64,000 nt of DNA from Candidatus Woesebacteria bacterium GW2011_GWB1_33_38 (GTDB taxonomy: Bacteria; Patescibacteriota; Microgenomatia; UBA8517). The notes under the pieces are model-generated. The model had not been told where the DNA came from. It saw only the letters and a list, made by a program, of their open reading frames with translations, and made no database searches. The DNA lies in the NCBI GenBank assembly GCA_000990005.1, contig LBPF01000001.1, forward strand, positions 90,315-154,314, given 5' to 3'. Numbering within the stretch: position 1 is the first letter of the stretch; each line of letters starts with the position of its first letter. Positions 1-64,000 of this stretch are shown piece by piece. The position numbers and the translations under genes are program-made.

Positions 1-1236
1 TATTCAGTTTTAACTACTGGTAGAGACGAATGGGGAGAATTTATGCCCTTACATTTTCGTGCATTTGGAGAGTTTAAACTTCCTGTCTATATATACTCAG
101 TTGTTGCTAGCGAATTTATATTTGGTTTAACTCCTTTGGCTGTTCGTTTACCAGCTGTTATGTATGGACTTTTGTCAATAATTGGACTGTATTTAATGGT
201 ATATGAGTTAACTAAAAACAAATTATTATCTCTTCTTTCATCATTCTTATTTAGCATTACTCCTTGGTTTTTTATCTTTTCAAGAACAGGATATGAAGTA
301 ACTGCAGGACTTACATTTTTTATCTGGGCAATTTATTTATTGCTTCGCTCTTTTGAGCGAAGTAAATTCTTATTTATTATTTCAACATTCTTATTTGTCA
401 TATCTGCATATAGTTATAATAGTTTTAGAATACTAACACCAATAGTACTTGGAATTATTTTTATTTACCATTTATATAAACGACAATTTGTGGTTGTTGC
501 TCTGTCTGTATTAATTTTGATAGCAAGCGTCGTACCGTTGTATAAGTTGTATAAAGAAGACTCAGGTTTATCAAGATTACAAACAGTTGGGTCAAAAAGT
601 AATTTAGTTATAAATTACTTCAAAAACTTTTCACCCAAATATTTATTTGTAAGTGGCGATACCAATCTAAGAAGTCAGATTCCACAAACAGGAGAGTTGT
701 ATTATTTAGATGCTTTATTTTTAGTATTAGGAATTTTATACATTTTAAAGTCTAATAATCCGAAGTTATATTTAGTTTTAGGACTTTTATTAATAGCCCC
801 AATTCCAGCTACTATTACTAAAGAAAATCCACATGCCCTACGCGCTATTTTAATGAGCCCTATTTTATCTGTAATTTCAGCATTTGGAGTTTATTATTTT
901 TCTAGCCTTTTTACTAAAAATAAAAATATATTATTAACTATAATTATTGTACTTTACGCTTTGTCTTTTGAAGGTTATATGTATAAATTCGGGACGGAGT
1001 ACAACAATTTGTCCCGTTCGGCATGGCAACATGAGTACAAGCAGATTTTTGAAAAACAAAAAGAAGGCTGTGTTTCGGATGAGTTTGCCCAGCCTTATAT
1101 ATTTGCCCTTTTTTACCAAAAAGTAAATCCAAAGGAATTTATTACAACCCGTGAGTTAAATCCAGTTTCTGATTGGGGATTTTCAACAGTAAAGTCATTT
1201 GGAAATTTTGATTTTCCTAAAATATGCAAAAATTAA
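1..1236 (+). CDS. GT-C superfamily membrane glycosyltransferase (ArnT/PMT-like), 5'-partial. The reading frame is open from nt 1.
   Basis: No stop in frame 1 upstream of the ATG at 43, so the gene is truncated by the window edge. Many TM helices. C-terminal soluble domain (PYIFALFYQKVNPKEF...) is paralogous to the next gene's C-terminus. Confidence 0.6.
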   Translation, partial: YSVLTTGRDEWGEFMPLHFRAFGEFKLPVYIYSVVASEFIFGLTPLAVRLPAVMYGLLSIIGLYLMVYELTKNKLLSLLSSFLFSITPWFFIFSRTGYEVTAGLTFFIWAIYLLLRSFERSKFLFIISTFLFVISAYSYNSFRILTPIVLGIIFIYHLYKRQFVVVALSVLILIASVVPLYKLYKEDSGLSRLQTVGSKSNLVINYFKNFSPKYLFVSGDTNLRSQIPQTGELYYLDALFLVLGILYILKSNNPKLYLVLGLLLIAPIPATITKENPHALRAILMSPILSVISAFGVYYFSSLFTKNKNILLTIIIVLYALSFEGYMYKFGTEYNNLSRSAWQHEYKQIFEKQKEGCVSDEFAQPYIFALFYQKVNPKEFITTRELNPVSDWGFSTVKSFGNFDFPKICKN

Positions 1237-2765
1237 CTTATTTTTTTTTGACATTAATTGTTTTACTTGCAGTGTTTTTAAGATTTTGGAAACTTGATCA
1301 AATACCAGCTTCACTTAATTGGGATGAGGTAGCAGCAGGATATAACGCATATACAATTGCCAATTGGGGAGCAGATGAATATGGAAATAAGTTTCCACTT
1401 GTTTTTAAGTCGTTTGCTGACGACAAACATCCAGTGCATATTTATTTGACCGCTATCGTAGTCAAGCTATTTGGATTATCAGACTTTAATATTCGCGCAA
1501 CAAGTGCAGGCATAGGTGTTTTGACTGTTCTTTTTGTTTTTTTTCTTGCAAAAGAATTGTTCAAGAGTGATTTAGTAGGTTTATTTTCAAGCTTATTTTT
1601 AGCTGTTTCTCCATACCATATTCATTTCTCAAGAGGCCTGTGGGAAAATAACTTTGCTCTTTTCTTTTTAATAGCAGGACTCGTCATGTTTTACACTGGA
1701 ATTAGAAAATCCAATTATTTGATTCCCCTCGCTTTTTCTTTTTTTGGACTTTCGTTTTATTCATATCATTCTGCAAAAATAGTAGTTCCAATGGTTGTAG
1801 TTTTGGTTTGTCTAATTAATATCAAAAAGTTATTGGCAAACAAGACAGTGTTTATGTCATCTGTATTAGTAGTTTTTCTTTTTGGAATACTACTGATCAA
1901 GGATACTAGAATTTTAGGTTTTGCCAGAATTAATCAAACCAAATTAGCAAGCGATGTAAGCATTTTTGATAATTATAAAAAACATTTTACTTATTCATAT
2001 TTGTTTAGAAGTGGTGATCTGGGTCCAAGAGCATCAGTGAAAGTAATTGGTGAGTTTTACAAAATAGATTTGATACTTTCACTTATTGGATTACTCGTCT
2101 TAATAACTAAAAAGAAGTGGCAAGTCCTGTCCGTTATTGTTTTTTGGTTGATATTATCACCAATCCCCAGTGCGGTTTCATCAACAGAACCAAGCGCTAT
2201 AAGAGGAATTTTTATGATAGTTCCTGTGTTACTACTATCGGCTTCTGGAACAGAAGCTCTGATTGTGCTTTTTAAAAATAAATTGGTTCAACTTGTTATT
2301 GTGATGGCTATTTTGATAAGTTTGGGTTTTGAAGTTAAAAATTACCTTAGCTATTATCTAAACATCTATCCAGTTAAAGAAGCAATTGAGTGGCAGTATG
2401 GTATGAAACAAATTGTTGAATATAGTCAGAAAAATAATGATTTTTATAAAATGTACGTTGATAATATTCGTCAACAACCTTATATATACTTTTTGTATTA
2501 TTTAAAAGTTCCACTTCCTGAACTTTTAGCAACTGTAAGATATGATGAAAGTAATTCAAAAAGTTTTAATACAGTACTGTCGTTTGATAGATACCAGTTT
2601 GGTAATTGGAATATTATAGAAAGTTACCCTAATGAAGGAATTTTATACACGGTAACTCCCAGTTATTATACTGGTTTAAGACATTTACAACAATTTGATG
2701 TATTAAAATTAATAAAGTATCCTAATAAGAGTGATGCATTTTATATTGTAGGAGGGCATGAATAA
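1224..2765 (+). CDS. GT-C superfamily glycosyltransferase (PMT/ArnT-like, GT39/GT83-type)
   Basis: First-loop motif NWDEVAAGYNAYTIANWG (the DE motif of PMT/ArnT enzymes). About 11 predicted TM helices followed by a soluble C-terminal domain. Confidence 0.7.
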   Translation: MQKLTYFFLTLIVLLAVFLRFWKLDQIPASLNWDEVAAGYNAYTIANWGADEYGNKFPLVFKSFADDKHPVHIYLTAIVVKLFGLSDFNIRATSAGIGVLTVLFVFFLAKELFKSDLVGLFSSLFLAVSPYHIHFSRGLWENNFALFFLIAGLVMFYTGIRKSNYLIPLAFSFFGLSFYSYHSAKIVVPMVVVLVCLINIKKLLANKTVFMSSVLVVFLFGILLIKDTRILGFARINQTKLASDVSIFDNYKKHFTYSYLFRSGDLGPRASVKVIGEFYKIDLILSLIGLLVLITKKKWQVLSVIVFWLILSPIPSAVSSTEPSAIRGIFMIVPVLLLSASGTEALIVLFKNKLVQLVIVMAILISLGFEVKNYLSYYLNIYPVKEAIEWQYGMKQIVEYSQKNNDFYKMYVDNIRQQPYIYFLYYLKVPLPELLATVRYDESNSKSFNTVLSFDRYQFGNWNIIESYPNEGILYTVTPSYYTGLRHLQQFDVLKLIKYPNKSDAFYIVGGHE

Positions 2766-2782
2766 TAAAACAATTAATCTGT

Positions 2783-2805
2783 GACGAGTTACGGGTTACG
2801 AGTTA
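2783..2805. repeat. 5' arm of an inverted repeat flanking the four-helix-bundle gene (gacgagttacgggttacgagtta)
   Basis: Bases 2793-2805 (gggttacgagtta) are the perfect reverse complement of 3200-3212 (taactcgtaaccc). Heptamer-like internal reiteration (gagttac/gggttac/gagtta). Confidence 0.7.
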
Positions 2806-2813
2806 AACAAAAT

Positions 2814-3176
2814 ATGAATATTGTAAAATTTGAGGATTTAGAAATCTGGAAATCAGCATTGTTGGTTACAAAAGATGTTTACGATATTACATCTCAGGGC
2901 AAGTTTTCAAAAGATTTTGGATTAAGAGATCAGATTAGAAGAGCTGTGGTGTCAATTAGTTCAAATATTGTCGAAGGTTTTGAAAAAAGAAATAATAATG
3001 AATTTAGACGATTTTTAATGATTTCGAAAGGTTCAGCTGGAGAAGTTAGAAACCAACTTTACATTGCTTTATCGATCAATTATATAAACAAATTAGAATT
3101 TGATAAGATAAATAGCCAGTTGCTAGAATTGTCAAAAAGGATGGGTGCGTTCATCAGTTATTTAACAAAAAAATGA
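2814..3176 (+). CDS. four-helix-bundle protein (23S rRNA intervening-sequence protein family)
   Basis: FEDLEIWKSALLVTKDVYDIT...RDQIRRAVVSISSNIVEGF...RFLMISKGSAGEVRNQLYIA is the canonical motif set of this family. The ATG at 2814 is preferred over the GTG at 2781. Confidence 0.8.
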   Translation: MNIVKFEDLEIWKSALLVTKDVYDITSQGKFSKDFGLRDQIRRAVVSISSNIVEGFEKRNNNEFRRFLMISKGSAGEVRNQLYIALSINYINKLEFDKINSQLLELSKRMGAFISYLTKK

Positions 3177-4078
3177 TCAAAAATGTTAACTCGCCACTCG
3201 TAACTCGTAACCCCAAAACTGTGTTACTGTCCGTTATCCTAGCAACAAGAAACGAAGAAGAAAATATTAAACGGTGCCTGGAAAGCGTAAAAGATATTGC
3301 ATCTGAGATTATTATTTTTGATGAATATTCAACTGATTCTACTCGTGAAATTGCAGAAAAACTTGGAGCCAAAGTATATCTTGAAGAACATCATGATATA
3401 TTTCATATTACAAAACAAAAAGCACTCGAAAAAGCTAATGGAGAATGGATATTGCAACTTGATGCGGATGAAGTAGTAACACTAGAATTAGTAACAGATA
3501 TACTCAACGTTGTTAATGGTCAACTCGTCACTCGTAACTCGCAAACCGACAAACTATTTCAACGTCATCAAAAATTAATAGAACAACGTGACGGTCCAAT
3601 TGGTAAATCTACAGGTTATACGGTGGGCTATTTTATTCCCAGAAGGAATATGTTTTTGGGAAAACCTTTAATTCACGCAGGGGTATATCCAGATGGAGTA
3701 ATAAGATTAGTTAAAAACGGTTTTGCCAGATTCCCTCAAAAGTCTGTACATGAACAAATTGAACTTGATGGAAAAGTTGGCTGGTTAAATGGTGATTTAC
3801 TGCATTATGATTCACCAACTTTAAAAAGATATTTATCTCGTTTAAATCGCTACACTGATCTTCACGCGGAAGAGCTAAAAGTAAAGAAACTTCCTAATAA
3901 TATATTGTCTTTTGTTAAGTATGTCTTCCTAATTCCTACTTCCAAATTCTTGACTCTCTATTTTCGTCATCTCGGTTTCCTTGACGGCGTAAACGGCTTT
4001 CTCTGGAGTTTTTTTAGCGCCCTGCACTTCCCAATTGCATATTTTAAATATGTAACAGATAATAAAGATATAAAATAA
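3173..4078 (+). CDS. GT2 family glycosyltransferase (GT-A fold)
   Basis: LLSVILATRNEEENIKRCLESV...IIIFDEYSTDST...LQLDADE (DxD motif). The first 17 codons are encoded by repeat DNA, so the true start may be the GTG at about 3219. Confidence 0.75.
   Translation: MIKNVNSPLVTRNPKTVLLSVILATRNEEENIKRCLESVKDIASEIIIFDEYSTDSTREIAEKLGAKVYLEEHHDIFHITKQKALEKANGEWILQLDADEVVTLELVTDILNVVNGQLVTRNSQTDKLFQRHQKLIEQRDGPIGKSTGYTVGYFIPRRNMFLGKPLIHAGVYPDGVIRLVKNGFARFPQKSVHEQIELDGKVGWLNGDLLHYDSPTLKRYLSRLNRYTDLHAEELKVKKLPNNILSFVKYVFLIPTSKFLTLYFRHLGFLDGVNGFLWSFFSALHFPIAYFKYVTDNKDIK
3186..3213. repeat. 3' arm of the inverted repeat (taactcgccactcgtaactcgtaacccc); tandem heptamer actcg(c/t)(c/a) repeated three times
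   Basis: Pairs with 2783-2805 and begins 10 nt after the four-helix-bundle stop codon. Confidence 0.7.
3513..3533. repeat. third, direct copy of the 21-nt repeat (caactcgtcactcgtaactcg), lying inside the GT2 coding sequence
   Basis: 19/21 identity to 3186-3206. Encodes the peptide QLVTRNS, echoing PLVTRNP encoded by the copy at the gene's 5' end. Confidence 0.6.
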
Positions 4079-4079
4079 G

Positions 4080-4817
4080 ATGGATTTAAAAAATAAAATT
4101 GTGGTCATTACAGGTTCTTCAAGCGGGATAGGTAGAACAACTGCTATAAGATTTGCAAAAGAAGGTGCAAAAGTTGTTGTAAATTTTAATATTAATTCTA
4201 GGGGGGGGCAGGAGACTGTCGATGAAATTAATAAAATCTCCGAGGGATTGTTGGTACAGGCTGATGTTACAAAGCCAAAAGAAATAATTAGGTTGTTTGA
4301 CGAAGTCGTTAAAAAATTTGGGACAGTCGATATATTAATAAATAATGCAGCAATTCCAAATGATAAAGTTCCATATTTTGAAGCAAGTTATGAGGATATT
4401 GTTGAACTTGTAAATACTGATTTGATTGGACCAATGATGTGTTCAAAGGAGGCGTTAAAATATATGCAAAAACAGGGTTATGGAAAAATAATTAATACAA
4501 GTTCGATTAGGGGTGCAGAATATGGTGGTAGATCTGTTGTTTATGCTGCTTCAAAATCTGGAATTAATAGTTTTTCAAAAACCCTGGCTAAAATGGTTTC
4601 CCCAAATATTCAGGTAAATGCAGTAGCACCAGGATTTGTAAAAACTAGAAACTATGATGGGATGACTAAAGAACAAACCGATTTGTTTATTGCTCAAACA
4701 TATTTAAAAAGATGGGTTACAGAAGATGAAATTGCAGATGCATTTATATTTTTAGCAAAAAATGACGCAATGACAGGCCAAGTAATATATGTTGATGCGG
4801 GATTTACACTGAAATAA
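4080..4817 (+). CDS. SDR family oxidoreductase (FabG-like)
   Basis: VVITGSSSGIGRTTA (TGxxxGxG), NNAA, YAASK catalytic motif. Confidence 0.85.
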   Translation: MDLKNKIVVITGSSSGIGRTTAIRFAKEGAKVVVNFNINSRGGQETVDEINKISEGLLVQADVTKPKEIIRLFDEVVKKFGTVDILINNAAIPNDKVPYFEASYEDIVELVNTDLIGPMMCSKEALKYMQKQGYGKIINTSSIRGAEYGGRSVVYAASKSGINSFSKTLAKMVSPNIQVNAVAPGFVKTRNYDGMTKEQTDLFIAQTYLKRWVTEDEIADAFIFLAKNDAMTGQVIYVDAGFTLK

Positions 4818-4818
4818 T

Positions 4819-5037
4819 CTATTTTATAATTTCTTCTCTTGAAATTCCTGCCTCTCGAAGTAACGAAATCAGGGTTCCTTTTGGAATGTCGTTTAAATGC
4901 ATTGCAATAACTGCCCTTTTTCCATTTTTTGAATTAAACATTACAATATGACTCCCCGTTTGGTGATCTTCGATAAATCCTAATTTTTTAAGTTTCTTTA
5001 ATAATTTCTTTGACGTAAAATTTGGAAGTTTAGGCAT
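4819..5037 (-). CDS. hicA: type II toxin HicA (YcfA-like mRNA interferase)
   Basis: KKLGFIEDHQTGSHIVMFN...GKRAVIAMHLNDIPKGTLISLLREAGISREE matches the HicA consensus. Overlaps hicB by 8 nt. Confidence 0.8.
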   Translation of the reverse strand: MPKLPNFTSKKLLKKLKKLGFIEDHQTGSHIVMFNSKNGKRAVIAMHLNDIPKGTLISLLREAGISREEIIK

Positions 5038-5278
5038 ATGAAAACGGTATTGGTGTATCCATATTTATAGTTGAGAAGAATGAATGTTCATCGCTTGGTG
5101 CAACTTCCTCATGTTTTTTCAAACTGGCTAAATATGCGTTAATTGCTTCTTTAGCCATTTTTTTAGCTTCAGTTAAATTTTTACCATAAGTTACGCAACC
5201 AGGAAGCGAAGGAACTGAAACAGTAAACCCTCCTTCTGGTTCTGTCTTAAAAATTAAATTGTAAGTAACTTTTTTCAT
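5030..5278 (-). CDS. hicB: type II antitoxin HicB (UPF0150)
   Basis: YNLIFKTEPEGGFTVSVPSLPGCVTYGKNLTEAKKMAKEAINAYL is the classical HicB N-domain. Confidence 0.8.
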   Translation of the reverse strand: MKKVTYNLIFKTEPEGGFTVSVPSLPGCVTYGKNLTEAKKMAKEAINAYLASLKKHEEVAPSDEHSFFSTINMDTPIPFSYA

Positions 5279-5332
5279 ATAACATATATTTTAGAATAGT
5301 AAGTCAAGTAAAACAAGGTTATAATTCTTCAA

Positions 5333-6877
5333 ATGACTTCAAAGATTGAGATTAATGAAAAGTTTAAGGAGGCAATTGGTGCAGTTAGAGACGCGAAAAA
5401 TGTTTTTATTACAGGAAAGGCAGGAACGGGAAAATCCACACTTCTTAAAGTAATTAGAGATAATTTAGAAAAAAACCATGTAGTTTTAGCTCCAACAGGT
5501 GTTGCCGCTGTTAATATTGGGGGACAAACAATTCATTCTTTTTTTCGCTTTCGCCCTGATATCACAATTGAAAAAGTACAGAAAAAATATAAAACTGTCA
5601 AAAACCCTGAAATTTATAAAAATTTAGAAATTTTAATTATTGATGAAATTTCAATGGTCAGGGCTGATTTATTAGACTGTGTTAATACATTCTTAAAAAT
5701 GCATGGCCCTGACAAGGAAACGGCTTTTGGAGGTGTTCAACTTGTGTTTATCGGAGATTTATATCAGCTTCCTCCTGTTGTAACTTACAAAGAAAAAGAA
5801 ATATTTAGTACTATGTATGAAAGCCCTTACTTTTTTGATTCCAAAGCTTTTAAAGAAACCAAGTTTATTTTGATAGAACTTGAAAAAATTTATAGACAAA
5901 CCGAAGAAGATTTTATTAAAATTTTAAATGCCGTCAGGAATAGATCAATTGACGATAATTTATTAACTCTTCTAAATAAAAATACAAATTTTAATTTTGA
6001 ACTAAAGACTGACGAAGGATTTATAGAATTAGTAACAGTTAATGCCAAAGCTGATGAAATAAATTATAAAAAATTAACAAGTTTAGATGGAAAGATGTAT
6101 ACCTATGAAGGAGAGATTACTGGAGATTTTGATGAAAAAGCCTTTCCTGCACCACACATATTGGACTTAAAAATTGGATCTCAGGTAATGCTGACCAATA
6201 ATGACAAGTTGGGGAGGTGGATAAACGGAACGGTTGGAAAACTAGAAAAAATTAAAAAAGAAAATGATATTGAGAAAATTTGGGTAAGACTTGAAAATGG
6301 AGAATTAGTTGATGTGGCTCCTAATACCTGGGAAATGTATAAATTTTCATATGATTCTAAAAATAATAAAATAACCACAGAAACGACAGGGTCATTTACA
6401 CAGTATCCAATAATATTATCTTGGGCTATAACAATCCATAAATCCCAGGGCAAAACTTTTAACAAAGTAATTGTTGATATGGGTAGAGGATCTTTTGCTC
6501 ATGGTCAAACATATGTTGCATTATCAAGATGTACTACACTTTCAGGACTTGTTCTTCGTGTTCCAATTAAAAAAAGTCATATTCTGCTCGACTGGAAAGT
6601 TGTAAAGTTTTTGACAAGTTTTCAATATCAGTTATCAGATAATAATATTTCACTTGATGTAAAAATAGAATATTTAAAGAAAAAACTTGACGAGCAAGGC
6701 TCGTGTGATATCACTTATTTAAAATCTAATGATGAAAAAACAAAAAGGACAATTTGGCCAAGAGAAATTGGCAAGATGGAGTATCTTGGCAAGGAGTTTA
6801 TAGGTGTAATTGCCGATGATGACCTAAGGGGTGAAGAAAGAGTTTTCAGAGTAGATAGAATTTTGGAAATAAAGTAG
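5333..6877 (+). CDS. Pif1/RecD-family 5'-3' DNA helicase with a C-terminal WYL-like domain
   Basis: Walker A GKAGTGKSTLL; VLAPTGVAAVNIGGQTIHSFF; IIDEISMV; FGGVQLVFIGDLYQLPPV (Pif1 signature). C-terminal tail ...EFIGVIADDDLRGEERVFRVDRILEI resembles a WYL domain. Confidence 0.8.
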   Translation: MTSKIEINEKFKEAIGAVRDAKNVFITGKAGTGKSTLLKVIRDNLEKNHVVLAPTGVAAVNIGGQTIHSFFRFRPDITIEKVQKKYKTVKNPEIYKNLEILIIDEISMVRADLLDCVNTFLKMHGPDKETAFGGVQLVFIGDLYQLPPVVTYKEKEIFSTMYESPYFFDSKAFKETKFILIELEKIYRQTEEDFIKILNAVRNRSIDDNLLTLLNKNTNFNFELKTDEGFIELVTVNAKADEINYKKLTSLDGKMYTYEGEITGDFDEKAFPAPHILDLKIGSQVMLTNNDKLGRWINGTVGKLEKIKKENDIEKIWVRLENGELVDVAPNTWEMYKFSYDSKNNKITTETTGSFTQYPIILSWAITIHKSQGKTFNKVIVDMGRGSFAHGQTYVALSRCTTLSGLVLRVPIKKSHILLDWKVVKFLTSFQYQLSDNNISLDVKIEYLKKKLDEQGSCDITYLKSNDEKTKRTIWPREIGKMEYLGKEFIGVIADDDLRGEERVFRVDRILEIK

Positions 6878-6890
6878 TTATACTATAACC

Positions 6891-7616
6891 ATGAACTTAA
6901 AAGACAAAATTGCAGTTGTAACTGGTGGAAGTAGTGGAATTGGACAAGCAATTTGTATTGCTTTGGCAAAAGAAGGCTGTAAGGTAGTTTTTACTTATAA
7001 TACAAATGAAAAAGGGGCAGATGAAACTCTTAAAAAGTTGAATGATGATAGTTATAAATTCAAAGTTGATTTACAAAACGAAGAAGATATCAAGAATTTG
7101 TTTGATTTTGTAAAAGAAAAATTTGGGAAATTAGATATCTTAGTAAATAATGCCGGATACAGTAAGAGTGGTGACATTTTTGATCTAAAGTTATGGTCTA
7201 GGGCGTTAAATACCAATGTCTTGGGTTATATTACTGTAATAAAATATGCAAAGAATATTATTAATGAAGGTAAAATTTTAAATATTTCATCAGTTTACGC
7301 CGAAGATAAAGTTGCGTGGCCAGGCAAAGCTGCTGATGCAGCATCAAAATCTGCAATCAATAATTTAACACGAACTATAGCTAAAGAATTTGCTCCAAAA
7401 ATTAATGTAAATGCGATAGCGCCAGGTTATGTTGACACACGACTTTGGGATGAGTTTTCACCAGAGATTAAAAATGAAGCAAAAACAGAGCTCTTGATTG
7501 GAAGGTTGATTAAACCTTCAGAAATTGCAGAGATGGCGACGGCCATTATTAAAAACGACGCAATGACGGGTGAGGTGGTGGTGGTTGATGGTGGATTATC
7601 TCTAAAAACAGTATGA
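6891..7616 (+). CDS. SDR family oxidoreductase (paralogue of 4080-4817)
   Basis: VVTGGSSGIGQA, NNAG, the C-terminal NDAMTGEVVVVDGG motif shared with 4080-4817. Confidence 0.85.
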   Translation: MNLKDKIAVVTGGSSGIGQAICIALAKEGCKVVFTYNTNEKGADETLKKLNDDSYKFKVDLQNEEDIKNLFDFVKEKFGKLDILVNNAGYSKSGDIFDLKLWSRALNTNVLGYITVIKYAKNIINEGKILNISSVYAEDKVAWPGKAADAASKSAINNLTRTIAKEFAPKINVNAIAPGYVDTRLWDEFSPEIKNEAKTELLIGRLIKPSEIAEMATAIIKNDAMTGEVVVVDGGLSLKTV

Positions 7617-8071
7617 AATTAACTGAAAAAGACAAAAAGGAAATACTTACATTTTTAGGAAAACACAAGTTAATGTCCTTAGGAACTTATTACAAAGAAC
7701 CTTGGGCTGCTCCAGTTTATTATCTATTTGACGATGATTTGAATTTTTACTTTGTCAGTGGAACTAAAACTATACACGCTCAAAATATTTTGAAAAATCC
7801 AAAAGTTTCAATAACAATAGCTGATAGTAAACAGAACCCTAATGGTAAAAAGGTAGGTTTTCAAGCAAGGGGTAATGCCACTAAAGTAACTTCTGTCTCA
7901 GAAATTAAAGATATAATTATTGTATGGAATAAAAGAGGGTTTGTTCCTGTAACATATAAAATATTTAAAAAAGTATGGAAATCCAGGTTTTATAAGGTAA
8001 AGTTAAATAGGCTACAGATCTTTGACGAAAATCAAACAGGAGTCAAAGAAGTTAGAAATTGGAAAATATGA
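7613..8071 (+). CDS. pyridoxamine-5'-phosphate-oxidase-like FMN-binding split-barrel protein
   Basis: Size and motif pattern (LMSLGTY...PWAAPVYYLFDDDLNFYFVSG...HAQNILKNPKVSITI) are typical of the PNPOx-like / general stress protein 26 family. Confidence 0.6.
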   Translation: MKLTEKDKKEILTFLGKHKLMSLGTYYKEPWAAPVYYLFDDDLNFYFVSGTKTIHAQNILKNPKVSITIADSKQNPNGKKVGFQARGNATKVTSVSEIKDIIIVWNKRGFVPVTYKIFKKVWKSRFYKVKLNRLQIFDENQTGVKEVRNWKI

Positions 8072-8778
8072 ATTTAAAAGGAAAAGTTGTGGTTGTAACA
8101 GGCTCAAGTGATGGCATAGGCAAGCAAGTTGCTTTAAAACTTGCTAATGAAGGAGTTTTGTTGGCCTTAGTAGCTAGAGATGAAGACAGACTCAAAGAGG
8201 TTAAAAATAAATGTTTAGAATTGGGATCATCCAAAGTTGAAAGTTATTCATGCGATGTTTCAGATAAAGATAAAGTAAAGGAAACAATTAATAAGATTTT
8301 GGTGGATTTTAATACTGTTGACATTTTACTTAATATTGCAGGTGTTTGGCAAGAGTTAAACAAATTAGAAGATATATCCGATGAAGAAATTGATAGTGTT
8401 ATAAACATTAACTTGAAGGGTGTGATCTATGTTACTAAACAATTGTTAAAGTACTTCAAAGAAAGAGATGAAGAAGCAATTATCTTAAACGTCTCGTCCC
8501 GATCTGGTGTAACAACTCAAGAAGGCCAATCGATTTATACAGCTTCCAAATGGGGAGTAACAGGATTCACTGAGGTTTTGAAAACAGATCTTAAAAATTC
8601 AAAAATAAGAGTAGCTACGCTTCACCAAGGAGGAACTAACACTAACCTATTTAGTAAAACAGGCGAGCATTTTAATCAAGATAAGTTTATAAAACCTGAA
8701 GATTTGGCTGACGTTATAGTTTTTATGCTCTCACGTCCTCCTCAAATTTGGCTTCATGATGTAAGAGTCGAGTATTAA
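8059..8778 (+). CDS. SDR family oxidoreductase
   Basis: VVVVTGSSDGIGKQVA, NIAG, YTASK. Confidence 0.8.
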   Translation: MENMNLKGKVVVVTGSSDGIGKQVALKLANEGVLLALVARDEDRLKEVKNKCLELGSSKVESYSCDVSDKDKVKETINKILVDFNTVDILLNIAGVWQELNKLEDISDEEIDSVININLKGVIYVTKQLLKYFKERDEEAIILNVSSRSGVTTQEGQSIYTASKWGVTGFTEVLKTDLKNSKIRVATLHQGGTNTNLFSKTGEHFNQDKFIKPEDLADVIVFMLSRPPQIWLHDVRVEY

Positions 8779-10320
8779 TTGTATAATACCTTCATGGGAA
8801 AGGTTTATATTTTTGTTTTTGGAATATTAATACTTTTGGGGTTGGCTGATTCTGTTTTTTTAACTTGGGAACATTACACGCTAACTTCAATTGGGTGTCC
8901 TATTAGTCCTTGGATAAATTGCTTGGCAGTAACATCTTCTAAATATTCTGAAATATTAGGTATTCCATTATCTCTTTTGGGCTCAATTTATTATATTGTT
9001 TTGTTTTTTTTACTCTTGAAGAAAGAAACAATGTTTAAACACTTCTTTTTGCTGACATCAAGTTTTGGTGTTTTGTTTTCATTTTATCTAATCTATATCC
9101 AAGTTTTTGCGATTGGACTCTTTTGTTTATATTGCTTAGCTTCCGCCTTAATTTCCTTTTTAATATTTGGTTTAACATGGATCTTTTTCAAAAAAGAGTG
9201 GAGTACCTTGGTTGTAGACTCTCTTGGGTATGGTTATAAATTTATCTTAAAACCAATGTTATTTATGGTTGATGCTGAAGTCGTTCATGAAACCATGGTT
9301 AAAATGGGAGAGAGTTTGCCCAAACTAATACTTAATTTATTTAAAAGAATATTTGTTAAAAAATATAAAAACCTAGAGCAAAAAATATTAGACATTAAAT
9401 TTTTAAGCCCAATTGGCCTTGCAGCAGGATTTGATTATGAAGCAAGATTAACCCAAACACTTCCATTTATTGGTTTTGGCTTTCAAACAGTTGGAACCAT
9501 AACTAATATGAGTTATGGTGGTAATCCAAAACCAAGACTAGGTAGACTTCCGCAAAGCAAATCATTATTGGTTAATAAAGGTTTTAAAAATCTGGGTATT
9601 GAACAAACTTTAAAAAAATTATCAGAAAAAAAACTTATTTATCCTGTTGGCATTTCGATCGGAAGAACAAATTCACCTAAACTAGATACTATTGATAAAT
9701 CGATAACTGATATTTTGTCTGCATTTAAATATGCCAAAAATTTTAATATAAATAATGCCTATTACGAACTAAACATAAGCTGTCCTAATATTATTCATGA
9801 TGCTGGAATAAATTTTTACAAATATAATAATCTAGAAAAACTACTTCTTGAGATGGATAAAATTAAATTAACAAAGCCTATATTTGTAAAAATGCCGATT
9901 GATCAAACTGACGGTTATACATTAAAAATGTTAAATGTGATTTCAAGGCACAATATTAAGGGAGTTATATTTGGAAACTTGCAAACAAACAAGAAAAATA
10001 AAGTTCTAGTCAGTTCTGAAGTTAATAAATTTAAGATGGGTAAGTACTCAGGCAAACCAACTTTTGAAGATTCAAATAGATTAATTAAACTCACTTATAA
10101 AAATTTTAAAGATAGATTTATAATAATTGGCTGTGGAGGAGTGTTTAATGCAGATGATGCCTGGGTCAAGTTTGCAAACGGTGCAAGTTTAGTCCAACTC
10201 ATAACTGGAATGATTTTTGAGGGACCTCAACTTACTGCTCAAATAAATAGGGATCTTTCAGAAAGACTTCAAAAAGAAGGCTATAAAAACATTAGTCAGA
10301 TAGTTGGAAGTGCTATATAA
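8779..10320 (+). CDS. pyrD: fusion protein: N-terminal VKOR (vitamin K epoxide reductase) membrane domain + class-2-type dihydroorotate dehydrogenase domain
   Basis: VKOR part: loop cysteines GCPISPWINC, the S-x-ILGIPLSLLGSIYY motif, and an intramembrane CLYC (CxxC). DHODH part aligns along its length to E. coli PyrD: SPIGLAAGFDYEA, GFGFQTVGTITNMSYGGNPKPRLGRL, NKGFKNLG, NISCPN, IIGCGGVFNADDAWVKFANGASLVQLITGMIFEGP. Confidence 0.7.
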   Translation: MYNTFMGKVYIFVFGILILLGLADSVFLTWEHYTLTSIGCPISPWINCLAVTSSKYSEILGIPLSLLGSIYYIVLFFLLLKKETMFKHFFLLTSSFGVLFSFYLIYIQVFAIGLFCLYCLASALISFLIFGLTWIFFKKEWSTLVVDSLGYGYKFILKPMLFMVDAEVVHETMVKMGESLPKLILNLFKRIFVKKYKNLEQKILDIKFLSPIGLAAGFDYEARLTQTLPFIGFGFQTVGTITNMSYGGNPKPRLGRLPQSKSLLVNKGFKNLGIEQTLKKLSEKKLIYPVGISIGRTNSPKLDTIDKSITDILSAFKYAKNFNINNAYYELNISCPNIIHDAGINFYKYNNLEKLLLEMDKIKLTKPIFVKMPIDQTDGYTLKMLNVISRHNIKGVIFGNLQTNKKNKVLVSSEVNKFKMGKYSGKPTFEDSNRLIKLTYKNFKDRFIIIGCGGVFNADDAWVKFANGASLVQLITGMIFEGPQLTAQINRDLSERLQKEGYKNISQIVGSAI

Positions 10321-10329
10321 TATCTTCAT

Positions 10330-11307
10330 ATGAAGGTGGCAATGGTTTCGGGGGCAAACAGTGCCTTGGGTGCTATGGGTCTGCATAATAATGAATTGAC
10401 AAAAGCAATTAAGGCTCTAAACAGTAAAAATATTAGGTTTGTAGATAATCCAAAAGATGCTGACTTAACTCATTACGTGGGATTTCATCCGTTTTTTATT
10501 TCACTCCCATTTTTTAAACCTTCAAAAAAAGTTGTTTTAACAATCCATGATTTACATAGATTAATTTATCCAAATCATTTCCCTCCTGGTATAAAAGGAA
10601 GTTTAAAGTTTTTAATAAATAAATTTTTGATATGGAAAAATGTAGACAGGATAATAACAATTTCAGAAACTTCTAAAAAAGACATATCTAGGTTTTTGGG
10701 TGTAAATCCGGATAAAATATTTGTTACTTACTTGGGGATAAAGAAAGCTTTTAAAAAACTTGCAAAAGAAGCTTGGGAGACAGAAATTAGAAAAAGATAT
10801 TCTTTACCAAATGAATATATACTCTTTCAGGGAGATATTTATTATAACAAAAATATTCCTAACCTAGTTAAGGCATGCAAATTGGCAAAGAAGACCTTAG
10901 TGGTTGTAGGAAAACAAGCCAAAGAAATTGAAAATATGGATTTAGATCATCCAGAGTTGGTTCATTTAAAGGGAATCGACTTTTCAAATGTCATAAGACC
11001 AGGATTTGTAGAGGATAATGATTTTAATAAAATATATAATCTAGCATATTGCTATGTACAGCCGTCTTTTTACGAGGGTTTTGGCTTGCCACTTCTTGAA
11101 GCCTACTCCAGCGGCACCCCGCTAGTAGTTTCAAAGGCTCAAACTCTTGTTGAGATTATGGGCCTTGAAATAAAATATATAAATCCAAATAGTCCAGAAG
11201 ATATAGCAATGGGAATTCTTAATCCAAATAAAAATGTAAAATTGCCACGCATATACACGTGGGAAAAGACTGCAAAGGAAACATTAGAAGTGTATGCAAA
11301 AGTCTAG
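10330..11307 (+). CDS. GT4 family glycosyltransferase (GT-B fold)
   Basis: C-terminal YVQPSFYEGFGLPLLEAYSSGTPLVVS (E-x7-E region). Confidence 0.75.
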   Translation: MKVAMVSGANSALGAMGLHNNELTKAIKALNSKNIRFVDNPKDADLTHYVGFHPFFISLPFFKPSKKVVLTIHDLHRLIYPNHFPPGIKGSLKFLINKFLIWKNVDRIITISETSKKDISRFLGVNPDKIFVTYLGIKKAFKKLAKEAWETEIRKRYSLPNEYILFQGDIYYNKNIPNLVKACKLAKKTLVVVGKQAKEIENMDLDHPELVHLKGIDFSNVIRPGFVEDNDFNKIYNLAYCYVQPSFYEGFGLPLLEAYSSGTPLVVSKAQTLVEIMGLEIKYINPNSPEDIAMGILNPNKNVKLPRIYTWEKTAKETLEVYAKV

Positions 11308-12331
11308 TATTTTATTTATACTCAAAAGCTTTTTTGTTTGGAGAGTTACTACTTTATTAATTGCTTATCTAGCAATTCTATTTGTCCCGAGATTAAGTGA
11401 TAACTTTTTGGGGGGGATGATATCTGACTATAACAGTAATCCTTTTCTCTGGTCTTGGGCCAATTTTGACGGAGAACATTATTTGTCAATTGCAGTAAAT
11501 GGTTATAAAGATTTACAGCAAGCCTTTTTTCCGCTTTATCCATTATTGATTCGTTTTTTTGGTGGCTCAATTGTTTCTGCCTTACTAATTTCCAACTTAA
11601 GTCTCCTAATTTCTCTTGTTGGTTTATACAAACTAATTGAGTTAGATTATGATCAAAAGGTTGCAAGATTATCCATAATATTACTTTTAATGTTTCCATC
11701 ATCTTTCTTTTTTGGCGCAGTATACACAGAAAGTTTATTTTTAGCTCTAGTTGTCTGGGGTTTTTACTTTTTCAGGAAAAGGAAATTTTTATTAGGAGTA
11801 GTACTTGGTAGTTTATCTTCATTAACTCGTATTATTGGAATTATTCCGATTGGTGTTTTTGGATACATGGGCTATTCAAAATATAAATGGGGAGATGCTT
11901 TAGCGCTTTTTCATAATCAGATAAACTTTGGAGAACAGAGAAGTGATCATCTAATTATGTTACCTCAAGTTTTTTACCGATATTTTGTCAAAATACTACC
12001 TAGTTTATCGTGGAATTACTTTCCAATTGTGTTTACTACACTTCTTGAAATTGTGGTAGCCATAGCATTTTTATTAGTTATTATTTATTCATTTAAAAAG
12101 ATTAGACTTGAGTATTGGTTATTTTTAACAATTGGTTATTTAATACCAACGCTTACAGGTAGTTTTTCTTCTATGTTAAGATACGTAATTGTTCTGTTTC
12201 CAGCTTTTATATATTTGGCAACAAATATTGTTAAATTTAAGAAACAGGCACAAATATTCATTTTTACTACAATGCTTATCTTGCTTGTAATAACTGAAGC
12301 ATTATTTATGAGGGGGTATTTTGTCTCATGA
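11294..12331 (+). CDS. polytopic membrane glycosyltransferase, PIG-V / GPI-mannosyltransferase-2-like (Mannosyl_trans2 family, GT76-like)
   Basis: FDGEHYLSIAVNGYKDLQQAFFPLYPLLI matches the remembered PIG-V family core. Multi-TM throughout. Confidence 0.5.
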   Translation: MQKSSILFILKSFFVWRVTTLLIAYLAILFVPRLSDNFLGGMISDYNSNPFLWSWANFDGEHYLSIAVNGYKDLQQAFFPLYPLLIRFFGGSIVSALLISNLSLLISLVGLYKLIELDYDQKVARLSIILLLMFPSSFFFGAVYTESLFLALVVWGFYFFRKRKFLLGVVLGSLSSLTRIIGIIPIGVFGYMGYSKYKWGDALALFHNQINFGEQRSDHLIMLPQVFYRYFVKILPSLSWNYFPIVFTTLLEIVVAIAFLLVIIYSFKKIRLEYWLFLTIGYLIPTLTGSFSSMLRYVIVLFPAFIYLATNIVKFKKQAQIFIFTTMLILLVITEALFMRGYFVS

Positions 12332-13545
12332 TTATCGCAATTATTGGTGCTGGGTTTACAGGTTTGACACTTGCATATCGTTTATCTCAAAAAGGACATC
12401 AGATTACTTTAATTGAATCAGAAAATAAAGCAGGTGGTCTTGCAGTTGGGTTTTCAAAAAAAGTGTGGAAATGGACTTTGGAAAAACACTACCATCATTG
12501 GTTTACCAACGATTATTCAATTTTAAATTTGGCCAAAGAGATTGGTCACAAGGTTGTTACAGTTAGGCCAAAAACGTCCACTTTTATTAAAGGTGAGATT
12601 TATCAAATTGATTCACCCTTTGCACTTTTGATTTTTTCTAAATTAAGTATCATTGATAGGCTTAGAACAGGAATTATATTATTTTCTTTAAAAATAAGTC
12701 CATTCCTTAAGCTTTATGAGAAAGTTACATCAGAAAAGTTTATACGTTTTTTTATGGGTGAGAAGTCTTGGAATGTTTTATGGAAACCTCTTTTTACAAA
12801 AAAATTTGGTGTAGATTACAAAAAAATATTGTTGTCTTGGTTTTGGGCAAGAATCAAAAAGAGAACACCATCACTATGTTATCCTGCCGGTGGATTTCAA
12901 AAGTTTGCAGATAGAATCGTGAATAAATTAAAACAAAAAAAAGTAATAATTTACTACAACGAACTATTCCAGAAATTTAAGAAAAAGAGTGGTAAATTTG
13001 TCCTTTTTACAAACAAAAGACAGCTAATAGTAGATAAAATTATAAATACAATTCCTCTTAAAGAAACAGGTATCAAAATGATCGGTGCAATTAATTTAGT
13101 TTTAGAACTCAAAGAACCATTTTTAAAAGACAATACTTATTGGCTTAATATTAATGATGCCAATTCCCCCTTTTTAGCCGTTGTAGAACATACTAATTTT
13201 ATGGATAAAAGGAATTATAACAATCGACATGTTGTTTATGTTGGGAACTATCTTGATAAAAGTTCTAACTTATACAGCAAAAATATTGAGGAAATCTTAG
13301 ATATATATTTACCGTATTTAAATAAAATTAATCCTGATTTTAAAAAGAATGTGATTGTAAATAAATATTTATTCAAGGCTCCTTTTGCACAACCCATTGT
13401 GTCTAATGGATATTCTAAAAAGATTCCACCTTTTGTGTCAGAAATAGCCGGTGTTTATAATGCAAATATACAACAAGTTTATCCTTGGGATAGAGGTACG
13501 AATTATGCAGTAGAAATAGGAAACAAAGTTGCAAAATTAATATGA
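12328..13545 (+). CDS. FAD/NAD(P)-binding oxidoreductase (amine-oxidase / protoporphyrinogen-oxidase-like fold; possibly a sugar-nucleotide-modifying flavoenzyme)
   Basis: N-terminal IIAIIGAGFTGLTLAYRL...IESENKAGGL dinucleotide-binding motif. The HYHHWFTNDY segment is faintly Glf-like. C-terminal segment is amine-oxidase-like. Confidence 0.55.
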   Translation: MIIAIIGAGFTGLTLAYRLSQKGHQITLIESENKAGGLAVGFSKKVWKWTLEKHYHHWFTNDYSILNLAKEIGHKVVTVRPKTSTFIKGEIYQIDSPFALLIFSKLSIIDRLRTGIILFSLKISPFLKLYEKVTSEKFIRFFMGEKSWNVLWKPLFTKKFGVDYKKILLSWFWARIKKRTPSLCYPAGGFQKFADRIVNKLKQKKVIIYYNELFQKFKKKSGKFVLFTNKRQLIVDKIINTIPLKETGIKMIGAINLVLELKEPFLKDNTYWLNINDANSPFLAVVEHTNFMDKRNYNNRHVVYVGNYLDKSSNLYSKNIEEILDIYLPYLNKINPDFKKNVIVNKYLFKAPFAQPIVSNGYSKKIPPFVSEIAGVYNANIQQVYPWDRGTNYAVEIGNKVAKLI

Positions 13546-14960
13546 AGTTTTCAAAAACAATTTTAATAATTTATTTTATAACACTTTTTGTTAGGCTTTG
13601 GAATTTTCCTAATCACCCGATTTATTCAGACGAAATTACTTGGATGACAAGAAGTAAGGAGTTAATTTATGCTTTGTCTAAATGGAATACTGAGTTTTTG
13701 AAAACTGCATGGTGGACTTATCAAGGAGAAACTCCCGCTATTGGTTTACCTCTTTCGATCGTGAGTGGGATCTCTCAAATTGTCTTCGCCGGACAAAGTA
13801 AATACAGTTTAAATATATTTTCAGATATAGTTGCCGCTAGGCTTCCAATTATCTTTCTAACTTCACTAATTTCTGTTTTTGTGTACAAAATTGGTTTATA
13901 TTTGAATAAAAAAATCGCTTTGTTGGCTGGTTTTTTGTACGCTTTAAATCCTGTTTTAATTGGTATTGAAAAATGGGCAATTAATGACGGTTTACTAACG
14001 CTTTTTTCAATCACTGCAATATATTATTTTATTAAGGCAAGTTTAGATAAAAAAATAAATCTAATACCTGCGATATTTTTATCATTAGCCTTTTTAACTA
14101 AACCGCTAGGTCTTTTAGTTATAATTCCTTGGTTTTTTATCGTAAAACCGGGTAAGTTATTTTTTTATAACTTACTTTTCTTTTTTGTAATGATTCAGGT
14201 TTTTTGGCCTCTCTCTTGGTTTTTGCCGTTTATTTCCATTTTTGATTATTTATATAGAGTTTATTTTTTTGTACAAGGAAACTACTTAGAGAACTTTTAT
14301 TTTGGAGTTTCATCCACCAATCCCCATTGGAGTTACTATTTATTCCAAATTTTTGCCAGATTAACAGAAATTACAATTATTGGTTTACTAATTGGACTAT
14401 TTAATCTAAACAAAAAATATCTCCCATTTTTGATATATACTTTAATTTATCTTGCCGTAATAAGTTTCTCATCTCAAAAAATCGATATTCGATACGCATT
14501 ACCAACGATACCTGTTTTAGTAATTATTTCTAGTGAGGGAATAACTAAATTAATCAAAAAATTACCCAATATTAAACTAATTATTTTTGCACTCATAATT
14601 ATTCCGCTAATTTGGTTAAAAAGTACCCATATTTATTTTAATAATTTCGTAGGAGGTGCAAAAGGGGCACAAAAATATGTTTTGGTCGGATGGTGCACCA
14701 GCGAAAGAGAGGCTCTCAACTATTTAAATAGTATTAAAGCAATTGGCAGTGTTTATATTGCTGGATGTCCATCGGTTACTCCATATTATTCCCCGTTACC
14801 ATTAACTTACGATTTTAGAAAATCTGACTATATTATTTTAGAAACCTATTATTTGAATCAACATCCTAAATCTGATCTCTTGACATATTTAAAAGATAAA
14901 AAAGAGATCAAGGCAATAATTGAAAAAGGTGCTACAATTTCACTAATATTTAAGAACTAA
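13542..14960 (+). CDS. GT-C superfamily glycosyltransferase (PMT_2/ArnT-like)
   Basis: First loop SDEITWMTRSKE (DE motif). About 11 TM helices plus a C-terminal soluble domain. Confidence 0.65.
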   Translation: MKFSKTILIIYFITLFVRLWNFPNHPIYSDEITWMTRSKELIYALSKWNTEFLKTAWWTYQGETPAIGLPLSIVSGISQIVFAGQSKYSLNIFSDIVAARLPIIFLTSLISVFVYKIGLYLNKKIALLAGFLYALNPVLIGIEKWAINDGLLTLFSITAIYYFIKASLDKKINLIPAIFLSLAFLTKPLGLLVIIPWFFIVKPGKLFFYNLLFFFVMIQVFWPLSWFLPFISIFDYLYRVYFFVQGNYLENFYFGVSSTNPHWSYYLFQIFARLTEITIIGLLIGLFNLNKKYLPFLIYTLIYLAVISFSSQKIDIRYALPTIPVLVIISSEGITKLIKKLPNIKLIIFALIIIPLIWLKSTHIYFNNFVGGAKGAQKYVLVGWCTSEREALNYLNSIKAIGSVYIAGCPSVTPYYSPLPLTYDFRKSDYIILETYYLNQHPKSDLLTYLKDKKEIKAIIEKGATISLIFKN

Positions 14961-14961
14961 T

Positions 14962-15921
14962 ATGAGAATATTAATAACAGGAGGAGCAGGATTCATTGGA
15001 TCACATTTAGTTAAAAGACTTCTTTTAGAGAACCACAAAATAGTGGTGATTGATAATTTTGACCCTTTTTACTCAATTGAAGATAAAAAGGAAAATATTA
15101 AAGTTTTTAAAAGAGATAAAAACTTCAAGTTATTTAATGTTGATATTACAGACAGAAAAAAGATTGCAAACATATTTTTGAAACATAAATTTGATCAAGT
15201 TATACATTTAGCTGCTAAAGCAGGAGTTAGGCCTTCAATTGAAGATCCTGTGGCTTACTTTAAAACCAATATTGAAGGCACGTTAACACTTTTAGAAGCC
15301 TGCAAAGATATTAAGTTAAAAAACTTTATATTTATTTCTTCCTCATCAGTTTACGGTGAAAGACCGAAAGTTCCGTTTTCCGAAGATGATAAGGCAGAAA
15401 ATCCAATTTCTCCCTATGGGTTAACAAAACTCTCAGGTGAAAAACTTTTAAAAATTTATAGCAACCTCTATTCGATTCCTTCAACCGCTATAAGGTTGTT
15501 TACCGTTTATGGACCAAGACAGAGACCTGATCTTGCAATAAGAAAGTTTATAGATAAAATTTATAACGCTAATGAAATTGAAATGTTTGGGGATGGCTCG
15601 ACTATGAGAGACTACACTTATGTCGACGACATTGTCGATGGCATTGTTAAGTGTGTATATCAGCCGTTTAAGTTTGAAGTAATTAATCTAGGTAATTCAA
15701 GCCCCATAAAACTTAGCGAGTTAATTAAAATAATCGAAAAAAGCTTGAGTAAAAAGGCAATAATTATTAAAAAACCAAATCAAATTGGAGATGTCTCTAG
15801 GACCTACGCAAATATCAGAAAAGCTAAAAAACTTCTTAATTGGAAACCGAATTTTAAGTTTGAAAAAGGTATATCTATGATGATAAAATGGTACCTAATA
15901 AAATATGCAAAAAAAGATTGA
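14962..15921 (+). CDS. NAD-dependent sugar-nucleotide epimerase/dehydratase (UDP-sugar 4-epimerase-like)
   Basis: MRILITGGAGFIGSHL (GxxGxxG); YGLTK (YxxxK) catalytic dyad. Confidence 0.85.
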   Translation: MRILITGGAGFIGSHLVKRLLLENHKIVVIDNFDPFYSIEDKKENIKVFKRDKNFKLFNVDITDRKKIANIFLKHKFDQVIHLAAKAGVRPSIEDPVAYFKTNIEGTLTLLEACKDIKLKNFIFISSSSVYGERPKVPFSEDDKAENPISPYGLTKLSGEKLLKIYSNLYSIPSTAIRLFTVYGPRQRPDLAIRKFIDKIYNANEIEMFGDGSTMRDYTYVDDIVDGIVKCVYQPFKFEVINLGNSSPIKLSELIKIIEKSLSKKAIIIKKPNQIGDVSRTYANIRKAKKLLNWKPNFKFEKGISMMIKWYLIKYAKKD

Positions 15922-16855
15922 CTTGTCTCTAGTTATTCCTGCCTACAATGAGGAGAAGAATCTTTCAATTTTACATCATCAAATTAATGAGGTGGTTTCT
16001 GAACTAAATTTAAGTTATGAAATAATTTTCGTGGATGATTGTTCGATTGACAACACCCTGAACGAATTGAAAAAAATTGCCAACAAAGACCAACGAGTAG
16101 TAATTATTGCTTTAAGACGTAGGTACGGACAAACCACTGCTATGTCAGCTGGTTTTGATAACGCTCGTGGTGAGGTCACTATTCCAATGGATGCAGATTT
16201 ACAGAACGACCCTAGAGATATCTCTAAATTACTTGACAAATTAAATGAGGGTTACGATGTTGTTTCAGGTTGGCGAAAGAATAGAAAAGAACCATTTTTG
16301 ACGAGAAGATTGCCTTCTATGATTGCAAATAAGTTAATATCGGTTATTACTGGAGTTGATTTACACGATACGGGATGTACATTAAAAGCATATAGATCTG
16401 AAATATTAGAAGAGACTAAACTTTATGGTGAGATGCATCGTTTTATTCCTGCCATAGCTCATATTGCAGGTGCAAAAATTGCAGAAGTAATAGTAAGACA
16501 CCATCCAAGAAAGTATGGAAAAGCAAAATATGGTATTAACAGAACGTTAAGGGTAATACTCGATGCTTTAACTGTTAAATTTTTACTTTCTTTTCAAACA
16601 AGACCAATGCATTTTTTTGGAAAACTTGGGGTTTTTGTGGGTGGGGTTGGAGCTTTACTCTTGACTTATCTGGTCTATCAAAGATTTTTTCTTGCACTTC
16701 CACTTTCATCGAGACCATCGTTCTTAGTTGCCATTTTTTGTATGCTTGTTGGGCTACAGCTTGTTATGACAGGACTTCTGGCTGAAATGCTGACGAGAAT
16801 ATACTTCGAGACCCAAAACAAAAAAACCTATATCATTAAAGAGAAAGTAAATTAA
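15905..16855 (+). CDS. polyprenyl-phosphate sugar synthase, GT2 (DPM1/GtrB/ArnC-like) with a C-terminal TM hairpin
   Basis: LSLVIPAYNEEKNL...IIFVDDCSIDNT...DADLQNDP, with two C-terminal TM helices as in GtrB/ArnC. Confidence 0.8.
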   Translation: MQKKIDLSLVIPAYNEEKNLSILHHQINEVVSELNLSYEIIFVDDCSIDNTLNELKKIANKDQRVVIIALRRRYGQTTAMSAGFDNARGEVTIPMDADLQNDPRDISKLLDKLNEGYDVVSGWRKNRKEPFLTRRLPSMIANKLISVITGVDLHDTGCTLKAYRSEILEETKLYGEMHRFIPAIAHIAGAKIAEVIVRHHPRKYGKAKYGINRTLRVILDALTVKFLLSFQTRPMHFFGKLGVFVGGVGALLLTYLVYQRFFLALPLSSRPSFLVAIFCMLVGLQLVMTGLLAEMLTRIYFETQNKKTYIIKEKVN

Positions 16856-16863
16856 ATTCACTT

Positions 16864-18000
16864 ATGAAAATACTTTTTGTTGATTTTGAGTATCCACCAT
16901 TGGGTGGTGGGGGTGGCATTGGCAATAAAGCATTGGTCGATGAATTATCAAAAAAACATCAAATTGATGTATTGACCTCTCACTACAAAGGACTTCCTAT
17001 GTTGGAAAAGAAGGGAAATGTGTGTATCTACAGAGCTCCAATATTATTAAGAAAATCGATTGAAACGTCAACTTTAGTTTCATTATTTACTTATTGTATT
17101 TCAGCGGCCTTTATTGGTTTAAAACAAATCCGTAATAAAAACTATGATGTAATACACTCTTTTTTTGCAGTACCTTCGGGGTTAGTAGGAATTTTGCTGT
17201 CAAAAATATCCAAAGTTCCTCATGTACTGACTATTCTGGGAGGAGATATTCACGATCCTACGAAGATATTGTCACCCAGTAGAAACTTTTTCACAAAAAG
17301 TGCTGTTAAGTACGTTCTTAATAATTCAGATTATGTTGCTGCTATATCGACTGATGTTGCAGAAAGAGCTAGGAAATTTTATAAATTAAATAGAGATTCC
17401 GATATTAAGATAATTTCATTCTCTTTAAAAAAACCCGATTTCGTTTTACCTAAAGTTAGGAAGTATGCTAGTTTTACAATAACGACAATTGCAAGATTGG
17501 TTAGACGAAAAAGAATAGCGGATCTTATTCGAGCTATCAAAAAAATAGATACTGTCAGGTTAAAAATAATTGGGGATGGACCACTTCGTCTCGAATTAGA
17601 AAATTTGGCAAGGGAAAATGGTGTTAGTAATAGGGTGGATTTTGTGGGATTTGTCAACGAGAAGACAAAATATAAAATTCTAAAAGCTTCACATTGTTTT
17701 GCTTTAATTTCTTCCCATGAAGGATTTGGGATTGTATATCTCGAGGCTATGTATTGTAGTCTACCTGTTATCGCTGGGAATATTGGTGGACATAATGATT
17801 TTTTGGTTAATAAAGAAACAGGATTCATCATAAAAGTAGGAGATGTTAACGAAATAGCGAAAAGTATAGAACTTCTGAAAAACCACCAAATTAAACGGAG
17901 CGTTATGGGAGTACACAACAAAAAGATAGTAGGAAAATATTATATAGAAAAAATTGCCAAACAGTACGAAAATGTTTATCAAATTTTTTCTAAAAAATGA
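16864..18000 (+). CDS. GT4 family glycosyltransferase (PimA-like)
   Basis: FEYPPLGGGGGIG N-terminal motif; SSHEGFGIVYLEAMYCSLPVIA. Confidence 0.8.
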   Translation: MKILFVDFEYPPLGGGGGIGNKALVDELSKKHQIDVLTSHYKGLPMLEKKGNVCIYRAPILLRKSIETSTLVSLFTYCISAAFIGLKQIRNKNYDVIHSFFAVPSGLVGILLSKISKVPHVLTILGGDIHDPTKILSPSRNFFTKSAVKYVLNNSDYVAAISTDVAERARKFYKLNRDSDIKIISFSLKKPDFVLPKVRKYASFTITTIARLVRRKRIADLIRAIKKIDTVRLKIIGDGPLRLELENLARENGVSNRVDFVGFVNEKTKYKILKASHCFALISSHEGFGIVYLEAMYCSLPVIAGNIGGHNDFLVNKETGFIIKVGDVNEIAKSIELLKNHQIKRSVMGVHNKKIVGKYYIEKIAKQYENVYQIFSKK

Positions 18001-18722
18001 ATACTTTTTCTGAGAAACAACGTCAATTTTACAACTCTTCGGCCAAAAAATATGATAATAGAAGTTTTGGTGTTTATCAACGTGCCAATAGAAATCACTA
18101 TAAAAAAATTGAAAAAATTCTTTCAATCGTTAAGAAATATATACCAAAAAAAATTTTGGAAGTTGGGACTGGTACAGGAATTCATGCCCAATGGCTACTT
18201 AAAAAAACAAAAGGAAAAATTTCTTATTGGGGGATTGATATATCGGAAGAAATGTTAAAAGCTTCAAAAGAAAGAATAAAAAATATACCAATTTTAACAA
18301 AACCTGTTTTTAAATGTGTCGATGCAAATAAATTACCTTTCAAGAATAATTTTTTTGATATGGTTTTTTGTTCCGGGACTCTCCATCATATGGACCAACC
18401 TAGACAAGTTGTAAAAGAAATGGCTAGGGTCCTCAAAACTGGTGGTAAAATGGTGATTATTGAACCAAATAGAAATTTTCCGCTTAATTTTATTGCGGGA
18501 ATAATTGATCCTATTGAGAGAAACATACTAAAATTTTCCCGAAATAATTTTAAAATCTGGGCAGATGGATTAATTAAAATAAATAAACTGGAAAATTTTA
18601 ATTATACGCCTCCAGCCCCGAAATTATTTTTCAGATTTTATGATTTTATTGATAATTTATTTAAGACTATTCCGTTAATTAAAGATTTTTCAATTATGAT
18701 TTATATGGAGGGCACAAAATGA
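17997..18722 (+). CDS. class I SAM-dependent methyltransferase
   Basis: ILEVGTGTGIHA (motif I); DMVFCSGTLHHM. Confidence 0.8.
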   Translation: MNTFSEKQRQFYNSSAKKYDNRSFGVYQRANRNHYKKIEKILSIVKKYIPKKILEVGTGTGIHAQWLLKKTKGKISYWGIDISEEMLKASKERIKNIPILTKPVFKCVDANKLPFKNNFFDMVFCSGTLHHMDQPRQVVKEMARVLKTGGKMVIIEPNRNFPLNFIAGIIDPIERNILKFSRNNFKIWADGLIKINKLENFNYTPPAPKLFFRFYDFIDNLFKTIPLIKDFSIMIYMEGTK

Positions 18723-19570
18723 AACTGTTTAAGAACCCAAAACTGACTAAATTATCAATTGAATATTATAAAACCTATTATTCTGGAGTTACAAGAAATT
18801 GGAAAAAGCTTTCAAAAGATGTCTTAAACATAGAAAAAGCTAATGAGAAAATTACTCAGATTGAAAAGGCAGTAGGAACGATTAAGGGTAAAAAAATATT
18901 GGAGATTGGCTGTGGGTTCGGATTATTTTTAGGTAATACTTTTCAGAAAGGCGCCGATTGTTATGGTATCGAACCAGACAAGTTTGCGTATGAGGGAGCC
19001 AAAATTGTTCTTAAAAAATATGGAGTCAAGGAAGAAAGAGTTGTCCATGGTATAGGTGAAAAGCTTCCCTTTAAAGATAATTCGTTTGATATTGTGACGT
19101 CTGTAATGGTTTTGGAACATGCCCAAAACCCAGAATTAATTATAAAAGAGGCTGTAAGGGTTACAAGGCCTAAGGGAAAGTTGTATTTTGTAGCTCCTAA
19201 TTATAATTCATTTTGGGAAGGTCATTATGGAGTTTTATGGTTTCCGCTTCTTTCTAAAACTTTAGCAAGAATATATGTAAAATTGCTTGGAAGAGATGTA
19301 GAGTTTCTTGATGAAATTAACTTTACTACACCAAAAAAAGTAATAGCGATGTTTAAAAAAACTCACAAAGTGCGGATTTTTTCTACGGGCGAGGGAGTGT
19401 GGGTTGAAAGAATGAAAAATTTGAATTTTAATGCTTGGGGCCAAACAAATAGTCTTAAGAACAAACTTAGGTTACTTAAAACTTTTAGATTAACATATTT
19501 GGCAATAAGTTTAGGAAAAATGTTTCAATTTTATTATCCTATTATTATAGTTGCAGAAAAGAAAGCATGA
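18719..19570 (+). CDS. class I SAM-dependent methyltransferase
   Basis: ILEIGCGFGLF; FDIVTSVMVLEHA. Confidence 0.8.
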   Translation: MKLFKNPKLTKLSIEYYKTYYSGVTRNWKKLSKDVLNIEKANEKITQIEKAVGTIKGKKILEIGCGFGLFLGNTFQKGADCYGIEPDKFAYEGAKIVLKKYGVKEERVVHGIGEKLPFKDNSFDIVTSVMVLEHAQNPELIIKEAVRVTRPKGKLYFVAPNYNSFWEGHYGVLWFPLLSKTLARIYVKLLGRDVEFLDEINFTTPKKVIAMFKKTHKVRIFSTGEGVWVERMKNLNFNAWGQTNSLKNKLRLLKTFRLTYLAISLGKMFQFYYPIIIVAEKKA

Positions 19571-21105
19571 ATGTAATTGTAAGACAAATATTAACTTTTG
19601 TCCGTAAGAACAAAAGTTTGACAGCAATACTTCTTTTAATGTGGTTTATCCCGAGGATTTTTTCAGCAGGTTCTATTCTTACTGCTGATGAGTCTACATG
19701 GATTGAAAGATCTACAAATTTTATGAGAGCAATTAGTAAACTTGAGTTAAAAAATACTCGTCAATTTAGGATTGCTGAAGCATCTCATCCTGGCGTGACC
19801 TTAATGTGGGCGGGTGGAACTGGCGTTATATTGGAGCGTGCTACATCTTCATTTTTCAATTATTCATCCGAAACTCGACTTTTTTTGATTAAGCTCCCCT
19901 TAATTATTATTGGAGGAATGCTTTTCCTACTCATTTTTTTTGGTTTGACAAAAATAGTCGATAAACGTGTAGCTTTTTTTACCTCTTCCTTTTTGGCTCT
20001 TGACCCGTTTTTTCTCGGTTATTCGAGACTTTTACATTTGGATGCAATGCTCTCGATGTTTATGTTTGCCTCAATTATATTTTTTCTTTTAGCTCTAAAT
20101 CAAAAAGATCACATCAATTATTATCTTAAGATTTCAGCTGTTTTGGGTGGGCTAGCCTTTTTGACAAAAGTACCCGCCTTTGCCATTATACCAATCATTC
20201 CCCTAATTTTAATTTTCATTACCAAGTTCAATAAACAAAGAATTATATATTCTTTCAGGCTATTCTTAAGATGGATTGCTATTTCTGCTGTTACTTTTGT
20301 AATTTTATGGCCAGCTATGTGGGTTACACCGAAAGAAAGTTTGCAATCCCTTTTTGGTGCGGCAAGAATTGGGTTAACAGAAGCTCATAATATTAGTGAA
20401 TATATTCTTGATCCTTATTATTATGTTAACACTTTCAAAAACTTTAGTAGTCCTATTGTTATGTTTCTTGTATTATCTTCAGTTATTTTTTTGAAAAAAA
20501 AGAAACTTTTAGAGACTAAATCATTACTTATTAGTCTATTTTTTATTATTTACTTTATAGTTGGAATGACACTTGGGGCAAAAAAGGGTTTAAGGTATAT
20601 CCTTCCAATATATCCCCACCTCTTTTTTCTTTCAGGGTTAGGGCTTAATGGTATTTTGAATGCTATTAAAAATAAAAGAATAGCCTTGTTGGTAGCTTTA
20701 ATTGCTATGATTATTATAATATTTCAGACGGTGAATATTCATCCTTACTATTTAGCGTATTATAACCCCCTAGTAGAGCCACCTGTTAAAATGGGTTTTG
20801 GTGAAGGAATTGAATTGGCTGCTAAATATTTAGAAACAAAAGAAAAGCCAGAAGATCTTATTGTATCATCATGGTATCCAGATGTTATGGCCACTTACTT
20901 TCCCGGAACGATTTTAGGTCTTGATTCAATAGATAAAGCTGATTATGTGGTTTTGTACCGAGGAATGAAAGGAAGGGCAGAAATTGATCCTGCAACTCGT
21001 ATAATTAATTCATATGAGACAATGATTCCTGATAAAACAATTTATTTGAACAATTTGGAATATGTATGGATATATGAAGGGGGTAGAAATATCAAATCAA
21101 AATGA
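19567..21105 (+). CDS. GT-C superfamily glycosyltransferase (PMT_2/ArnT-like)
   Basis: First loop TADESTWIERS (DE motif). Multi-TM with a C-terminal soluble domain. Confidence 0.65.
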   Translation: MNVIVRQILTFVRKNKSLTAILLLMWFIPRIFSAGSILTADESTWIERSTNFMRAISKLELKNTRQFRIAEASHPGVTLMWAGGTGVILERATSSFFNYSSETRLFLIKLPLIIIGGMLFLLIFFGLTKIVDKRVAFFTSSFLALDPFFLGYSRLLHLDAMLSMFMFASIIFFLLALNQKDHINYYLKISAVLGGLAFLTKVPAFAIIPIIPLILIFITKFNKQRIIYSFRLFLRWIAISAVTFVILWPAMWVTPKESLQSLFGAARIGLTEAHNISEYILDPYYYVNTFKNFSSPIVMFLVLSSVIFLKKKKLLETKSLLISLFFIIYFIVGMTLGAKKGLRYILPIYPHLFFLSGLGLNGILNAIKNKRIALLVALIAMIIIIFQTVNIHPYYLAYYNPLVEPPVKMGFGEGIELAAKYLETKEKPEDLIVSSWYPDVMATYFPGTILGLDSIDKADYVVLYRGMKGRAEIDPATRIINSYETMIPDKTIYLNNLEYVWIYEGGRNIKSK

Positions 21106-22037
21106 CTAGAAAAAAAATAATGAACATTCTTAAATTTGTTGTAAGTATTACCCTTATATATTTTTTAATAAAGAAGGTAGGAGTAGCACAATTTACTGAA
21201 GACCTTAAAAACCTAAATCTTTACTATCTTTTTTGGGCTTTCCTTTTTAATTTTATCAGTACACTTATTCAAGCTGAAAGATTGCGCATTATTGTTAACG
21301 GGCAAAGTATAAAGATGAATTACTTAAAAGCTTATAAATTTAATCTTATTAGTACATTTTTTGGAATCTTTTTACCCACTGTTATTGGTGGAGATGTGGT
21401 CAAAATGGCTCTTTTGTCATCTCATAGTGGTAAAAGAGCTGTATCAATTGGTGTAGTTACAATAGATAGAGTAATCGGGACTTATGCGTTGGTTGTGGTA
21501 GCTTTAATTGGGGGAATTGTTGGTAGAAAATATCTCACCAATAATATTGTTTTATATACAGTAGATGCGTTTATCATTGCATTTCTTACACTTCTCACAC
21601 TTAATATAAAAGGTATATGGGAAAATCTTTGGAAATTTATTGAACCCAAATTTGGTAAAAAGATTTCATCAATTAATACTTTTGTTCATACTTTACAATC
21701 ATATAGTATTTTTAATTCTTACTTTTTAAAAGCATTTATTTGGTCTTTGTTTTTTTATATGGCAATTGTTACGTCAAGCTATTTTGTCTCTCTTTCGCTT
21801 GGTCTAATTATTAACCCACTTGTTTTTTTTGTCTTTGTACCTTTATTGTCTTTAGCATCTATGGCACCGATTTCGATAAGTGGAATAGGCGTAAGAGAAG
21901 GTGTCTCGGTTGTTTTCTTTTCAACAATGGGAATAAGTTCTAGTTTAGGAGTGTTATTGTCTTTTATACCATTTGTTTTGAAAATGATAATGGGTTTTGT
22001 TGGCGGTATAATTTACACAATTACAGAAAAAATATGA
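21102..22037 (+). CDS. flippase-like membrane protein (lysyl-PG-synthase TM-region / UPF0104 family)
   Basis: LIYFLIKKVG...AERLRIIV...FLPTVIGGDVVKMALL...IDRVIG matches the LPG_synthase_TM pattern. 8 TM helices. Confidence 0.6.
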   Translation: MTRKKIMNILKFVVSITLIYFLIKKVGVAQFTEDLKNLNLYYLFWAFLFNFISTLIQAERLRIIVNGQSIKMNYLKAYKFNLISTFFGIFLPTVIGGDVVKMALLSSHSGKRAVSIGVVTIDRVIGTYALVVVALIGGIVGRKYLTNNIVLYTVDAFIIAFLTLLTLNIKGIWENLWKFIEPKFGKKISSINTFVHTLQSYSIFNSYFLKAFIWSLFFYMAIVTSSYFVSLSLGLIINPLVFFVFVPLLSLASMAPISISGIGVREGVSVVFFSTMGISSSLGVLLSFIPFVLKMIMGFVGGIIYTITEKI

Positions 22038-23179
22038 ATTTATTATTAATTAGCAATGAGTATCCACCGATAGGGGGTGGAGGATCAATAGTTGTCAAAT
22101 ATTTGGCTAAGGATCTTGCCAAAAAAGGCCATGTGGTTCATCTTGTTACATCAAGCTATGCAAATTTGTCGCGGGAAGAAGTGTATGATGGCTATATTGT
22201 TCATAGAATACCTGCGATTAGACTTAGTAAAGATTATTGTTCACTTTGGGAGCTAGTTATTTTTTCTATTTCGGCACTCTTCTATTCACTCTTTTTTGCT
22301 AAAAAATACAGAATAGATATTGTGCAGGCGTTTTTTGCAGTGCCTGCGGGAGGTGTTGCATATATTTTAAATATTATATATAAGATACCTTATGTAATAT
22401 TTTTAGGTGGTAGCGATGTACCAAATGCTAATCCTTATAGATACAAAACTATATATCCGATTCTTTCTCCGATTATCAAATTAATTTGGTCAAGAGCCGA
22501 TACTGTAGTCGCCGCAAGCAATGGGTTGAAAAAAATTGCAGAAAAATCTGATCCAAAAAGAAAATTTGTAATGATTCCAAATGGTGTAGATACAAAGTAT
22601 TTTGTTCATAAAAACATAAGGAGTAATATTGTTAATATTTTAGGAGTAGGGAGGTTAATGCCAAGAAAAGGCTATCAATTTGTTATTCAGGCATTGAAAA
22701 ATGTTAAAGCAAAAACAAAAAATAAATTTATTTTTACGATTGTCGGCGGCGGGGATTATCTAACTGAATTAAAAGAACTTGCAAGGAGAAATAATGTAAA
22801 TAAATTAGTTAAGTTTACAGGCCAAATAGACTACTCTGAGATTAAAAAATTATTGTCTACATCAGATATTTTTGTTCATCCCTCTATGGCTGAGGGAATG
22901 CCTTTGTCACTTCTTGAGGCCATATCGTCTGGCCTTCCAAGTATATCTACAAAAATCGCAGGCAACGAGGATTTGGTAAAAAATAATAAAAATGGCTTTT
23001 TATTGGAGGTTGGTGATGTTAACGGTATAACTGATTCGTTAATTAAACTTATTGATGATAAAAAATTAAGGCAAAAAATGGGAATTGAATCTGTTAAAAT
23101 TTCAAAAAATTACGACTGGGAAAAGATATCAAATGCTTACAATAAAATTTATACAAAAATATACAACTTGAAACAATGA
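22034..23179 (+). CDS. GT4 family glycosyltransferase (paralogue of 16864-18000)
   Basis: NEYPPIGGGGSIV; SMAEGMPLSLLEAISSGLPSIST. Confidence 0.8.
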   Translation: MNLLLISNEYPPIGGGGSIVVKYLAKDLAKKGHVVHLVTSSYANLSREEVYDGYIVHRIPAIRLSKDYCSLWELVIFSISALFYSLFFAKKYRIDIVQAFFAVPAGGVAYILNIIYKIPYVIFLGGSDVPNANPYRYKTIYPILSPIIKLIWSRADTVVAASNGLKKIAEKSDPKRKFVMIPNGVDTKYFVHKNIRSNIVNILGVGRLMPRKGYQFVIQALKNVKAKTKNKFIFTIVGGGDYLTELKELARRNNVNKLVKFTGQIDYSEIKKLLSTSDIFVHPSMAEGMPLSLLEAISSGLPSISTKIAGNEDLVKNNKNGFLLEVGDVNGITDSLIKLIDDKKLRQKMGIESVKISKNYDWEKISNAYNKIYTKIYNLKQ

Positions 23180-24138
23180 CAAATAAAAAGATAGTTATAT
23201 TTGGAGGATTGGGATTTATAGGCCGAAATTTAGCAATTAATCTTCTCAAAAAAAATTATAATGTGACACTAGTTGAACATGAATTAAAAGGAAAGAATTT
23301 AAAAGTTGCCAAGAAAATTAAAAATTTAAAAATTATAAAAGGAAACATATTAGACAAAAGATCAATAGCTTCTATTCTAAAGCATAAATATAATATCTTA
23401 TTCAATTTAGCGGCACATTCTGGACCAAAAGCTAGTGTAGATTATCCATTTTTAGATCTGGAGACAAACACTTTAGGATCTTTAAATATTTTAGAAGAGG
23501 CAAAAAAATACAAAGATCTGGTTGTTGTGTTTTTAGGATCCAGACTTGAATATGGAGAAGTAAACGAAATCCCAGTATCAGAAAAGACTGTATCTCAACC
23601 ACAAACGATGTATGGTTTAAGTAAATTCACAGCTTCTAGTTTTCATCTTTTGTACAATAAATTGTACTCAGTTAAGACAATTATTGTAAAAGGAGCAAAT
23701 CCTTACGGTACGCATATTTATAATCCAAATCCTGCTTACAATATAATTAATTATTTTATTGATAAAGCCAATCATGATGAAGATATTGAAATTTTTGAAA
23801 CTGCCAAAAATCAAATCAAAGATTATATTTATATTGATGACTTTTGTGAGGCACTTGTTAAATTGTCACTGAACAAAAATGTTTATGGTCAGGTATATAA
23901 TTTAGGAAGCGGTAAGGGTATTAAATTTATAGATGCAGCAAAAACAATCACTAGAATTTTAAAAAAAGGAAGAGTTGTAGTTATTAAACAAAATTCCTTG
24001 TTAAAGAAAATAGAAGCTGGTGATTATGTGTCTGACATAAGTAAAATCAGTAAACGTATTAATTGGAAACCTAAAATCAGTTTTGTTAAAGGTATTTTGA
24101 TGACGACCAACATAAGACATATTATTTTTGATATTTAA
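23176..24138 (+). CDS. NAD-dependent epimerase/dehydratase family protein
   Basis: IVIFGGLGFIGRNL; YGLSK. Confidence 0.8.
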   Translation: MTNKKIVIFGGLGFIGRNLAINLLKKNYNVTLVEHELKGKNLKVAKKIKNLKIIKGNILDKRSIASILKHKYNILFNLAAHSGPKASVDYPFLDLETNTLGSLNILEEAKKYKDLVVVFLGSRLEYGEVNEIPVSEKTVSQPQTMYGLSKFTASSFHLLYNKLYSVKTIIVKGANPYGTHIYNPNPAYNIINYFIDKANHDEDIEIFETAKNQIKDYIYIDDFCEALVKLSLNKNVYGQVYNLGSGKGIKFIDAAKTITRILKKGRVVVIKQNSLLKKIEAGDYVSDISKISKRINWKPKISFVKGILMTTNIRHIIFDI

Positions 24139-24835
24139 TATGAAAAATATATATCAAAAAGATTATCACAAGAAATATTCACAAGAATTAATCGCTAGAA
24201 AACATTTGTTAGATTTTGTTCAACAAAACATTGAAGTTAAAGAGAAAATAATTTTAGACGCAGGTTGTAATGGTGGTTTCTTAAGCTTTTTTATGGCTAA
24301 AAACGGTGCTAAAAAAGTTTACGGCTTGGATATGTCACCTGGTTTTATTAAGGCAGATATCAAACGGGCAAAACAAGAAAAAATGATTGATAGATTTAAT
24401 TTTAAAGTCGGTAATATTGAACATCTGCCATATAAGGATAATTTTTTTGATTTTATTATTTGTTCTGAGGTAATAGAGCATGTAAGTAGACCTGATTTAG
24501 TAGTCAGTGAATTTAATAGAGTGTTGAAAAAAAATGGACGTGTTTTAATTACTACACCAAATATTTTAAACCCAATGGAAATTGTGCACAATCTGAAACA
24601 CTATTTGATGTGGATAATTAAAAAAGAGCCAATTACACATATTCAACATTTTACTTTTATTAATCTGAAAAAACTATTCTTAGGATTCACCGTTGTTAAA
24701 ATAGTTGGAGTGGGAATAGGAGCCGCTTTTTTACCTTTTTCAAAGTTTGGCTTTATTAAAAAGATTGATTATTTATTAGGTAATTTATTACAGCCAATTT
24801 CATTTGATTTATTTTTGTTAGTCAAAAAGAAATAA
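24128..24835 (+). CDS. class I SAM-dependent methyltransferase
   Basis: ILDAGCNGGFLS; FDFIICSEVIEHV. Confidence 0.75.
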   Translation: MIFNMKNIYQKDYHKKYSQELIARKHLLDFVQQNIEVKEKIILDAGCNGGFLSFFMAKNGAKKVYGLDMSPGFIKADIKRAKQEKMIDRFNFKVGNIEHLPYKDNFFDFIICSEVIEHVSRPDLVVSEFNRVLKKNGRVLITTPNILNPMEIVHNLKHYLMWIIKKEPITHIQHFTFINLKKLFLGFTVVKIVGVGIGAAFLPFSKFGFIKKIDYLLGNLLQPISFDLFLLVKKK

Positions 24836-24837
24836 TT

Positions 24838-25533
24838 ATGGAAGATCCAGTGGGAGAAAAATCACTAGAAGTAATGTCTGAAGCCAAATGGTATAACTTA
24901 CTTATTTACAACCGTTTTGTGAAACCAAATTTAGGTAAAAAAGTTCTTGAAATAGGATCTGGGATTGGTAATTTTACAGAAATACTCCTTAAAGATTCGA
25001 AGTTGTTATTAGCAACAGATATTAGAAAAAGTTATCTCTCCACCCTTAGAAAGATAAAAAACAAAAAGCTTAAAGTTGCATTTGCGGATATTGAAGATAA
25101 TATTTTTAAACCTAAATATACTGGTTTTGATACGATTATATGTTTAAATGTTTTAGAGCATATTAAGAACGATCAAAGGGCGCTTAATAATATGTACAAG
25201 AAATTAAATAAAAATGGGAAGTTGGTGATGTTGGTTCCAGCCCATCAACAGTTTTATTGTTTGTTAGACAAGAATCTAGGTCATTTTAGGAGATATACCA
25301 AAAATTTACTGCGAAATAAAATAAAAAAGGCAGGCTTTAAGATTGTTTCTGAAGATTATCTGAATCCTATTTCAGGTATTGGTTGGTTTATTAATGGAAA
25401 GATATTAAGAAAAGGGGTAATTGATACTAAATTAATTAAAATATTTAATCTTTTATTAAAACCTATCATTAAATTAGAAAAATATTTTAGACCATCGTTT
25501 GGATTATCGGTCGTTATTGTTGCTCAAAAATGA
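24838..25533 (+). CDS. class I SAM-dependent methyltransferase
   Basis: VLEIGSGIGNFT; FDTIICLNVLEHI. Confidence 0.75.
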   Translation: MEDPVGEKSLEVMSEAKWYNLLIYNRFVKPNLGKKVLEIGSGIGNFTEILLKDSKLLLATDIRKSYLSTLRKIKNKKLKVAFADIEDNIFKPKYTGFDTIICLNVLEHIKNDQRALNNMYKKLNKNGKLVMLVPAHQQFYCLLDKNLGHFRRYTKNLLRNKIKKAGFKIVSEDYLNPISGIGWFINGKILRKGVIDTKLIKIFNLLLKPIIKLEKYFRPSFGLSVVIVAQK

Positions 25534-26966
25534 AATCGAATAAAACCATTATATTAACAACAGTTTTCTTGATTTTTATATTTAATTTTTTCCTAAGAAT
25601 CTACTTTGCAAATCAAATAAAAGGTGTTTCTGGTGGGGATGCTTATAACAATTTATTTATTGCAAGACATATTGTCAATGGCAATAATCCCTTCTTGGAA
25701 GCAAGAAGATTGCCTTTTTACCCATTACTTTTGGTTCCAACACAATTTTTTGAGGTTGATCCTATCTTATATTCAAGAATAATTGCAGCTTTAGCTGGGT
25801 CACTATTGTCTGTAGTTATTTTTCTATTTGCGTTGAGTTTTAAATTAAATATTTTTCTATCAATAGTTGTAGCGATGCTAACAGGTATGTCACCGACATT
25901 ATTTTTTGTATCGGTAAGACCTCTTTCCAACAGCACATTTGCTTTTTTAATCGTCACCTCTGTTTACTTGTTTTATCAAAATTACAAAAAGAAGAAATTT
26001 AACAAAAATTATTCTTTATGGTTTATGTTGGGACTGGCTTCGATGACAAGACATGAAGGTTTTGTTATCGCCTTCATATTCTTTATATTTTTGCTACTAA
26101 AAGCAATTAAGAGAAAACAAATTATTAAATTAATTTATTCGTTAATACCATTTGGAATATTAGTATTACCTTTTTTTATTAATAATTATTTAAATTTTGG
26201 CAAACTTTTCTATTCAGATTATTTGGAATATCCAGAAGGTTTATGGATGCCAAAAGGTTGGGACGAATTTATCCGAAATTTTAATATGCTTTCAGAAATA
26301 CCAAAATATATTTGGTTTTCTGGAACTCAATTTTTGTCTTATGGGAAAATACTAAGCTTCATTTTGATCATTGGAGTGTTTGCATGGATAAATGATAAAA
26401 AGAAATTATCTATACCCTTAATATTTATTTTACTGTCTCAAGTTGTTATATCATTTTGGTATCAACCAACAATTAGATATTGGCTTCAAATAATACCCTT
26501 TGCATCCTTTTTAGTGGTTTATTTAGGTTTTTCGTTGTCAAAAAAATACAGTTTAAAAATATTTGTATATCCACTTTTTGTTTTAATACTTTTTTTCCAA
26601 TTCAAATCACTTTATATTTATATGAAAGGAACAGTAAATCAATTAAACCAAGGTACGCGACAAGAGTATCTGTTAAGGAAAGCACTTCTTGATGTTTCGC
26701 AGAATTTTGAAGGAAAAATTGGTCTACCTGCCGATTATCCACAAGCTCTTTATTTTTTGAAGAATAAAGGTGTTTACTATACAACCCGACCTCCCAAGAT
26801 AGATTCAATTGAGATTCAAGAAAAATGGATAAAAGATAATTCTATTAACTATCTGTTAATTCCTAAAGAACACGATTTTCTAGACATCGTAAGAATTAAA
26901 AAATTTCCAATAGTAAAAATATTTAAGGAAGATAATTCGGAAGTCGTAATGTATAAAGTTTTATGA
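25530..26966 (+). CDS. polytopic membrane protein, putative GT-C-like glycosyltransferase (module copy A)
   Basis: SGGDAYNNLFIARHIV...FLEARRLPFYPLLLVP...MTRHEGFVIAF. Paralogous to 29580-31007. Confidence 0.5.
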   Translation: MKSNKTIILTTVFLIFIFNFFLRIYFANQIKGVSGGDAYNNLFIARHIVNGNNPFLEARRLPFYPLLLVPTQFFEVDPILYSRIIAALAGSLLSVVIFLFALSFKLNIFLSIVVAMLTGMSPTLFFVSVRPLSNSTFAFLIVTSVYLFYQNYKKKKFNKNYSLWFMLGLASMTRHEGFVIAFIFFIFLLLKAIKRKQIIKLIYSLIPFGILVLPFFINNYLNFGKLFYSDYLEYPEGLWMPKGWDEFIRNFNMLSEIPKYIWFSGTQFLSYGKILSFILIIGVFAWINDKKKLSIPLIFILLSQVVISFWYQPTIRYWLQIIPFASFLVVYLGFSLSKKYSLKIFVYPLFVLILFFQFKSLYIYMKGTVNQLNQGTRQEYLLRKALLDVSQNFEGKIGLPADYPQALYFLKNKGVYYTTRPPKIDSIEIQEKWIKDNSINYLLIPKEHDFLDIVRIKKFPIVKIFKEDNSEVVMYKVL

Positions 26967-28822
26967 TTAATAAAATAATTGTTTTTATTACGTTTTTAGT
27001 CCTGCTCTTTTTCTTAAAAGAAAGTCTTTTGCTTATTGATCCATTTGAAAGACCAGGTGCTTTTTTGGAACATATGAATGAGATTCCATTATTAATATCA
27101 GTTTTGATCGGGATTGCTGGAGTTTTTGCAGTATTTAGTTATTTATTTATTAACAAATTAAACAAAAAATATTGGATTTATGCTTTATTAATTGTGCTGT
27201 TTTTATCTCTTTCAGCAAAGTTTCTTTACACACTGGTTTTACCAGTTACGAACGATGAGGGGGCTTATCTTTATGATTCTCTCTTGATTAGCCAAGGTTC
27301 ATCTCCTTTTCATTTTTCCTTTGCTAGATCTCCAGCCTTTGTTTATCCGTTAGCACTATTTATTAAAACTTTTGGATCTAGCTTATTTATTGGGAGAAGT
27401 TTTTCAATAGTTGTATCTATTGGTATAAGTTTTATTTTATTCTTAATAGGTAAATTTATAAAAAATGAAAGGTTGGGATTTTTAAGTTCTTCTTTTTTTC
27501 TTGTATTTTCTCCGATGGTTTATGACACTATTTATGTTCATACACAGACTATAACTATATTTTATGTACTTGTTTCTTTTTATTTCTTACTTAGATCAAT
27601 TAAAGATGGTAAAAATTTAAATATACTGATTTCTTACTTTTTTATTTCATTAGGTATTTTGACTAGAGAAATGGTCATATTCTATTTACCCCTATGGGCT
27701 GTGCTCACTTTTTTCCCGATTAGTAAAAAGAATTTTGCTCATAAACTAATTAAAACGGTTTTAGGATGCTCAATGTTTACTCTCACTTATTTGGGTTTAT
27801 GGTCTTTAATTGGTCTAAGTATTGGATTCGAAAAAGTTTTTTATAATCTTATGGCGCTTGCCACTGCTAGGCAAGGTCACACTAGCTATATTGTATCTAT
27901 CGTGTCTAAACTTGAGCTTGTTAGATTTAATTTGGTTTACGCCTTTGGAATATTATCTCTTTTTACTACTTCTGCATTCAGTTTTATTTTAGGTAAATTA
28001 ATAAAACATAAAAATATTCTGTTGGGTTTTGTTTCTATTGTACTGATCCTTTTCGTTAAAAGTGTTCCCAATACGCTTGTATCAATAGGTATGGATAATT
28101 ATTATCTTTTTTTTGTTGTGATGGCTGTTTTGTTTAGTTGCTCTTTGATCTTATACTTATCCAAGAATTCCATAAAAGACACGCAAAAAAGCACTTCATT
28201 GATATATTTAATCGGTTTGTTCGCTGTCCCATTCTCTTTTTACCTTTTCTATTATCCGAATTTTCAAACAGAGTATTGGATAGAATTTCTAGTACCGCTT
28301 ATCATGGTGATTTCATTCATGTTTAATCATCAAATTATAAAATTTGATTACAAACGTAATATTTGGTTGCTTTTAACACTATTGATTGTGGTCTCTGTAA
28401 ACACATTCTTATCTTTTTGGGTTACTCTTAAACCACAAAGAGGAACATACTCAATAACAAATTTGATAGAGATCAGAGACCATCTTATAAAAAATTACCC
28501 CAAGAGAGAGATCTTTACTGGTGCGTCGATTATACCTTTTGTTTCTGGAAATAGCCTAGCTTTAAACATTACTCATCCTGCTATATATTCTTACCAAGAT
28601 ATTGATAGTAGAATAATTGATAAACTTTTTCCCTCAGAGAAAGAGATTGTTGATTATTTGGCTGTTAATAAAATACAAATTGTAGTAATTGAAAAATTTA
28701 CAACAGACTCTTATTTTAGTAAAAGTGATATGATAAAAAATTATATATATGCAAATTATTCAGAAGAAAAGATAATTGGTTCTGAAAACCCCTTAATATT
28801 ATTAACCAAGAACGAAAAATGA
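26963..28822 (+). CDS. GT-C superfamily glycosyltransferase (module copy B)
   Basis: First-loop VTNDEGAYLYDSLLISQG. About 13 TM helices. Paralogous to 30982-32727. Confidence 0.6.
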   Translation: MINKIIVFITFLVLLFFLKESLLLIDPFERPGAFLEHMNEIPLLISVLIGIAGVFAVFSYLFINKLNKKYWIYALLIVLFLSLSAKFLYTLVLPVTNDEGAYLYDSLLISQGSSPFHFSFARSPAFVYPLALFIKTFGSSLFIGRSFSIVVSIGISFILFLIGKFIKNERLGFLSSSFFLVFSPMVYDTIYVHTQTITIFYVLVSFYFLLRSIKDGKNLNILISYFFISLGILTREMVIFYLPLWAVLTFFPISKKNFAHKLIKTVLGCSMFTLTYLGLWSLIGLSIGFEKVFYNLMALATARQGHTSYIVSIVSKLELVRFNLVYAFGILSLFTTSAFSFILGKLIKHKNILLGFVSIVLILFVKSVPNTLVSIGMDNYYLFFVVMAVLFSCSLILYLSKNSIKDTQKSTSLIYLIGLFAVPFSFYLFYYPNFQTEYWIEFLVPLIMVISFMFNHQIIKFDYKRNIWLLLTLLIVVSVNTFLSFWVTLKPQRGTYSITNLIEIRDHLIKNYPKREIFTGASIIPFVSGNSLALNITHPAIYSYQDIDSRIIDKLFPSEKEIVDYLAVNKIQIVVIEKFTTDSYFSKSDMIKNYIYANYSEEKIIGSENPLILLTKNEK

Positions 28823-29580
28823 AAATATCTAAATTAAAATTACAGGAAGTAAAACTACACAAAAAACTAGCAAAATCCTACTATTGGGTGCGTGAAAAAA
28901 ATTCTCATTATAAGTATTTTAATAATTTGTGGATAGAACAAATACAAACCATGCTTCCAAAAAAGAAGTATCAAAATACATTGGATTTAGGTTGTGGCAC
29001 CGTTGAATTTTATGAATTAATTAAGGATAAACTCAATTCAAATTATTTAGGGGTTGATTTGTCTCCAGACATGCTTAATATTGGTAGGAAAAAATACAAA
29101 AACATACGTTTGCTAGAAGCCGACGCGGAAAATTTACAAATAAAAGATAGTACCTTTGATTTAATAATCGGACGAGGTATTATCCATCACTTACCTGAAC
29201 CTGTAAAAGGGTGTGAAGAAGCTTATCGAGTGCTCAAAAAGGGCGGATATTTTATTGTTTCCGAACCTTATAGTAATATTTTTCTCAAATTGATTCGTAA
29301 GATTTATTATAGATTATCAAATCATTTTTCAGATACTCATAAATCGTTTTCTGGAGATGAACTTTCAAATTTATTAATTAAATCTGGATTCGTAATTAAA
29401 GAGATCGGTTTTTGGGGAGTTCTATCTTTTCCATTTGCTTTCCCCGACATCTTGCCTACTTATAAGTTTGTTCCACTTCCCATATTTAAGCTCTTAGTCC
29501 AGCTAGATAAGATAATTGTCAAAATACCATTTATCAAAAAAATGGCTTGGCACATAATAATTCTTTGTAAAAAAAGGTAA
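28819..29580 (+). CDS. class I SAM-dependent methyltransferase
   Basis: LDLGCGTVEF; FDLIIGRGIIHHL. Confidence 0.8.
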   Translation: MKISKLKLQEVKLHKKLAKSYYWVREKNSHYKYFNNLWIEQIQTMLPKKKYQNTLDLGCGTVEFYELIKDKLNSNYLGVDLSPDMLNIGRKKYKNIRLLEADAENLQIKDSTFDLIIGRGIIHHLPEPVKGCEEAYRVLKKGGYFIVSEPYSNIFLKLIRKIYYRLSNHFSDTHKSFSGDELSNLLIKSGFVIKEIGFWGVLSFPFAFPDILPTYKFVPLPIFKLLVQLDKIIVKIPFIKKMAWHIIILCKKR

Positions 29581-31007
29581 TGAAAAAATACATATGGCTT
29601 ATTGTGATTATTTTTATAGCAATTTTGTTAAGGTTGTTATTAATTACCAGTATCCAAGGAACAAGTGGGGGAGATGCTTTTGAGTTTTTGTTGATTGCAA
29701 AAAGAATCATTTCATTTGAGAATCCGTTTTTGGATGTTAAAAGACTTCCATTTTTCCCGATAACATTAATCCCTTCATATTTTTTAAATATTGATGGAAT
29801 AATGTGGGGGAGAATTGTAAATACAATATTTGCAGGTCTATCCCTGTATTATATGTATTTAATCGGGGATAAGTTTAAGATTTCAAAATTTTTGAATTAT
29901 TTATCTTTAATTCTTTTTACATTTTCTTCTGTTTATCTCTTTTATTCACTTAGACCTCTTTCTTCTTCTCTTTTTACACTTCTGTTTCTATCGTCAATTT
30001 ACTATACATTAGAGAGCAAAAAAACATCTATTTTATTTGCGTTTACGTCTCTTGGTCTTTTGTCTATGACAAGGCATGAAGGATTTCTGATTTCGCTAAT
30101 AATATTTTTATATTATTTTTGGTCAACTAAAAGAAAAGATTTAATTGTCAAATTTTCAAAACCTTGCTTAATCTATTTAATTTTAGTTCTTCCATTTTTT
30201 TTAAACAACTATATTTATCATAAAAACTTTCTATATTTAGGTTACTTAGACGATGGAGGAGGGTTATATATACCCAAAAATTATGAAAACCTTGCCTCTA
30301 ATTTGAAAATAATGTCATTCGCAATTTATTCCACCTGGGGGAATATAAGAATTTTTAAAACTAACATTAATTTACTCAACATTTTATTTAGCTCAACTGT
30401 TATTTTTATTGCCTTAGGATTAATTGATTATCTTAAAAAAATAAACAAACAAAAAATGCTTGCTTTGATTCTTTTAATCTCACAATTAATAATTGCTTTA
30501 TGGTTTCAACCTAGTGGTAGATATATTCAACATCTAACACCATTTTTGTCGACCCTTTTGTTATTAGGTATAAGTAAATTTTCAAAAGTTATTCTCCCGA
30601 TACTTATAACAGGTGCTTTAGTTACAACTTCGTTGTATACAGTCAAGCTTAAAATAGATGAATTTAATTTTGATACAAAAGGCCAAAAAGAATTTACTGA
30701 TTCTATTAAATATTTAAAAGTCAGATCAGGTATAGTGGCCATTGAGCCTGATAGGGATTATACTCAAAGTTACATTGCAAAATATTATTTGGGAGACAGT
30801 CGAATCAAATTTATAGGGGGTGATTTTCTTGGTCGTGGTTTGATCGACAGTAATCCTAGATCCCAAATTAATTGGCTTCAAAGTGAAAATGTCAAATATA
30901 TTGTTGACTCACCTAAATTTGATGATTTTACGTTTTTAGGCGACAATAGATATCAAGGTCAGTTTATAATAAAAACAAATTATGTATATGAAGTTATTAA
31001 AAAATAA
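29580..31007 (+). CDS. polytopic membrane protein, putative GT-C-like (module copy A')
   Basis: SGGDAFEFLLIAKRII...FLDVKRLPFFPITLIP...MTRHEGFLISL. Confidence 0.5.
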   Translation: MKKYIWLIVIIFIAILLRLLLITSIQGTSGGDAFEFLLIAKRIISFENPFLDVKRLPFFPITLIPSYFLNIDGIMWGRIVNTIFAGLSLYYMYLIGDKFKISKFLNYLSLILFTFSSVYLFYSLRPLSSSLFTLLFLSSIYYTLESKKTSILFAFTSLGLLSMTRHEGFLISLIIFLYYFWSTKRKDLIVKFSKPCLIYLILVLPFFLNNYIYHKNFLYLGYLDDGGGLYIPKNYENLASNLKIMSFAIYSTWGNIRIFKTNINLLNILFSSTVIFIALGLIDYLKKINKQKMLALILLISQLIIALWFQPSGRYIQHLTPFLSTLLLLGISKFSKVILPILITGALVTTSLYTVKLKIDEFNFDTKGQKEFTDSIKYLKVRSGIVAIEPDRDYTQSYIAKYYLGDSRIKFIGGDFLGRGLIDSNPRSQINWLQSENVKYIVDSPKFDDFTFLGDNRYQGQFIIKTNYVYEVIKK

Positions 31008-32727
31008 AAAAGTTTTACTTGTTGGTTTTATTGTCTTATTGGGTTTGTTTATACATTTGTATTACGCAAACAATTTACCATTAACAAACGATGAAAGCTC
31101 GTATCTTTATGATACCTTAAACATCAGGAATGGATTAATACCTCTTAAAGATTTTCTAACCAAGTCATTACCATTTATTTATTTATTAACTTTATCTCAA
31201 AGTATTTTTGGCAACTCAATTTTCGTGGGTAGATTGTTAATGATTGTTATTTCCCTTTTTACATCACTATTACTTTATTTTTTTGCTAGGGATATGTTGG
31301 GTAAGAAAATTGCAATTATTTCAGGTCTAATTTATTGGGCGTTTCCATTAATTGCTGCATATACTACACAGATACATACAGAACCGCTTCAAGTGTTGTG
31401 TGTTATCCTGTCATATTTATTTTTATTTAGATTTAGAGTTTCAAAAAAATTACATCATTTACTCTTCTCCGCGATAGCCATGACAATTGCCTTTTTTGTT
31501 AGACAATCAAGCATAGTACTAATACTACTACCGGCACTTTTTGAAATGTTTAGTAAAATTTTATTTAAAAGTAAATTTTTAAAATTACCTATCTATTTTT
31601 TTGCAATTACCTCTGTATTAATATCACTAGTCACAATATTTGCTTACAATTATTTTGGAGGTGGCAGAACACTTGAACTTGTTGGTGGTGGGGCGGCTAA
31701 TTTGGCAATTCAAGAAAAAGGATCATTGGGTATAAAAGAAATTATAACCTATCCTTTTAAATTTGGTCTCGAGGCGATTGTTGAAGCAAATAATCTATTT
31801 AGAGATGGTTTAATTTTATTGTCTTTTGCACTGCTTACATTATTCTATTATTTCTTAGCCAAAAGAAATAAAATTGAAGATAAATTTAAGACTTATGGTT
31901 TTGCCTCTATATTTTTGATATTTATTTTTTCAATGTACCAATTTCGTTATCATCTCTTTTCCGGATTGTGGAAAGTAGACATGATTCCACAAGTAAATTT
32001 ACTATTCTTGACTATTGTTTTAACGTTGTTAACTTTTTCTCACGTGACGCATCGGAATTCACTTAGCCCTAAATATTTTAAGATTTTTAATTCCCAATTT
32101 TATAAATTTTTAATTTTATGGATAATTATACTTTTGGGAATATATTTATTGTGGATTAAATTCCGATCACCATATTTGATTGAGTTCTTTCCTCCTCTCC
32201 TTATTCTTTTTTCAATTGGCATAACATCTTTTATTGAAGACATAAATTTAATTACAAATAAAGTTTATAAAAAAAGCATCAGATTAATATTAATTTTATT
32301 CACAATAGTTTCATTTACAACTTCTTTTTATATGAATAAGAATATATACTTCACAGGTTTGTTTTTACCAGCAGAAGTTGAAGAAATAACAAATTATATT
32401 AAGTCTGAATCGCCCAGTAAAGATACTATCCTGACAGCTTTAGCAATACTCCCATATTTATCGGACGATGAGGTAATTTATAACATTTCTCATCCAGCTT
32501 GGTATGGATATACTAATATCAGGCGAGATGTATTTTTATTATATTTTCCTCCTGTTGAAAAATTATTAGAGTTACTTAAAAATAGAAGGGTTAAATTCAT
32601 TATTAGAGAACCATTTACAGATGCATCTTATTTTAGATATAAAGATATACGAGAACAGATGGAGGTAAATTATTCACTTGTAAAAACTGTTGGAAGGGCC
32701 ACTATATATAAGATTAAAGATGAATAA
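30982..32727 (+). CDS. GT-C superfamily glycosyltransferase (module copy B')
   Basis: LTNDESSYLYDTLNIRNG first-loop motif. Multi-TM. Confidence 0.6.
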   Translation: MYMKLLKNKKVLLVGFIVLLGLFIHLYYANNLPLTNDESSYLYDTLNIRNGLIPLKDFLTKSLPFIYLLTLSQSIFGNSIFVGRLLMIVISLFTSLLLYFFARDMLGKKIAIISGLIYWAFPLIAAYTTQIHTEPLQVLCVILSYLFLFRFRVSKKLHHLLFSAIAMTIAFFVRQSSIVLILLPALFEMFSKILFKSKFLKLPIYFFAITSVLISLVTIFAYNYFGGGRTLELVGGGAANLAIQEKGSLGIKEIITYPFKFGLEAIVEANNLFRDGLILLSFALLTLFYYFLAKRNKIEDKFKTYGFASIFLIFIFSMYQFRYHLFSGLWKVDMIPQVNLLFLTIVLTLLTFSHVTHRNSLSPKYFKIFNSQFYKFLILWIIILLGIYLLWIKFRSPYLIEFFPPLLILFSIGITSFIEDINLITNKVYKKSIRLILILFTIVSFTTSFYMNKNIYFTGLFLPAEVEEITNYIKSESPSKDTILTALAILPYLSDDEVIYNISHPAWYGYTNIRRDVFLLYFPPVEKLLELLKNRRVKFIIREPFTDASYFRYKDIREQMEVNYSLVKTVGRATIYKIKDE

Positions 32728-33631
32728 TATGTTTTGGAATAACAAAAAAGTTTTTTTAACTGGTGGGAATGGTTTTGTTGGTAGTAAATTATCCCAAGCC
32801 CTTAAAAAGAAAAAAGCTGAAGTATTTTTATATGATGGCGATATTAGAAATTATCAGGATTTATTTGATCAGTTTGTAAAGTCTAAAACTACAATTATTT
32901 ACCATCTTGCGGCCCAGTCACTAATTGAAGTGGGAAAAATAAGTCCGATTGAGACTTTTGAGATAAATATAAAAGGGACTTGGAATATTCTTGAAGTAGC
33001 GAGAAAGGCGGGAGTTGAAAAAATTGTTATAGCTTCAACCACTCATGTTTACGGTGATAATCCACACCTACCATACAAAGAGGAATATTACCCACAACCT
33101 TCAAGACCTTATGAAACATCAAAAGCTTCGGCTGATTTAGTTTCACAATGTTACGCAGATACTTATAATTTACCTGTTGAAATATCTAGAATGGTAAATT
33201 TATACGGACCAGGTGATCTAAATACATCAAGATTGTTTCCAAAAATAATTAGTCAATTACTTAACAATATAAACCCTGTAATTTTTGATATAGGCGCTGT
33301 ACGAGATTTTTTATATATTGATGACGCAATTGAAGGATATTTAAGGCTAGGGCAGGTAAAACTTCCAAATGTAAAAAGAGCCCGTGTTATCAATTTTGGT
33401 TCGGGTAAGCCAATTGATATAACTACACTTGTTGACAAAATAATTAAATTATATGGAAACAAAAAGTTACATTTGTTAACCAAAGCTGTTCCTGACGAAA
33501 GAGAAAAAGAAATTAAAAAACAATATGTATCTATTGCTAAAGCAAAGAAACTTCTTGATTGGACTCCAAAGGTCAGTTTAGATCAGGGAATAAAAAAAAC
33601 TATAGCTTTTTATGTGAAACAAAAAAGTTAA
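32720..33631 (+). CDS. NAD-dependent epimerase/dehydratase family protein
   Basis: VFLTGGNGFVGSKL; YETSK. The ATG at 32720/32729 is preferred over the long ORF start at 32690. Confidence 0.8.
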   Translation: MNNMFWNNKKVFLTGGNGFVGSKLSQALKKKKAEVFLYDGDIRNYQDLFDQFVKSKTTIIYHLAAQSLIEVGKISPIETFEINIKGTWNILEVARKAGVEKIVIASTTHVYGDNPHLPYKEEYYPQPSRPYETSKASADLVSQCYADTYNLPVEISRMVNLYGPGDLNTSRLFPKIISQLLNNINPVIFDIGAVRDFLYIDDAIEGYLRLGQVKLPNVKRARVINFGSGKPIDITTLVDKIIKLYGNKKLHLLTKAVPDEREKEIKKQYVSIAKAKKLLDWTPKVSLDQGIKKTIAFYVKQKS

Positions 33632-35994
33632 AACTTTTTATACACATCAAAAGTTGGTGTGATATATGTTTCTGGTTTCTCGTGTCCTAAAACACTAGGC
33701 CTTTTCCCAAAGGTTGCAATTAACTTATAATTTCTTCCAAGAATACTTGGAATAATTTTACCGTACGGATTTTCTGCTATTTCTCCCAAGAAATTAAACG
33801 ATCCCCATCTGCCCTTATGATTGATGGTTCTATATATGACAATATAATCGGGAAATATTTTACCTTGTTCAACAGATTTCATCTGATCATAGTTATAAAC
33901 AAGTTTCTTGTCACGGTTTAAAAATATTCTATCTCTACTACTTGGTAAAAGTATAAAAACGGATTCATTAGATTTTGAAGTTTTGTTCAAGAACGTGGCC
34001 ACCTCAGTTCTTGGATCAGAAATCGCGTATGGATAAAAATAAGCTAAAGAGAATAAAAACATATACCCCACAACCAACATTATTACTGTGTTTGTTAAAA
34101 TTTTAATTTTTGGTATATTTTTATCTATATAGTAAAAAACAGCACCTGTGAATATAGCTACGAATGGTGCAAAGGGAACAATGTAGCGATCTTCATTAAC
34201 ATCACCATATTGATTGAGAGACAAAAAGAAAAATACATAAGTAATGAGAAGTGCAAGAATCAGATTTGAATCCTGTTTGTTTTTAATTCTGTGAATTATA
34301 ACAAACAACAAAATTACAATTCCAATCAAATGCAAATATGTTGCCGGTTCGGAAAATGCGAGTGTAAAAAAAGGGTAATCTTTACTTTGATATCTACTCC
34401 AAATGTATTTAATGCTCGTAGGACTTATGTCATATCTTTTAATGGAAGTTCGTTGGAAAGCATTACGTGGATCGGCCAAGGCTACTTTGTAGTTCTTTAA
34501 GCAGCAAAATGGATATGGGTAAAATGTTTTAAAAATAAAAAAAGCAAAAACTATTAGTGCTGAAAAATAAAAAATTGCTATTCCTAATTTTTTTCTGTTG
34601 TTATACAGTGTAACTAGACATAAGAATCCAAATGCAGGTAGAGCTACCAAAAAGGTGGCTTTTGTAGACATAGCTAATCCAAGGATAATCCCCGTAATTA
34701 CAAACAATATTAATTTGCTTGATTTTGTCAACAAATAAGCTAAATATAATATTAAGGGAATAAATAAAGTTACTACAGCCTCGCCTTTAGCTAACTGTGA
34801 CATAAACCAATGTCCAGGGAAAAGTGTATAGATAGACATTACAAAAAGAGCTGTTTTCTCGTTAAACATTTTATTGGCGATTATGAAGACAATTAAAATT
34901 GAAGATATTCCAAAAAAAGCAGTTAATACTCTCATAATCCCATAAACTTTATATGCGCTTATGAATTCCTTTGGAGATATCTTAAGTCTATCTAATAAAT
35001 TTGAGCTGTTGTCGTAAAAAACTTTATATAAATATACTGGTTTGGCAATTTCATATTCTCCAAAGTTTTTAAAGAAGTCTTTATCTAATACATAGTTATA
35101 CATATGTCCTTCATCATGATATGGTGAGCCATGTTTTATCCCATTAGTGTTTAGCCCCCAAAAGATTCCAGCAGTTCTCAAAAAAATTCCAAGAAGCAAA
35201 ATACAAATAAAAATAAATTTGTTTCTAATTGGTATTTTTGAAATTAATTTAGTCAACCAATCAAATTTTATGGGTTGTAAATTGTATTTTAAAATTTCCC
35301 AAATATTTTTCGCTCCGTCTCGCCAGCCAATTTTTTTACCCTCTTCATATGATCTGCCTGTGTAAGAGATTCCAACTTCATAAATTTTTACATTTTTTAA
35401 TTTGGCAAGTTTTGCCGTTAACTCAGCTTCAATTCCAAATCTTTGAGATTCAAGTTTTGGTGCAATTTGATCAATTATGTGTTTTTTAAAAACTTTATAG
35501 CCAGTCTCCATGTCAGTAAAATTTAGATTGGTTAAGATATTTGAGAGTGTGGTTAACATTTTATTGGCTACATAGTGCCAATAATAAAGAACCCTATGGG
35601 GTTTATTGGTTACAAATCTAGATCCGTAGACAACATCTGCTTGATGTTCAAAAAAAGGTTGGAGCATGGTAGGGTAATCATCAGGGCTATACTCCAAATC
35701 GGCATCCTGAATCATTACCAGGTCGCCAGTTGTCTTTAAAAACCCTTTTTTACATGTTGCTCCTTTACCAAGATTTAATCTATTTTTAAGAAGAGTAATT
35801 TTTAAAAGCTTTGATTTGTACTTTTTAACAAAACGATTAACCTCGAGAATAGTATTATCTCTTGATCCATCGTCAACAACTACGATTTCTTTTTTTAACT
35901 TAAGCGTATCTGATTTTGCAACTTTTTGAAGCGTTTGAAAGATGAACTTCCCTTCGTTATAAACTGGTATTACAATAGAGATAGATTTGATCAT
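33628..35994 (-). CDS. fusion: N-terminal GT2 polyprenyl-phosphate sugar synthase (DPM1-like) + C-terminal about 550-aa GT-C-like polytopic domain
   Basis: N-terminus ISIVIPVYNEGKFI...VVVDDGSRDNT...DADLEYSPDDY, followed by more than 10 TM helices with a loop motif YHDEGHMYNY. The ATG at 35994 is preferred over the upstream TTG at 36000. Confidence 0.7.
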   Translation of the reverse strand: MIKSISIVIPVYNEGKFIFQTLQKVAKSDTLKLKKEIVVVDDGSRDNTILEVNRFVKKYKSKLLKITLLKNRLNLGKGATCKKGFLKTTGDLVMIQDADLEYSPDDYPTMLQPFFEHQADVVYGSRFVTNKPHRVLYYWHYVANKMLTTLSNILTNLNFTDMETGYKVFKKHIIDQIAPKLESQRFGIEAELTAKLAKLKNVKIYEVGISYTGRSYEEGKKIGWRDGAKNIWEILKYNLQPIKFDWLTKLISKIPIRNKFIFICILLLGIFLRTAGIFWGLNTNGIKHGSPYHDEGHMYNYVLDKDFFKNFGEYEIAKPVYLYKVFYDNSSNLLDRLKISPKEFISAYKVYGIMRVLTAFFGISSILIVFIIANKMFNEKTALFVMSIYTLFPGHWFMSQLAKGEAVVTLFIPLILYLAYLLTKSSKLILFVITGIILGLAMSTKATFLVALPAFGFLCLVTLYNNRKKLGIAIFYFSALIVFAFFIFKTFYPYPFCCLKNYKVALADPRNAFQRTSIKRYDISPTSIKYIWSRYQSKDYPFFTLAFSEPATYLHLIGIVILLFVIIHRIKNKQDSNLILALLITYVFFFLSLNQYGDVNEDRYIVPFAPFVAIFTGAVFYYIDKNIPKIKILTNTVIMLVVGYMFLFSLAYFYPYAISDPRTEVATFLNKTSKSNESVFILLPSSRDRIFLNRDKKLVYNYDQMKSVEQGKIFPDYIVIYRTINHKGRWGSFNFLGEIAENPYGKIIPSILGRNYKLIATFGKRPSVLGHEKPETYITPTFDVYKKF

Positions 35995-37561
35995 GTTCAA
36001 AAAGATTTTGTTACTGGGAATTATAGGACTTCTTTCTCTATTTTTCTATTGGAAATTTTCTATGCCTAAGTATTTAACTTTTTCCGATGGGGCTAAGGTT
36101 GCCGATATTGCAAAAAATATTGCACAAGGTAACGGCTATGGGTCCACTTTTTCATCATTTGGAGCAGATAAGGAAATCCTAAATCATTTAAGTTTAAATG
36201 TTTTCCCTGCATGGGGTAGGCACCCTCTAATGCCTTTTTCTGTGGCTATCTTTTACAAGTTGTTCGGAGTAGGTGATTTGGGATTGATTTTAACTTCTAC
36301 TTTTTTTTATTTGTTATCGATAATAGGAATCTACTTGTTGGCCAAAAATATTTTTAATGAGAATATTGGTTTTATTTCTGCACTTTCCTTTATTTTTATA
36401 CCTATCTTTTGGGAATATGCTCTAACTGGAGCCTCTGAGTCTTTGTTTATTTTAGAGATAGTTTTAACTTTTCTATTTTTAACGTTAAAAAATAAACGAC
36501 TTCACATTCTTGGTTTAGTTGTTGCAGGTCTATCATACTTTACTAGACCTCAAGGGTTTATTTTAATTGTTGGAGCATTAACATATTATTTTTTGATATC
36601 TAGTAAGAGTATAAAGTTAGTTTTTTTTAAGTTAATTCTAGCTGTGGTTATCGGAATAGCTATTGACTTAACTTTGTTTACAAAACTAACAGGTAAAACA
36701 TTTTTCTATTCAATATTGTCAAAAGGTGTTGATGTTTCAGTTCTTTATACCCCAAGTTTGTCTGGTACGACTGGTTTAAGGACACAGGTTGATGCAAAAG
36801 ACCTGTTAATTTCAAACAGTTTAGAAGTAGGCAAAAAAGTATTTTACAATTTCTACAATTTATATAAGTTAATGCCCGATATCATGCCTTCATCTATTTT
36901 TGTACTTTTTATGTTATCTCTGTTTATTAAGGAGGAAGAAAAAAAGATAAATTATATAAAATATACTTTCCTTTTTATGTTTTTGTTAACTATCTTGTCA
37001 ACCTCAGTTTCAATTCCATTTTTTAGATATTTACATCCATTTGTTCCCCTACTTCTTATCTTTGCAATCTCTACGCTTTCAAAAATTGTAAAAATTAAAT
37101 TTGTATACCTCCTTGTATTTATTTATCTGATTGCAAATAGCCTAGGTATCTTATTTTTGGATTCAAGGTTTATATCAAATACTAAAAACACTAGTAAACC
37201 TCCAGTTTATGTTTTAATGTCACAGATCTTAAAAGACAATACATCAAGTAACGATGTTGTGGTTACAAACCTTGATACCTGGGGAAGTTGGTATGGTGAA
37301 AGAAAAACTGTCTGGTTTCCTGTAGATCCAAAAGTAATTGCAGAAAGTGATTTTGACGCAATTTATTTGACAAGTTATAAAATGGATGACGAAAATTATT
37401 ATATGGGTGATGATTGGAGAAAGATATTTAACAATTCCGAAAATCAAACAGTATTATCTCAATATAAATTAGAAAAAGAATTTATGATTAATGCTGAAGA
37501 TACATATGAAAACGAACCAGCTAACGCAGTTCTGTTGGTAAAAAAAGTTTCTTCAAACTAA
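35993..37561 (+). CDS. GT-C superfamily glycosyltransferase (ArnT-like)
   Basis: Multi-TM; the loop FSDGAKVADIAKNIAQGNGYG resembles the ArnT first-loop region. The ATG at 35993 overlaps the divergent gene's ATG in a CATG palindrome. Confidence 0.5.
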   Translation: MFKKILLLGIIGLLSLFFYWKFSMPKYLTFSDGAKVADIAKNIAQGNGYGSTFSSFGADKEILNHLSLNVFPAWGRHPLMPFSVAIFYKLFGVGDLGLILTSTFFYLLSIIGIYLLAKNIFNENIGFISALSFIFIPIFWEYALTGASESLFILEIVLTFLFLTLKNKRLHILGLVVAGLSYFTRPQGFILIVGALTYYFLISSKSIKLVFFKLILAVVIGIAIDLTLFTKLTGKTFFYSILSKGVDVSVLYTPSLSGTTGLRTQVDAKDLLISNSLEVGKKVFYNFYNLYKLMPDIMPSSIFVLFMLSLFIKEEEKKINYIKYTFLFMFLLTILSTSVSIPFFRYLHPFVPLLLIFAISTLSKIVKIKFVYLLVFIYLIANSLGILFLDSRFISNTKNTSKPPVYVLMSQILKDNTSSNDVVVTNLDTWGSWYGERKTVWFPVDPKVIAESDFDAIYLTSYKMDDENYYMGDDWRKIFNNSENQTVLSQYKLEKEFMINAEDTYENEPANAVLLVKKVSSN

Positions 37562-38501
37562 ATTTCCAAACGGCTATCAGCATAATTTTAAAAAGTAACA
37601 AGCCATGGTGAAATCTTTTTATATTTGTCATGCCATATATTCTTTCTTTGTATCTAATCGGGATTTCGATAACCTTTAAATTATTTTGAATAGCACCAAA
37701 AATTAATTCAAAATCACCAAATGGGTCGTCTTTGAAATATTTGAAAGTATTATAATCTTTTTTAAATAAAGCCTTGGTTCCACACAAAGTATCTTTAAAT
37801 ATTTGACCAAAAACTTTTGTAAAAAATAAGCCGAATATTTTATTTGCAATTTTATTTAACATTTGCATCGCGTCCTTTTCCATTGGATAAACAAGTCTGC
37901 TACCATTTGCAAACTCTGCCTCCCCTGAGACAAGTATGTTGTAGAACTTTATAATATCTTTGGGGTCAACTGTTCTGTCTGCATCATATATTATTAAGAT
38001 ATCAGCTGTTGATTTCCTGAACCCAAGTCTAACAGCATTGGCTTTTCCTAAATCTGGTTGCTTTAATGCAATAACTTTTCTGGCTTTAATCTTATTTGTT
38101 TTTATTTCAGCTTGAATTTTAAGCCAAGTGTCATCTTTTGACCCCCCTTCAACAAATATGATTTCTTGAGATTTACCAAAATAGGGTATTGATTTTATTA
38201 TTCCAGGGATATTTCTGGCCTCATTTCTTGCAGGAATTACAATTGAAACCGATAGTTTATTTAAACCAACAGTCTTAATTCTAGCTATAATCCAATCTTT
38301 TTTGATAGCTATAAATTGATAACCAGAAAGGGTCAAAAGGTTTTTAATGTCATTTTTATCTAGCCAATTACTTTCTTTAAAAAGATTGTTTTGATATTCT
38401 ATAAAAAATCTTTTATTTAGATTTTTCTTAGTATTTAATTTCTCAAGGTAGGATTGAATGTCTGTAATTTTGTCTAGGTTTTTAATAATTATATTTTTCA
38501 T
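37521..38501 (-). CDS. GT2 family glycosyltransferase (DPM1-like)
   Basis: VSIVIPARNEARNIP...IIFVEGGSKDDT...IIYDADRTVDP. Confidence 0.75.
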   Translation of the reverse strand: MKNIIIKNLDKITDIQSYLEKLNTKKNLNKRFFIEYQNNLFKESNWLDKNDIKNLLTLSGYQFIAIKKDWIIARIKTVGLNKLSVSIVIPARNEARNIPGIIKSIPYFGKSQEIIFVEGGSKDDTWLKIQAEIKTNKIKARKVIALKQPDLGKANAVRLGFRKSTADILIIYDADRTVDPKDIIKFYNILVSGEAEFANGSRLVYPMEKDAMQMLNKIANKIFGLFFTKVFGQIFKDTLCGTKALFKKDYNTFKYFKDDPFGDFELIFGAIQNNLKVIEIPIRYKERIYGMTNIKRFHHGLLLFKIMLIAVWKFSLKKLFLPTELR

Positions 38502-38529
38502 TAGAGGTATTATACGCTAGAATATAACA

Positions 38530-39810
38530 GTGAAGAAATATTTTCTAAAAGCTAAATCGTTAGTTTTATCTTCAACCGCAAAAGATACATATATCTTATT
38601 TTCTGGAAATATATTCTCGGCTTTCCTGGGTTTTGTTTTTACTCTAGTAGTCGCTCGTAGCTTGTCAGTTTCAGATTTTGGAATATTCTCTGCTGCTGTT
38701 AATTTGGTTGTTATCTTAAGTTCAATTACTGATTTAGGAATATCAACAGGAGCAGTTAATTTTGTAGCAGAGAATGAAGCGAAGGGTGATAAAGATTTAG
38801 TAAATAAATACATAAAAGCCTCTACCGTTTTACGATTTGAAGCTACACTAATAGCATCTTTATTGGTAATCTTTTTTGCAAAATATGTAGCTAACACATT
38901 TTTAATTACTGACAAGGTAAATGTTGCTATTTTGACATCATTAGTTTCCCTATCTCTTGCTTTACCTATGATATTTCCTTTTATTCTTCAAGCAAAGAAA
39001 AAATTTGTTTCCTCAATAATTTCTGATAATTCATTGTATTTAACAAGGCTGGTCTTTACTTTTGGATTTATGTTTTTGGCTAAAGTCACAATTGAAAATT
39101 CATTGCTAGCATTTATTATAGGTGGAGTTGTGGGAACTATTGTCAGTGTGTTTTTAATAAAGCCAGATTTCTTAAAATCTAAACCTGAAAAAGAAGTTTA
39201 TACTAAAATCATTAAATTTTCAGGCTGGATTGGTGTTAATAGAATTATCTCTTCAATTTCAGGTAGGTTAGATATCCAAATGCTTGCAGTTCTAGCTGGT
39301 GCTACTGCAACTGGACTTTATTCAATCCCATCAAGACTTGCAGGTTTTGTTGTAGTGTTAACATCCAGTCTCTCGGGTGTGTTTGCCTCAAGGCTTGCAA
39401 GTTTTGGAAATAAAGAAGAAGAAAAAAAATACATTGTAAAAGCAACACTTTCACTTCTGCCAATAGTAGCCGGGCTTATACTTTGGATAATTGTTGCTAA
39501 ACCTTTTATCTTAGTCCTTTTTGGAGAGAATTATTTTGATTCAATACCTGTATTTAAGGCTTTAGTTGCCGCAATGATTCCGTTTATTTTTACTGCACCT
39601 TCAGTTTCGGCCATTATATATGGCATGAAGAAAAACGTTTACATAGGTGCTTTTAGTTTTTTTCAATTAGCTGCTATATTTTTACTTAATCTTGTCTTTA
39701 TTCCTAAATATGGTGCCATCGGCCCGACAATTACTTTTGGTATAACTAACACAATTTTAGCAATTTATACTTGGATTATTGTAATCAACAATTATTGGAT
39801 TAAAAAATGA
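38530..39810 (+). CDS. oligosaccharide flippase (Wzx-type, MOP superfamily)
   Basis: 12-TM protein with a Wzx-like N-terminus (LVLSSTAKDTYILFSGNIFSAFLGFVFTLVVARSLSVSDFGIFSAAVNL). Appears to start with GTG. Confidence 0.7.
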   Translation: MKKYFLKAKSLVLSSTAKDTYILFSGNIFSAFLGFVFTLVVARSLSVSDFGIFSAAVNLVVILSSITDLGISTGAVNFVAENEAKGDKDLVNKYIKASTVLRFEATLIASLLVIFFAKYVANTFLITDKVNVAILTSLVSLSLALPMIFPFILQAKKKFVSSIISDNSLYLTRLVFTFGFMFLAKVTIENSLLAFIIGGVVGTIVSVFLIKPDFLKSKPEKEVYTKIIKFSGWIGVNRIISSISGRLDIQMLAVLAGATATGLYSIPSRLAGFVVVLTSSLSGVFASRLASFGNKEEEKKYIVKATLSLLPIVAGLILWIIVAKPFILVLFGENYFDSIPVFKALVAAMIPFIFTAPSVSAIIYGMKKNVYIGAFSFFQLAAIFLLNLVFIPKYGAIGPTITFGITNTILAIYTWIIVINNYWIKK

Positions 39811-40646
39811 CAATATATGCACATACACTTTTCAAAAATGAAGAACGCTTTCTTTGGTATTCTGTTAATTCTGTTATAAATTATGTTGATAAACTATTTC
39901 TTTGGGATACAGGTTCAACTGATAGATCTTGGGACATCGCCTCTCTTTTAAAGAAAAAATATAAAGATAAAATAGATTTAAGACAATATGGTGAAGTAAC
40001 AACTGAAACTTTTCCTATAGCCAGGCAAGAAATGTTAAATGAAACAGATGCTGATTGGTTCATTGTATTAGATGCAGACGAGATATATTGGCAGGATTCG
40101 ATACAAAAAGTAGTTAAATGTATAACAAGTAATACAAGTATTACAGGTTTTGAAACGATTATTGTTCCTACAATTAATTTAGTGGGGGACATTTATCATT
40201 ATCAGGAAAAAGAAGCTGGTAAATATCAATTTGGTGAACTTAAAGGCCATTATAATTTGAGGGCAATTAAAAGAAACATTAATGGTTTACATTCTAAAGG
40301 TGTACATGGTGTATGGGGATGGGCAGATCAAGAAGGAAAACAGATTCAAGAAAGAAATACTTATAAATTTGTTGATGCACCCTATTTACATGCAACCCAT
40401 TTACCTAGGGGGGAAGGTAGAGTAGACGATAAAAAAGTTCCCAAAAGATCTAAAAAATTAAAATATGAAATAGGCGAAAGATTTCCGTTAGATTTTTACT
40501 ATCCAGAAGTTTTTTTTGAAGATAAACCTGATTTTATAATTTCTCCGTGGATGCCTATGACTATTGACTATAAGCTGATGGCATTTGTACAAACGCCATT
40601 TAGAAAAATAAAAAGGAGGTTTATCAAAAATGGAGTGGGGTATTAA
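39807..40646 (+). CDS. putative GT-A fold glycosyltransferase (GT2-like)
   Basis: TLFKNEERFL...WDTGSTDRS...FIVLDADE (DxD motif). Confidence 0.5.
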   Translation: MTIYAHTLFKNEERFLWYSVNSVINYVDKLFLWDTGSTDRSWDIASLLKKKYKDKIDLRQYGEVTTETFPIARQEMLNETDADWFIVLDADEIYWQDSIQKVVKCITSNTSITGFETIIVPTINLVGDIYHYQEKEAGKYQFGELKGHYNLRAIKRNINGLHSKGVHGVWGWADQEGKQIQERNTYKFVDAPYLHATHLPRGEGRVDDKKVPKRSKKLKYEIGERFPLDFYYPEVFFEDKPDFIISPWMPMTIDYKLMAFVQTPFRKIKRRFIKNGVGY

Positions 40647-41847
40647 TTTTACTGCCTGGCCTGAAATGATAGCCTGGCCGTATCTAATATTACAGGGATG
40701 GCTTCCGTATCGAGATATTGCTATAGCTCATAATCCACTACTACTGTTAGATCTAGTAGTCTTTTTTAAACTTTTTGGAGTTGGAATACTTCAACTAAAG
40801 ATTTATACCTGGGTTTTAATTTCCATTAATATTTATATAACCTATTTTGTTGCAAATAAATTTTGGAGTAAGAATGTCGCTTTTGCGTCTGCCGCTATCT
40901 ACTTACTTTTAACTGTTGTATATGAAGGCAATGGTCTCTGGTTTGATCTTGCTTTAGTTCCATTTGTTTTATTACTTTATTTGTTTATTCGCCAGAAAAA
41001 ATATTTATTTGCTGGAATTATTTTTGCATTAGGATTTTTAACGAAACAGACATTTATTTATTTTTTGATACCTGTTCTTTTATCTAACATAAATATCAAA
41101 AAGTTTTTGCTTGGAGTAACTTCTATCTTTGGAATTTTTACTTTATATCTTTTTACTAATAACTTAATACTTTATTATTACGATTGGGCTATTAAATTTG
41201 GAATTTTTTATCTCCCCAATGCTGTAGGTCAGGTACAATTACCGACTCTTAGGCAATTTTTATTTTCCGTGTTTCCATTTTTAATTTTTACTTTAAATTT
41301 TGATTTTTTACTTTTAACTTTTGCATTTGTAGGAGTTTTGGGAGTATACCCTAGGTGGGAACTGTTTCATTTTCAACCGGCTCTGCCATTTATTGCAATT
41401 GCTGTTGCTATTTTTTTATTTTCTAAAAGTAGAAATATAGTTAAGATCGTTTTTCTGATTTTTATATTTTGCTTTGCCTTTGTTGGTTTAAAAAGACAAA
41501 TTGGAAATAACACACGTTTTTATGAACCTGAAGTAATAAAAATAACTGAAGAGATAATAAAGTTAAGAACTGAAGAAATATATATTATTAATTACTGGGA
41601 CAATATCTATGCATTTACAAATACAATTCCTTCAACTAAACCTTTAATTCCATATATACCTTGGTATTTATCATATGATAACAGTAAGGATTTAATTTTA
41701 AACGACTTAAAATCAGAAATGTCAGAAGCGATAATGGTTAATGAAAAAGATAAACTTGAATTTTTGGAATTAAAAGATTTTATTGATATGTTTTATTCAT
41801 GTGAGAATAAATTTAAACAAGTTGAATTGTGTATAAAAAACAAATGA
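40630..41847 (+). CDS. polytopic membrane protein (possible GT-C/polymerase-like); function unknown
   Basis: About 10 TM helices and no recognisable soluble catalytic domain. Confidence 0.4.
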   Translation: MEWGINFTAWPEMIAWPYLILQGWLPYRDIAIAHNPLLLLDLVVFFKLFGVGILQLKIYTWVLISINIYITYFVANKFWSKNVAFASAAIYLLLTVVYEGNGLWFDLALVPFVLLLYLFIRQKKYLFAGIIFALGFLTKQTFIYFLIPVLLSNINIKKFLLGVTSIFGIFTLYLFTNNLILYYYDWAIKFGIFYLPNAVGQVQLPTLRQFLFSVFPFLIFTLNFDFLLLTFAFVGVLGVYPRWELFHFQPALPFIAIAVAIFLFSKSRNIVKIVFLIFIFCFAFVGLKRQIGNNTRFYEPEVIKITEEIIKLRTEEIYIINYWDNIYAFTNTIPSTKPLIPYIPWYLSYDNSKDLILNDLKSEMSEAIMVNEKDKLEFLELKDFIDMFYSCENKFKQVELCIKNK

Positions 41848-42926
41848 AAAAGATTGGTATTCTATCATTTTATGGAGGTATCATTAACCGTGGAGTCGAA
41901 ATTTTAGTACATAGACTATCTAATGAGATTGTTGATCACGGGTACGACGTAACTGTTTATCAAATTGGACCAAGATTAATAGATGCTAAATATAAAACAG
42001 TATCACTGTTTTCAAACGTGGATTGGAACCAAAAGAGTTCAAATGTTGCTTTTTTAAATCATTACAGTCTCAAAATAATGGAGTTTACCTTACAGGTATT
42101 GAAAATCATTGATAAAAAGACAGATATTGTTTTTCCAACCAATGGCCAGTGGCAAAGTGTGCTGTGTAGTATTTGGGCAAAAATTAAAAGAAAGAAAGTA
42201 ATCATATCTGGTTTTTCAGGTATCGGCTTTGATGATAGAGTCAATCTCTATACCTTTCCTGATCGGTTCATACCAATGTCAACAAAAGCATTGGAAAAAT
42301 CAAGAAAGATCAACCCGTTTGTTAAGTTGGTAAAAATTCCTGGAGGGGTTGATTTAAATAAATTTAAAAAAGCTTTAAATAATAAAAATGATATTCAAAA
42401 GACGGTTCTTTCAGTGGGTGCATTTACTGATCAGAAAAGACATGATTTAGTCATAAATGCTGTTTCAAAACTCAATAATGTTAATTTAATAATTGCGGGG
42501 GGTGGAGGAAATAAAAAGAAAGAAATTAAAGAACTTGGTGAAAGACTATTAGATAATAGGTTTAAAGTTGTTGAGATAGCACATGATAAGATGCCTGACA
42601 TTTACAACCTAGCTGATGTTTTCACCTTGGCCTCTGAGCCCTCTGAGGCCTTTGGTATGGTATTAATTGAAGCAATGGCTTGTGGATTGCCAGTTGTAGC
42701 TACAGATGATCCAATTCGACGCGAAATAGTAGGCAATGCGGGATTGTTTGTAGATCCGACAAATATTGATTTATACGCAGAAAAGATCAAGGAAGCTTTA
42801 AATATTGATTGGGGAGATAAGCAAAGCTTGGCCAAGCTAGGGCTTGGTAAACCAAGAAAACAGGCTGAAAAGTTTAGTTGGGATATAATAGCGTCAGAAT
42901 ATGAAAAATTATTTAAAACTTTATGA
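41829..42926 (+). CDS. GT4 family glycosyltransferase
   Basis: SEPSEAFGMVLIEAMACGLPVVATD. Confidence 0.8.
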   Translation: MYKKQMKKIGILSFYGGIINRGVEILVHRLSNEIVDHGYDVTVYQIGPRLIDAKYKTVSLFSNVDWNQKSSNVAFLNHYSLKIMEFTLQVLKIIDKKTDIVFPTNGQWQSVLCSIWAKIKRKKVIISGFSGIGFDDRVNLYTFPDRFIPMSTKALEKSRKINPFVKLVKIPGGVDLNKFKKALNNKNDIQKTVLSVGAFTDQKRHDLVINAVSKLNNVNLIIAGGGGNKKKEIKELGERLLDNRFKVVEIAHDKMPDIYNLADVFTLASEPSEAFGMVLIEAMACGLPVVATDDPIRREIVGNAGLFVDPTNIDLYAEKIKEALNIDWGDKQSLAKLGLGKPRKQAEKFSWDIIASEYEKLFKTL

Positions 42927-43765
42927 TTAGCGTAATTATCCCCACATACAATGAAGAAGATGTAATTAGTGATTGTTTATTATCACTATCTAAACAGTCA
43001 TTTAAAGACTTTGAAGTAATTGTTGTTGATGACGGAAGTGTTGATAATTCAAAAATAAAAATTCAAAACTCAAAAATACAATTTAAAAATCTAAAATTAA
43101 TCCTTTTAGGACAAGACCATAAAGGAGCGGGAAACGCTAGGAATTTGGGGGCAAAACATGCAAATGGAGATATTTTGGTTTTTGTTGATGCTGACATGAC
43201 TTTTGACAAAAACTTTATAAAAATGCTTGCTAAGCCAATAATTACGGGCAAATTAAAAGGTGTGTTTTCCAAAGAAGAGCACGTTAGTAACTGGAGCAAT
43301 GTTTGGTCAAGGTGCTGGAATATAAACGAAGGTTGGGAGGATAAAAAAAGACACCCTAAAAAATATCCAGATTACCAACCTGTTTTTAGAGCAATATTAA
43401 AGTCAGAATTTAATAAAGTCGGTGGTTTTACTCCTGGAGGATATGATGATGATTGGAGTTTATCTAAAAAATTAGGCTACGAAGCATTTTTTTCGCCGAA
43501 GGCGGTGTTTTTTCATAAAAATCCTGAAGGCTTAAAAGAAATATTTAATCATGCCAAATGGGTGGGGAAAAGGCAGTATAAGTTAGGACTATTGGGTTAC
43601 TTGATAGGTTTAATTAGGAGTTCTTTCCCGGTCTCACTATTTATTGGCTTCGTTAAATCTGTATTAAGTTTTAATTTTTATTTTTTAATTTTCAAATTGG
43701 TGTATGACTTTGGAATTTTTGTGGGAATAATTAATTTTATGTTTACCAAAAAAGGTGCAAAATGA
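42923..43765 (+). CDS. GT2 family glycosyltransferase
   Basis: ISVIIPTYNEEDVISDCLLSL...VIVVDDGSVDNS...VFVDADM. Confidence 0.8.
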   Translation: MISVIIPTYNEEDVISDCLLSLSKQSFKDFEVIVVDDGSVDNSKIKIQNSKIQFKNLKLILLGQDHKGAGNARNLGAKHANGDILVFVDADMTFDKNFIKMLAKPIITGKLKGVFSKEEHVSNWSNVWSRCWNINEGWEDKKRHPKKYPDYQPVFRAILKSEFNKVGGFTPGGYDDDWSLSKKLGYEAFFSPKAVFFHKNPEGLKEIFNHAKWVGKRQYKLGLLGYLIGLIRSSFPVSLFIGFVKSVLSFNFYFLIFKLVYDFGIFVGIINFMFTKKGAK

Positions 43766-45057
43766 TATTCTCTGTTTTATTTTTTGGAACCATAGTTAGA
43801 CTGATATCTATCAACCAGTCGTTGTGGTTAGATGAAGCTACAACTGCTATAGCGTCACAATTAAGCTTGTCTGATTTTTTTACACATTTTATGTCAGGGG
43901 ATTTTCATCCACCTCTTTATTATTTAGTAATTCATTATTGGACTTTAGTTTTTGGATATTCTGAAATTGCATTAAGGTTTCCATCTGTAATTTTTGGATT
44001 ATTAACTATCTACTTGGTTTATTTAATTGCCAGAGAGATCAAAGTTAAATGGCCAATTATCGCCCCTCTATTTTTAGCAACATCTGGACTTCACATTTAC
44101 TATTCCCAAGAAGCTAGGATGTATTCAATGGCTACATTTTTAGTTACCTTAACAGTTTATTTGTTTTTGAAACAAAAATGGTTATTATTTGCCTTAACTT
44201 TACCGTTGATCTTTTTGACAGACTATTTGTCAATTTTAATTCTCCCAGCCCTAATTACTTATTCGTATTTTTATGATAAAAGAATATTAAAAAATATGTT
44301 TTTTTCTACAACACCTCTTTTAATTACTTTTATAATTTGGTTTCCAACATTTTTTAAACAACTGACACATGGAATGTTGGTCAAAGAAAATGCAAATAAT
44401 TGGTGGAATATATTAGGTCCTGTTACTTTTAAAAACGTTGCATTAATTCCTACAAAATTTATGATTGGTAGGGTAAGTATTGAGAGTCAAACAATCTACT
44501 TAAGTGTAATCATTACGCTTGGCTTTATTTTTGCCCTAGCTTTATCAAAAGCAAAAAACAAACTAGTTTGGTCATGGTTTCTTGTAAGTTTAATTGTTGG
44601 TGTTTTAATATCATTTTTTATTCCGACCTTAACTTATTTTAGATACTTATTTATTCTGCCCGCCTTTTACTTGCTTCTGTCTGAAACAGCAGGCAAGATT
44701 TTAATTGCATTGATAATAGCAATAAATCTGTTAACTTCTAGTTTCTATCTTCTAAATTCTAAATTTCATCGTGAAGATTGGAGAAGTGTAGCCAAAGAAA
44801 TTGGTGATCAAAAAATTGTTTTTCCTAACGATTCACAAAAAGAAGCACTAATATACTATGGAAAAGAAGAAAATATTATTTCTGTCCAAGAGCTAAAGAC
44901 AATTAGCAATGAGCCTGTCTGGCTATCTCGCTATGTTTGGGAAATATTTGACCCCACAGATTCTACCCGTCTTCGATTAATTGATAGGGGATATAATATG
45001 ATCGAGGAAAAAAGATATAATGGAGTAGTGATTCAAAAATATGAAAGTCGCAATTGA
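43762..45057 (+). CDS. GT-C superfamily glycosyltransferase (ArnT/PMT_2-like)
   Basis: First loop LWLDEATTAIASQLS (DE motif). Multi-TM. Confidence 0.7.
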   Translation: MIFSVLFFGTIVRLISINQSLWLDEATTAIASQLSLSDFFTHFMSGDFHPPLYYLVIHYWTLVFGYSEIALRFPSVIFGLLTIYLVYLIAREIKVKWPIIAPLFLATSGLHIYYSQEARMYSMATFLVTLTVYLFLKQKWLLFALTLPLIFLTDYLSILILPALITYSYFYDKRILKNMFFSTTPLLITFIIWFPTFFKQLTHGMLVKENANNWWNILGPVTFKNVALIPTKFMIGRVSIESQTIYLSVIITLGFIFALALSKAKNKLVWSWFLVSLIVGVLISFFIPTLTYFRYLFILPAFYLLLSETAGKILIALIIAINLLTSSFYLLNSKFHREDWRSVAKEIGDQKIVFPNDSQKEALIYYGKEENIISVQELKTISNEPVWLSRYVWEIFDPTDSTRLRLIDRGYNMIEEKRYNGVVIQKYESRN

Positions 45058-46111
45058 TTTGTCACCAATAATATATGGAACAGGAGTTTCCCATTACAGG
45101 GAAAATCTGGTTCGTAATTTACTAAAGATTGATTCTAAAAACGATTATTTGCTATATGGTGGATCGTTTAGAAGATACAAGGAATTAGGGGTTAAAATTC
45201 AGGAATTAGGTAAGTCAGAAAACAAGATTTTTCCGATACCGCCGACACTTGCTGATATTCTATGGAATAAATTACACATTCTTCCTATTGAAAAATTGAT
45301 TGGTAAGGTGGATTTAATTCACACCTCTGATTGGGCTGAACCACCTTCCATTTTTCCTAAAGTAACCACAATTCATGATTTGACGCCGATAAAATTTCCT
45401 AAAATCACCCCCAAAATTATAGTGGAGACTCACAAGGAAAGGTTAAAATGGGTTAACAAAGAGTCCAAACGAATAATTGTACCAAGCAACACCACAAAAC
45501 AAGACCTTGTTGAATTGGGATTTGATGAAAATCTAATAACAGTTATATATGAAGCACCTAATTTTTCTAAAGCTTTAGACTCCGAAGTCGAAAGGGTAAG
45601 GGTTAAATTTGATATTCATAGCGATTATATTATTACGATTGGTACTAATCCTAGAAAAAATATAGAAAGACTTATAAATGGATATCATCTTTCAAAGGCT
45701 GGGAAAAATATAAAACTATTAATCGTAGGAGAAAGAAAAGGTGTTAAACATGAGGATCAAAGAGGTGTCAGATTTCTAGGATTTATTCCAGATAGCGATT
45801 TAGAACCACTTTTAACTGGATCAAGGCTTTTAGTTTTCCCATCAATTTATGAAGGATTAGGTGTTCCAATTTTAGACGGCTTTAACTGCGAAGTGCCTGT
45901 TGTTACTTCAAATTTAGGGAGTATGAAAGAGGTTTCAGGCGATGCTTCAGTTTTAGTTGATCCATATGATGTCAACTCAATATCGGAGGGTATTACAAAG
46001 GCTCTAGAGACACCAAAGACATTAATTGCCAAGGGTCTAAGACGTGTTGCCGATTTCTCCTGGACCAAATGTGCAGAAGAAACTTTAGAAGTTTATAATG
46101 AATTTAAATGA
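45041..46111 (+). CDS. GT4 family glycosyltransferase
   Basis: PSIYEGLGVPILDGFNCEVPVVTS. Confidence 0.8.
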   Translation: MKVAIDLSPIIYGTGVSHYRENLVRNLLKIDSKNDYLLYGGSFRRYKELGVKIQELGKSENKIFPIPPTLADILWNKLHILPIEKLIGKVDLIHTSDWAEPPSIFPKVTTIHDLTPIKFPKITPKIIVETHKERLKWVNKESKRIIVPSNTTKQDLVELGFDENLITVIYEAPNFSKALDSEVERVRVKFDIHSDYIITIGTNPRKNIERLINGYHLSKAGKNIKLLIVGERKGVKHEDQRGVRFLGFIPDSDLEPLLTGSRLLVFPSIYEGLGVPILDGFNCEVPVVTSNLGSMKEVSGDASVLVDPYDVNSISEGITKALETPKTLIAKGLRRVADFSWTKCAEETLEVYNEFK

Positions 46112-46566
46112 ATAATATAATAATAAAAAAAGCCGCAATTGATGATATGAATAAAATTTGGGAATTAGGTTCAAATGTAAATGAATTCCAGGTTAGTGAT
46201 GAAGTAGCGACTTTTTGGCCAAAGGAAATTTTAGAGAAATGTATTACAGATGGATCAATATTTGTGGCAAAAGACGAAGGTGTAATTGTTGGTTTTGTAA
46301 TTTCAAATTATAACCCGATCTTTAAAAAGGCGATCATTGAAAATATATTTGTTGACCCTGGATTTAGAGGGAAAGGTGTTGCTAAAAAATTATTAGCTAG
46401 TTTGTTGTCTAATTTAAGAACTAAAGGATGTGGATATGCTTGCGCACTAATTGAAAAGACAGATATCTCTGGAATTAATTTTTATATTAAGAACAGTTTT
46501 AATAAGGGTATAAATTGTGTGTGGATGGACCAAATTTTAAAAAGTAATTTTAAGAAAAACACTTAG
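46108..46566 (+). CDS. GNAT family N-acetyltransferase
   Basis: Motif A FVDPGFRGKGVAKKLL. Confidence 0.8.
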   Translation: MNNIIIKKAAIDDMNKIWELGSNVNEFQVSDEVATFWPKEILEKCITDGSIFVAKDEGVIVGFVISNYNPIFKKAIIENIFVDPGFRGKGVAKKLLASLLSNLRTKGCGYACALIEKTDISGINFYIKNSFNKGINCVWMDQILKSNFKKNT

Positions 46567-46698
46567 GCGAAGGCGGGGGACTGTCGAATTTGATCAATAA
46601 CTTTTCCATGACTATCAGACCTTAGTTGCTGTGCCTCAATTCTTCGATCAATCGTGTCAAGTTGCTTTTGAATATCGCCCACGTTTTCCTGACTTTCT
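46563..46698 (-). pseudogene. 3' fragment of a small coiled-coil gene split by IS insertion
   Basis: The minus-strand frame continues from the 39-bp repeat to encode ...ENVGDIQKQLDTIDRRIEAQQLRSDSHGKVIDQIRQSPAFA*. The same peptide prefix is encoded upstream of the IS at 48277-48461. Confidence 0.6.
46660..46698. repeat. 39-bp direct repeat (target-site duplication), copy 1: aatcgtgtcaagttgcttttgaatatcgcccacgttttc
   Basis: Identical 39-mer at 48277-48315. The two copies immediately flank the IS. Confidence 0.8.
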
Positions 46699-48276
46699 CC
46701 TTTTAGTACGCAATTAGTATTTGAGTTTTGTTATTAATTCTTCAGTTTCTTTATTTTTTTGCCTTTTGGTGGTTATTTCACCTGTTATTGTATTTAAAAG
46801 TCTAACATCAGGAACAGACATAATTATGTCTTTAATTTCTCTTATGGACTTCTTATTTTTAAGTTCAATTGATTTAATGAGGCAAAGACTTAGAAAAACT
46901 ATTAAGATATGAGCTTTTATGCTTTCTTTTTTGTAGTGAAATACTGGTCTTGCTAAAAGATCTGATTTTGCAATTCTAAATGCTTTTTCAACATGCCAGA
47001 GGTCTTTATATCTTGAAATAATTAAGCTTGGTTCTTGATTTTTGAGGTTTGTATAATATCCTTTGATTCCTTCTAAAAGTTCATCTTTAAAAATGAGTTC
47101 TTGATTTAAAACTGGTTTTAATTTTGAAGTTTCTTTTACAAATCTTGATCTTTTTGAATATTTGCTATTTGAATTAATTTGATTTAATGCTTTTTGTATT
47201 TGTTTTTTCCTATCTGATCTATTTTTGTTTGCTCTTTTAACTGAATAGTCACAAAGGAGTATTCCTTTGTCTGTTTCTACTTGAAAAAAGATTCCCTCTG
47301 TTTTGTTTAAGGTATTTGAAAGCTCCTTAGTTAGTTTTAAAGGTAGGCTTGATATTCTTGCACCAACTATGTATTTTATGTCTTTTTGTACTAATTTTTG
47401 GATGTTATCAAATGAAAGCATCCCAGCATCTGCAACAATTGTTAAATTTTCTATTCCATGTTTTTTCTTGAAATTTTCAATTGTAGGTATCATTGTATGA
47501 CCCTCAAACGTATTACCACTAAAAACATCCATGGCTATTGGGTAACCCTCTTTTGTAACAATCAAAGAAACTAAAACTTGAGGCTGATTTGGTTTATTAT
47601 CTTTTGAAAATCCAATTCTCCTAAATTCCTCTTTATCTTCTTTAAAAGTTTCAAAATATAGTGTAGTTATGTCAAAAAAAACAAGTGAAAAGTCAAAAGA
47701 GAGATATTTTTTGGCATATTCAAAAGCCAACTTTTCAGCATCATCCTTTAGCCTGTTAAATCTTAACAGTCTTTTATACAAGGTATTTTTGGTGTAATTA
47801 ATTTCAAAATATTTCTTCAAAATACCTATACTTCTTAATTTAGAGCATGGATCAATTACTCTTACAATACTTAAGTCTTTTAAAAGTGAGTCCAATAATC
47901 CTTCAAAACCATTGAGTTTGTAATACTTTTCTAAAAACTGATATGCAAAAGAATAATTTAAACCAACAAAATCCAGACTATCTAAAGAGACAATATGATT
48001 TTTCTCAAACTCAGAAAAAAGTGAACCAGTCCTCTCATATTTTCTTACAAAATCATGTGCTAAACATATCAAACCTTGGAGTTTCCCAAAATCTTTAGTA
48101 CTTCCAATGTGTTTAATCACTTTATAATCATGTCCACCAGACACAACTTGAACAGAAACACCACCAGAAGCCAACTTCACTTTTCTAACCCTCATCTACC
48201 AATTCTAAACTAGTACGCAAATTAACAACAATTTGAAGCTAAAAGATATTAATTATTGGCTATGGAGAAAGTCAGG
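46699..48276 (-). mobile_element. IS1634-family (IS4 superfamily) insertion sequence, about 1.58 kb
   Basis: Single transposase ORF. 12-13 bp perfect terminal inverted repeats CTGACTTTCTCC (46699-46710, and reverse complement of 48264-48276). Flanked by a 39-bp direct duplication. Confidence 0.75.
46714..48195 (-). CDS. IS1634-family DDE transposase
   Basis: N-terminus MRVRKVKLASGG...YKVIKHIGS is of IS1634 type. C-terminal signature YKDLWHVEKAFRIAKSDLLARP (the IS4/IS1634 Y-R-E-K region). Confidence 0.75.
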   Translation of the reverse strand: MRVRKVKLASGGVSVQVVSGGHDYKVIKHIGSTKDFGKLQGLICLAHDFVRKYERTGSLFSEFEKNHIVSLDSLDFVGLNYSFAYQFLEKYYKLNGFEGLLDSLLKDLSIVRVIDPCSKLRSIGILKKYFEINYTKNTLYKRLLRFNRLKDDAEKLAFEYAKKYLSFDFSLVFFDITTLYFETFKEDKEEFRRIGFSKDNKPNQPQVLVSLIVTKEGYPIAMDVFSGNTFEGHTMIPTIENFKKKHGIENLTIVADAGMLSFDNIQKLVQKDIKYIVGARISSLPLKLTKELSNTLNKTEGIFFQVETDKGILLCDYSVKRANKNRSDRKKQIQKALNQINSNSKYSKRSRFVKETSKLKPVLNQELIFKDELLEGIKGYYTNLKNQEPSLIISRYKDLWHVEKAFRIAKSDLLARPVFHYKKESIKAHILIVFLSLCLIKSIELKNKKSIREIKDIIMSVPDVRLLNTITGEITTKRQKNKETEELITKLKY

Positions 48277-48315
48277 AATCGTGTCAAGTTGCTTTTGAAT
48301 ATCGCCCACGTTTTC
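48277..48315. repeat. 39-bp direct repeat (target-site duplication), copy 2
   Basis: See 46660-46698. Confidence 0.8.
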
Positions 48316-48461
48316 TTTAACTTCTCCAATTTCAAGTCTAAGTTCTTGGATATCATCTTTGGTGGCCATCTTTTCATTCATGTCATCGAGCACTGGTAAA
48401 ACCAATTCGGTTATGCCCTGATTAAATAAGTCCACTATTTCTTTTTTATCTTTCTTTGTCA
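48277..48461 (-). pseudogene. 5' fragment of the IS-split small coiled-coil gene. The ORF reads through into the IS end (48253-48543 in the ORF track).
   Basis: MTKKDKKEIVDLFNQGITELVLPVLDDMNEKMATKDDIQELRLEIGEVKENVGDIQKQLDTI, then IS-derived PDFLHSQ*. A plausible sigma70-like promoter (TTGACG-17-TATTAT) lies just upstream on the minus strand. Confidence 0.55.
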
Positions 48462-48512
48462 TATCTTTATAATAATACTGACTTAAGCTGTCGTCAATGA
48501 TACAATCTAGAT

Positions 48513-49643
48513 ATGAATATTGGTATTGATGGAAATGAGGCAAATATTAAAGATAGAGTAGGAGTTAATAAATACGCATACGAGATGCTTTGGGGCCTGT
48601 ATAAATTAAACATAAAAAAAGAAAACCCGAATAATCTTATAGTTTATCTTAAAGATGAGCCTCTTCCTGACCTGCCAAAGGAAACAAATAACTTTAAGTA
48701 TAAAGTTCTTGCAGGTGGAGGACTTTGGATATTGTCAAAACTTACTCCGTATCTTTTTAAAAATCCAGAAAAGATCGAAGTTTTGTTTTCTCCGAGTCAT
48801 TACACACCTCCGATTTTACCAATTAAACGTGTTTGCTCAATAATGGACCTCGGTTATCTCAATAATTCGGAACATTTTGAAAAAAAGGTGTTTTGGCAGT
48901 TAAAATACTGGAGTGCTATTTCGATTTTTGTCTCCAAAAGGATACTAACTATATCAGACTCTAGCAAACAAGACATTGTACGACATTACCCAAGCACAGC
49001 TAAAAAAATCTTTGTTACACATTTAGGTTATGATAAAGATAGATTTAATCTTGATGTAGATAAAGATCTTGTACGACGAGTCAAAAATAAGTACTCTATA
49101 GTTGATGACTATATTCTCTTTGTAAGTACACTTAAACCATCAAAAAACATTGAAGGACTTGTTGAGGCGTTTTCGCAAATAATTTTTAAGTATCCAAACC
49201 TGTCGCTAGTTGTTGCTGGTAAAAAAGGTTGGATGTTTGAAAAGATAAACGAAAAAGTTAAAAGTTTAGGTTTAGAGAAAAAAGTTATTTTTACAGATTA
49301 TTTCCCAGAAGAAGAAAGACCTGCCTTGATGGCGGGTTGTAAATTTTATATACTCCCTTCTTTTTGGGAAGGTTTTGGTATTGAAATACTCTCAGCATTT
49401 GGTTGTGGCAAGTCAGTAGTGGTTTCAAACATTGGATCAATTCCTGAAGTTGCTGGTAAGGCTGGCATTTATGTTAATCCAAATAATGTTGGTAGTATTA
49501 CCAAAGGAATAGAAAAAGTTTTAAATATGAACGAGAAAGAATATAATAGTATTGTGAATCTGGGCTTTGAACAAGCTAAAAAATTTAGTTGGGAAGAATG
49601 TAGTAGAAAAATACTAGAAGTAATAGAAAAAATAAATGATTAA
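48513..49643 (+). CDS. GT4 family glycosyltransferase
   Basis: PSFWEGFGIEILSAFGCGKSVVVSNIG. Confidence 0.8.
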   Translation: MNIGIDGNEANIKDRVGVNKYAYEMLWGLYKLNIKKENPNNLIVYLKDEPLPDLPKETNNFKYKVLAGGGLWILSKLTPYLFKNPEKIEVLFSPSHYTPPILPIKRVCSIMDLGYLNNSEHFEKKVFWQLKYWSAISIFVSKRILTISDSSKQDIVRHYPSTAKKIFVTHLGYDKDRFNLDVDKDLVRRVKNKYSIVDDYILFVSTLKPSKNIEGLVEAFSQIIFKYPNLSLVVAGKKGWMFEKINEKVKSLGLEKKVIFTDYFPEEERPALMAGCKFYILPSFWEGFGIEILSAFGCGKSVVVSNIGSIPEVAGKAGIYVNPNNVGSITKGIEKVLNMNEKEYNSIVNLGFEQAKKFSWEECSRKILEVIEKIND

Positions 49644-50232
49644 AGACAAAAACGGCAACGCCCTATCAATAAGTGATGTGTTTAAAAAAGTTCTAAACAG
49701 AATATCTAATTACTTTTTAGATTTTGAACTAATGCTCTTAAGATGGGTTGGACATGTTCCATCTCATACTATTAGAAATTTAAAATATAAGTTCTTTGGT
49801 ATAAAAATCGGTAAAGGTTCAACACTTCATATGTGGGCTAACTTTTTTAACCCCAGAAACATTCAAATTGGTGAAGATTCCATAATAGGAGATCATGCAT
49901 TTCTTGATGGTAGAGATAAGATCGTGATTGGTAATCATGTAGATATTGCATCATCTGTAATGATCTATAACTCAGAACATGATTTGGAAAGTGAAGATTT
50001 CAAGGCCAGGACTGAGCCTGTAGAAATTGGAGACTATGTGTTTATAGGTCCTAGGGTAATAATTATGCCTGGGGTCAAGATAGGGAAGGGCGCGGTTGTT
50101 GCTGGTGGAGCTGTAGTTACAAAAGATGTAGAACCTTTTACAATTGTAGGTGGTGTACCTGCAAAACCAATATGTGAGAGAAAGAATAAAAATCCAAATT
50201 ACAAACTAGGTAGAGCTAGACTATTCCAGTAA
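49636..50232 (+). CDS. hexapeptide-repeat (left-handed beta-helix) sugar O-acetyltransferase
   Basis: IGKGAVVAGGAVVTKDVEPFTIVGGVPAKPI, plus several imperfect [LIV]GxxxxI hexads. Confidence 0.8.
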   Translation: MIKDKNGNALSISDVFKKVLNRISNYFLDFELMLLRWVGHVPSHTIRNLKYKFFGIKIGKGSTLHMWANFFNPRNIQIGEDSIIGDHAFLDGRDKIVIGNHVDIASSVMIYNSEHDLESEDFKARTEPVEIGDYVFIGPRVIIMPGVKIGKGAVVAGGAVVTKDVEPFTIVGGVPAKPICERKNKNPNYKLGRARLFQ

Positions 50233-50748
50233 ATGAAAAAAATTTTAAAAATATTGTTTTTTATAGCTTCTTTATTTCTTTTGTTTTATGTTTTACCTCA
50301 AAGCCCAGAATTTCCAAAACCACTACCTGCTTCAGTGCAATCTTTTGAACCTGCTGACGTGGAAACACCATTAAGACGAGGATATTATACAAATCTTACT
50401 CGTCAGGAAATAATTGAGCATTACCAAAAAGAATTTAATGAGGGTTTCATTTATACTCCCAGACTTAATTATCCTCCTGAGGAAGCTCCAGCTTTAATTA
50501 GAGATCAAACAAAGAGTACATTTTTAGAAGAATTAGTACACCCATTAAGAGAATCTCTTTTCATAAACGGTTTCGAATCTAAAAAGACAATATATCAACT
50601 GGTGATTGATGGGGTGACTTGGGATCAAAAAGTTATTGTTCGATATGTTCCAAGTGCAATTTGGCTTAGAGTCTTAATTGTGTTTCTAACTATTGTCAGC
50701 ACGATTGTTTTGATGAGAGAATATCAAATATGGCAAAAGAAAGATTAG
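50233..50748 (+). CDS. hypothetical bitopic membrane protein
   Basis: N-terminal and C-terminal TM helices with a roughly 110-aa middle domain. No recognisable family. Confidence 0.35.
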   Translation: MKKILKILFFIASLFLLFYVLPQSPEFPKPLPASVQSFEPADVETPLRRGYYTNLTRQEIIEHYQKEFNEGFIYTPRLNYPPEEAPALIRDQTKSTFLEELVHPLRESLFINGFESKKTIYQLVIDGVTWDQKVIVRYVPSAIWLRVLIVFLTIVSTIVLMREYQIWQKKD

Positions 50749-51659
50749 ATTTATCAATTGTAATCATATCCTCAAAGTTAGACTATTTAAACGACTGTCT
50801 AGAAACTTTATATTCTTCACTTAGGGGAGTAAAAAATGAAGTTATTTTAATCGATAATGTTTCAGTAGATAAAATTGGAGAAAAAATCAAATTAAAATAT
50901 CCAGCAGTTAAGGTTATTAGACGCGATGTGAATGGAGGATTTGGTGAAAATAACAACATGGGGATGAGGATTGCCAAGGGTCGTTATGTACTTCTCTTAA
51001 ACGATGATACAAAAATGATTGATAAGGAGATTTTCAAAGAAATGATTAATTGGATGGATAGTCATCCAAGGGTAGGTTTAGCCTCCTGTGCACTTTTGAA
51101 TCCTGACCTTAAAAACTATCAAGGTTCAGGTGGTTATTTTCCAACACTTCCAAGAGTTATAACTTGGATGTTGTTTATTGATGATATTCCATATCTTGAT
51201 AAATTAATTAAACCATATCACCCTATGCATGGATATTCATTTTTTCATACTAACGAAGAGTATTTTAAGGTAAGTCACAAACAAGATTGGGTTACAGGAG
51301 CCTTTTTTCTTATGCGAAAGACGGCTATGGACCAATCTGGTATATTTGATGAAGACTTCTTTTTGTATGTTGAAGAAGTTGAGCTTGCCTACAGAGTAGC
51401 CAAAAAAGGTTGGGAAACTTGGTATCTTCCAAAATGGAAAATAGTGCATTATGGAATGGCCACAAATGGGAGTGAGAAAGCAACTATTATGGAAATGCAA
51501 AACTTAAGACTTTTCTATAAAAAACATAAGCCCTCCTGGCAACTTCCAGTTCTTACCTTTTTCTTGAGATTTGGTGCCTTTTTACGCCTTTTTGTATATT
51601 TAATATTGGGTCGAATAAATATTGCTAAAATATATGCAAAAGCTATTGTCGCCGTATAA
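50730..51659 (+). CDS. GT2 family glycosyltransferase
   Basis: LSIVIISSKLDYLNDCLETL...ILIDNVSVD...LLLNDDTKM. Confidence 0.75.
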   Translation: MAKERLDLSIVIISSKLDYLNDCLETLYSSLRGVKNEVILIDNVSVDKIGEKIKLKYPAVKVIRRDVNGGFGENNNMGMRIAKGRYVLLLNDDTKMIDKEIFKEMINWMDSHPRVGLASCALLNPDLKNYQGSGGYFPTLPRVITWMLFIDDIPYLDKLIKPYHPMHGYSFFHTNEEYFKVSHKQDWVTGAFFLMRKTAMDQSGIFDEDFFLYVEEVELAYRVAKKGWETWYLPKWKIVHYGMATNGSEKATIMEMQNLRLFYKKHKPSWQLPVLTFFLRFGAFLRLFVYLILGRINIAKIYAKAIVAV

Positions 51660-52965
51660 GAGAATCTTGGCCAATTTCATTGGTAAATCGAATTTTTACA
51701 AATTCTTACTGACTTTTCTGCTTATTTTTATTCCTCTATTTCCAAAATTTCCAGCCCTTCGTATTATGGGTATATATGTTTCGGTACGTTTGGAAGATTT
51801 TTTAATTCTTTTTACATTTTTGGCATTCTTAATTCCAATATTTACAAATTTTAAGTCTTTAATTAAATTAAAAATTACACGATCAATTTTGATATTTTTA
51901 TTTATAGGACTTGTATCTACAATATCTGCTATTTATTTAACCCAAACAGTTTCGTCAAAAATTGTTTTACTTCATCTTTTTAGAAGAGTTGAATACTTGT
52001 CTTTATTCTTTATTGGCTTTGCTTATGTGAAATATGTTAATACTGACAAAAAAATCTTTGAATATATTATCAAAGTCTTACTTTTAGTTAATTTATTTAT
52101 ATTTTTGTATGGTTTAGGCCAACGTTATCTAGACTTTCCAGTAGTAACCACACAAAATGAAGAATATTCCAAGGGTATAGCACTTCGCTGGGTTCCTGGT
52201 TCACATATCAATTCAACATTTGCAGGCCATTATGATCTTGCTTCCTATCTTATTTTAACTATGCCAATTTTTGCAGCTTCATTTTTTGTATTTAAGGAAA
52301 AAATAAATAAGGTGATCTTTGGCTCATCTGTTTTGATCGGATTTTGGCTTCTTTCATCAGCTGTTTCAAGGATATCAGTTGTTGCTTTTTTGATCGCCTG
52401 TTCTATTACACTACTACTTACAAAAAAATATAAAGAGATAATTATTTTTGGCTTGATAAGTTTAATAGCTTTTGGATTCTCCCCTGATTTAAGAGCTAGA
52501 TATGGCAGAATTATTGATGTCGTAAAAAATAAAATGTCTTTAGTTTATACAGTGTATGCTGCAGATGAAGGACCTGTAGTATTTGAAGACAGATCAACCT
52601 CAATTAGATTAAATGTTGAGTGGCCCAGAGCAATTAGGGCATTTACTAAAAATCCATTAGTAGGTACTGGTTATTCTTCAATTACTTTAGCAACAGACAA
52701 TGACTATTTGAGGGCAATAGGTGAAACGGGTATTTTAGGATTATTGGCCTTTATTTTAATATTTTTTAATCTTAGTAAGATTTATAAAAATATTAAATTT
52801 ACAACTGATTTTGATTCTATATTTAAAGTTGGAATGATAGGGTCTACAATAGCAATTCTTTTAACTGCTGTGTTTATTGACATCTTTGAAGCATCAAAGT
52901 TTGCAACGATGTTCTGGTTGTTTACTGGGCTTTCAGTTGGAAGTATAAATAAGATTTATGAATAA
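51622..52965 (+). CDS. O-antigen ligase / polymerase-like membrane protein (Wzy_C domain family)
   Basis: About 12 TM helices with a large extracytoplasmic loop (ALRWVPGSHINSTFAGHYDLASYL) carrying the conserved Arg/His typical of the Wzy_C region. Confidence 0.55.
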   Translation: MLKYMQKLLSPYKRILANFIGKSNFYKFLLTFLLIFIPLFPKFPALRIMGIYVSVRLEDFLILFTFLAFLIPIFTNFKSLIKLKITRSILIFLFIGLVSTISAIYLTQTVSSKIVLLHLFRRVEYLSLFFIGFAYVKYVNTDKKIFEYIIKVLLLVNLFIFLYGLGQRYLDFPVVTTQNEEYSKGIALRWVPGSHINSTFAGHYDLASYLILTMPIFAASFFVFKEKINKVIFGSSVLIGFWLLSSAVSRISVVAFLIACSITLLLTKKYKEIIIFGLISLIAFGFSPDLRARYGRIIDVVKNKMSLVYTVYAADEGPVVFEDRSTSIRLNVEWPRAIRAFTKNPLVGTGYSSITLATDNDYLRAIGETGILGLLAFILIFFNLSKIYKNIKFTTDFDSIFKVGMIGSTIAILLTAVFIDIFEASKFATMFWLFTGLSVGSINKIYE

Positions 52966-54367
52966 TTTAATTACTCTCATGAAAAGGATTGTGAAAAATG
53001 AGTATTTTGTACTTTCAATAATACTCGTTTTGGGCCTTGTTGTGCGTTTTTATAAAATCAATAATCCAGTTGCTGATTGGCATTCTTGGCGCCAAGCAGA
53101 TACTGCTTCAGTTAGTAGAAATTATGTTAAAGGCGGAATAAATATTTTGACTCCCCATTTTGATGATATTAGTGGTATTCAAAGTGGAAAAGACAATCCA
53201 ACTGGAATTAGAATGGTGGAATTTCCAATTTATAATGTTTTGCACGCTACACTTTTTAGTACTTTTGGAACGTTTAGTTTAGAACTCTGGGGAAGATTAT
53301 TAACTATACTGATTTCACTTGCAACAGCCATATTTTTGTTTTTGCTGGTTAGAAAACATTATTCAGCAAAAACTGGATTAATTGCTGCCTTTTTCTTTAC
53401 TTTTATTCCATTTAATATTTATTTCTCAAGAGTAATTTTACCTGATCCTTTAGGTGTTTTATTTGCTGTAGCTGGACTTTATTTTTTTGGTATTAACATA
53501 GTAGTTTCGGGGCTATTATTTGCGCTGGCACTTTTACAAAAACCATTTTTTGGAGTATATTTGTTTCCATTAATACCTGAGTTAATTAAAAAAGAAAATT
53601 TGAAAAAGAGTTTAGCTTTTTTGTCAATTACAATGGCCCCATTTATGGTTTGGAGATATTGGGAAAGCTTACATCCGGAAGGAATATCTTTTTACAAGTG
53701 GGCTTTTAATGGAGATAGAATAAGATTTCATCCAGCATGGTTTAGATGGTTATTTGGAGAAAGGATTGGGATTTTGATATTAGGTGGATGGGGATTAATT
53801 CCATTTGTAATGGGATTAATTAAAAAACAAAAAAACAAATTTAATTTACTTTTAAATTTGGGAATGCTTACATATTTAATTGCAGTAGCAACAGCAAACG
53901 TTAGACATGATTATTACCAAATCTTAATAATTCCTGCAATTTCTATTTCACTTGCACTTGGCTCTGTGTGGTTATGGAAAAGAAACATGGTTTCGAAATT
54001 AGTTTTAATACTTTCTATTTTAGTTATGTTTTTGGTAGGTTGGGACAGAATAAAACCTTTTTATCAAGTTAATCACCCAGAACTCATGGAAGTTGGTAAT
54101 GTTGTTGATGAAACATTGCCAAAAGATGCAAAAGTAATAGCTCCTTATAATGGTGATACTGCCTTTTTATATCAAATGAATCGCAAGGGTTGGCCTGCAG
54201 TTGATGATTCAATTGATGGATTAATTGAAAGAGGTGCCACACACTATGTTTCTCTTGATCTGGGAAGCCCTGACACAGTTAACTTTTCCAAACGTTTTGT
54301 AACCTTGCAAAAAACAGACAAGTTTATAATCTTAGATTTGCAAAAAGAAATAACCAAATATGATTAA
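52958..54367 (+). CDS. GT-C superfamily glycosyltransferase (PMT_2-like)
   Basis: Multi-TM with first loop WHSWRQADTASVSRNYVKGG, and a C-terminal soluble domain. Confidence 0.55.
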   Translation: MNNLITLMKRIVKNEYFVLSIILVLGLVVRFYKINNPVADWHSWRQADTASVSRNYVKGGINILTPHFDDISGIQSGKDNPTGIRMVEFPIYNVLHATLFSTFGTFSLELWGRLLTILISLATAIFLFLLVRKHYSAKTGLIAAFFFTFIPFNIYFSRVILPDPLGVLFAVAGLYFFGINIVVSGLLFALALLQKPFFGVYLFPLIPELIKKENLKKSLAFLSITMAPFMVWRYWESLHPEGISFYKWAFNGDRIRFHPAWFRWLFGERIGILILGGWGLIPFVMGLIKKQKNKFNLLLNLGMLTYLIAVATANVRHDYYQILIIPAISISLALGSVWLWKRNMVSKLVLILSILVMFLVGWDRIKPFYQVNHPELMEVGNVVDETLPKDAKVIAPYNGDTAFLYQMNRKGWPAVDDSIDGLIERGATHYVSLDLGSPDTVNFSKRFVTLQKTDKFIILDLQKEITKYD

Positions 54368-54836
54368 AATTAGAAAAGGTAATATTGATAACATTCCACA
54401 AATTAAGAAATGTTTAATTGTTTCATGGGTTGACCATGCAAAAAATGTGTCAGAACTCCTTGACGAAGAAAGGATGAGAAAATCAGATATTGAAGGATAT
54501 TACAAAAAAGCGTTTGATAATGTAAAAGAAGCATTTATTTTGATTGTTGAGGTTGATGGAAAATTTGCAGGATTTTTGAGAGCTGATATTCAAAAAATTC
54601 CAGATTTCTTTAAATTTAACAATATTTTATATTTAGATGATTGCTATGTTTTGCCAGAATTTAGGAGAATGGGGATTGCCACCTTTTTGATTAAAGAAGC
54701 TGAAAAAATTGCAAGAAAAAATAAAATAAAAAGACTTCAGGGACGAGTGTATTCGTACAACAAATCAATTCAAAAACTTCTGGTCAAATTAGGTTATACA
54801 TCTCCACATTCAACTTGGGATAAGGTGTTAATATAA
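54360..54836 (+). CDS. GNAT family N-acetyltransferase
   Basis: VLPEFRRMGIATFLIKEAEKIARK (motif A). Confidence 0.75.
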   Translation: MIKIRKGNIDNIPQIKKCLIVSWVDHAKNVSELLDEERMRKSDIEGYYKKAFDNVKEAFILIVEVDGKFAGFLRADIQKIPDFFKFNNILYLDDCYVLPEFRRMGIATFLIKEAEKIARKNKIKRLQGRVYSYNKSIQKLLVKLGYTSPHSTWDKVLI

Positions 54837-54840
54837 AAAT

Positions 54841-56046
54841 ATGAAGGTTCTTATGCTTGTGCCATTTTTACCAATTGATCAAATGTCTGGTGGGCAGACA
54901 AGATGGTATCACTTAATTAAACATTTAAGTGAAAAACATGAGATTACTTTAATGTCTTTAATTAAGGATGAAGAAGAAAGGGAATATTTACCACAAATTG
55001 AAAAGTATTGTAAAAAAGTATATGTTTTTAAACGCCCAAAATCTCCTTGGACATTTAGAAATCTTTTTTTAACTTTAATTAGTTTTAATCCACTGGTTGT
55101 AATCCGCAATTTATCTCTTGAGGAAAGAGCCGTAATTAAACATGAACTTGCAAGCCATAAATATGATCTTATTCATGCAGAAACTTTTTATGTCATGCCA
55201 CATATTCCAAAGACTAAGATCCCCATTATTTTAGTTGAACCAACTATAGAATACTCAGTTTATCAACATTATGTAGATAATGAAGTTAATGCGCTTTTAA
55301 GACCTATTTATATGTTTGATGTAATAAAGCTTAAATTCTGGGAAAAGTTTTATTGGAAACGTGCTGAAAGACTTTTTGCCGTTTCTGAAGATGACAAAAT
55401 GGTCATGCAGGGTGAAATTCCTGATATTGACGTTGGAGTTATCTCAAACGGTGTGGATCTCGATTTTTTTGAAAGTAAAAAAGTAGTTAAAAAAAGTCCT
55501 CCTCGAATTTTATATCACGGTAACTTTAAATGGATGCAAAACGTAGAAGCTGTTAACTTACTAGTTCATGAAATCTGGCCAAAAGTAAAATCAGAAATTA
55601 AGGAAGTTAAACTTTGGATTTCAGGCCGTAACATTCCACCGGAAATTGTTGAATACTCAAAGAAAGATAAAGATATTGAGGTTACAGAAAGTATTGAGGA
55701 TAACCGTGATGCTTATAAAGGGTCAACTCTTTTGGTTACACCAATTAGGGGACCAGGTGGAACAAGACTTAAAGTATTAGAAGCTATGGCCTCAGGTCTT
55801 CCTGTTGTTTCAACTCCTGTAGGTGTTGCAGGCCTTGGAATCGTGGAAGGAAAGGAAGCTTTGGTTTCTTCTAATATGGATGATTTGGCAAATATGGTAA
55901 TTGACCTCTTGAAAAACAAAGCCAAAGCTGAAAGAATAGGGAAAGCAGGTAAAGAATTTGTCAAAATAAATTTTGATTGGAAAGGCATTGTTGCTAAACT
56001 AAATAATGTATATGACGAAACCAAAGCTATCCGTAATAATTCTTAA
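54841..56046 (+). CDS. GT4 family glycosyltransferase
   Basis: GGTRLKVLEAMASGLPVVSTPVG. Confidence 0.8.
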   Translation: MKVLMLVPFLPIDQMSGGQTRWYHLIKHLSEKHEITLMSLIKDEEEREYLPQIEKYCKKVYVFKRPKSPWTFRNLFLTLISFNPLVVIRNLSLEERAVIKHELASHKYDLIHAETFYVMPHIPKTKIPIILVEPTIEYSVYQHYVDNEVNALLRPIYMFDVIKLKFWEKFYWKRAERLFAVSEDDKMVMQGEIPDIDVGVISNGVDLDFFESKKVVKKSPPRILYHGNFKWMQNVEAVNLLVHEIWPKVKSEIKEVKLWISGRNIPPEIVEYSKKDKDIEVTESIEDNRDAYKGSTLLVTPIRGPGGTRLKVLEAMASGLPVVSTPVGVAGLGIVEGKEALVSSNMDDLANMVIDLLKNKAKAERIGKAGKEFVKINFDWKGIVAKLNNVYDETKAIRNNS

Positions 56047-56893
56047 TTATAATACAAAAGAACTTCTTTCGGATTGTTTAAAATCTGTTAAGGAGTATAT
56101 GAATGAAGTTCCTATGGAGGTTATAGTTTCAGATAACTCCAGTAATGACGGTAGCCAAGAAATGATAAAGAAGAATTTTCCTTGGGTTAAATTTATTGAG
56201 GGCCCAAATGAGGGTTTTTCAAAAGGAAACAATAGAGCAAAATCTCTTGTAGAAGGTGAGATGGTTCTATTCTTAAATCCTGATACAATAGTACATAAAG
56301 ATGTCTTTGTAAAAACAGTCAGATATTTGGATGAACATCCAAAGGTGGGAGCAGTTACTTGTAAATTGGTTCTTCCAAATGGAGATATGGATAAAGATGT
56401 GAGACGTAGGTTTCCTGTTCCATGGGTTTCTTTCCAGAAGTTGGTTTTAGGTAAAAGTAAATATTATTACTATGAAGATATCCCAGATAATGCAACACAT
56501 GAAGTTGAGGCAATACAGGGAGCATTTTTCTTAACCTACAAAAAACTTTTGGACAAAGTTGGTTGGTTTGATGAGAGATATTTCTTTGATGGTGAAGATG
56601 TTGACTTATGTTTCCAGATTAATAAAGCAGGCTATAGCCTTGTTTATTATCCTGATGTCTACATAACCCACCTTAAAGGAGTAACTAAGGGAAAGGTTAA
56701 GAAATGGAGACATAAATTAACTGATCAACAGAGAAAAAGAATAAGAATGGCAGGGGTTGCCTCCATGGAGCTTTTTTATCGGAAAAATCTTTGGAAAAAA
56801 TATCCAGTTTGGTTTAGTTATTTTGTTCTTCTCGGGATAAATCTTTATAAGGTCATAAGATTTGTAAGGGTAGTTTTGTTGTCTTCATACTAA
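56006..56893 (+). CDS. GT2 family glycosyltransferase
   Basis: LSVIILNYNTKELLSDCLKSV...DNSSNDGS...LFLNPDT. Confidence 0.75.
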   Translation: MYMTKPKLSVIILNYNTKELLSDCLKSVKEYMNEVPMEVIVSDNSSNDGSQEMIKKNFPWVKFIEGPNEGFSKGNNRAKSLVEGEMVLFLNPDTIVHKDVFVKTVRYLDEHPKVGAVTCKLVLPNGDMDKDVRRRFPVPWVSFQKLVLGKSKYYYYEDIPDNATHEVEAIQGAFFLTYKKLLDKVGWFDERYFFDGEDVDLCFQINKAGYSLVYYPDVYITHLKGVTKGKVKKWRHKLTDQQRKRIRMAGVASMELFYRKNLWKKYPVWFSYFVLLGINLYKVIRFVRVVLLSSY

Positions 56894-57414
56894 TGCGAAT
56901 ATTAATTGACGCTAGACTTTATGGTCCAAAAAATACTGGAAATGGTAGATATACCAAAGAGTTAGTTGAAAACCTAGCAAAGATAGATTCTAGAAATGAT
57001 TACATAATTTTACTGAGAAAAAATAATTTTAATGAAGTTAAATTACCTGATAACTTCAAAAAAGTTTTGGCAGATTTTAAACATTATTCTTTTGAAGAAC
57101 AGTTTAAACTACCATTTCTAATCAATAAATTTAAGCCTAATTTAGTTCATTTTCCTCATTTTAATGTACCCATTTTATATTTTGGGAAATTTGTGGTTAC
57201 TATACACGATCTCATAATGCATAAATTTACTGGTGGGGAAGCAACAACAAGAAAATTTCCAGTTTATCAAGTTTGGAGATTAGGTTATTACGTTACATTT
57301 ATCAAGTCTGTTTTTGGTTCAATTAAAATTATTGTTCCAAGTAAGACAGTGAAAAATGAAATAGTTGATTATTATGATATCGATCCTAAAAAAATTGAAG
57401 TAACTTATGAATAA
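56893..57414 (+). CDS. GT4 glycosyltransferase, N-terminal (acceptor-binding) Rossmann half only
   Basis: MRILIDARLYGPKNTGNGRYTKELVENLAKIDSRNDY parallels the N-termini of the intact GT4s at 45041 and 48513. Ends IEVTYE*. Confidence 0.6.
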   Translation: MRILIDARLYGPKNTGNGRYTKELVENLAKIDSRNDYIILLRKNNFNEVKLPDNFKKVLADFKHYSFEEQFKLPFLINKFKPNLVHFPHFNVPILYFGKFVVTIHDLIMHKFTGGEATTRKFPVYQVWRLGYYVTFIKSVFGSIKIIVPSKTVKNEIVDYYDIDPKKIEVTYE

Positions 57415-57937
57415 GCAAAAATATTTTATTTATACTGGTAATGCATATCCTCATAAAAACTTAGGGAGACTTATTGATGCTACAACTTCATTAAAAGTAA
57501 AATTAAAAATAGTCTCTGGTCGAAATATTTTCATTTCAAGATTAGAAAAAATAATTAAAAATAAGAAAGCGCAAAATTATGTTGATATATTAGGTTTTGT
57601 AAATGATAAATATTTAGAAAAATTATATAAAAATTCTATTGCTTTTGTCTTTCCTACTCTTACAGAAGGTTTTGGTTTGCCTCCGATGGAAGCAATTAAC
57701 GCTGGAACACTTGCAGTAGTCTCTGATATTCCAGTGCTTAAGGAAGTTTATGCTGAAAGTGTTTTTTATTTTGATCCATTGAATGTAAATTCAATCAAAG
57801 TAGCTTTAGAAAATGTTTTAAAAATGAATGATAATGAAAGAAAATTAATAATAGAGAAATCTCAAGAATTCCTAAAAAGATACTCATGGCTTAAAATGGC
57901 CAAAGAAACATTAAAAATCTACGAGTCGGTGGTATAA
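57407..57937 (+). CDS. GT4 glycosyltransferase, C-terminal (donor-binding) half only
   Basis: FVFPTLTEGFGLPPMEAINAGTLAVVSDIPVLKEV (E-x7-E). Start overlaps the upstream stop (TATGAATAA). Confidence 0.65.
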   Translation: MNKQKYFIYTGNAYPHKNLGRLIDATTSLKVKLKIVSGRNIFISRLEKIIKNKKAQNYVDILGFVNDKYLEKLYKNSIAFVFPTLTEGFGLPPMEAINAGTLAVVSDIPVLKEVYAESVFYFDPLNVNSIKVALENVLKMNDNERKLIIEKSQEFLKRYSWLKMAKETLKIYESVV

Positions 57938-57945
57938 TCAGAACT

Positions 57946-58101
57946 ATGGGATTTGAAGACAATATAGAAAAAGGAAAAACAAGTAGTAAACCAACTGTTG
58001 CATCAAAAATGACGTTTTGGGAAGCTATGAAAAATATTGAAAGACAACTTCATCAAATTGAAGAAGACCGCGAAAAACTCTTTGTGGAATATTCAAAATA
58101 A
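57946..58101 (+). CDS. small hypothetical ORF (51 aa, predicted helical), stop overlapping the next ATG (TAATG)
   Basis: Read by eye: MGFEDNIEKGKTSSKPTVASKMTFWEAMKNIERQLHQIEEDREKLFVEYSK*. Below the length cutoff of the ORF track. Confidence 0.3.
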   Translation: MGFEDNIEKGKTSSKPTVASKMTFWEAMKNIERQLHQIEEDREKLFVEYSK

Positions 58102-58370
58102 TGTATATTTTTATTGATGAATCAGGTACTGGGTCAAAAATTGGACACGCAACTATTGCAGTTGTATATCTTGAGATAATAAACCAAGCTAAGTTTGACA
58201 AAAGCTATAATAAAATATTAAACGAGTTAAGGCTTGATAATTTTCACTGGGCCGAACATGGATGGAAAGTTCGACAAAGATTTATTAATAAAATTTTGAG
58301 TTTAGATTTTATATATAAAGTTGCTTTGTTTGAAAACCCCGCATTGAAGCGGGGTCAACTTTCCAAGTAG
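58101..58370 (+). pseudogene. truncated DUF3800-family gene (N-terminal 89 aa only)
   Basis: MYIFIDESGTG is the DUF3800 N-terminal signature. Full-length members are more than 200 aa. Confidence 0.5.
58336..58353. terminator. GC-rich hairpin ccccgc-attgaa-gcgggg, with a T-run only on the minus-strand side
   Basis: Perfect 6-bp stem in an AT-rich context. Lies within the 3' end of the DUF3800 fragment. Confidence 0.25.
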
Positions 58371-58445
58371 CTTTTTAAAGCTCGGCCAACACGGGCCTTT
58401 GTCCTTGGGAGCTTGTTAATACTTGTATTGTAACATTTTTGTCAA

Positions 58446-59597
58446 ATGAATGGAATAAATCTAGATAATTTAAAAATTGCACTTGTTTATGATAGGGTAA
58501 ACAAATTTGGTGGGGCGGAGAGAGTGTTATTGTCCCTTCATGAGATGTTTCCAAATGCCCCACTTTATACATCAGTCTATAACGAGCTTTCAGCGAGTTG
58601 GGCTCATGATTTCCCAAAAATTTACACAACTTTCCTACAAAAGATACCTTTTTTAAAAAATAATCATGAATTAATTGGTTGGTTAATGCCACTGGCTTTT
58701 GAAACATTTGATTTTTCTAATTATGATTTAGTAATTTCAGTTACTTCTGAGGCTGCGAAAGGAATTATCACGGGTACTAATACATTACATGTTTGTTATT
58801 GTCTTACTCCAACGAGATATCTTTGGAGCGCTAGGGACTTTTATTTTAATAATCCTCCAAAAAAGTTTAATATTTTTCCATTTTTTAAAATTTTTGCAAA
58901 ACCGTTTGTAGGTTATCTTGAAAAGTGGGATTCTATTGCAAGTACAAGGCCGGACAAAATGATAGCAATATCAACTGAAGTTAAAAGTAGAATTAAAAAA
59001 TATTACAAAAGAAATTCTGAAATAATTTATCCCCCATGCGATTTGCCAAGAAAAGTAATGGGGAGTTCGAAGGGTAAATATTATTTTATTCATGGAAGAT
59101 TTGAACCTTACAAACGACTCGATTTGGTAATTGACGTATTTAATGATTTAGAACTTCGCCTTGTGGTTTCAGGTTCCGGATCAGAATTCTTGAGATTACA
59201 ACGAAAGGCTAACCAAAACATTAAGTTTGTATATAAACCTAGTGATAATCAGCTACCCGATTTGTATAAAAATGCCATGGCGTTTCTGATGCCTCAAGAA
59301 GAAGATTTTGGTATCACCTCCGTTGAGGCTCAAAGTTTTGGAGTGCCTGTGATTGCTTATAATAAAGGTGGGGCAATAGATACTGTCATACCAGACAAGA
59401 CTGGAGTTCTTTTTAACAGTCAAACAAAAGAAATTTTGAAGCAGGCAATTGCAAAATTTGATACAATGAGATTTAATAATATAGACTTAATAAATAATGC
59501 TAAAATTTTTTCAAAGGAAAGATTCAAAAGGGAATTACAAAGATCACTTGTACGCTCTTATCTTAGCTGGAGGTGGGGGGACAAGACTCTGGCCTAA
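58446..59597 (+). CDS. GT4 family glycosyltransferase
   Basis: KFGGAERVLLSL; QEEDFGITSVEAQSFGVPVIAYNKGG. Confidence 0.8.
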   Translation: MNGINLDNLKIALVYDRVNKFGGAERVLLSLHEMFPNAPLYTSVYNELSASWAHDFPKIYTTFLQKIPFLKNNHELIGWLMPLAFETFDFSNYDLVISVTSEAAKGIITGTNTLHVCYCLTPTRYLWSARDFYFNNPPKKFNIFPFFKIFAKPFVGYLEKWDSIASTRPDKMIAISTEVKSRIKKYYKRNSEIIYPPCDLPRKVMGSSKGKYYFIHGRFEPYKRLDLVIDVFNDLELRLVVSGSGSEFLRLQRKANQNIKFVYKPSDNQLPDLYKNAMAFLMPQEEDFGITSVEAQSFGVPVIAYNKGGAIDTVIPDKTGVLFNSQTKEILKQAIAKFDTMRFNNIDLINNAKIFSKERFKRELQRSLVRSYLSWRWGDKTLA

Positions 59598-60639
59598 ATC
59601 TTTAGAAAAAACTCCAAAGCAGTTTTTAAAGTTGTTTAATCATAAAACCTTAGTTGAAATTACTGGGGAAAGATTAAACAAGTTTCTACCATGGGAAAAA
59701 ATTTTTGTGGTTACAACAACTAAAGAATATGGGGATACAATTAAGGAATTACTTCCAAAAGTTCCTGAAGAAAATATTCTAGTCGAACCTGAGAGAAGAG
59801 ATAGTGCAGCCGCACATGCTTTAGGCGCAACCTATATTTTAAGTAAAGATTCAGAAGCGGTTATTGTTAACGCTGCTTCTGATCATTTTGTGAGTCCACA
59901 GTTAAATTATGAAAGAACTATGTTTGCTGCTAGCAAGTATGCATTTGAAAACGGTGGTTTAGTCTCAATTGGTATCAAACCTTTATATCCTCATACTGGA
60001 ATGGGTCATTTGAAAAAGGGAAAACATGTAGATACTTCAGAAGGTAGATATGTTTTTAAATTAGATAAGTTTGTTGAGAAACCCCCACTTGAAACGGCAC
60101 AGAAATATACAGAATCAGGAGACTACTTTTGGAATGCTAATCATTATGTATGGAGAGCAGACAAATTTTTAAGTGAAGTCAAAAGTTATGCCAAAACGTT
60201 AAGTATTGGAATGGAAGAAATTGCAAAGAATTTGGGCACAGTAGACGAGAAAAAAACAGTAGAGAAAGAATACAAAAAGTTTGAAAAGATTTCAGTAGAT
60301 TATGCAATCTCTGAAAAATCAAAAGATTTTTATATGATAATTGCTGATTATAGTTGGACAGATATAGGAGACTGGAATGAGGTATGGAAGAATTTGCCTC
60401 AAGATGTAAATGGCAATGTCATAATTACGGGAGATGAAAAAGGCGGGGAGGTAATAAATATTGATACGACTGACGCTCTAATTCACTCTGACGGCCGTCT
60501 CATTGCTGCGATTGATGTAGATAATTTAATTATTGTAGATACAGAAGAAGCTTTACTTGTTTGTTCCAAAAGCCATGCCCAGTCAGTTAAAAAGATTGTG
60601 GAACTACTAAAAGCAAAAAATAGAATAGATCTTCTTTAA
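59497..60639 (+). CDS. manC: mannose-1-phosphate guanylyltransferase (ManC/CpsB-type sugar nucleotidyltransferase, no PMI domain)
   Basis: ALILAGGGGTRLWP signature. The start is uncertain: the ATG at 59497 overlaps the upstream GT4 by about 100 nt; an in-frame TTG at about 59546 gives MYALILAGGGG. Confidence 0.8.
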   Translation: MLKFFQRKDSKGNYKDHLYALILAGGGGTRLWPKSLEKTPKQFLKLFNHKTLVEITGERLNKFLPWEKIFVVTTTKEYGDTIKELLPKVPEENILVEPERRDSAAAHALGATYILSKDSEAVIVNAASDHFVSPQLNYERTMFAASKYAFENGGLVSIGIKPLYPHTGMGHLKKGKHVDTSEGRYVFKLDKFVEKPPLETAQKYTESGDYFWNANHYVWRADKFLSEVKSYAKTLSIGMEEIAKNLGTVDEKKTVEKEYKKFEKISVDYAISEKSKDFYMIIADYSWTDIGDWNEVWKNLPQDVNGNVIITGDEKGGEVINIDTTDALIHSDGRLIAAIDVDNLIIVDTEEALLVCSKSHAQSVKKIVELLKAKNRIDLL

Positions 60640-60643
60640 AAAA

Positions 60644-61297
60644 ATGTTTTTTGAAATTACTAAAAGAATAATAGACATTATTGCCGCTTCAGTACTTATT
60701 ATTGTTTTTGCACCAGTTACGGTGGTTGTCTCAATTGCTATTAAATTGACTTCCCCTGGACCTATTTTGGTTGAAAAAGAAAATTCTCACATGAAACGTT
60801 TAGGAAAAAATGGGAAGGTCTTTAGACTTTTTAAATTTAGGTCAATGCCAGTAGGTGGTGATATCTTAGAAAAAACCGATCCAAAATACAAAATTGCCTA
60901 TATCCAAAAACACAATAGCGGGAGCTATAAACCCAAAAAAGACCCCAGAGTTACCAAGGTCGGTAAGTTTATTAGAAAATATTCAATAGATGAAACACCA
61001 CAATTTTTCAACATTTTATTAGGGGATATGAGTTTGGTTGGGCCACGACCATATTTAAGAGAAGAACTCGAAGAGCAACAGGGAAAATATCCTGGAACAG
61101 AAAAGTATGTTAAAGAGATGCATAAAGTAAAGCCGGGAATCACTGGATATTGGCAGGTGTCAGGTAGAAGCGATGTCAATTTTGATAAAAGAATTGAAAT
61201 GGATGCCTATTATGCTAGGAAAAAATCACTTTTCTTTGATCTTTTAATAATATTAAAAACGCCCTGGGCTATGATTAGTGGCAAGGGTGCTGTATAA
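60644..61297 (+). CDS. polyprenyl-phosphate hexose-1-phosphate transferase (small monotopic PGT, Bac_transf / PglC-WbaP C-domain type)
   Basis: RIIDIIAASVLIIVFAPV (re-entrant helix); KFRSM; DETPQFFNILLGDMSLVGPRP. Confidence 0.85.
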   Translation: MFFEITKRIIDIIAASVLIIVFAPVTVVVSIAIKLTSPGPILVEKENSHMKRLGKNGKVFRLFKFRSMPVGGDILEKTDPKYKIAYIQKHNSGSYKPKKDPRVTKVGKFIRKYSIDETPQFFNILLGDMSLVGPRPYLREELEEQQGKYPGTEKYVKEMHKVKPGITGYWQVSGRSDVNFDKRIEMDAYYARKKSLFFDLLIILKTPWAMISGKGAV

Positions 61298-63248
61298 TTT
61301 TGATATGGAACCTACCATTTTAATTCCAAAAATAGAACCAAACAAGATTGAGGTTATTCAAAAATCAAAATTTAATTTAAAATCTAAATTTGTAATTGTC
61401 CCTGTAGTTATTTTAGCAATTATCATACTTTTGACTGCCCCAGTTTTAGTATTTGTCGCCAAAGCCAATAAGGCATATAAACAAATTCTGCCAATTGTTG
61501 AAAATTTAAACATTAAAGATACTAATAAAATTAAAAATGATTTGACTTTAGTTAAGACTACAGTTTCTGAACTTCAGACATCTTACAAATTATTTTCTTG
61601 GATGAAAATCTTCCCAGGGCTAGGAAAGTATATTGACGATTTAGGCCATTCCATAAAAGCTGGAATATATGTCATTGACGCTACTGAAATTACATTAACA
61701 ACAGTTGAACCATATTTATCAGTTCTGGGATTTTCCGACAGCGGAAAGGATAACACTCAGACATCACAGGAAAGAATAGATTTTGTAATTAATTCTATTC
61801 CAGAAATATTACCTAAAGCTGGAGAGATTTCAGAAAAGTTTAAAAAAGCTGAAGAGGAAATGTCAAATATTAATCCAAGCGATTATCCTGAAAAATTTAA
61901 AGGGATTGCCCTTCGAGAAAAATTAAAAAAGGGCCTTGATCTTTTCAATGAAATCTCAGGTTATATTTCGGAGAGTAAACCACTTTTAGAAGCAACACCC
62001 TATCTTTTGGGTGTAGATAGTGACAGGACATATTTGGTTCTTTTTCAAAATGACAAAGAACTTCGTGCAACTGGCGGTTTTTTAACTGCTTACTCAATAA
62101 TGAAAGTATCAAAAGCCAAGTTTGAACCTGTTTCATCTGATGATATTTACAATTTAGATGCAAAATATAAACCCTCACTTCCTGCGCCTCAGGCTGTTGT
62201 TGATTTAATCAAGGGTCCTTATGTTCTTTCTCAAAATATTAGGCTTCGGGATATGAATTATTCACCTGATTTTAAAGTTGCTATGGATCTTTTTTCTGAA
62301 GAAGCAAATGACGTTGGTTTAAAAAATGTAGATGGAATAATTGCTGTAGATACTGGCCTTTTGGTAAATTTACTTGATGCTTTGGGTGAAATTGGTGTTC
62401 CTGGATTTGGAAATTTTTCAACCAAGATAGAACCTAAGTGTAATTGCCCACAGGTTATTTACGAACTTGAAAGTTTTGCCGATGTCGAAGGTCCTATTAT
62501 TTGGGATCCATTAACAGGCAAAATTATATTAAGGCCTAAAAACTCTGATAATAGGAAAAAAATAATTGGACCTTTAATGAATTCTATTTTAGCAAATGCT
62601 TTTGGTTCAACTAAAGATAAACTCTCAAAGCTTATTAATGCAGTTTTTAAGTCTGTTACTGAAAAACATGTTCTTTTCTACTTACATGACCTAGATGCCC
62701 AAAAAGCAGTCGAAGGATTTGGTATTGCTGGGAGAATGGAAACGGGCACTTCAGACTATTTGCATATAAATGATTCAAATTTAGGAGGTAGAAAATCAAA
62801 CCTATATGTTAAACAGGAAGTTGAACAAGAAATTGAAGTTACTAAAGATGGGTCAATTGAGAAAACTGTTACTATAACTTATAAAAACCCAGAAAAACAT
62901 GATGGTTGGCTTAATTCAGTTCTTCCTAATTGGGTAAGAATATATGTTCCAGAAGGTAGTAAACTTGTTGAAATAGAAGGTTTGGAGAAACAATATGAAA
63001 CAACAACAGAACTAGGTAAAACTGTTTTTTCAGGCTACTTTAAGTTAAGGCCAGAAGGGGTTTCCAAAGTAATTTTTAAATATTCCCTACCCTTTAAAAA
63101 GAGTAGCCTGCCTGCGCAGGCAGGTGATTACAAAATGCTTATTCAAAAACAAGCAGGAACTGATGCACCACTTCATAGAATTATTAGTAACAAGTTTGAG
63201 GAAGAATTTTTGCTAAATGTGGACAAAGAAATTAGAATCAAGTTGTGA
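61278..63248 (+). CDS. N-terminally anchored extracytoplasmic protein of unknown function (DUF4012-like)
   Basis: Single N-terminal TM helix, then about 600 aa of soluble sequence (LVLFQNDKELRATGGFLTAYSIMKV...). DUF4012 assignment is from memory and not verified. Confidence 0.4.
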   Translation: MARVLYNFDMEPTILIPKIEPNKIEVIQKSKFNLKSKFVIVPVVILAIIILLTAPVLVFVAKANKAYKQILPIVENLNIKDTNKIKNDLTLVKTTVSELQTSYKLFSWMKIFPGLGKYIDDLGHSIKAGIYVIDATEITLTTVEPYLSVLGFSDSGKDNTQTSQERIDFVINSIPEILPKAGEISEKFKKAEEEMSNINPSDYPEKFKGIALREKLKKGLDLFNEISGYISESKPLLEATPYLLGVDSDRTYLVLFQNDKELRATGGFLTAYSIMKVSKAKFEPVSSDDIYNLDAKYKPSLPAPQAVVDLIKGPYVLSQNIRLRDMNYSPDFKVAMDLFSEEANDVGLKNVDGIIAVDTGLLVNLLDALGEIGVPGFGNFSTKIEPKCNCPQVIYELESFADVEGPIIWDPLTGKIILRPKNSDNRKKIIGPLMNSILANAFGSTKDKLSKLINAVFKSVTEKHVLFYLHDLDAQKAVEGFGIAGRMETGTSDYLHINDSNLGGRKSNLYVKQEVEQEIEVTKDGSIEKTVTITYKNPEKHDGWLNSVLPNWVRIYVPEGSKLVEIEGLEKQYETTTELGKTVFSGYFKLRPEGVSKVIFKYSLPFKKSSLPAQAGDYKMLIQKQAGTDAPLHRIISNKFEEEFLLNVDKEIRIKL

Positions 63249-63790
63249 AACTTAGAACTTACTCTTCAGAGGGCATAATACTGGCAAGAAAAAATTATGG
63301 AGAAGCTGATCGGATAATTACAGTTTTTTCAAAATATTTTGGTAAAATCACCCTTTTGGCAAAAGGTGTAAGAAAATTAACTTCAAGAAAAAGAGGTCAT
63401 TTAGAAATATTTAGCCAAATCAAATTTTCAGCTAACTCTGGTAAAGGATTTGATTTGATCACTGAAGCAGAGACTATAAATACATTTTCAAAATTTAGGT
63501 TAAATTTAAATAAAGTAACACTTGCCTATTACTTTTGTGAGGTTGTAAATAAAATTACTAGAGAGGGAGAAAAACAGTCAAAAGTTTATAATTTATTGAC
63601 TACAGCTCTTGAACAGTTAGAGACTGCAAAAAATTTAAAAATACTTCGTAAAAAATTTATAGAAGATTTACTGGTAGACCTTGGCTACTGGCCAAATGAT
63701 AAAAAAATGACAGACCATGATATTAAGCTGGAAGAAGTATTAGAAAGAAAGATAAACTCAGTCAGAGTGGGTAGAAAAGTGCTATCATGA
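63245..63790 (+). CDS. recO: DNA repair protein RecO (short form)
   Basis: N-terminal OB-fold region EGIILARKNYGEADRIITVFSKYFGKITLLAKGVRK. GTG start. Confidence 0.7.
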   Translation: MKLRTYSSEGIILARKNYGEADRIITVFSKYFGKITLLAKGVRKLTSRKRGHLEIFSQIKFSANSGKGFDLITEAETINTFSKFRLNLNKVTLAYYFCEVVNKITREGEKQSKVYNLLTTALEQLETAKNLKILRKKFIEDLLVDLGYWPNDKKMTDHDIKLEEVLERKINSVRVGRKVLS

Positions 63791-63820
63791 AATGTCAACG
63801 CGAAGTGCTACAATGATATT

Positions 63821-64000
63821 ATGAAAGGCTATAAAGCAAATATTGAAAAACTTACTTTGGAGAATAATTTATTTAGACAAGTTCGTTATACTTCGAAGAA
63901 TTTTCAATTAGTTTTAATGTCGCTTAAACCTAAAGAAGAAATTGGTTTTGAAGTGCATGAGGAAAATGATCAGTTTTTTAGGTTCGAGAATGGAACAGGC
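63821..64000 (+). CDS. cupin-domain protein, 3'-truncated by the window end
   Basis: MKGYKANIEKLTLENNLFRQVRYTSKNFQLVLMSLKPKEEIGFEVHEENDQFFRFENGTG is a typical cupin_2 N-terminus. Confidence 0.65.
   Translation, partial: MKGYKANIEKLTLENNLFRQVRYTSKNFQLVLMSLKPKEEIGFEVHEENDQFFRFENGTG

Follow-up and report, generated by a model that had tools for sequence, protein, structure and literature searches.

Results

Two GT-C gene pairs in a surface-glycan locus

The stretch of DNA analysed here, which we call the window, is 64,000 nucleotides (64 kb) of Woesebacteria sequence and contains a surface-glycan locus of more than 60 kb with at least 14 GT-C genes. Two successive pairs of GT-C genes, A-B and A'-B', each stand behind a methyltransferase gene (Table 1). 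The first-pass annotation of this DNA had placed six open reading frames here, and all six were found at those positions, on the plus strand, with stops and starts that overlap or abut. Overlapping gene ends are typical of nearly all genes in the locus. The methyltransferases MT1 and MT2 were present as described, but a further one, MT0, directly upstream of MT1, had been overlooked. The genes around the cassettes encode GT2 and GT4 enzymes, SDR epimerases, a flippase-like protein, Wzx, Wzy_C and a Bac_transf initiating transferase, and a DDE transposase gene lies at 46714-48195 inside the same locus. The whole cassette is situated within a hypervariable part of the locus.

Table 1. Genes of the two cassettes and their immediate flanks, in window coordinates.
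Feature	Position	Strand	Basis and remarks
SDR-type NDP-sugar epimerase/dehydratase	23176..24138	+	Pfam Epimerase E 7e-43; conserved upstream flank of cassette
MT0, class I SAM methyltransferase	24128..24835	+	Pfam Methyltransf_31/11 E 4e-26
MT1, class I SAM methyltransferase, without signal peptide or TM segment	24838..25533	+	Pfam Methyltransf_23/12/11
A, 478 aa GT-C-fold glycosyltransferase	25530..26966	+	AF2 and Foldseek; family poorly covered by Pfam
B, 619 aa GT-C glycosyltransferase, PMT_2 type	26963..28822	+	Pfam PMT_2 37.2 bits; AF2 and Foldseek
MT2, class I SAM methyltransferase, UbiE/Methyltransf_11 type, between the two pairs	28819..29580	+	
A', 475 aa, paralogue of A, same GT-C family	29580..31007	+	BLASTP E 3e-46 vs A
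B', 581 aa, paralogue of B, GT-C PMT_2 type	30982..32727	+	Pfam PMT_2 58.9 bits; BLASTP E 7e-17 vs B
SDR-type NDP-sugar 4,6-dehydratase/epimerase	32690..33631	+	Pfam GDP_Man_Dehyd/Epimerase E 1e-44; recurrent 3' neighbour of A-B pairs

A and A' form a GT-C family that is poorly covered by Pfam

The product of A had been described as a membrane protein, which is correct but incomplete. The AF2 model of A (pLDDT 90.7, pTM 0.90) was compared with the PDB using Foldseek; the best match was ArnT (5f15; E 1e-7, TM 0.58), followed by ALG12, STT3/PglB, DPY19 and ALG9, and 33 GT-C matches were recovered at E<=1e-3. Thus A is a GT-C-fold glycosyltransferase, and the repeated unit consists of two GT-C enzymes. 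Sequence profile searches of the PDB found no solved relative for A or for B. In Pfam, A scored 25.8 bits against PMT (cutoff 22.7) and 22.3 bits against PMT_2 (cutoff 26.1), and neither A' nor most of the A-family homologues had a match. At E<1e-30 the family falls into about 140 clusters of 50% identity, and at E<1e-10 into about 360 clusters; it has next to no annotation. None of the NCBIfam models reached its cutoff against the A and B families. The only named family touched by A and A' was NF047440 (LA_3751/LA_3752 putative glycosyltransferase, Leptospira), over residues 62-377; with 25.2 and 25.7 bits, respectively, where the cutoff is 200, neither protein belongs to it.

When the 59 window ORFs were compared all-against-all by BLASTP, A and A' were 30% identical over 447 aa (159 bits). 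A had no other match in this set, and the next-best GT-C match of A' was 35987 (genes outside Table 1 are named by their window positions) at 39 bits. The shared motifs reported earlier are present: SGGDAY, EARRLPFYP and MTRHEGF in A correspond to SGGDAF, DVKRLPFFP and MTRHEGF in A'. The motifs of A are an invariant SGGD in the first outer loop, RLPxxP, SxRPLS, SMTRHEGF and QPxxRY, and the protein has a small C-terminal alpha/beta domain. Residue D37 of SGGD, in the first extracytoplasmic loop after TM1, is invariant in A, A' and all 12 aligned family members, and is a putative catalytic acidic residue. The A and A' clades differ by 28 sites that are fixed within each clade (type-II sites), and these are clustered beside the conserved motifs.

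B and B' are PMT_2-type enzymes

Both B and B' exceeded the gathering threshold of Pfam PMT_2 (PF13231), which is 26.1 bits. In the BLASTP comparison of window ORFs they were 30% identical over the N-terminal 187 aa, and a multiple alignment joined them along their whole length. B begins with an extra stretch of about 65 aa at its N-terminus that has no counterpart in B'. Their mutual scores were 75-130 bits, and after B the next-best match of B' was 52958 at 33 bits. At the DNA level, residual in-register similarity was found at the TNDE motif and at the C-terminal FTxxSYF motif. B has a C-terminal alpha/beta domain. The top Foldseek matches of its AF2 model (pLDDT 76.8, pTM 0.82) among solved structures were STT3, ArnT, PglB and AglB, with STT3, ArnT and PglB at E 1e-6 to 1e-5. 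On the strength of homology to A and B, A' and B' are predicted to share the GT-C fold. B itself is 100% identical to UR39_C0001G0133 of Ca. Woesebacteria GW2011_GWA1_33_30.

The shared TNDE motif noted in the first pass holds, reading VTNDEGAYLYDSL in B and LTNDESSYLYDTL in B'. TNDExxYLYD lies in the first outer loop, and its residues D98, E99 and D105, in the first extracytoplasmic loop after TM1, are invariant in B and B' and are candidates for catalytic acidic residues. The B and B' clades differ at 26 fixed sites, again clustered beside conserved motifs. A and B are themselves remotely homologous over their N-terminal ~170 residues (hhalign 97%).

The A-B pair was probably duplicated, but MT2 is not a copy of MT1

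The same gene order, A, B, A', B', was found in all five Woesebacteria loci sampled (the window, L014, L001, L002 and L003). Orthologues of A, A', B and B' in L014 and L001-L003 were 40-73% identical, compared with about 30% between paralogues. In neighbour-joining (NJ) trees with bootstrap, built from few sequences, the paralogue clades had 98-99% support (99% for the A' clade). These results support the proposal that the A/B pair arose by an ancient duplication: A, A', B and B' are separate clades with orthologues in five genomes, and within the window A/A' and B/B' were much closer to each other than to the other GT-C genes. Because the pair scores far exceed those of the other window GT-C genes, the paralogy is real and well above chance.

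The methyltransferases had been proposed to be part of a three-gene tandem duplication, and in the window this does not hold. MT1 and MT2 were only 27% identical (E 1e-5, 37 bits), whereas MT2 scored 71 bits against 17997 and 48 bits against 24128 (MT0); the best window match of MT1 was 17997 at 47 bits. MT1 orthologues (47-81% identity) lie immediately 5' of A in L014, L001, L002, L003 and L006, and MT1 is thus the methyltransferase that travels with the A-B cassette. They carry the subfamily motifs GHFRRY, LVPAH and GLSxxVxA. Between their two pairs, L001 and L003 have a paralogue of MT1 that carries all three motifs, so that the three-gene pattern is seen in these relatives. The window MT2 lacks the motifs and falls outside the clade of MT1 and the L001/L003 genes (97% bootstrap split). 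L014, the closest relative, has an MT2 orthologue (82.5% identical) of the same non-MT1 lineage, and L002 has no gene at all between its two pairs. MT2 therefore appears to be a non-orthologous occupant of the slot rather than a paralogue of MT1 and, as it belongs to another methyltransferase lineage, it is not a product of the cassette duplication. The notion of a partner methyltransferase survives in part: it is supported by the single MT1-A-B unit of L006 and by the MT1 paralogues of L001 and L003, but not by the slot in the window, L014 or L002. MT0 is conserved upstream of MT1 in L014 and L001-L003 (orthologues 66-79% identical) and is absent in L006.

A-B adjacency among relatives

Short-form A adjoined a B-type gene in every locus with downstream DNA (the Woesebacteria loci, L006, L009, L007 from Saccharibacteria, L010 and L017), with an overlap or a gap of <=3 nt at the junction. 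The exception was L016, in which a GT87 gene is inserted between A and B. The idea that A and B are always neighbours thus stands for short-form A in the loci examined, L016 aside, but does not extend to long-form A-like and B-like proteins, which were found without the other partner. Among long-form B-like proteins no A-type partner gene was found, the neighbour in L033 being a 19567-type GT-C gene. The N-terminal extensions of long-form A-like proteins (730-800 aa) contained no fused methyltransferase, and three of the four scanned had no Pfam match at all. No A-B fusion protein was found among the homologues.

An SDR epimerase/dehydratase gene follows the B-type gene in L001-L003, L006, L007, L009 and L010. 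It is 32690-like in L001-L003 (60-66%) and in L006 and L009 (46%), and 14962-like in L007; the SDR of L010 has no subtype call. A 23176-like gene lies upstream of the A-type genes in L006 (74% identical), L007 and L025, while in L016 the epimerase in this position is 32690-like rather than 23176-like.

L006 has a single MT1-A-B cassette that is 47/34/35% identical to that of the window, between flanks that are 74-78% identical. Such a gap in identity between cassette and flanks shows that the cassette was replaced at this site. The A and B trees were not fully congruent. L006_A grouped with A (80%), but by score L006_B was nearer to B' than to B (about 300 vs about 100 bits). The B-types of L007 and L010 grouped with B (84%), but their A-types fell outside both A clades; A, A' and L006_A were set apart from the L007/L010 and long-form clades by a 98% split. 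Uneven rates of evolution, recombination that mixed the cassettes, or independent acquisition could account for this incongruence, in place of a single clean duplication in situ. A scan of genome contigs from species representatives recovered two distant relatives and none from the window's own lineage, and a literature search for GT-C work in CPR bacteria or Woesebacteria found nothing relevant.

Discussion

We consider it probable that the region consists of two diverged A-B GT-C cassettes that arose by ancient duplication of an MT1-A-B unit, followed by divergence within a variable surface-glycan locus. Paired copying of this kind is a real but fairly ordinary way for glycan clusters to grow. 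That the resemblance merely reflects a generic likeness among all GT-C genes of the locus has virtually no chance of being correct. All four genes do belong to one superfamily, and A and B share remote homology in their N-terminal parts, but A/A' at 159 bits and B/B' at 75-130 bits stand against 39 bits or less for any other of the roughly 10 GT-C genes of the window, and both pairs align over their full length and share invariant motifs specific to their family.

It is a more serious alternative, though an unlikely one, that the pairs are homologous but that recombination or horizontal transfer brought one of them, as a diverged allele, into place beside the other, in the way that cassettes are swapped in variable O-antigen and capsule loci. 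The replaced cassette of L006 shows that exchange occurs at this very site; L006, L007 and L010 are placed differently in the A and B trees; different lineages have exchanged or lost the gene in the methyltransferase slot; and a transposase lies in the locus. Yet both pairs occur in the same order in five of the five sampled Woesebacteria loci, the flanks of the cassette in this locus contained no mobile-element remnants, and A and A' lie close to one another and to L006_A, further from the L007/L010 and long-form clades. Given this closeness within the family sample, any transfer would have come from a close relative and would be hard to distinguish from duplication.

The first-pass annotation had raised the possibility of a heteromeric GT-C. 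A different question is therefore whether A-B and A'-B' are obligate heteromeric complexes, so that duplication yielded a second complex of shifted specificity and not four independent enzymes. We regard this as possible but doubtful. Short-form A stands beside B at every readable locus, in Woesebacteria and in a Saccharibacteria MAG, the two genes usually meet without a real gap, and the pair was duplicated together and in L006 replaced together. Moreover, heterodimers of two active GT-C subunits, EmbA-EmbB and Pmt1-Pmt2, are documented (cited in PMC7341804). However, tight overlap is general across the locus and so is not specific to A/B, a gene separates A and B in L016, no fusion protein was seen among the homologues, and long forms occur without partners. 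The coupling of an A-like with a B'-like gene in L006 also speaks against strict partner co-evolution. The broader proposal, that short-form A and B are a new heteromeric GT-C found across CPR phyla (Microgenomates/Woesebacteria and Saccharibacteria), travelling with an SDR and often a methyltransferase and duplicated to give two specificities for a methylated surface glycan, we hold to be improbable.

Returning to the duplication of the MT1-A-B unit, we have arranged these observations into a model. GT-C enzymes use lipid-phosphate-sugar donors and act at the outer face of the membrane. We propose that the cassette, probably with an MT1-type methyltransferase, was tandemly duplicated before the sampled Woesebacteria lineages split, and that both paralogue pairs have since been retained under purifying selection. 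In the loops that surround the conserved motifs, the paralogues have come to differ at fixed residues, so that the pairs most likely differ in their donor or acceptor sugars. Meanwhile the slot for the methyltransferase has turned over: two relatives have an MT1-like gene there, one has no gene, and the window and its closest relative have an unrelated class I enzyme. In the cytoplasm, SDR and GT2 enzymes may make polyprenyl-phosphate-sugars; the GT2 and flippase-like genes of the locus suggest such a donor for A and B. Cytoplasmic methyltransferases may modify the sugar or a lipid-linked intermediate before export, a role for which the genomic context is our only guide. On the first-pass view, methylated sugars would be added iteratively. 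Flippase-like proteins would then carry the intermediates across the membrane, where, at the outer face, a surface glycan or glycoprotein under construction would receive one sugar from each of A, B, A' and B'.

The known systems most similar to A and B are the ArnT/PMT-type GT-C enzymes (CAZy GT83/GT39; Pfam PMT, PMT_2). Their multi-helix GT-C fold is the best structural match of both proteins, they have an acidic motif in the first outer loop, as do B/B' (DE) and A/A' (SGGD), and they likewise have a small extracytoplasmic C-terminal domain. In contrast, A and B are only 10-14% identical to solved structures, with no sequence-level PDB match, A and A' lie below or barely at the Pfam thresholds, and there is no MIR domain. 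In three-component lipid-phosphate-sugar systems (ArnC/ArnT, GtrB/GtrA/Gtr, CsbB/YfhO), the genes lie amid GT2 and flippase-like genes, as they do here. Tandemly duplicated GT-C genes with step-specialized paralogues in a cell-envelope glycan locus are also known from embC-embA-embB of mycobacteria and Pmt1-Pmt2 of yeast, but Emb partners, like Pmt partners, are close paralogues from a single family, whereas A and B belong to two remotely related GT-C families, and the carbohydrate-binding modules of the Emb type are absent from them. The name of NF047440 spans two consecutively numbered genes, which recalls the paired genes here.

At the level of the locus, the closest parallel is with O-antigen and capsule loci of the Wzx/Wzy type, which have in common with it a Bac_transf initiating transferase, Wzx, a Wzy_C-like protein, NDP-sugar enzymes and many glycosyltransferases, and in which a variable central cassette is likewise much more diverged between relatives than its flanks. 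The differences are the unusual density of GT-C genes and the host, a small-genome CPR bacterium. CPR bacteria have tiny genomes, yet in this groundwater bacterium the synthesis of surface glycans takes up more than 60 kb and at least 14 GT-C enzymes. What we describe is otherwise an ordinary expansion of paralogues within a glycan locus. How such loci diversify can be seen from the relative with one cassette, from the changing occupancy of the methyltransferase slot and from the divergence of the paralogues. The A family, now recognized as GT-C and constantly paired with a PMT_2-type partner, provides a testable unit for how episymbionts build and vary their surfaces.

Results

The first-pass annotation had read this region as a tandem duplication of a three-gene module made up of a methyltransferase, a membrane protein A and a GT-C protein B. 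All six of its open reading frames (ORFs) were found at the coordinates claimed, and every motif that it quoted for A/A' and B/B' occurs in their translations. The window has a G+C content of 30%, nearly all coding is on the plus strand, and the stops and starts of genes overlap. For B, UR39_C0001G0133 of Candidatus Woesebacteria bacterium GW2011_GWA1_33_30 is a 100% identical match, which makes that CPR genome the most likely source of the window.

Genes of the duplicated region
Gene	Coordinates	Strand	Place in the first-pass annotation
MT0	24128-24835	+	Not listed; methyltransferase directly 5' of MT1
MT1	24838-25533	+	ORF at the same coordinates
A	25530-26966	+	ORF at the same coordinates
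B	26963-28822	+	ORF at the same coordinates
MT2	28819-29580	+	ORF at the same coordinates
A'	29580-31007	+	ORF at the same coordinates
B'	30982-32727	+	ORF at the same coordinates

An all-against-all BLASTP of the 59 window ORFs aligned A with A' over 447 aa (30% identity, E 3e-46, 159 bits) and B with B' over the N-terminal 187 aa (30% identity, E 7e-17). B and B' align end to end and have the C-terminal motifs HPxxY, IEF and FTxxSYF in common; in their DNA, two short in-register similar stretches are left, one at the TNDE motif and one close to the C-terminus. PMT/PMT_2-type (GT-C) signatures occur in at least 14 window genes, yet the next best GT-C match of A, A', B and B' scores no more than 39 bits, far below the paralogue scores. 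Thus, A/A' and B/B' are closer to each other than to the other GT-C genes of the locus, which confirms that the A-B pair was duplicated; the event is an ancient one.

The four genes occur in the same order in four more Woesebacteria-type loci (L014, L001, L002 and L003). Identity is 40-73% between orthologues and about 30% between paralogues in every genome, and the A', A and B clades have bootstraps of 98-99% in neighbour-joining (NJ) trees of few sequences. These sequence comparisons indicate that the duplication is older than the split of the sampled Woesebacteria-type lineages, with all four genes kept intact. Columns that are invariant within each clade yet differ between clades number 28 for A/A' and 26 for B/B', and they bunch beside conserved motifs (39-43, 58-59, 78-82, 229-236 and 314-319 in A/A'; 108-122, 187-195 and 431-437 in B/B'). 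Copies that had gained different substrate specificities would be expected to show such a pattern.

A is more than a 'membrane protein': modelling indicates that it is a GT-C enzyme as well, like B. In Pfam, B and B' score above the PMT_2 threshold, A is only just over the PMT threshold, and A' has no match. The AF2 model of A (pLDDT 90.7, pTM 0.90; 12-sequence alignment) has best PDB matches that are all GT-C: ArnT (E 1e-7), ALG12, STT3/PglB, DPY19, ALG9, AftB and Pmt4. The model of B (pLDDT 76.8, pTM 0.82) matches STT3, ArnT, PglB and AglB. In each protein a small C-terminal alpha/beta domain comes after the membrane module, and A and B are remote homologues over their first ~170 residues (hhalign 97%, E 4e-11). 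In GT-C enzymes the catalytic acid is sited just after TM1; at this place A has the invariant D37 of SGGD, and B the likewise invariant D98-E99 and D105. PDB profile searches detected no solved relative of either family by sequence, and neither reached an NCBIfam cutoff. The A family comprises 142 representative clusters at E<1e-30 (360 at E<1e-10), mostly long-form proteins of 730-800 aa whose N-terminal extension has no annotation.

Counting only loci with readable downstream DNA, we found a B-type gene after the short-form A (about 475-565 aa) in every case: both pairs of five Woesebacteria loci, and the related loci L006, L009, L007, L010, L017 and L016. L007, from a Saccharibacteria MAG, has a short-form A and then a B-type gene, L009 an A'-type C-terminal fragment followed by a B'-type gene, and in L016 a GT87 gene on the opposite strand lies between A and B. 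An SDR epimerase/dehydratase usually flanks the pair. Neighbour co-occurrence, which the first-pass annotation had proposed as a check, thus holds for short-form A; long-form A-like and B-like genes lack such a partner. After several long-form A-like genes, the next gene instead encodes another GT-C-like membrane protein (~600 aa) that YfhO, DUF6044 or PTPS_related match weakly, and the gene after a long-form B-like one is a GT-C of the 19567 type rather than of the A type. No A-B fusion proteins were found among the homologues.

The A family also has a different conserved neighbourhood: in L021, L022 and L026/L027 the following ~600-aa protein overlaps long-form A-like genes of 561-802 aa (561 being the ORF as called in L022), and an asparagine-synthase-like gene lies 5' on the opposite strand. 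A partial A homologue (P0003, 75% identical) is labelled Candidatus Subteraquimicrobiales (Actinomycetota) at NCBI, whereas the 100% match of B is in a Woesebacteria (CPR) genome; P0003 probably comes from a mis-binned or mislabelled MAG contig.

Duplication holds for A and B; in its three-gene form it holds for some relatives (L001 and L003) and probably for the ancestor, but not for MT2 of the window. MT1 and MT2 are 27% identical (E 1e-5, 37 bits; BLASTP, window ORFs), and MT2 is better matched by the gene at 17997 (71 bits) and by MT0 (48 bits). The gene that separates B from A' in L001 and L003 is clearly an MT1 paralogue (32-37% identity, about 90-110 bits) with the motifs LVPAH, GHFRRY and GLSxxVxA of MT1. 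These two genes and the MT1 genes split from all other methyltransferases, window MT2 included, with 97% bootstrap. B and A' have no gene in between in L002; in the closest relative, L014 (about 72% identity), the MT2 is of the window's type (82.5% identical). Thus, an MT1-type gene was probably part of the ancestral duplication. Its place was emptied or refilled later, and window MT2 is no duplicate of MT1.

In L006, the flanking GT4 and epimerase are 78% and 74% identical to window genes 22034 and 23176, a similarity on a par with the L014 flanks. The space from there to a 32690-like epimerase is taken up by one single MT1-A-B cassette, with only 47%, 34% and 35% identity, respectively. This difference in identity points to the cassette as a hypervariable island within a conserved locus, with MT1, A and B exchanged together. 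The A of L006 is nearer to A and its B is nearer to B'; L007 and L010 are also placed differently by the A and B trees. This mismatch could stem from unequal rates, from cassettes recombining with each other or from one cassette having been taken up from a relative, and NJ trees of few sequences are too small to choose among them.

The neighbouring genes make up a polysaccharide locus of the Wzx/Wzy type, with GT2 and GT4 glycosyltransferases, SDR sugar enzymes, a flippase-like protein, acetyltransferases, Wzx, a Wzy_C-like protein, ManC and a Bac_transf initiating transferase; RecO marks its end. At least 14 GT-C-type genes in 64 kb is unusually dense for a CPR organism with a very small genome. 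The adjacent PMT_2 paralogues 43-1236 and 1224-2765 (29% identity over 407 aa, E 4e-36) are a second tandem GT-C duplication. The stretches 14962-21105 and 22034-26966 may be copies of a larger and older segment that comprises epimerase, GT4, methyltransferase(s) and GT-C: 14962 and 23176 (33% identity, E 6e-41) and 16864 and 22034 (32%, E 1e-48) are mutual best matches in the window, and 17997 matches 24128 (34%, E 1e-17), tied at 71.2 bits with 28819 (MT2).

The overlapping ORFs 56893-57414 and 57407-57937 are the Glyco_transf_4 (N-terminal) and Glycos_transf_1 (C-terminal) halves of a split or frameshifted GT4 gene like 45041 or 48513. On the minus strand are a DDE transposase (PF01609; 46714-48195), in the middle of the glycan locus, and a 790-aa fusion of GT2 with a GT-C (PMT/PMT_2) membrane domain (33628-36000), which is also conserved in L001-L003; where the fusion would sit, L009 instead carries two separate GT2 genes. 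The ORF 8779-10320 joins a VKOR (vitamin K epoxide reductase) membrane domain to a dihydroorotate-dehydrogenase-like domain, an unusual fusion in a glycan locus, and a 23S rRNA intervening-sequence protein homologue (2781-3176) and a PIF1-like helicase (5333-6877) lie amid glycosylation genes.

Discussion

GT-C paralogues are already known to have expanded in tandem in envelope-glycan loci; embCAB is an example, which A-B/A'-B' resembles in this respect. The present duplication is therefore one more case of a known phenomenon.

The analysis shows the predicted fold, conserved acidic motifs, paralogy, synteny and divergence pattern; for the steps of the model proposed here we draw on what is generally known of GT-C enzymes and of glycosylation systems with three components. 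GT2 enzymes would make polyprenyl-phosphate-sugars in the cytoplasm, where these may be methylated; we place methylation there because signal peptides and TM segments are absent from the methyltransferases. The sugars would then be flipped across the membrane, and at its outer face A, B, A' and B' would use them to extend a surface glycan. A and B may act sequentially or as a heterodimer, by analogy with the GT-C heterodimers EmbA-EmbB and Pmt1-Pmt2 (PMC7341804). We regard the finding as of moderate interest, which lies in an A family that lacks annotation and is constantly paired with B in CPR lineages.

Follow-up and report, generated by a model that had tools for sequence, protein, structure and literature searches.

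A single polypeptide joining a probable polyprenyl-phosphate sugar synthase to a GT-C-fold membrane domain

Glycosylation systems composed of a GT-A enzyme, a flippase, and a GT-C enzyme divide their work between the two faces of the membrane: the cytoplasmic GT-A makes a polyprenyl-phosphate (polyprenyl-P)-linked sugar and the outward-facing GT-C transfers it, with the genes typically arranged as adjacent pairs (PMC8035078; PMC10821137). GT-As without transmembrane (TM) helices require a membrane partner, as exemplified by GacI/GacJ (PMC8035078; PMC10821137). Ppm1 is a fused protein in M. tuberculosis and is split into two adjacent, interacting genes in M. smegmatis (PMC3485146). The GT2-GT-C fusion protein described here follows the same GT-A/GT-C logic as GtrB-GtrA-GtrC, CsbB-GtcA-YfhO, GacI/J-GacK-GacL, and ArnC-ArnE/F-ArnT but differs from these multi-component systems in carrying GT-A and GT-C on one polypeptide, with a Wzx-type gene only, and no GtrA-type gene, in the window (the whole 64-kb stretch of DNA analyzed). 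The full-text literature searched, mostly from outside subscription journals, contained no account of a GT-A and a GT-C fused in nature; within that literature, the known three-component glycosylation systems have not been described in this form. The protein probably represents a surface-glycosylation system in two-in-one form, with activities predicted from sequence and structural models.

The fusion gene is a complete ORF on the minus strand (33628..36000), encoding 790 aa from a TTG start. Orthologues begin at the ATG corresponding to its codon 3, which gives a protein of 788 aa and a probable start at 35994. All four motifs quoted in the preliminary description are present in the translation: IVIPVYNE (residues 9-16), DDGSRDNT (43-50), DADLEY (99-104), and YHDEGHMYNY (294-303). 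Pfam scans, proposed there as a check, place a GT2 domain in the N-terminal part and PMT/PMT_2 in the C-terminal part. Residues 1-240 (35281..36000, minus strand) compose a GT-A-fold GT2 module, a predicted cytoplasmic polyprenyl-P sugar synthase identified by Pfam, NCBIfam, and PDB matches. The domain junction, residues 226-283 (35152..35325, minus strand), consists in the models of K/R-rich juxtamembrane helices and TM1 (helices 226-240, 247-254, and 261-280), with seven K+R among the 35 residues preceding TM1. An 11-TM GT-C membrane module at residues 261-660 (34021..35220, minus strand), delineated by an AlphaFold model, Foldseek, and Pfam, is followed by a C-terminal extracytoplasmic α/β domain at residues 661-790 (33631..34020, minus strand), delineated by model secondary structure.

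Five full-length orthologues, 788-823 aa long and 45-83% identical, come from independent metagenomes, and the fused protein P0001 is present on 16 contigs. All are fused, with an alignable linker between the domains. The fusion, gene order, and inverted orientation are kept across this identity range, the inversion relative to neighbouring genes being conserved in orthologous loci down to 54%. Recurrence of the fused form in different samples argues against an assembly or annotation artefact in which a sequencing error or contig chimera had merged two neighbouring genes. A 523-aa gene call without the GT2 part, P0003, is 100% identical and could be taken to favour such an artefact, but only 60 nt separate its start from the end of its contig, which marks it as a truncated copy. 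With P0003 truncated and the fused orthologues conserved, an artefact is effectively refuted, and we give it a negligible chance. In reference genomes, scanned by GT2-domain patterns only, no full-length orthologue was found, and the best GT2 matches belong to Ca. Roizmanbacteria.

The N-terminal domain matches Pfam Glycos_transf_2 (PF00535) at residues 8-178 (E 6e-29). Its top NCBIfam matches are AglJ (8.5e-24), ArnC (4e-20), PgfS (6e-18), and PpgS (3e-15); its top PDB matches are ArnC (9hwj, 2e-15) and P. furiosus DPM synthase (5mlz, 5e-15, residues 6-238), with other GT2s in the PDB at ~1e-9, about 5-6 orders of magnitude poorer. The best matches in both collections are exclusively polyprenyl-P glycosyltransferases. 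The domain shares with P. furiosus DPM synthase, ArnC, and GtrB a GT-A fold, alignment over the whole catalytic domain, and a DXD in DADL(Q/E). This metal- and nucleotide-sugar motif, D99-A100-D101 in QDADLEY (35698..35706, minus strand), is invariant in six orthologous sequences and falls opposite DADLQ when the domain is aligned with ArnC and DPM synthase. P. furiosus DPM synthase, ArnC, and GtrB possess C-terminal TM helices of their own, whereas residues 1-250 of the fusion protein contain none, the fused GT-C providing the membrane anchor for the GT2 domain. Among characterised proteins, the domain is closest in sequence to polyprenyl-P sugar synthases (ArnC, DPM synthase, AglJ, PgfS, and PpgS), bearing out the DPM1-like assignment made earlier, and its probable task is to charge a lipid carrier with a sugar. 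All NCBIfam scores lie far below the family-specific (equivalog) cut-offs (best 84 bits vs 325), which precludes naming a specific enzyme or sugar for the domain.

Matches under these cut-offs would also fit an ordinary GT2 that works at the cytoplasmic face and elongates a lipid-linked oligosaccharide or some other acceptor, in which case the fusion would join successive, mechanistically unrelated steps. Many close relatives are soluble GT2-methyltransferase fusions without a TM segment; among the relatives closest to the GT2 module, such soluble methyltransferase fusions, which have no membrane portion, make up approximately half, a pattern one would not readily predict for a lipid-phosphate glycosyltransferase. 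A classical GtrB-type enzyme, containing DADLQNDP and a pair of TM helices, is moreover already encoded in the window (15905..16855). Set against this are the exclusively polyprenyl-P-directed NCBIfam and PDB matches, the DPM synthase alignment spanning residues 6-238, and relatives in other organisms that combine the module with GtrA-type flippase domains or with a formyltransferase domain, which recalls ArnA/ArnC. The GtrA and formyltransferase fusions provide evidence, at the sequence level, for lipid-linked-sugar synthesis. An ordinary GT2 is in our judgement distinctly improbable, and a polyprenyl-P sugar synthase is the assignment carried forward below.

The C-terminal domain exceeds the Pfam thresholds for PMT (PF02366; residues 350-489, 35.9 bits vs 22.7) and PMT_2 (PF13231; residues 356-489, 35.3 bits vs a gathering threshold of 26.1), the matched region of residues 350-489 corresponding to 34534..34953. 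Its AlphaFold model (pLDDT 87.3, pTM 0.90) comprises 11 TM helices, consistent with the more than 10 anticipated earlier, and an outer α/β domain. In a Foldseek search of the PDB, ranks 1-36 are all GT-C enzymes, including ALG12 (8e-9), ALG9, STT3, AglB, Pmt4, ArnT (4e-5), PglB, AftA, and Emb, and the first non-GT-C structure appears at rank 37 (probability 0.35); identity to the solved GT-C structures is just 11-16%, with TM-scores of 0.4-0.53. The model and these matches, with ArnT and Pmt4 among them, uphold the GT-C-like transferase proposed in the preliminary description, and the permease-like or Lnt-like anchor that it named as the refuting case did not materialise. On the modelled structure, the domain belongs to the GT-C superfamily at the level of fold, with a predicted polyprenyl-P-linked sugar as donor. 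It is a member of a largely metagenomic H-x-D-E subfamily with zero characterised members.

The loop following TM1, residues 290-299 (HGSPYHDEGH; 35104..35133, minus strand), is the first extracytoplasmic loop and carries D296-E297, a predicted catalytic acidic pair identified by conservation. The YHDEGH segment was earlier likened to ArnT/PMT first loops, and its Asp-Glu pair proves to be family-wide: the pair is invariant in the orthologues, D296 is conserved at at least 90% in a 25-sequence alignment, and the H-x-D-E motif occurs in 114 of 149 family representatives, among which the 103 occupied positions hold D in 84 (82%) and E in 83 (81%). A full-length composite alignment was discarded after MAFFT placed the first ~90 residues of stand-alone GT-Cs onto the GT2 domain. 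The GT-C fold, the Asp-Glu in the first extracytoplasmic loop, the conserved basic residues at the outer face, and the outer soluble domain are all shared with PMT/PMT_2 GT-C enzymes (protein O-mannosyltransferases, GT39; ArnT, GT83) and with ALG9/ALG12 (GT22), from which the domain is set apart by, among other features, its 11 TM helices. The fusion differs from PMTs in having a C-terminal outer domain, whereas PMT MIR lies in a large lumenal loop; no MIR family was detected in the Pfam scan of the fusion protein (E ≤ 0.01), and by the strict definition it falls outside the GT39 protein O-mannosyltransferases. The C-terminal α/β domain is kept across stand-alone members of the same GT-C family, and for most of the 150 best-ranking representatives the profile match runs from about position 16 to 552.

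Both domains retain intact, conserved motifs of the catalytic type. With the GT2 domain placed in the cytoplasm, 13 of 13 family-conserved GT-C residues map to outside loops or outer TM-helix ends, among them Arg357, Lys447, and Arg605 at the outer face. The GT2 domain would transfer a sugar from a nucleotide sugar to polyprenyl phosphate at the cytoplasmic face, as its homologues do, while the 11 TM helices of the GT-C domain would hold this TM-less domain at the membrane. A separate protein, for which the syntenic Wzx-like gene is the candidate, would carry the lipid-linked sugar to the outer leaflet, where the GT-C domain, with its Asp296-Glu297 loop and conserved Arg357, Lys447, and Arg605, would transfer a sugar from a polyprenyl-P-sugar to an extracytoplasmic acceptor. 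Because the GT2 is cytoplasmic and the conserved GT-C residues lie on the outer face, the lipid-linked sugar must still cross the bilayer. The substrate channelling envisaged in the preliminary description therefore finds no support in its direct form: one active site faces the cytoplasm and the other the outside, and a flippase would still be required. The fusion would most likely serve instead for membrane anchoring or activation of the synthase, a fixed 1:1 stoichiometry, and co-localisation. As a whole, a lipid-sugar synthase and an outward-facing GT-C in one chain, served by a separate flippase and with this anchoring, stoichiometry, and co-localisation role, is an arrangement that we consider reasonably probable.

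The Wzx-type (Polysacc_synt) membrane protein is encoded at 38530..39810 (plus strand) and is the sole flippase candidate near the fusion gene; no GtrA-type or GtrA-like small polytopic ORF was found in the 64-kb window. The lack of a GtrA-type gene there, and the presence of both active sites on one membrane scaffold, could point to a self-contained protein that moves polyprenyl-P-sugar through its own GT-C module or junction and dispenses with a separate flippase. Such a machine, synthesizing inside, translocating by itself, and using the product outside, would offer a route for the translocation of monosaccharide-lipid donors, a step whose catalyst is, to our knowledge, still unidentified in many such systems. 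We know of no demonstrated case of donor flipping by a GT-C, however, and every orthologous locus has a Wzx-type gene in synteny with the fusion. The full-length AlphaFold model, computed from six sequences, is of low confidence (pLDDT 66, pTM 0.61), unusable for the domain interface, and lends self-translocation no structural support. A self-contained protein is thus very improbable, and a separate flippase remains part of the preferred scheme.

The GT2-GT-C fusion is not singular at the sequence level. The search for the same fusion in other genomes, suggested in the preliminary description, returned the five orthologues and GT2+PMT_2 proteins in both domain orders in many lineages. Elsewhere the GT2 module is mostly a free protein of ~240 aa, often adjoining a GT-C gene. 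Ca. Roizmanbacteria encodes the module as a separate 250-aa protein (56% identical), with a gap of 64 nt to an unfused PMT_2 GT-C whose loop reads HLHPDE. Across 78 free modules, 29 have a large polytopic ORF inside 1.5 kb, ~14 of these on the same strand at ≤64 nt, and 4 of 10 tested polytopic neighbours pass the PMT_2 threshold; relative to the rest of the same glycan loci, however, polytopic neighbours are enriched only ~2-fold. The free neighbour pairs, in Roizmanbacteria and among the 29 of 78 modules, constitute genomic evidence that the two parts may work together.

Fused and split states likewise occur in Ppm1, paralleling the fusion here and the Roizmanbacteria pair. M. tuberculosis Ppm1 (Rv2051c; D1 membrane domain and D2 polyprenyl-P-mannose synthase) resembles the fusion in joining a TM-less DPM-like synthase to a polytopic domain, but its membrane domain is N-terminal and described as a six-TM anchor, not a GT-C (PMC3485146), whereas that of the fusion is C-terminal, with 11 TM helices, a GT-C fold, and its catalytic motifs kept. 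The comparison with Ppm1 drawn at the outset is accordingly reasonable as an analogy only, with the domain order reversed and a GT-C as partner.

Ppm1-D1/Ppm2 and GacJ also serve as precedents for a coupling by anchoring only, in which both domains are active without handing over a sugar. The GT-C would then mainly tether, and perhaps activate, the TM-less synthase, whose product would feed several other GT-Cs of the locus, and the fused GT-C might use a different donor. In other phyla, the GT2 module is joined to various unrelated polytopic domains in either order, which suggests that the identity of the membrane partner is immaterial. The window contains ~13 GT-C (PMT_2) genes and at most three donor synthases, the DPM1-like GT2s numbering three with the fusion's own domain and the GtrB-type enzyme, so the fused domains need not act on the same sugar. 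This uncoupled arrangement is nonetheless unlikely: across phyla, unfused GT2 modules are repeatedly found as immediate neighbours of PMT_2 GT-Cs, and the known GT-A/GT-C gene pairs csdAB, csdCD, and csdEF each share one sugar (PMC8035078). In favour of the paired scheme, the natural covalent link between synthase and GT-C is itself strong genomic evidence that both work as a pair. Free GT2-module/GT-C neighbours in other phyla thereby become annotatable as partners, and the single chain offers a target for structural work on the docking of a TM-less synthase to a membrane glycosyltransferase and on how the donor crosses the membrane.

The genome is low in GC and probably of CPR type, and the presence of ~13 GT-C genes within 64 kb suggests that a complex surface glycan is assembled mainly on the extracellular side. 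By analogy, such a locus may recall mycobacterial lipoglycan assembly, and glycans of this kind are little studied in these organisms. Immediately beside the fusion gene, a convergent SDR-type gene resembling NDP-sugar 4,6-dehydratases/epimerases (32690..33631, plus strand) overlaps its stop codon, keeps this syntenic position in every orthologous locus, and may provide the sugar. On the other side, a divergent stand-alone PMT_2 GT-C (35987..37561, plus strand) has a start codon overlapping that of the fusion gene. A promoter scan bearing on the separate regulation suggested in the preliminary description returned 32 sites against 28.3 expected. The fusion gene had been described as the only large minus-strand gene of the locus, which does not hold, as a 326-aa GT2 (37521..38501) and a 493-aa DDE transposase (46714..48195) are also encoded on the minus strand. 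Despite these other minus-strand genes, the inversion of the fusion gene relative to its neighbours is still conserved in orthologous loci.

The fusion is encoded on the minus strand by an ORF running exactly from 36000 to 33628 (790 aa), starting at a TTG codon, with its orthologues starting at an ATG two codons further down. The four motifs quoted in the preliminary description (IVIPVYNE, DDGSRDNT, DADLEY, and YHDEGHMYNY) are present at residues 9-16, 43-50, 99-104, and 294-303, and a Pfam scan places Glycos_transf_2 at residues 8-178 (E 6e-29) and both PMT (35.9 bits, threshold 22.7) and PMT_2 (35.3 bits, threshold 26.1) at residues ~350-489, confirming the fused ORF. A search of 5.8 billion proteins revealed the same fusion in five full-length relatives of 788-823 aa (83, 66, 54, 54, and 45% identity), each carrying GT2 and PMT_2, and all six sequences align end to end, including the linker. 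Four orthologue loci keep the order Wzx-like gene, GT-C, fusion (opposite strand), SDR dehydratase/epimerase, and GT-C, followed by an unknown polytopic protein, a methyltransferase, a GT-C, and further genes. P0003, a 100% identical 523-aa gene call without the GT2 portion, begins 60 nt away from the end of a contig and is therefore simply truncated. The relatives, the alignment, the conserved gene order, and the explanation of P0003 exclude an assembly artefact; the fusion is genuine and was correctly spotted.

The N-terminal module (residues 1-240) is DPM1/ArnC-like, at scores below any named family cut-off. In NCBIfam it matches AglJ, ArnC, PgfS, and PpgS best, with less specific GT2s next, and among solved structures ArnC (2e-15) and Pyrococcus DPM synthase (5e-15, residues 6-238) score highest, compared with ~1e-9 for other GT2 structures. 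The top matches are all polyprenyl-phosphate glycosyltransferases; none reaches a family-specific NCBIfam cut-off, so neither the enzyme nor its sugar can be named. The module, which contains no TM helix, is very widespread (599 or more reference-genome loci spanning nearly all bacterial phyla) and is a free protein of ~240 aa in 78 of 79 loci examined. Among the best-scoring 120 database relatives, a polytopic domain follows the module in 55 and precedes it in 11, soluble partners, mostly methyltransferases, occur in 53, and a few are joined to a GtrA-type flippase domain or a formyltransferase domain. These last two types of fusion fit a lipid-phosphate sugar synthase, a reading that leaves the methyltransferase fusions unexplained. 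SAM-methyltransferase domains are joined to the module in ~53 of the top 120 matches, and other partners comprise methyltransferase plus GtrA, a formyltransferase domain, and a UDP-GlcNAc 2-epimerase domain (database proteins P0007, P0020, P0023, P0038, and others).

The C-terminal domain (residues 260-790), used alone in a word-indexed search, recovered only its fused orthologues together with a handful of distant PMT_2 proteins, and its profile, searched exhaustively against 1.84 billion representatives, gave 23,875 matches at E ≤ 1e-3, of which 271 reach E ≤ 1e-30. The majority are stand-alone proteins 550-600 aa long, aligned across the whole domain, including the soluble tail; only one of the top 149 representatives of this GT-C family (database protein P0173) carries the GT2 module, so the fusion is rare within it. 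In the confident AlphaFold model (pLDDT 87.3, pTM 0.90; 25-sequence alignment), an alpha/beta domain comes after 11 TM helices. Foldseek places 1-36 against the PDB are all GT-C enzymes (ALG12, ALG9, STT3, AglB, Pmt4, ArnT, PglB, AftA, and Emb; TM-scores 0.4-0.53, sequence identity 11-16%), and transporters appear from rank 37 on with low probability, which argues against the non-GT-C anchor named as the alternative in the preliminary description. The model and Pfam thus point to a GT-C of the PMT/PMT_2 clan, with no MIR domain detected in the fusion and hence not a GT39 PMT in the strict sense. Conservation across the 149 representatives is led by R357 (97%), G441, P612, K447 (91%), R605 (89%), Y606, D/E407, and S401, with D296 and E297 in 82% and 81% of filled positions. 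The fusion retains every one of these residues, which suggests that the domain is not degenerate but capable of catalysis.

Unfused counterparts bear on whether the two domains are partners. In Ca. Roizmanbacteria (locus L006), a free 250-aa module (12493..13245, +; 56% identical) is separated by 64 nt from a divergently transcribed 573-aa PMT_2 GT-C (10708..12429, −) with the first loop HLHPDE; a second GT2 gene (9881..10696) lies on the other side of this GT-C. A polytopic ORF (≥380 aa, ≥8 TM helices) lies within 1.5 kb of 29 of the 78 free modules, ~14 of them on the same strand at a distance of −3 to 64 nt. Of ten neighbours tested, four score above the PMT_2 threshold; they come from Roizmanbacteria, Peregrinibacteria, Planctomycetota, and Chryseobacterium. 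Relative to the remainder of these glycan loci, the enrichment is only ~two-fold, making this sequence-based evidence for a functional partnership supportive rather than decisive. Mycobacterial Ppm1 is likewise fused in some lineages and encoded by adjacent genes in others (PMC3485146), but the domain order here is reversed and the partner differs, so this is not a Ppm1-type fusion. The fused-or-adjacent pattern also mirrors TM-less GT-As such as GacI and WpsA, which require a small membrane partner (PMC10821137; PMC8035078). Sequence databases contain GT2+PMT_2 proteins of either domain order from several phyla, under generic names only; no description of a natural GT-A-GT-C fusion was found in the full-text literature searched, weak evidence given its incomplete coverage.

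The GT2 domain, which lacks a signal sequence, depends on nucleotide sugars from the cytoplasm, and seven Lys/Arg are found among the 35 residues preceding TM1. With TM1 crossing outward and a total of 11 TM helices, each of the 13 GT-C residues conserved across the family maps to an outside loop or an outer helix end, and the C-terminal domain is outside. The two predicted active sites would therefore occupy opposite membrane faces, requiring the lipid-linked sugar to cross between them, so the substrate channelling proposed in the preliminary description is unsupported in its usual sense. The fusion would work like two components of GT-A/flippase/GT-C glycosylation systems. There is no GtrA-type gene within the window, and the only flippase candidate is the Wzx-type gene (38530..39810, +), two genes off and syntenic in all orthologous loci. 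A self-contained system in which the fusion also translocates its own donor is very improbable; the full-length model (pLDDT 66) is too poor to show domain packing.

The entire window, AT-rich (~30% GC) and densely packed with genes nearly all on the plus strand, is one glycan-assembly island. Twelve ORFs exceed the PMT or PMT_2 threshold: the fusion, 43..1236, 1224..2765, 13542..14960, 19567..21105, 25530..26966 (+; 478 aa, PMT only), 26963..28822, 30982..32727, the divergent neighbour at 35987..37561, 40630..41847, 43762..45057, and 52958..54367, plus a weak one at 11294..12331. This unusual richness (~13 GT-C genes in 64 kb) suggests extensive glycan assembly outside the cytoplasm. DPM1-like GT2s number three: the fusion, a classical GtrB-type enzyme (15905..16855; DADLQNDP motif, two TM helices), and 37521..38501. 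Since GT-Cs far outnumber donor synthases, any one lipid-linked donor probably supplies several of the GT-Cs, which keeps alive the rival view that the fusion is chiefly an anchoring device. Also encoded in the island are several GT4s, six methyltransferases, four SDR sugar-nucleotide enzymes, acetyltransferases, Wzx-like and Wzy-like genes, ManC, and an initiating phosphoglycosyltransferase. The fusion is not the only large minus-strand gene, as had been stated: that strand also carries the 326-aa GT2 (37521..38501) and a 493-aa DDE transposase (46714..48195).

The 5′ ends of the fusion gene and its divergent GT-C neighbour overlap (35987..36000), their ATG codons sharing the palindrome CATG (35992-35995), and the gap is 0-30 nt in other orthologous loci, so each promoter must sit within the opposite gene. 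The extended N-terminus of the divergent GT-C, with a TM1-like helix, is kept in the 83% orthologue locus. A 475-aa polytopic protein without a Pfam family (29580..31007, +) holds the same position in all orthologous loci, matches DUF2079 weakly in one orthologue, and may be a further divergent GT-C-like enzyme. One ORF (8779..10320, +) joins a VKOR (vitamin K epoxide reductase) membrane domain to a dihydroorotate dehydrogenase domain, which would couple a quinone-reducing membrane module to pyrimidine synthesis. A GT4 is seemingly split into overlapping plus-strand halves, N-terminal (Glyco_transf_4, 56893..57414) and C-terminal (Glycos_transf_1, 57407..57937), which could reflect a frameshift, pseudogene, or sequencing error. 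The locus also contains an MprF-like LPG_synthase_TM membrane protein (21102..22037, +) and the DDE transposase, one of only three sizeable minus-strand genes, and its upstream part is interrupted by genes for a 23S rRNA intervening-sequence protein (2781..3176, +) and a PIF1-like helicase (5333..6877, +).
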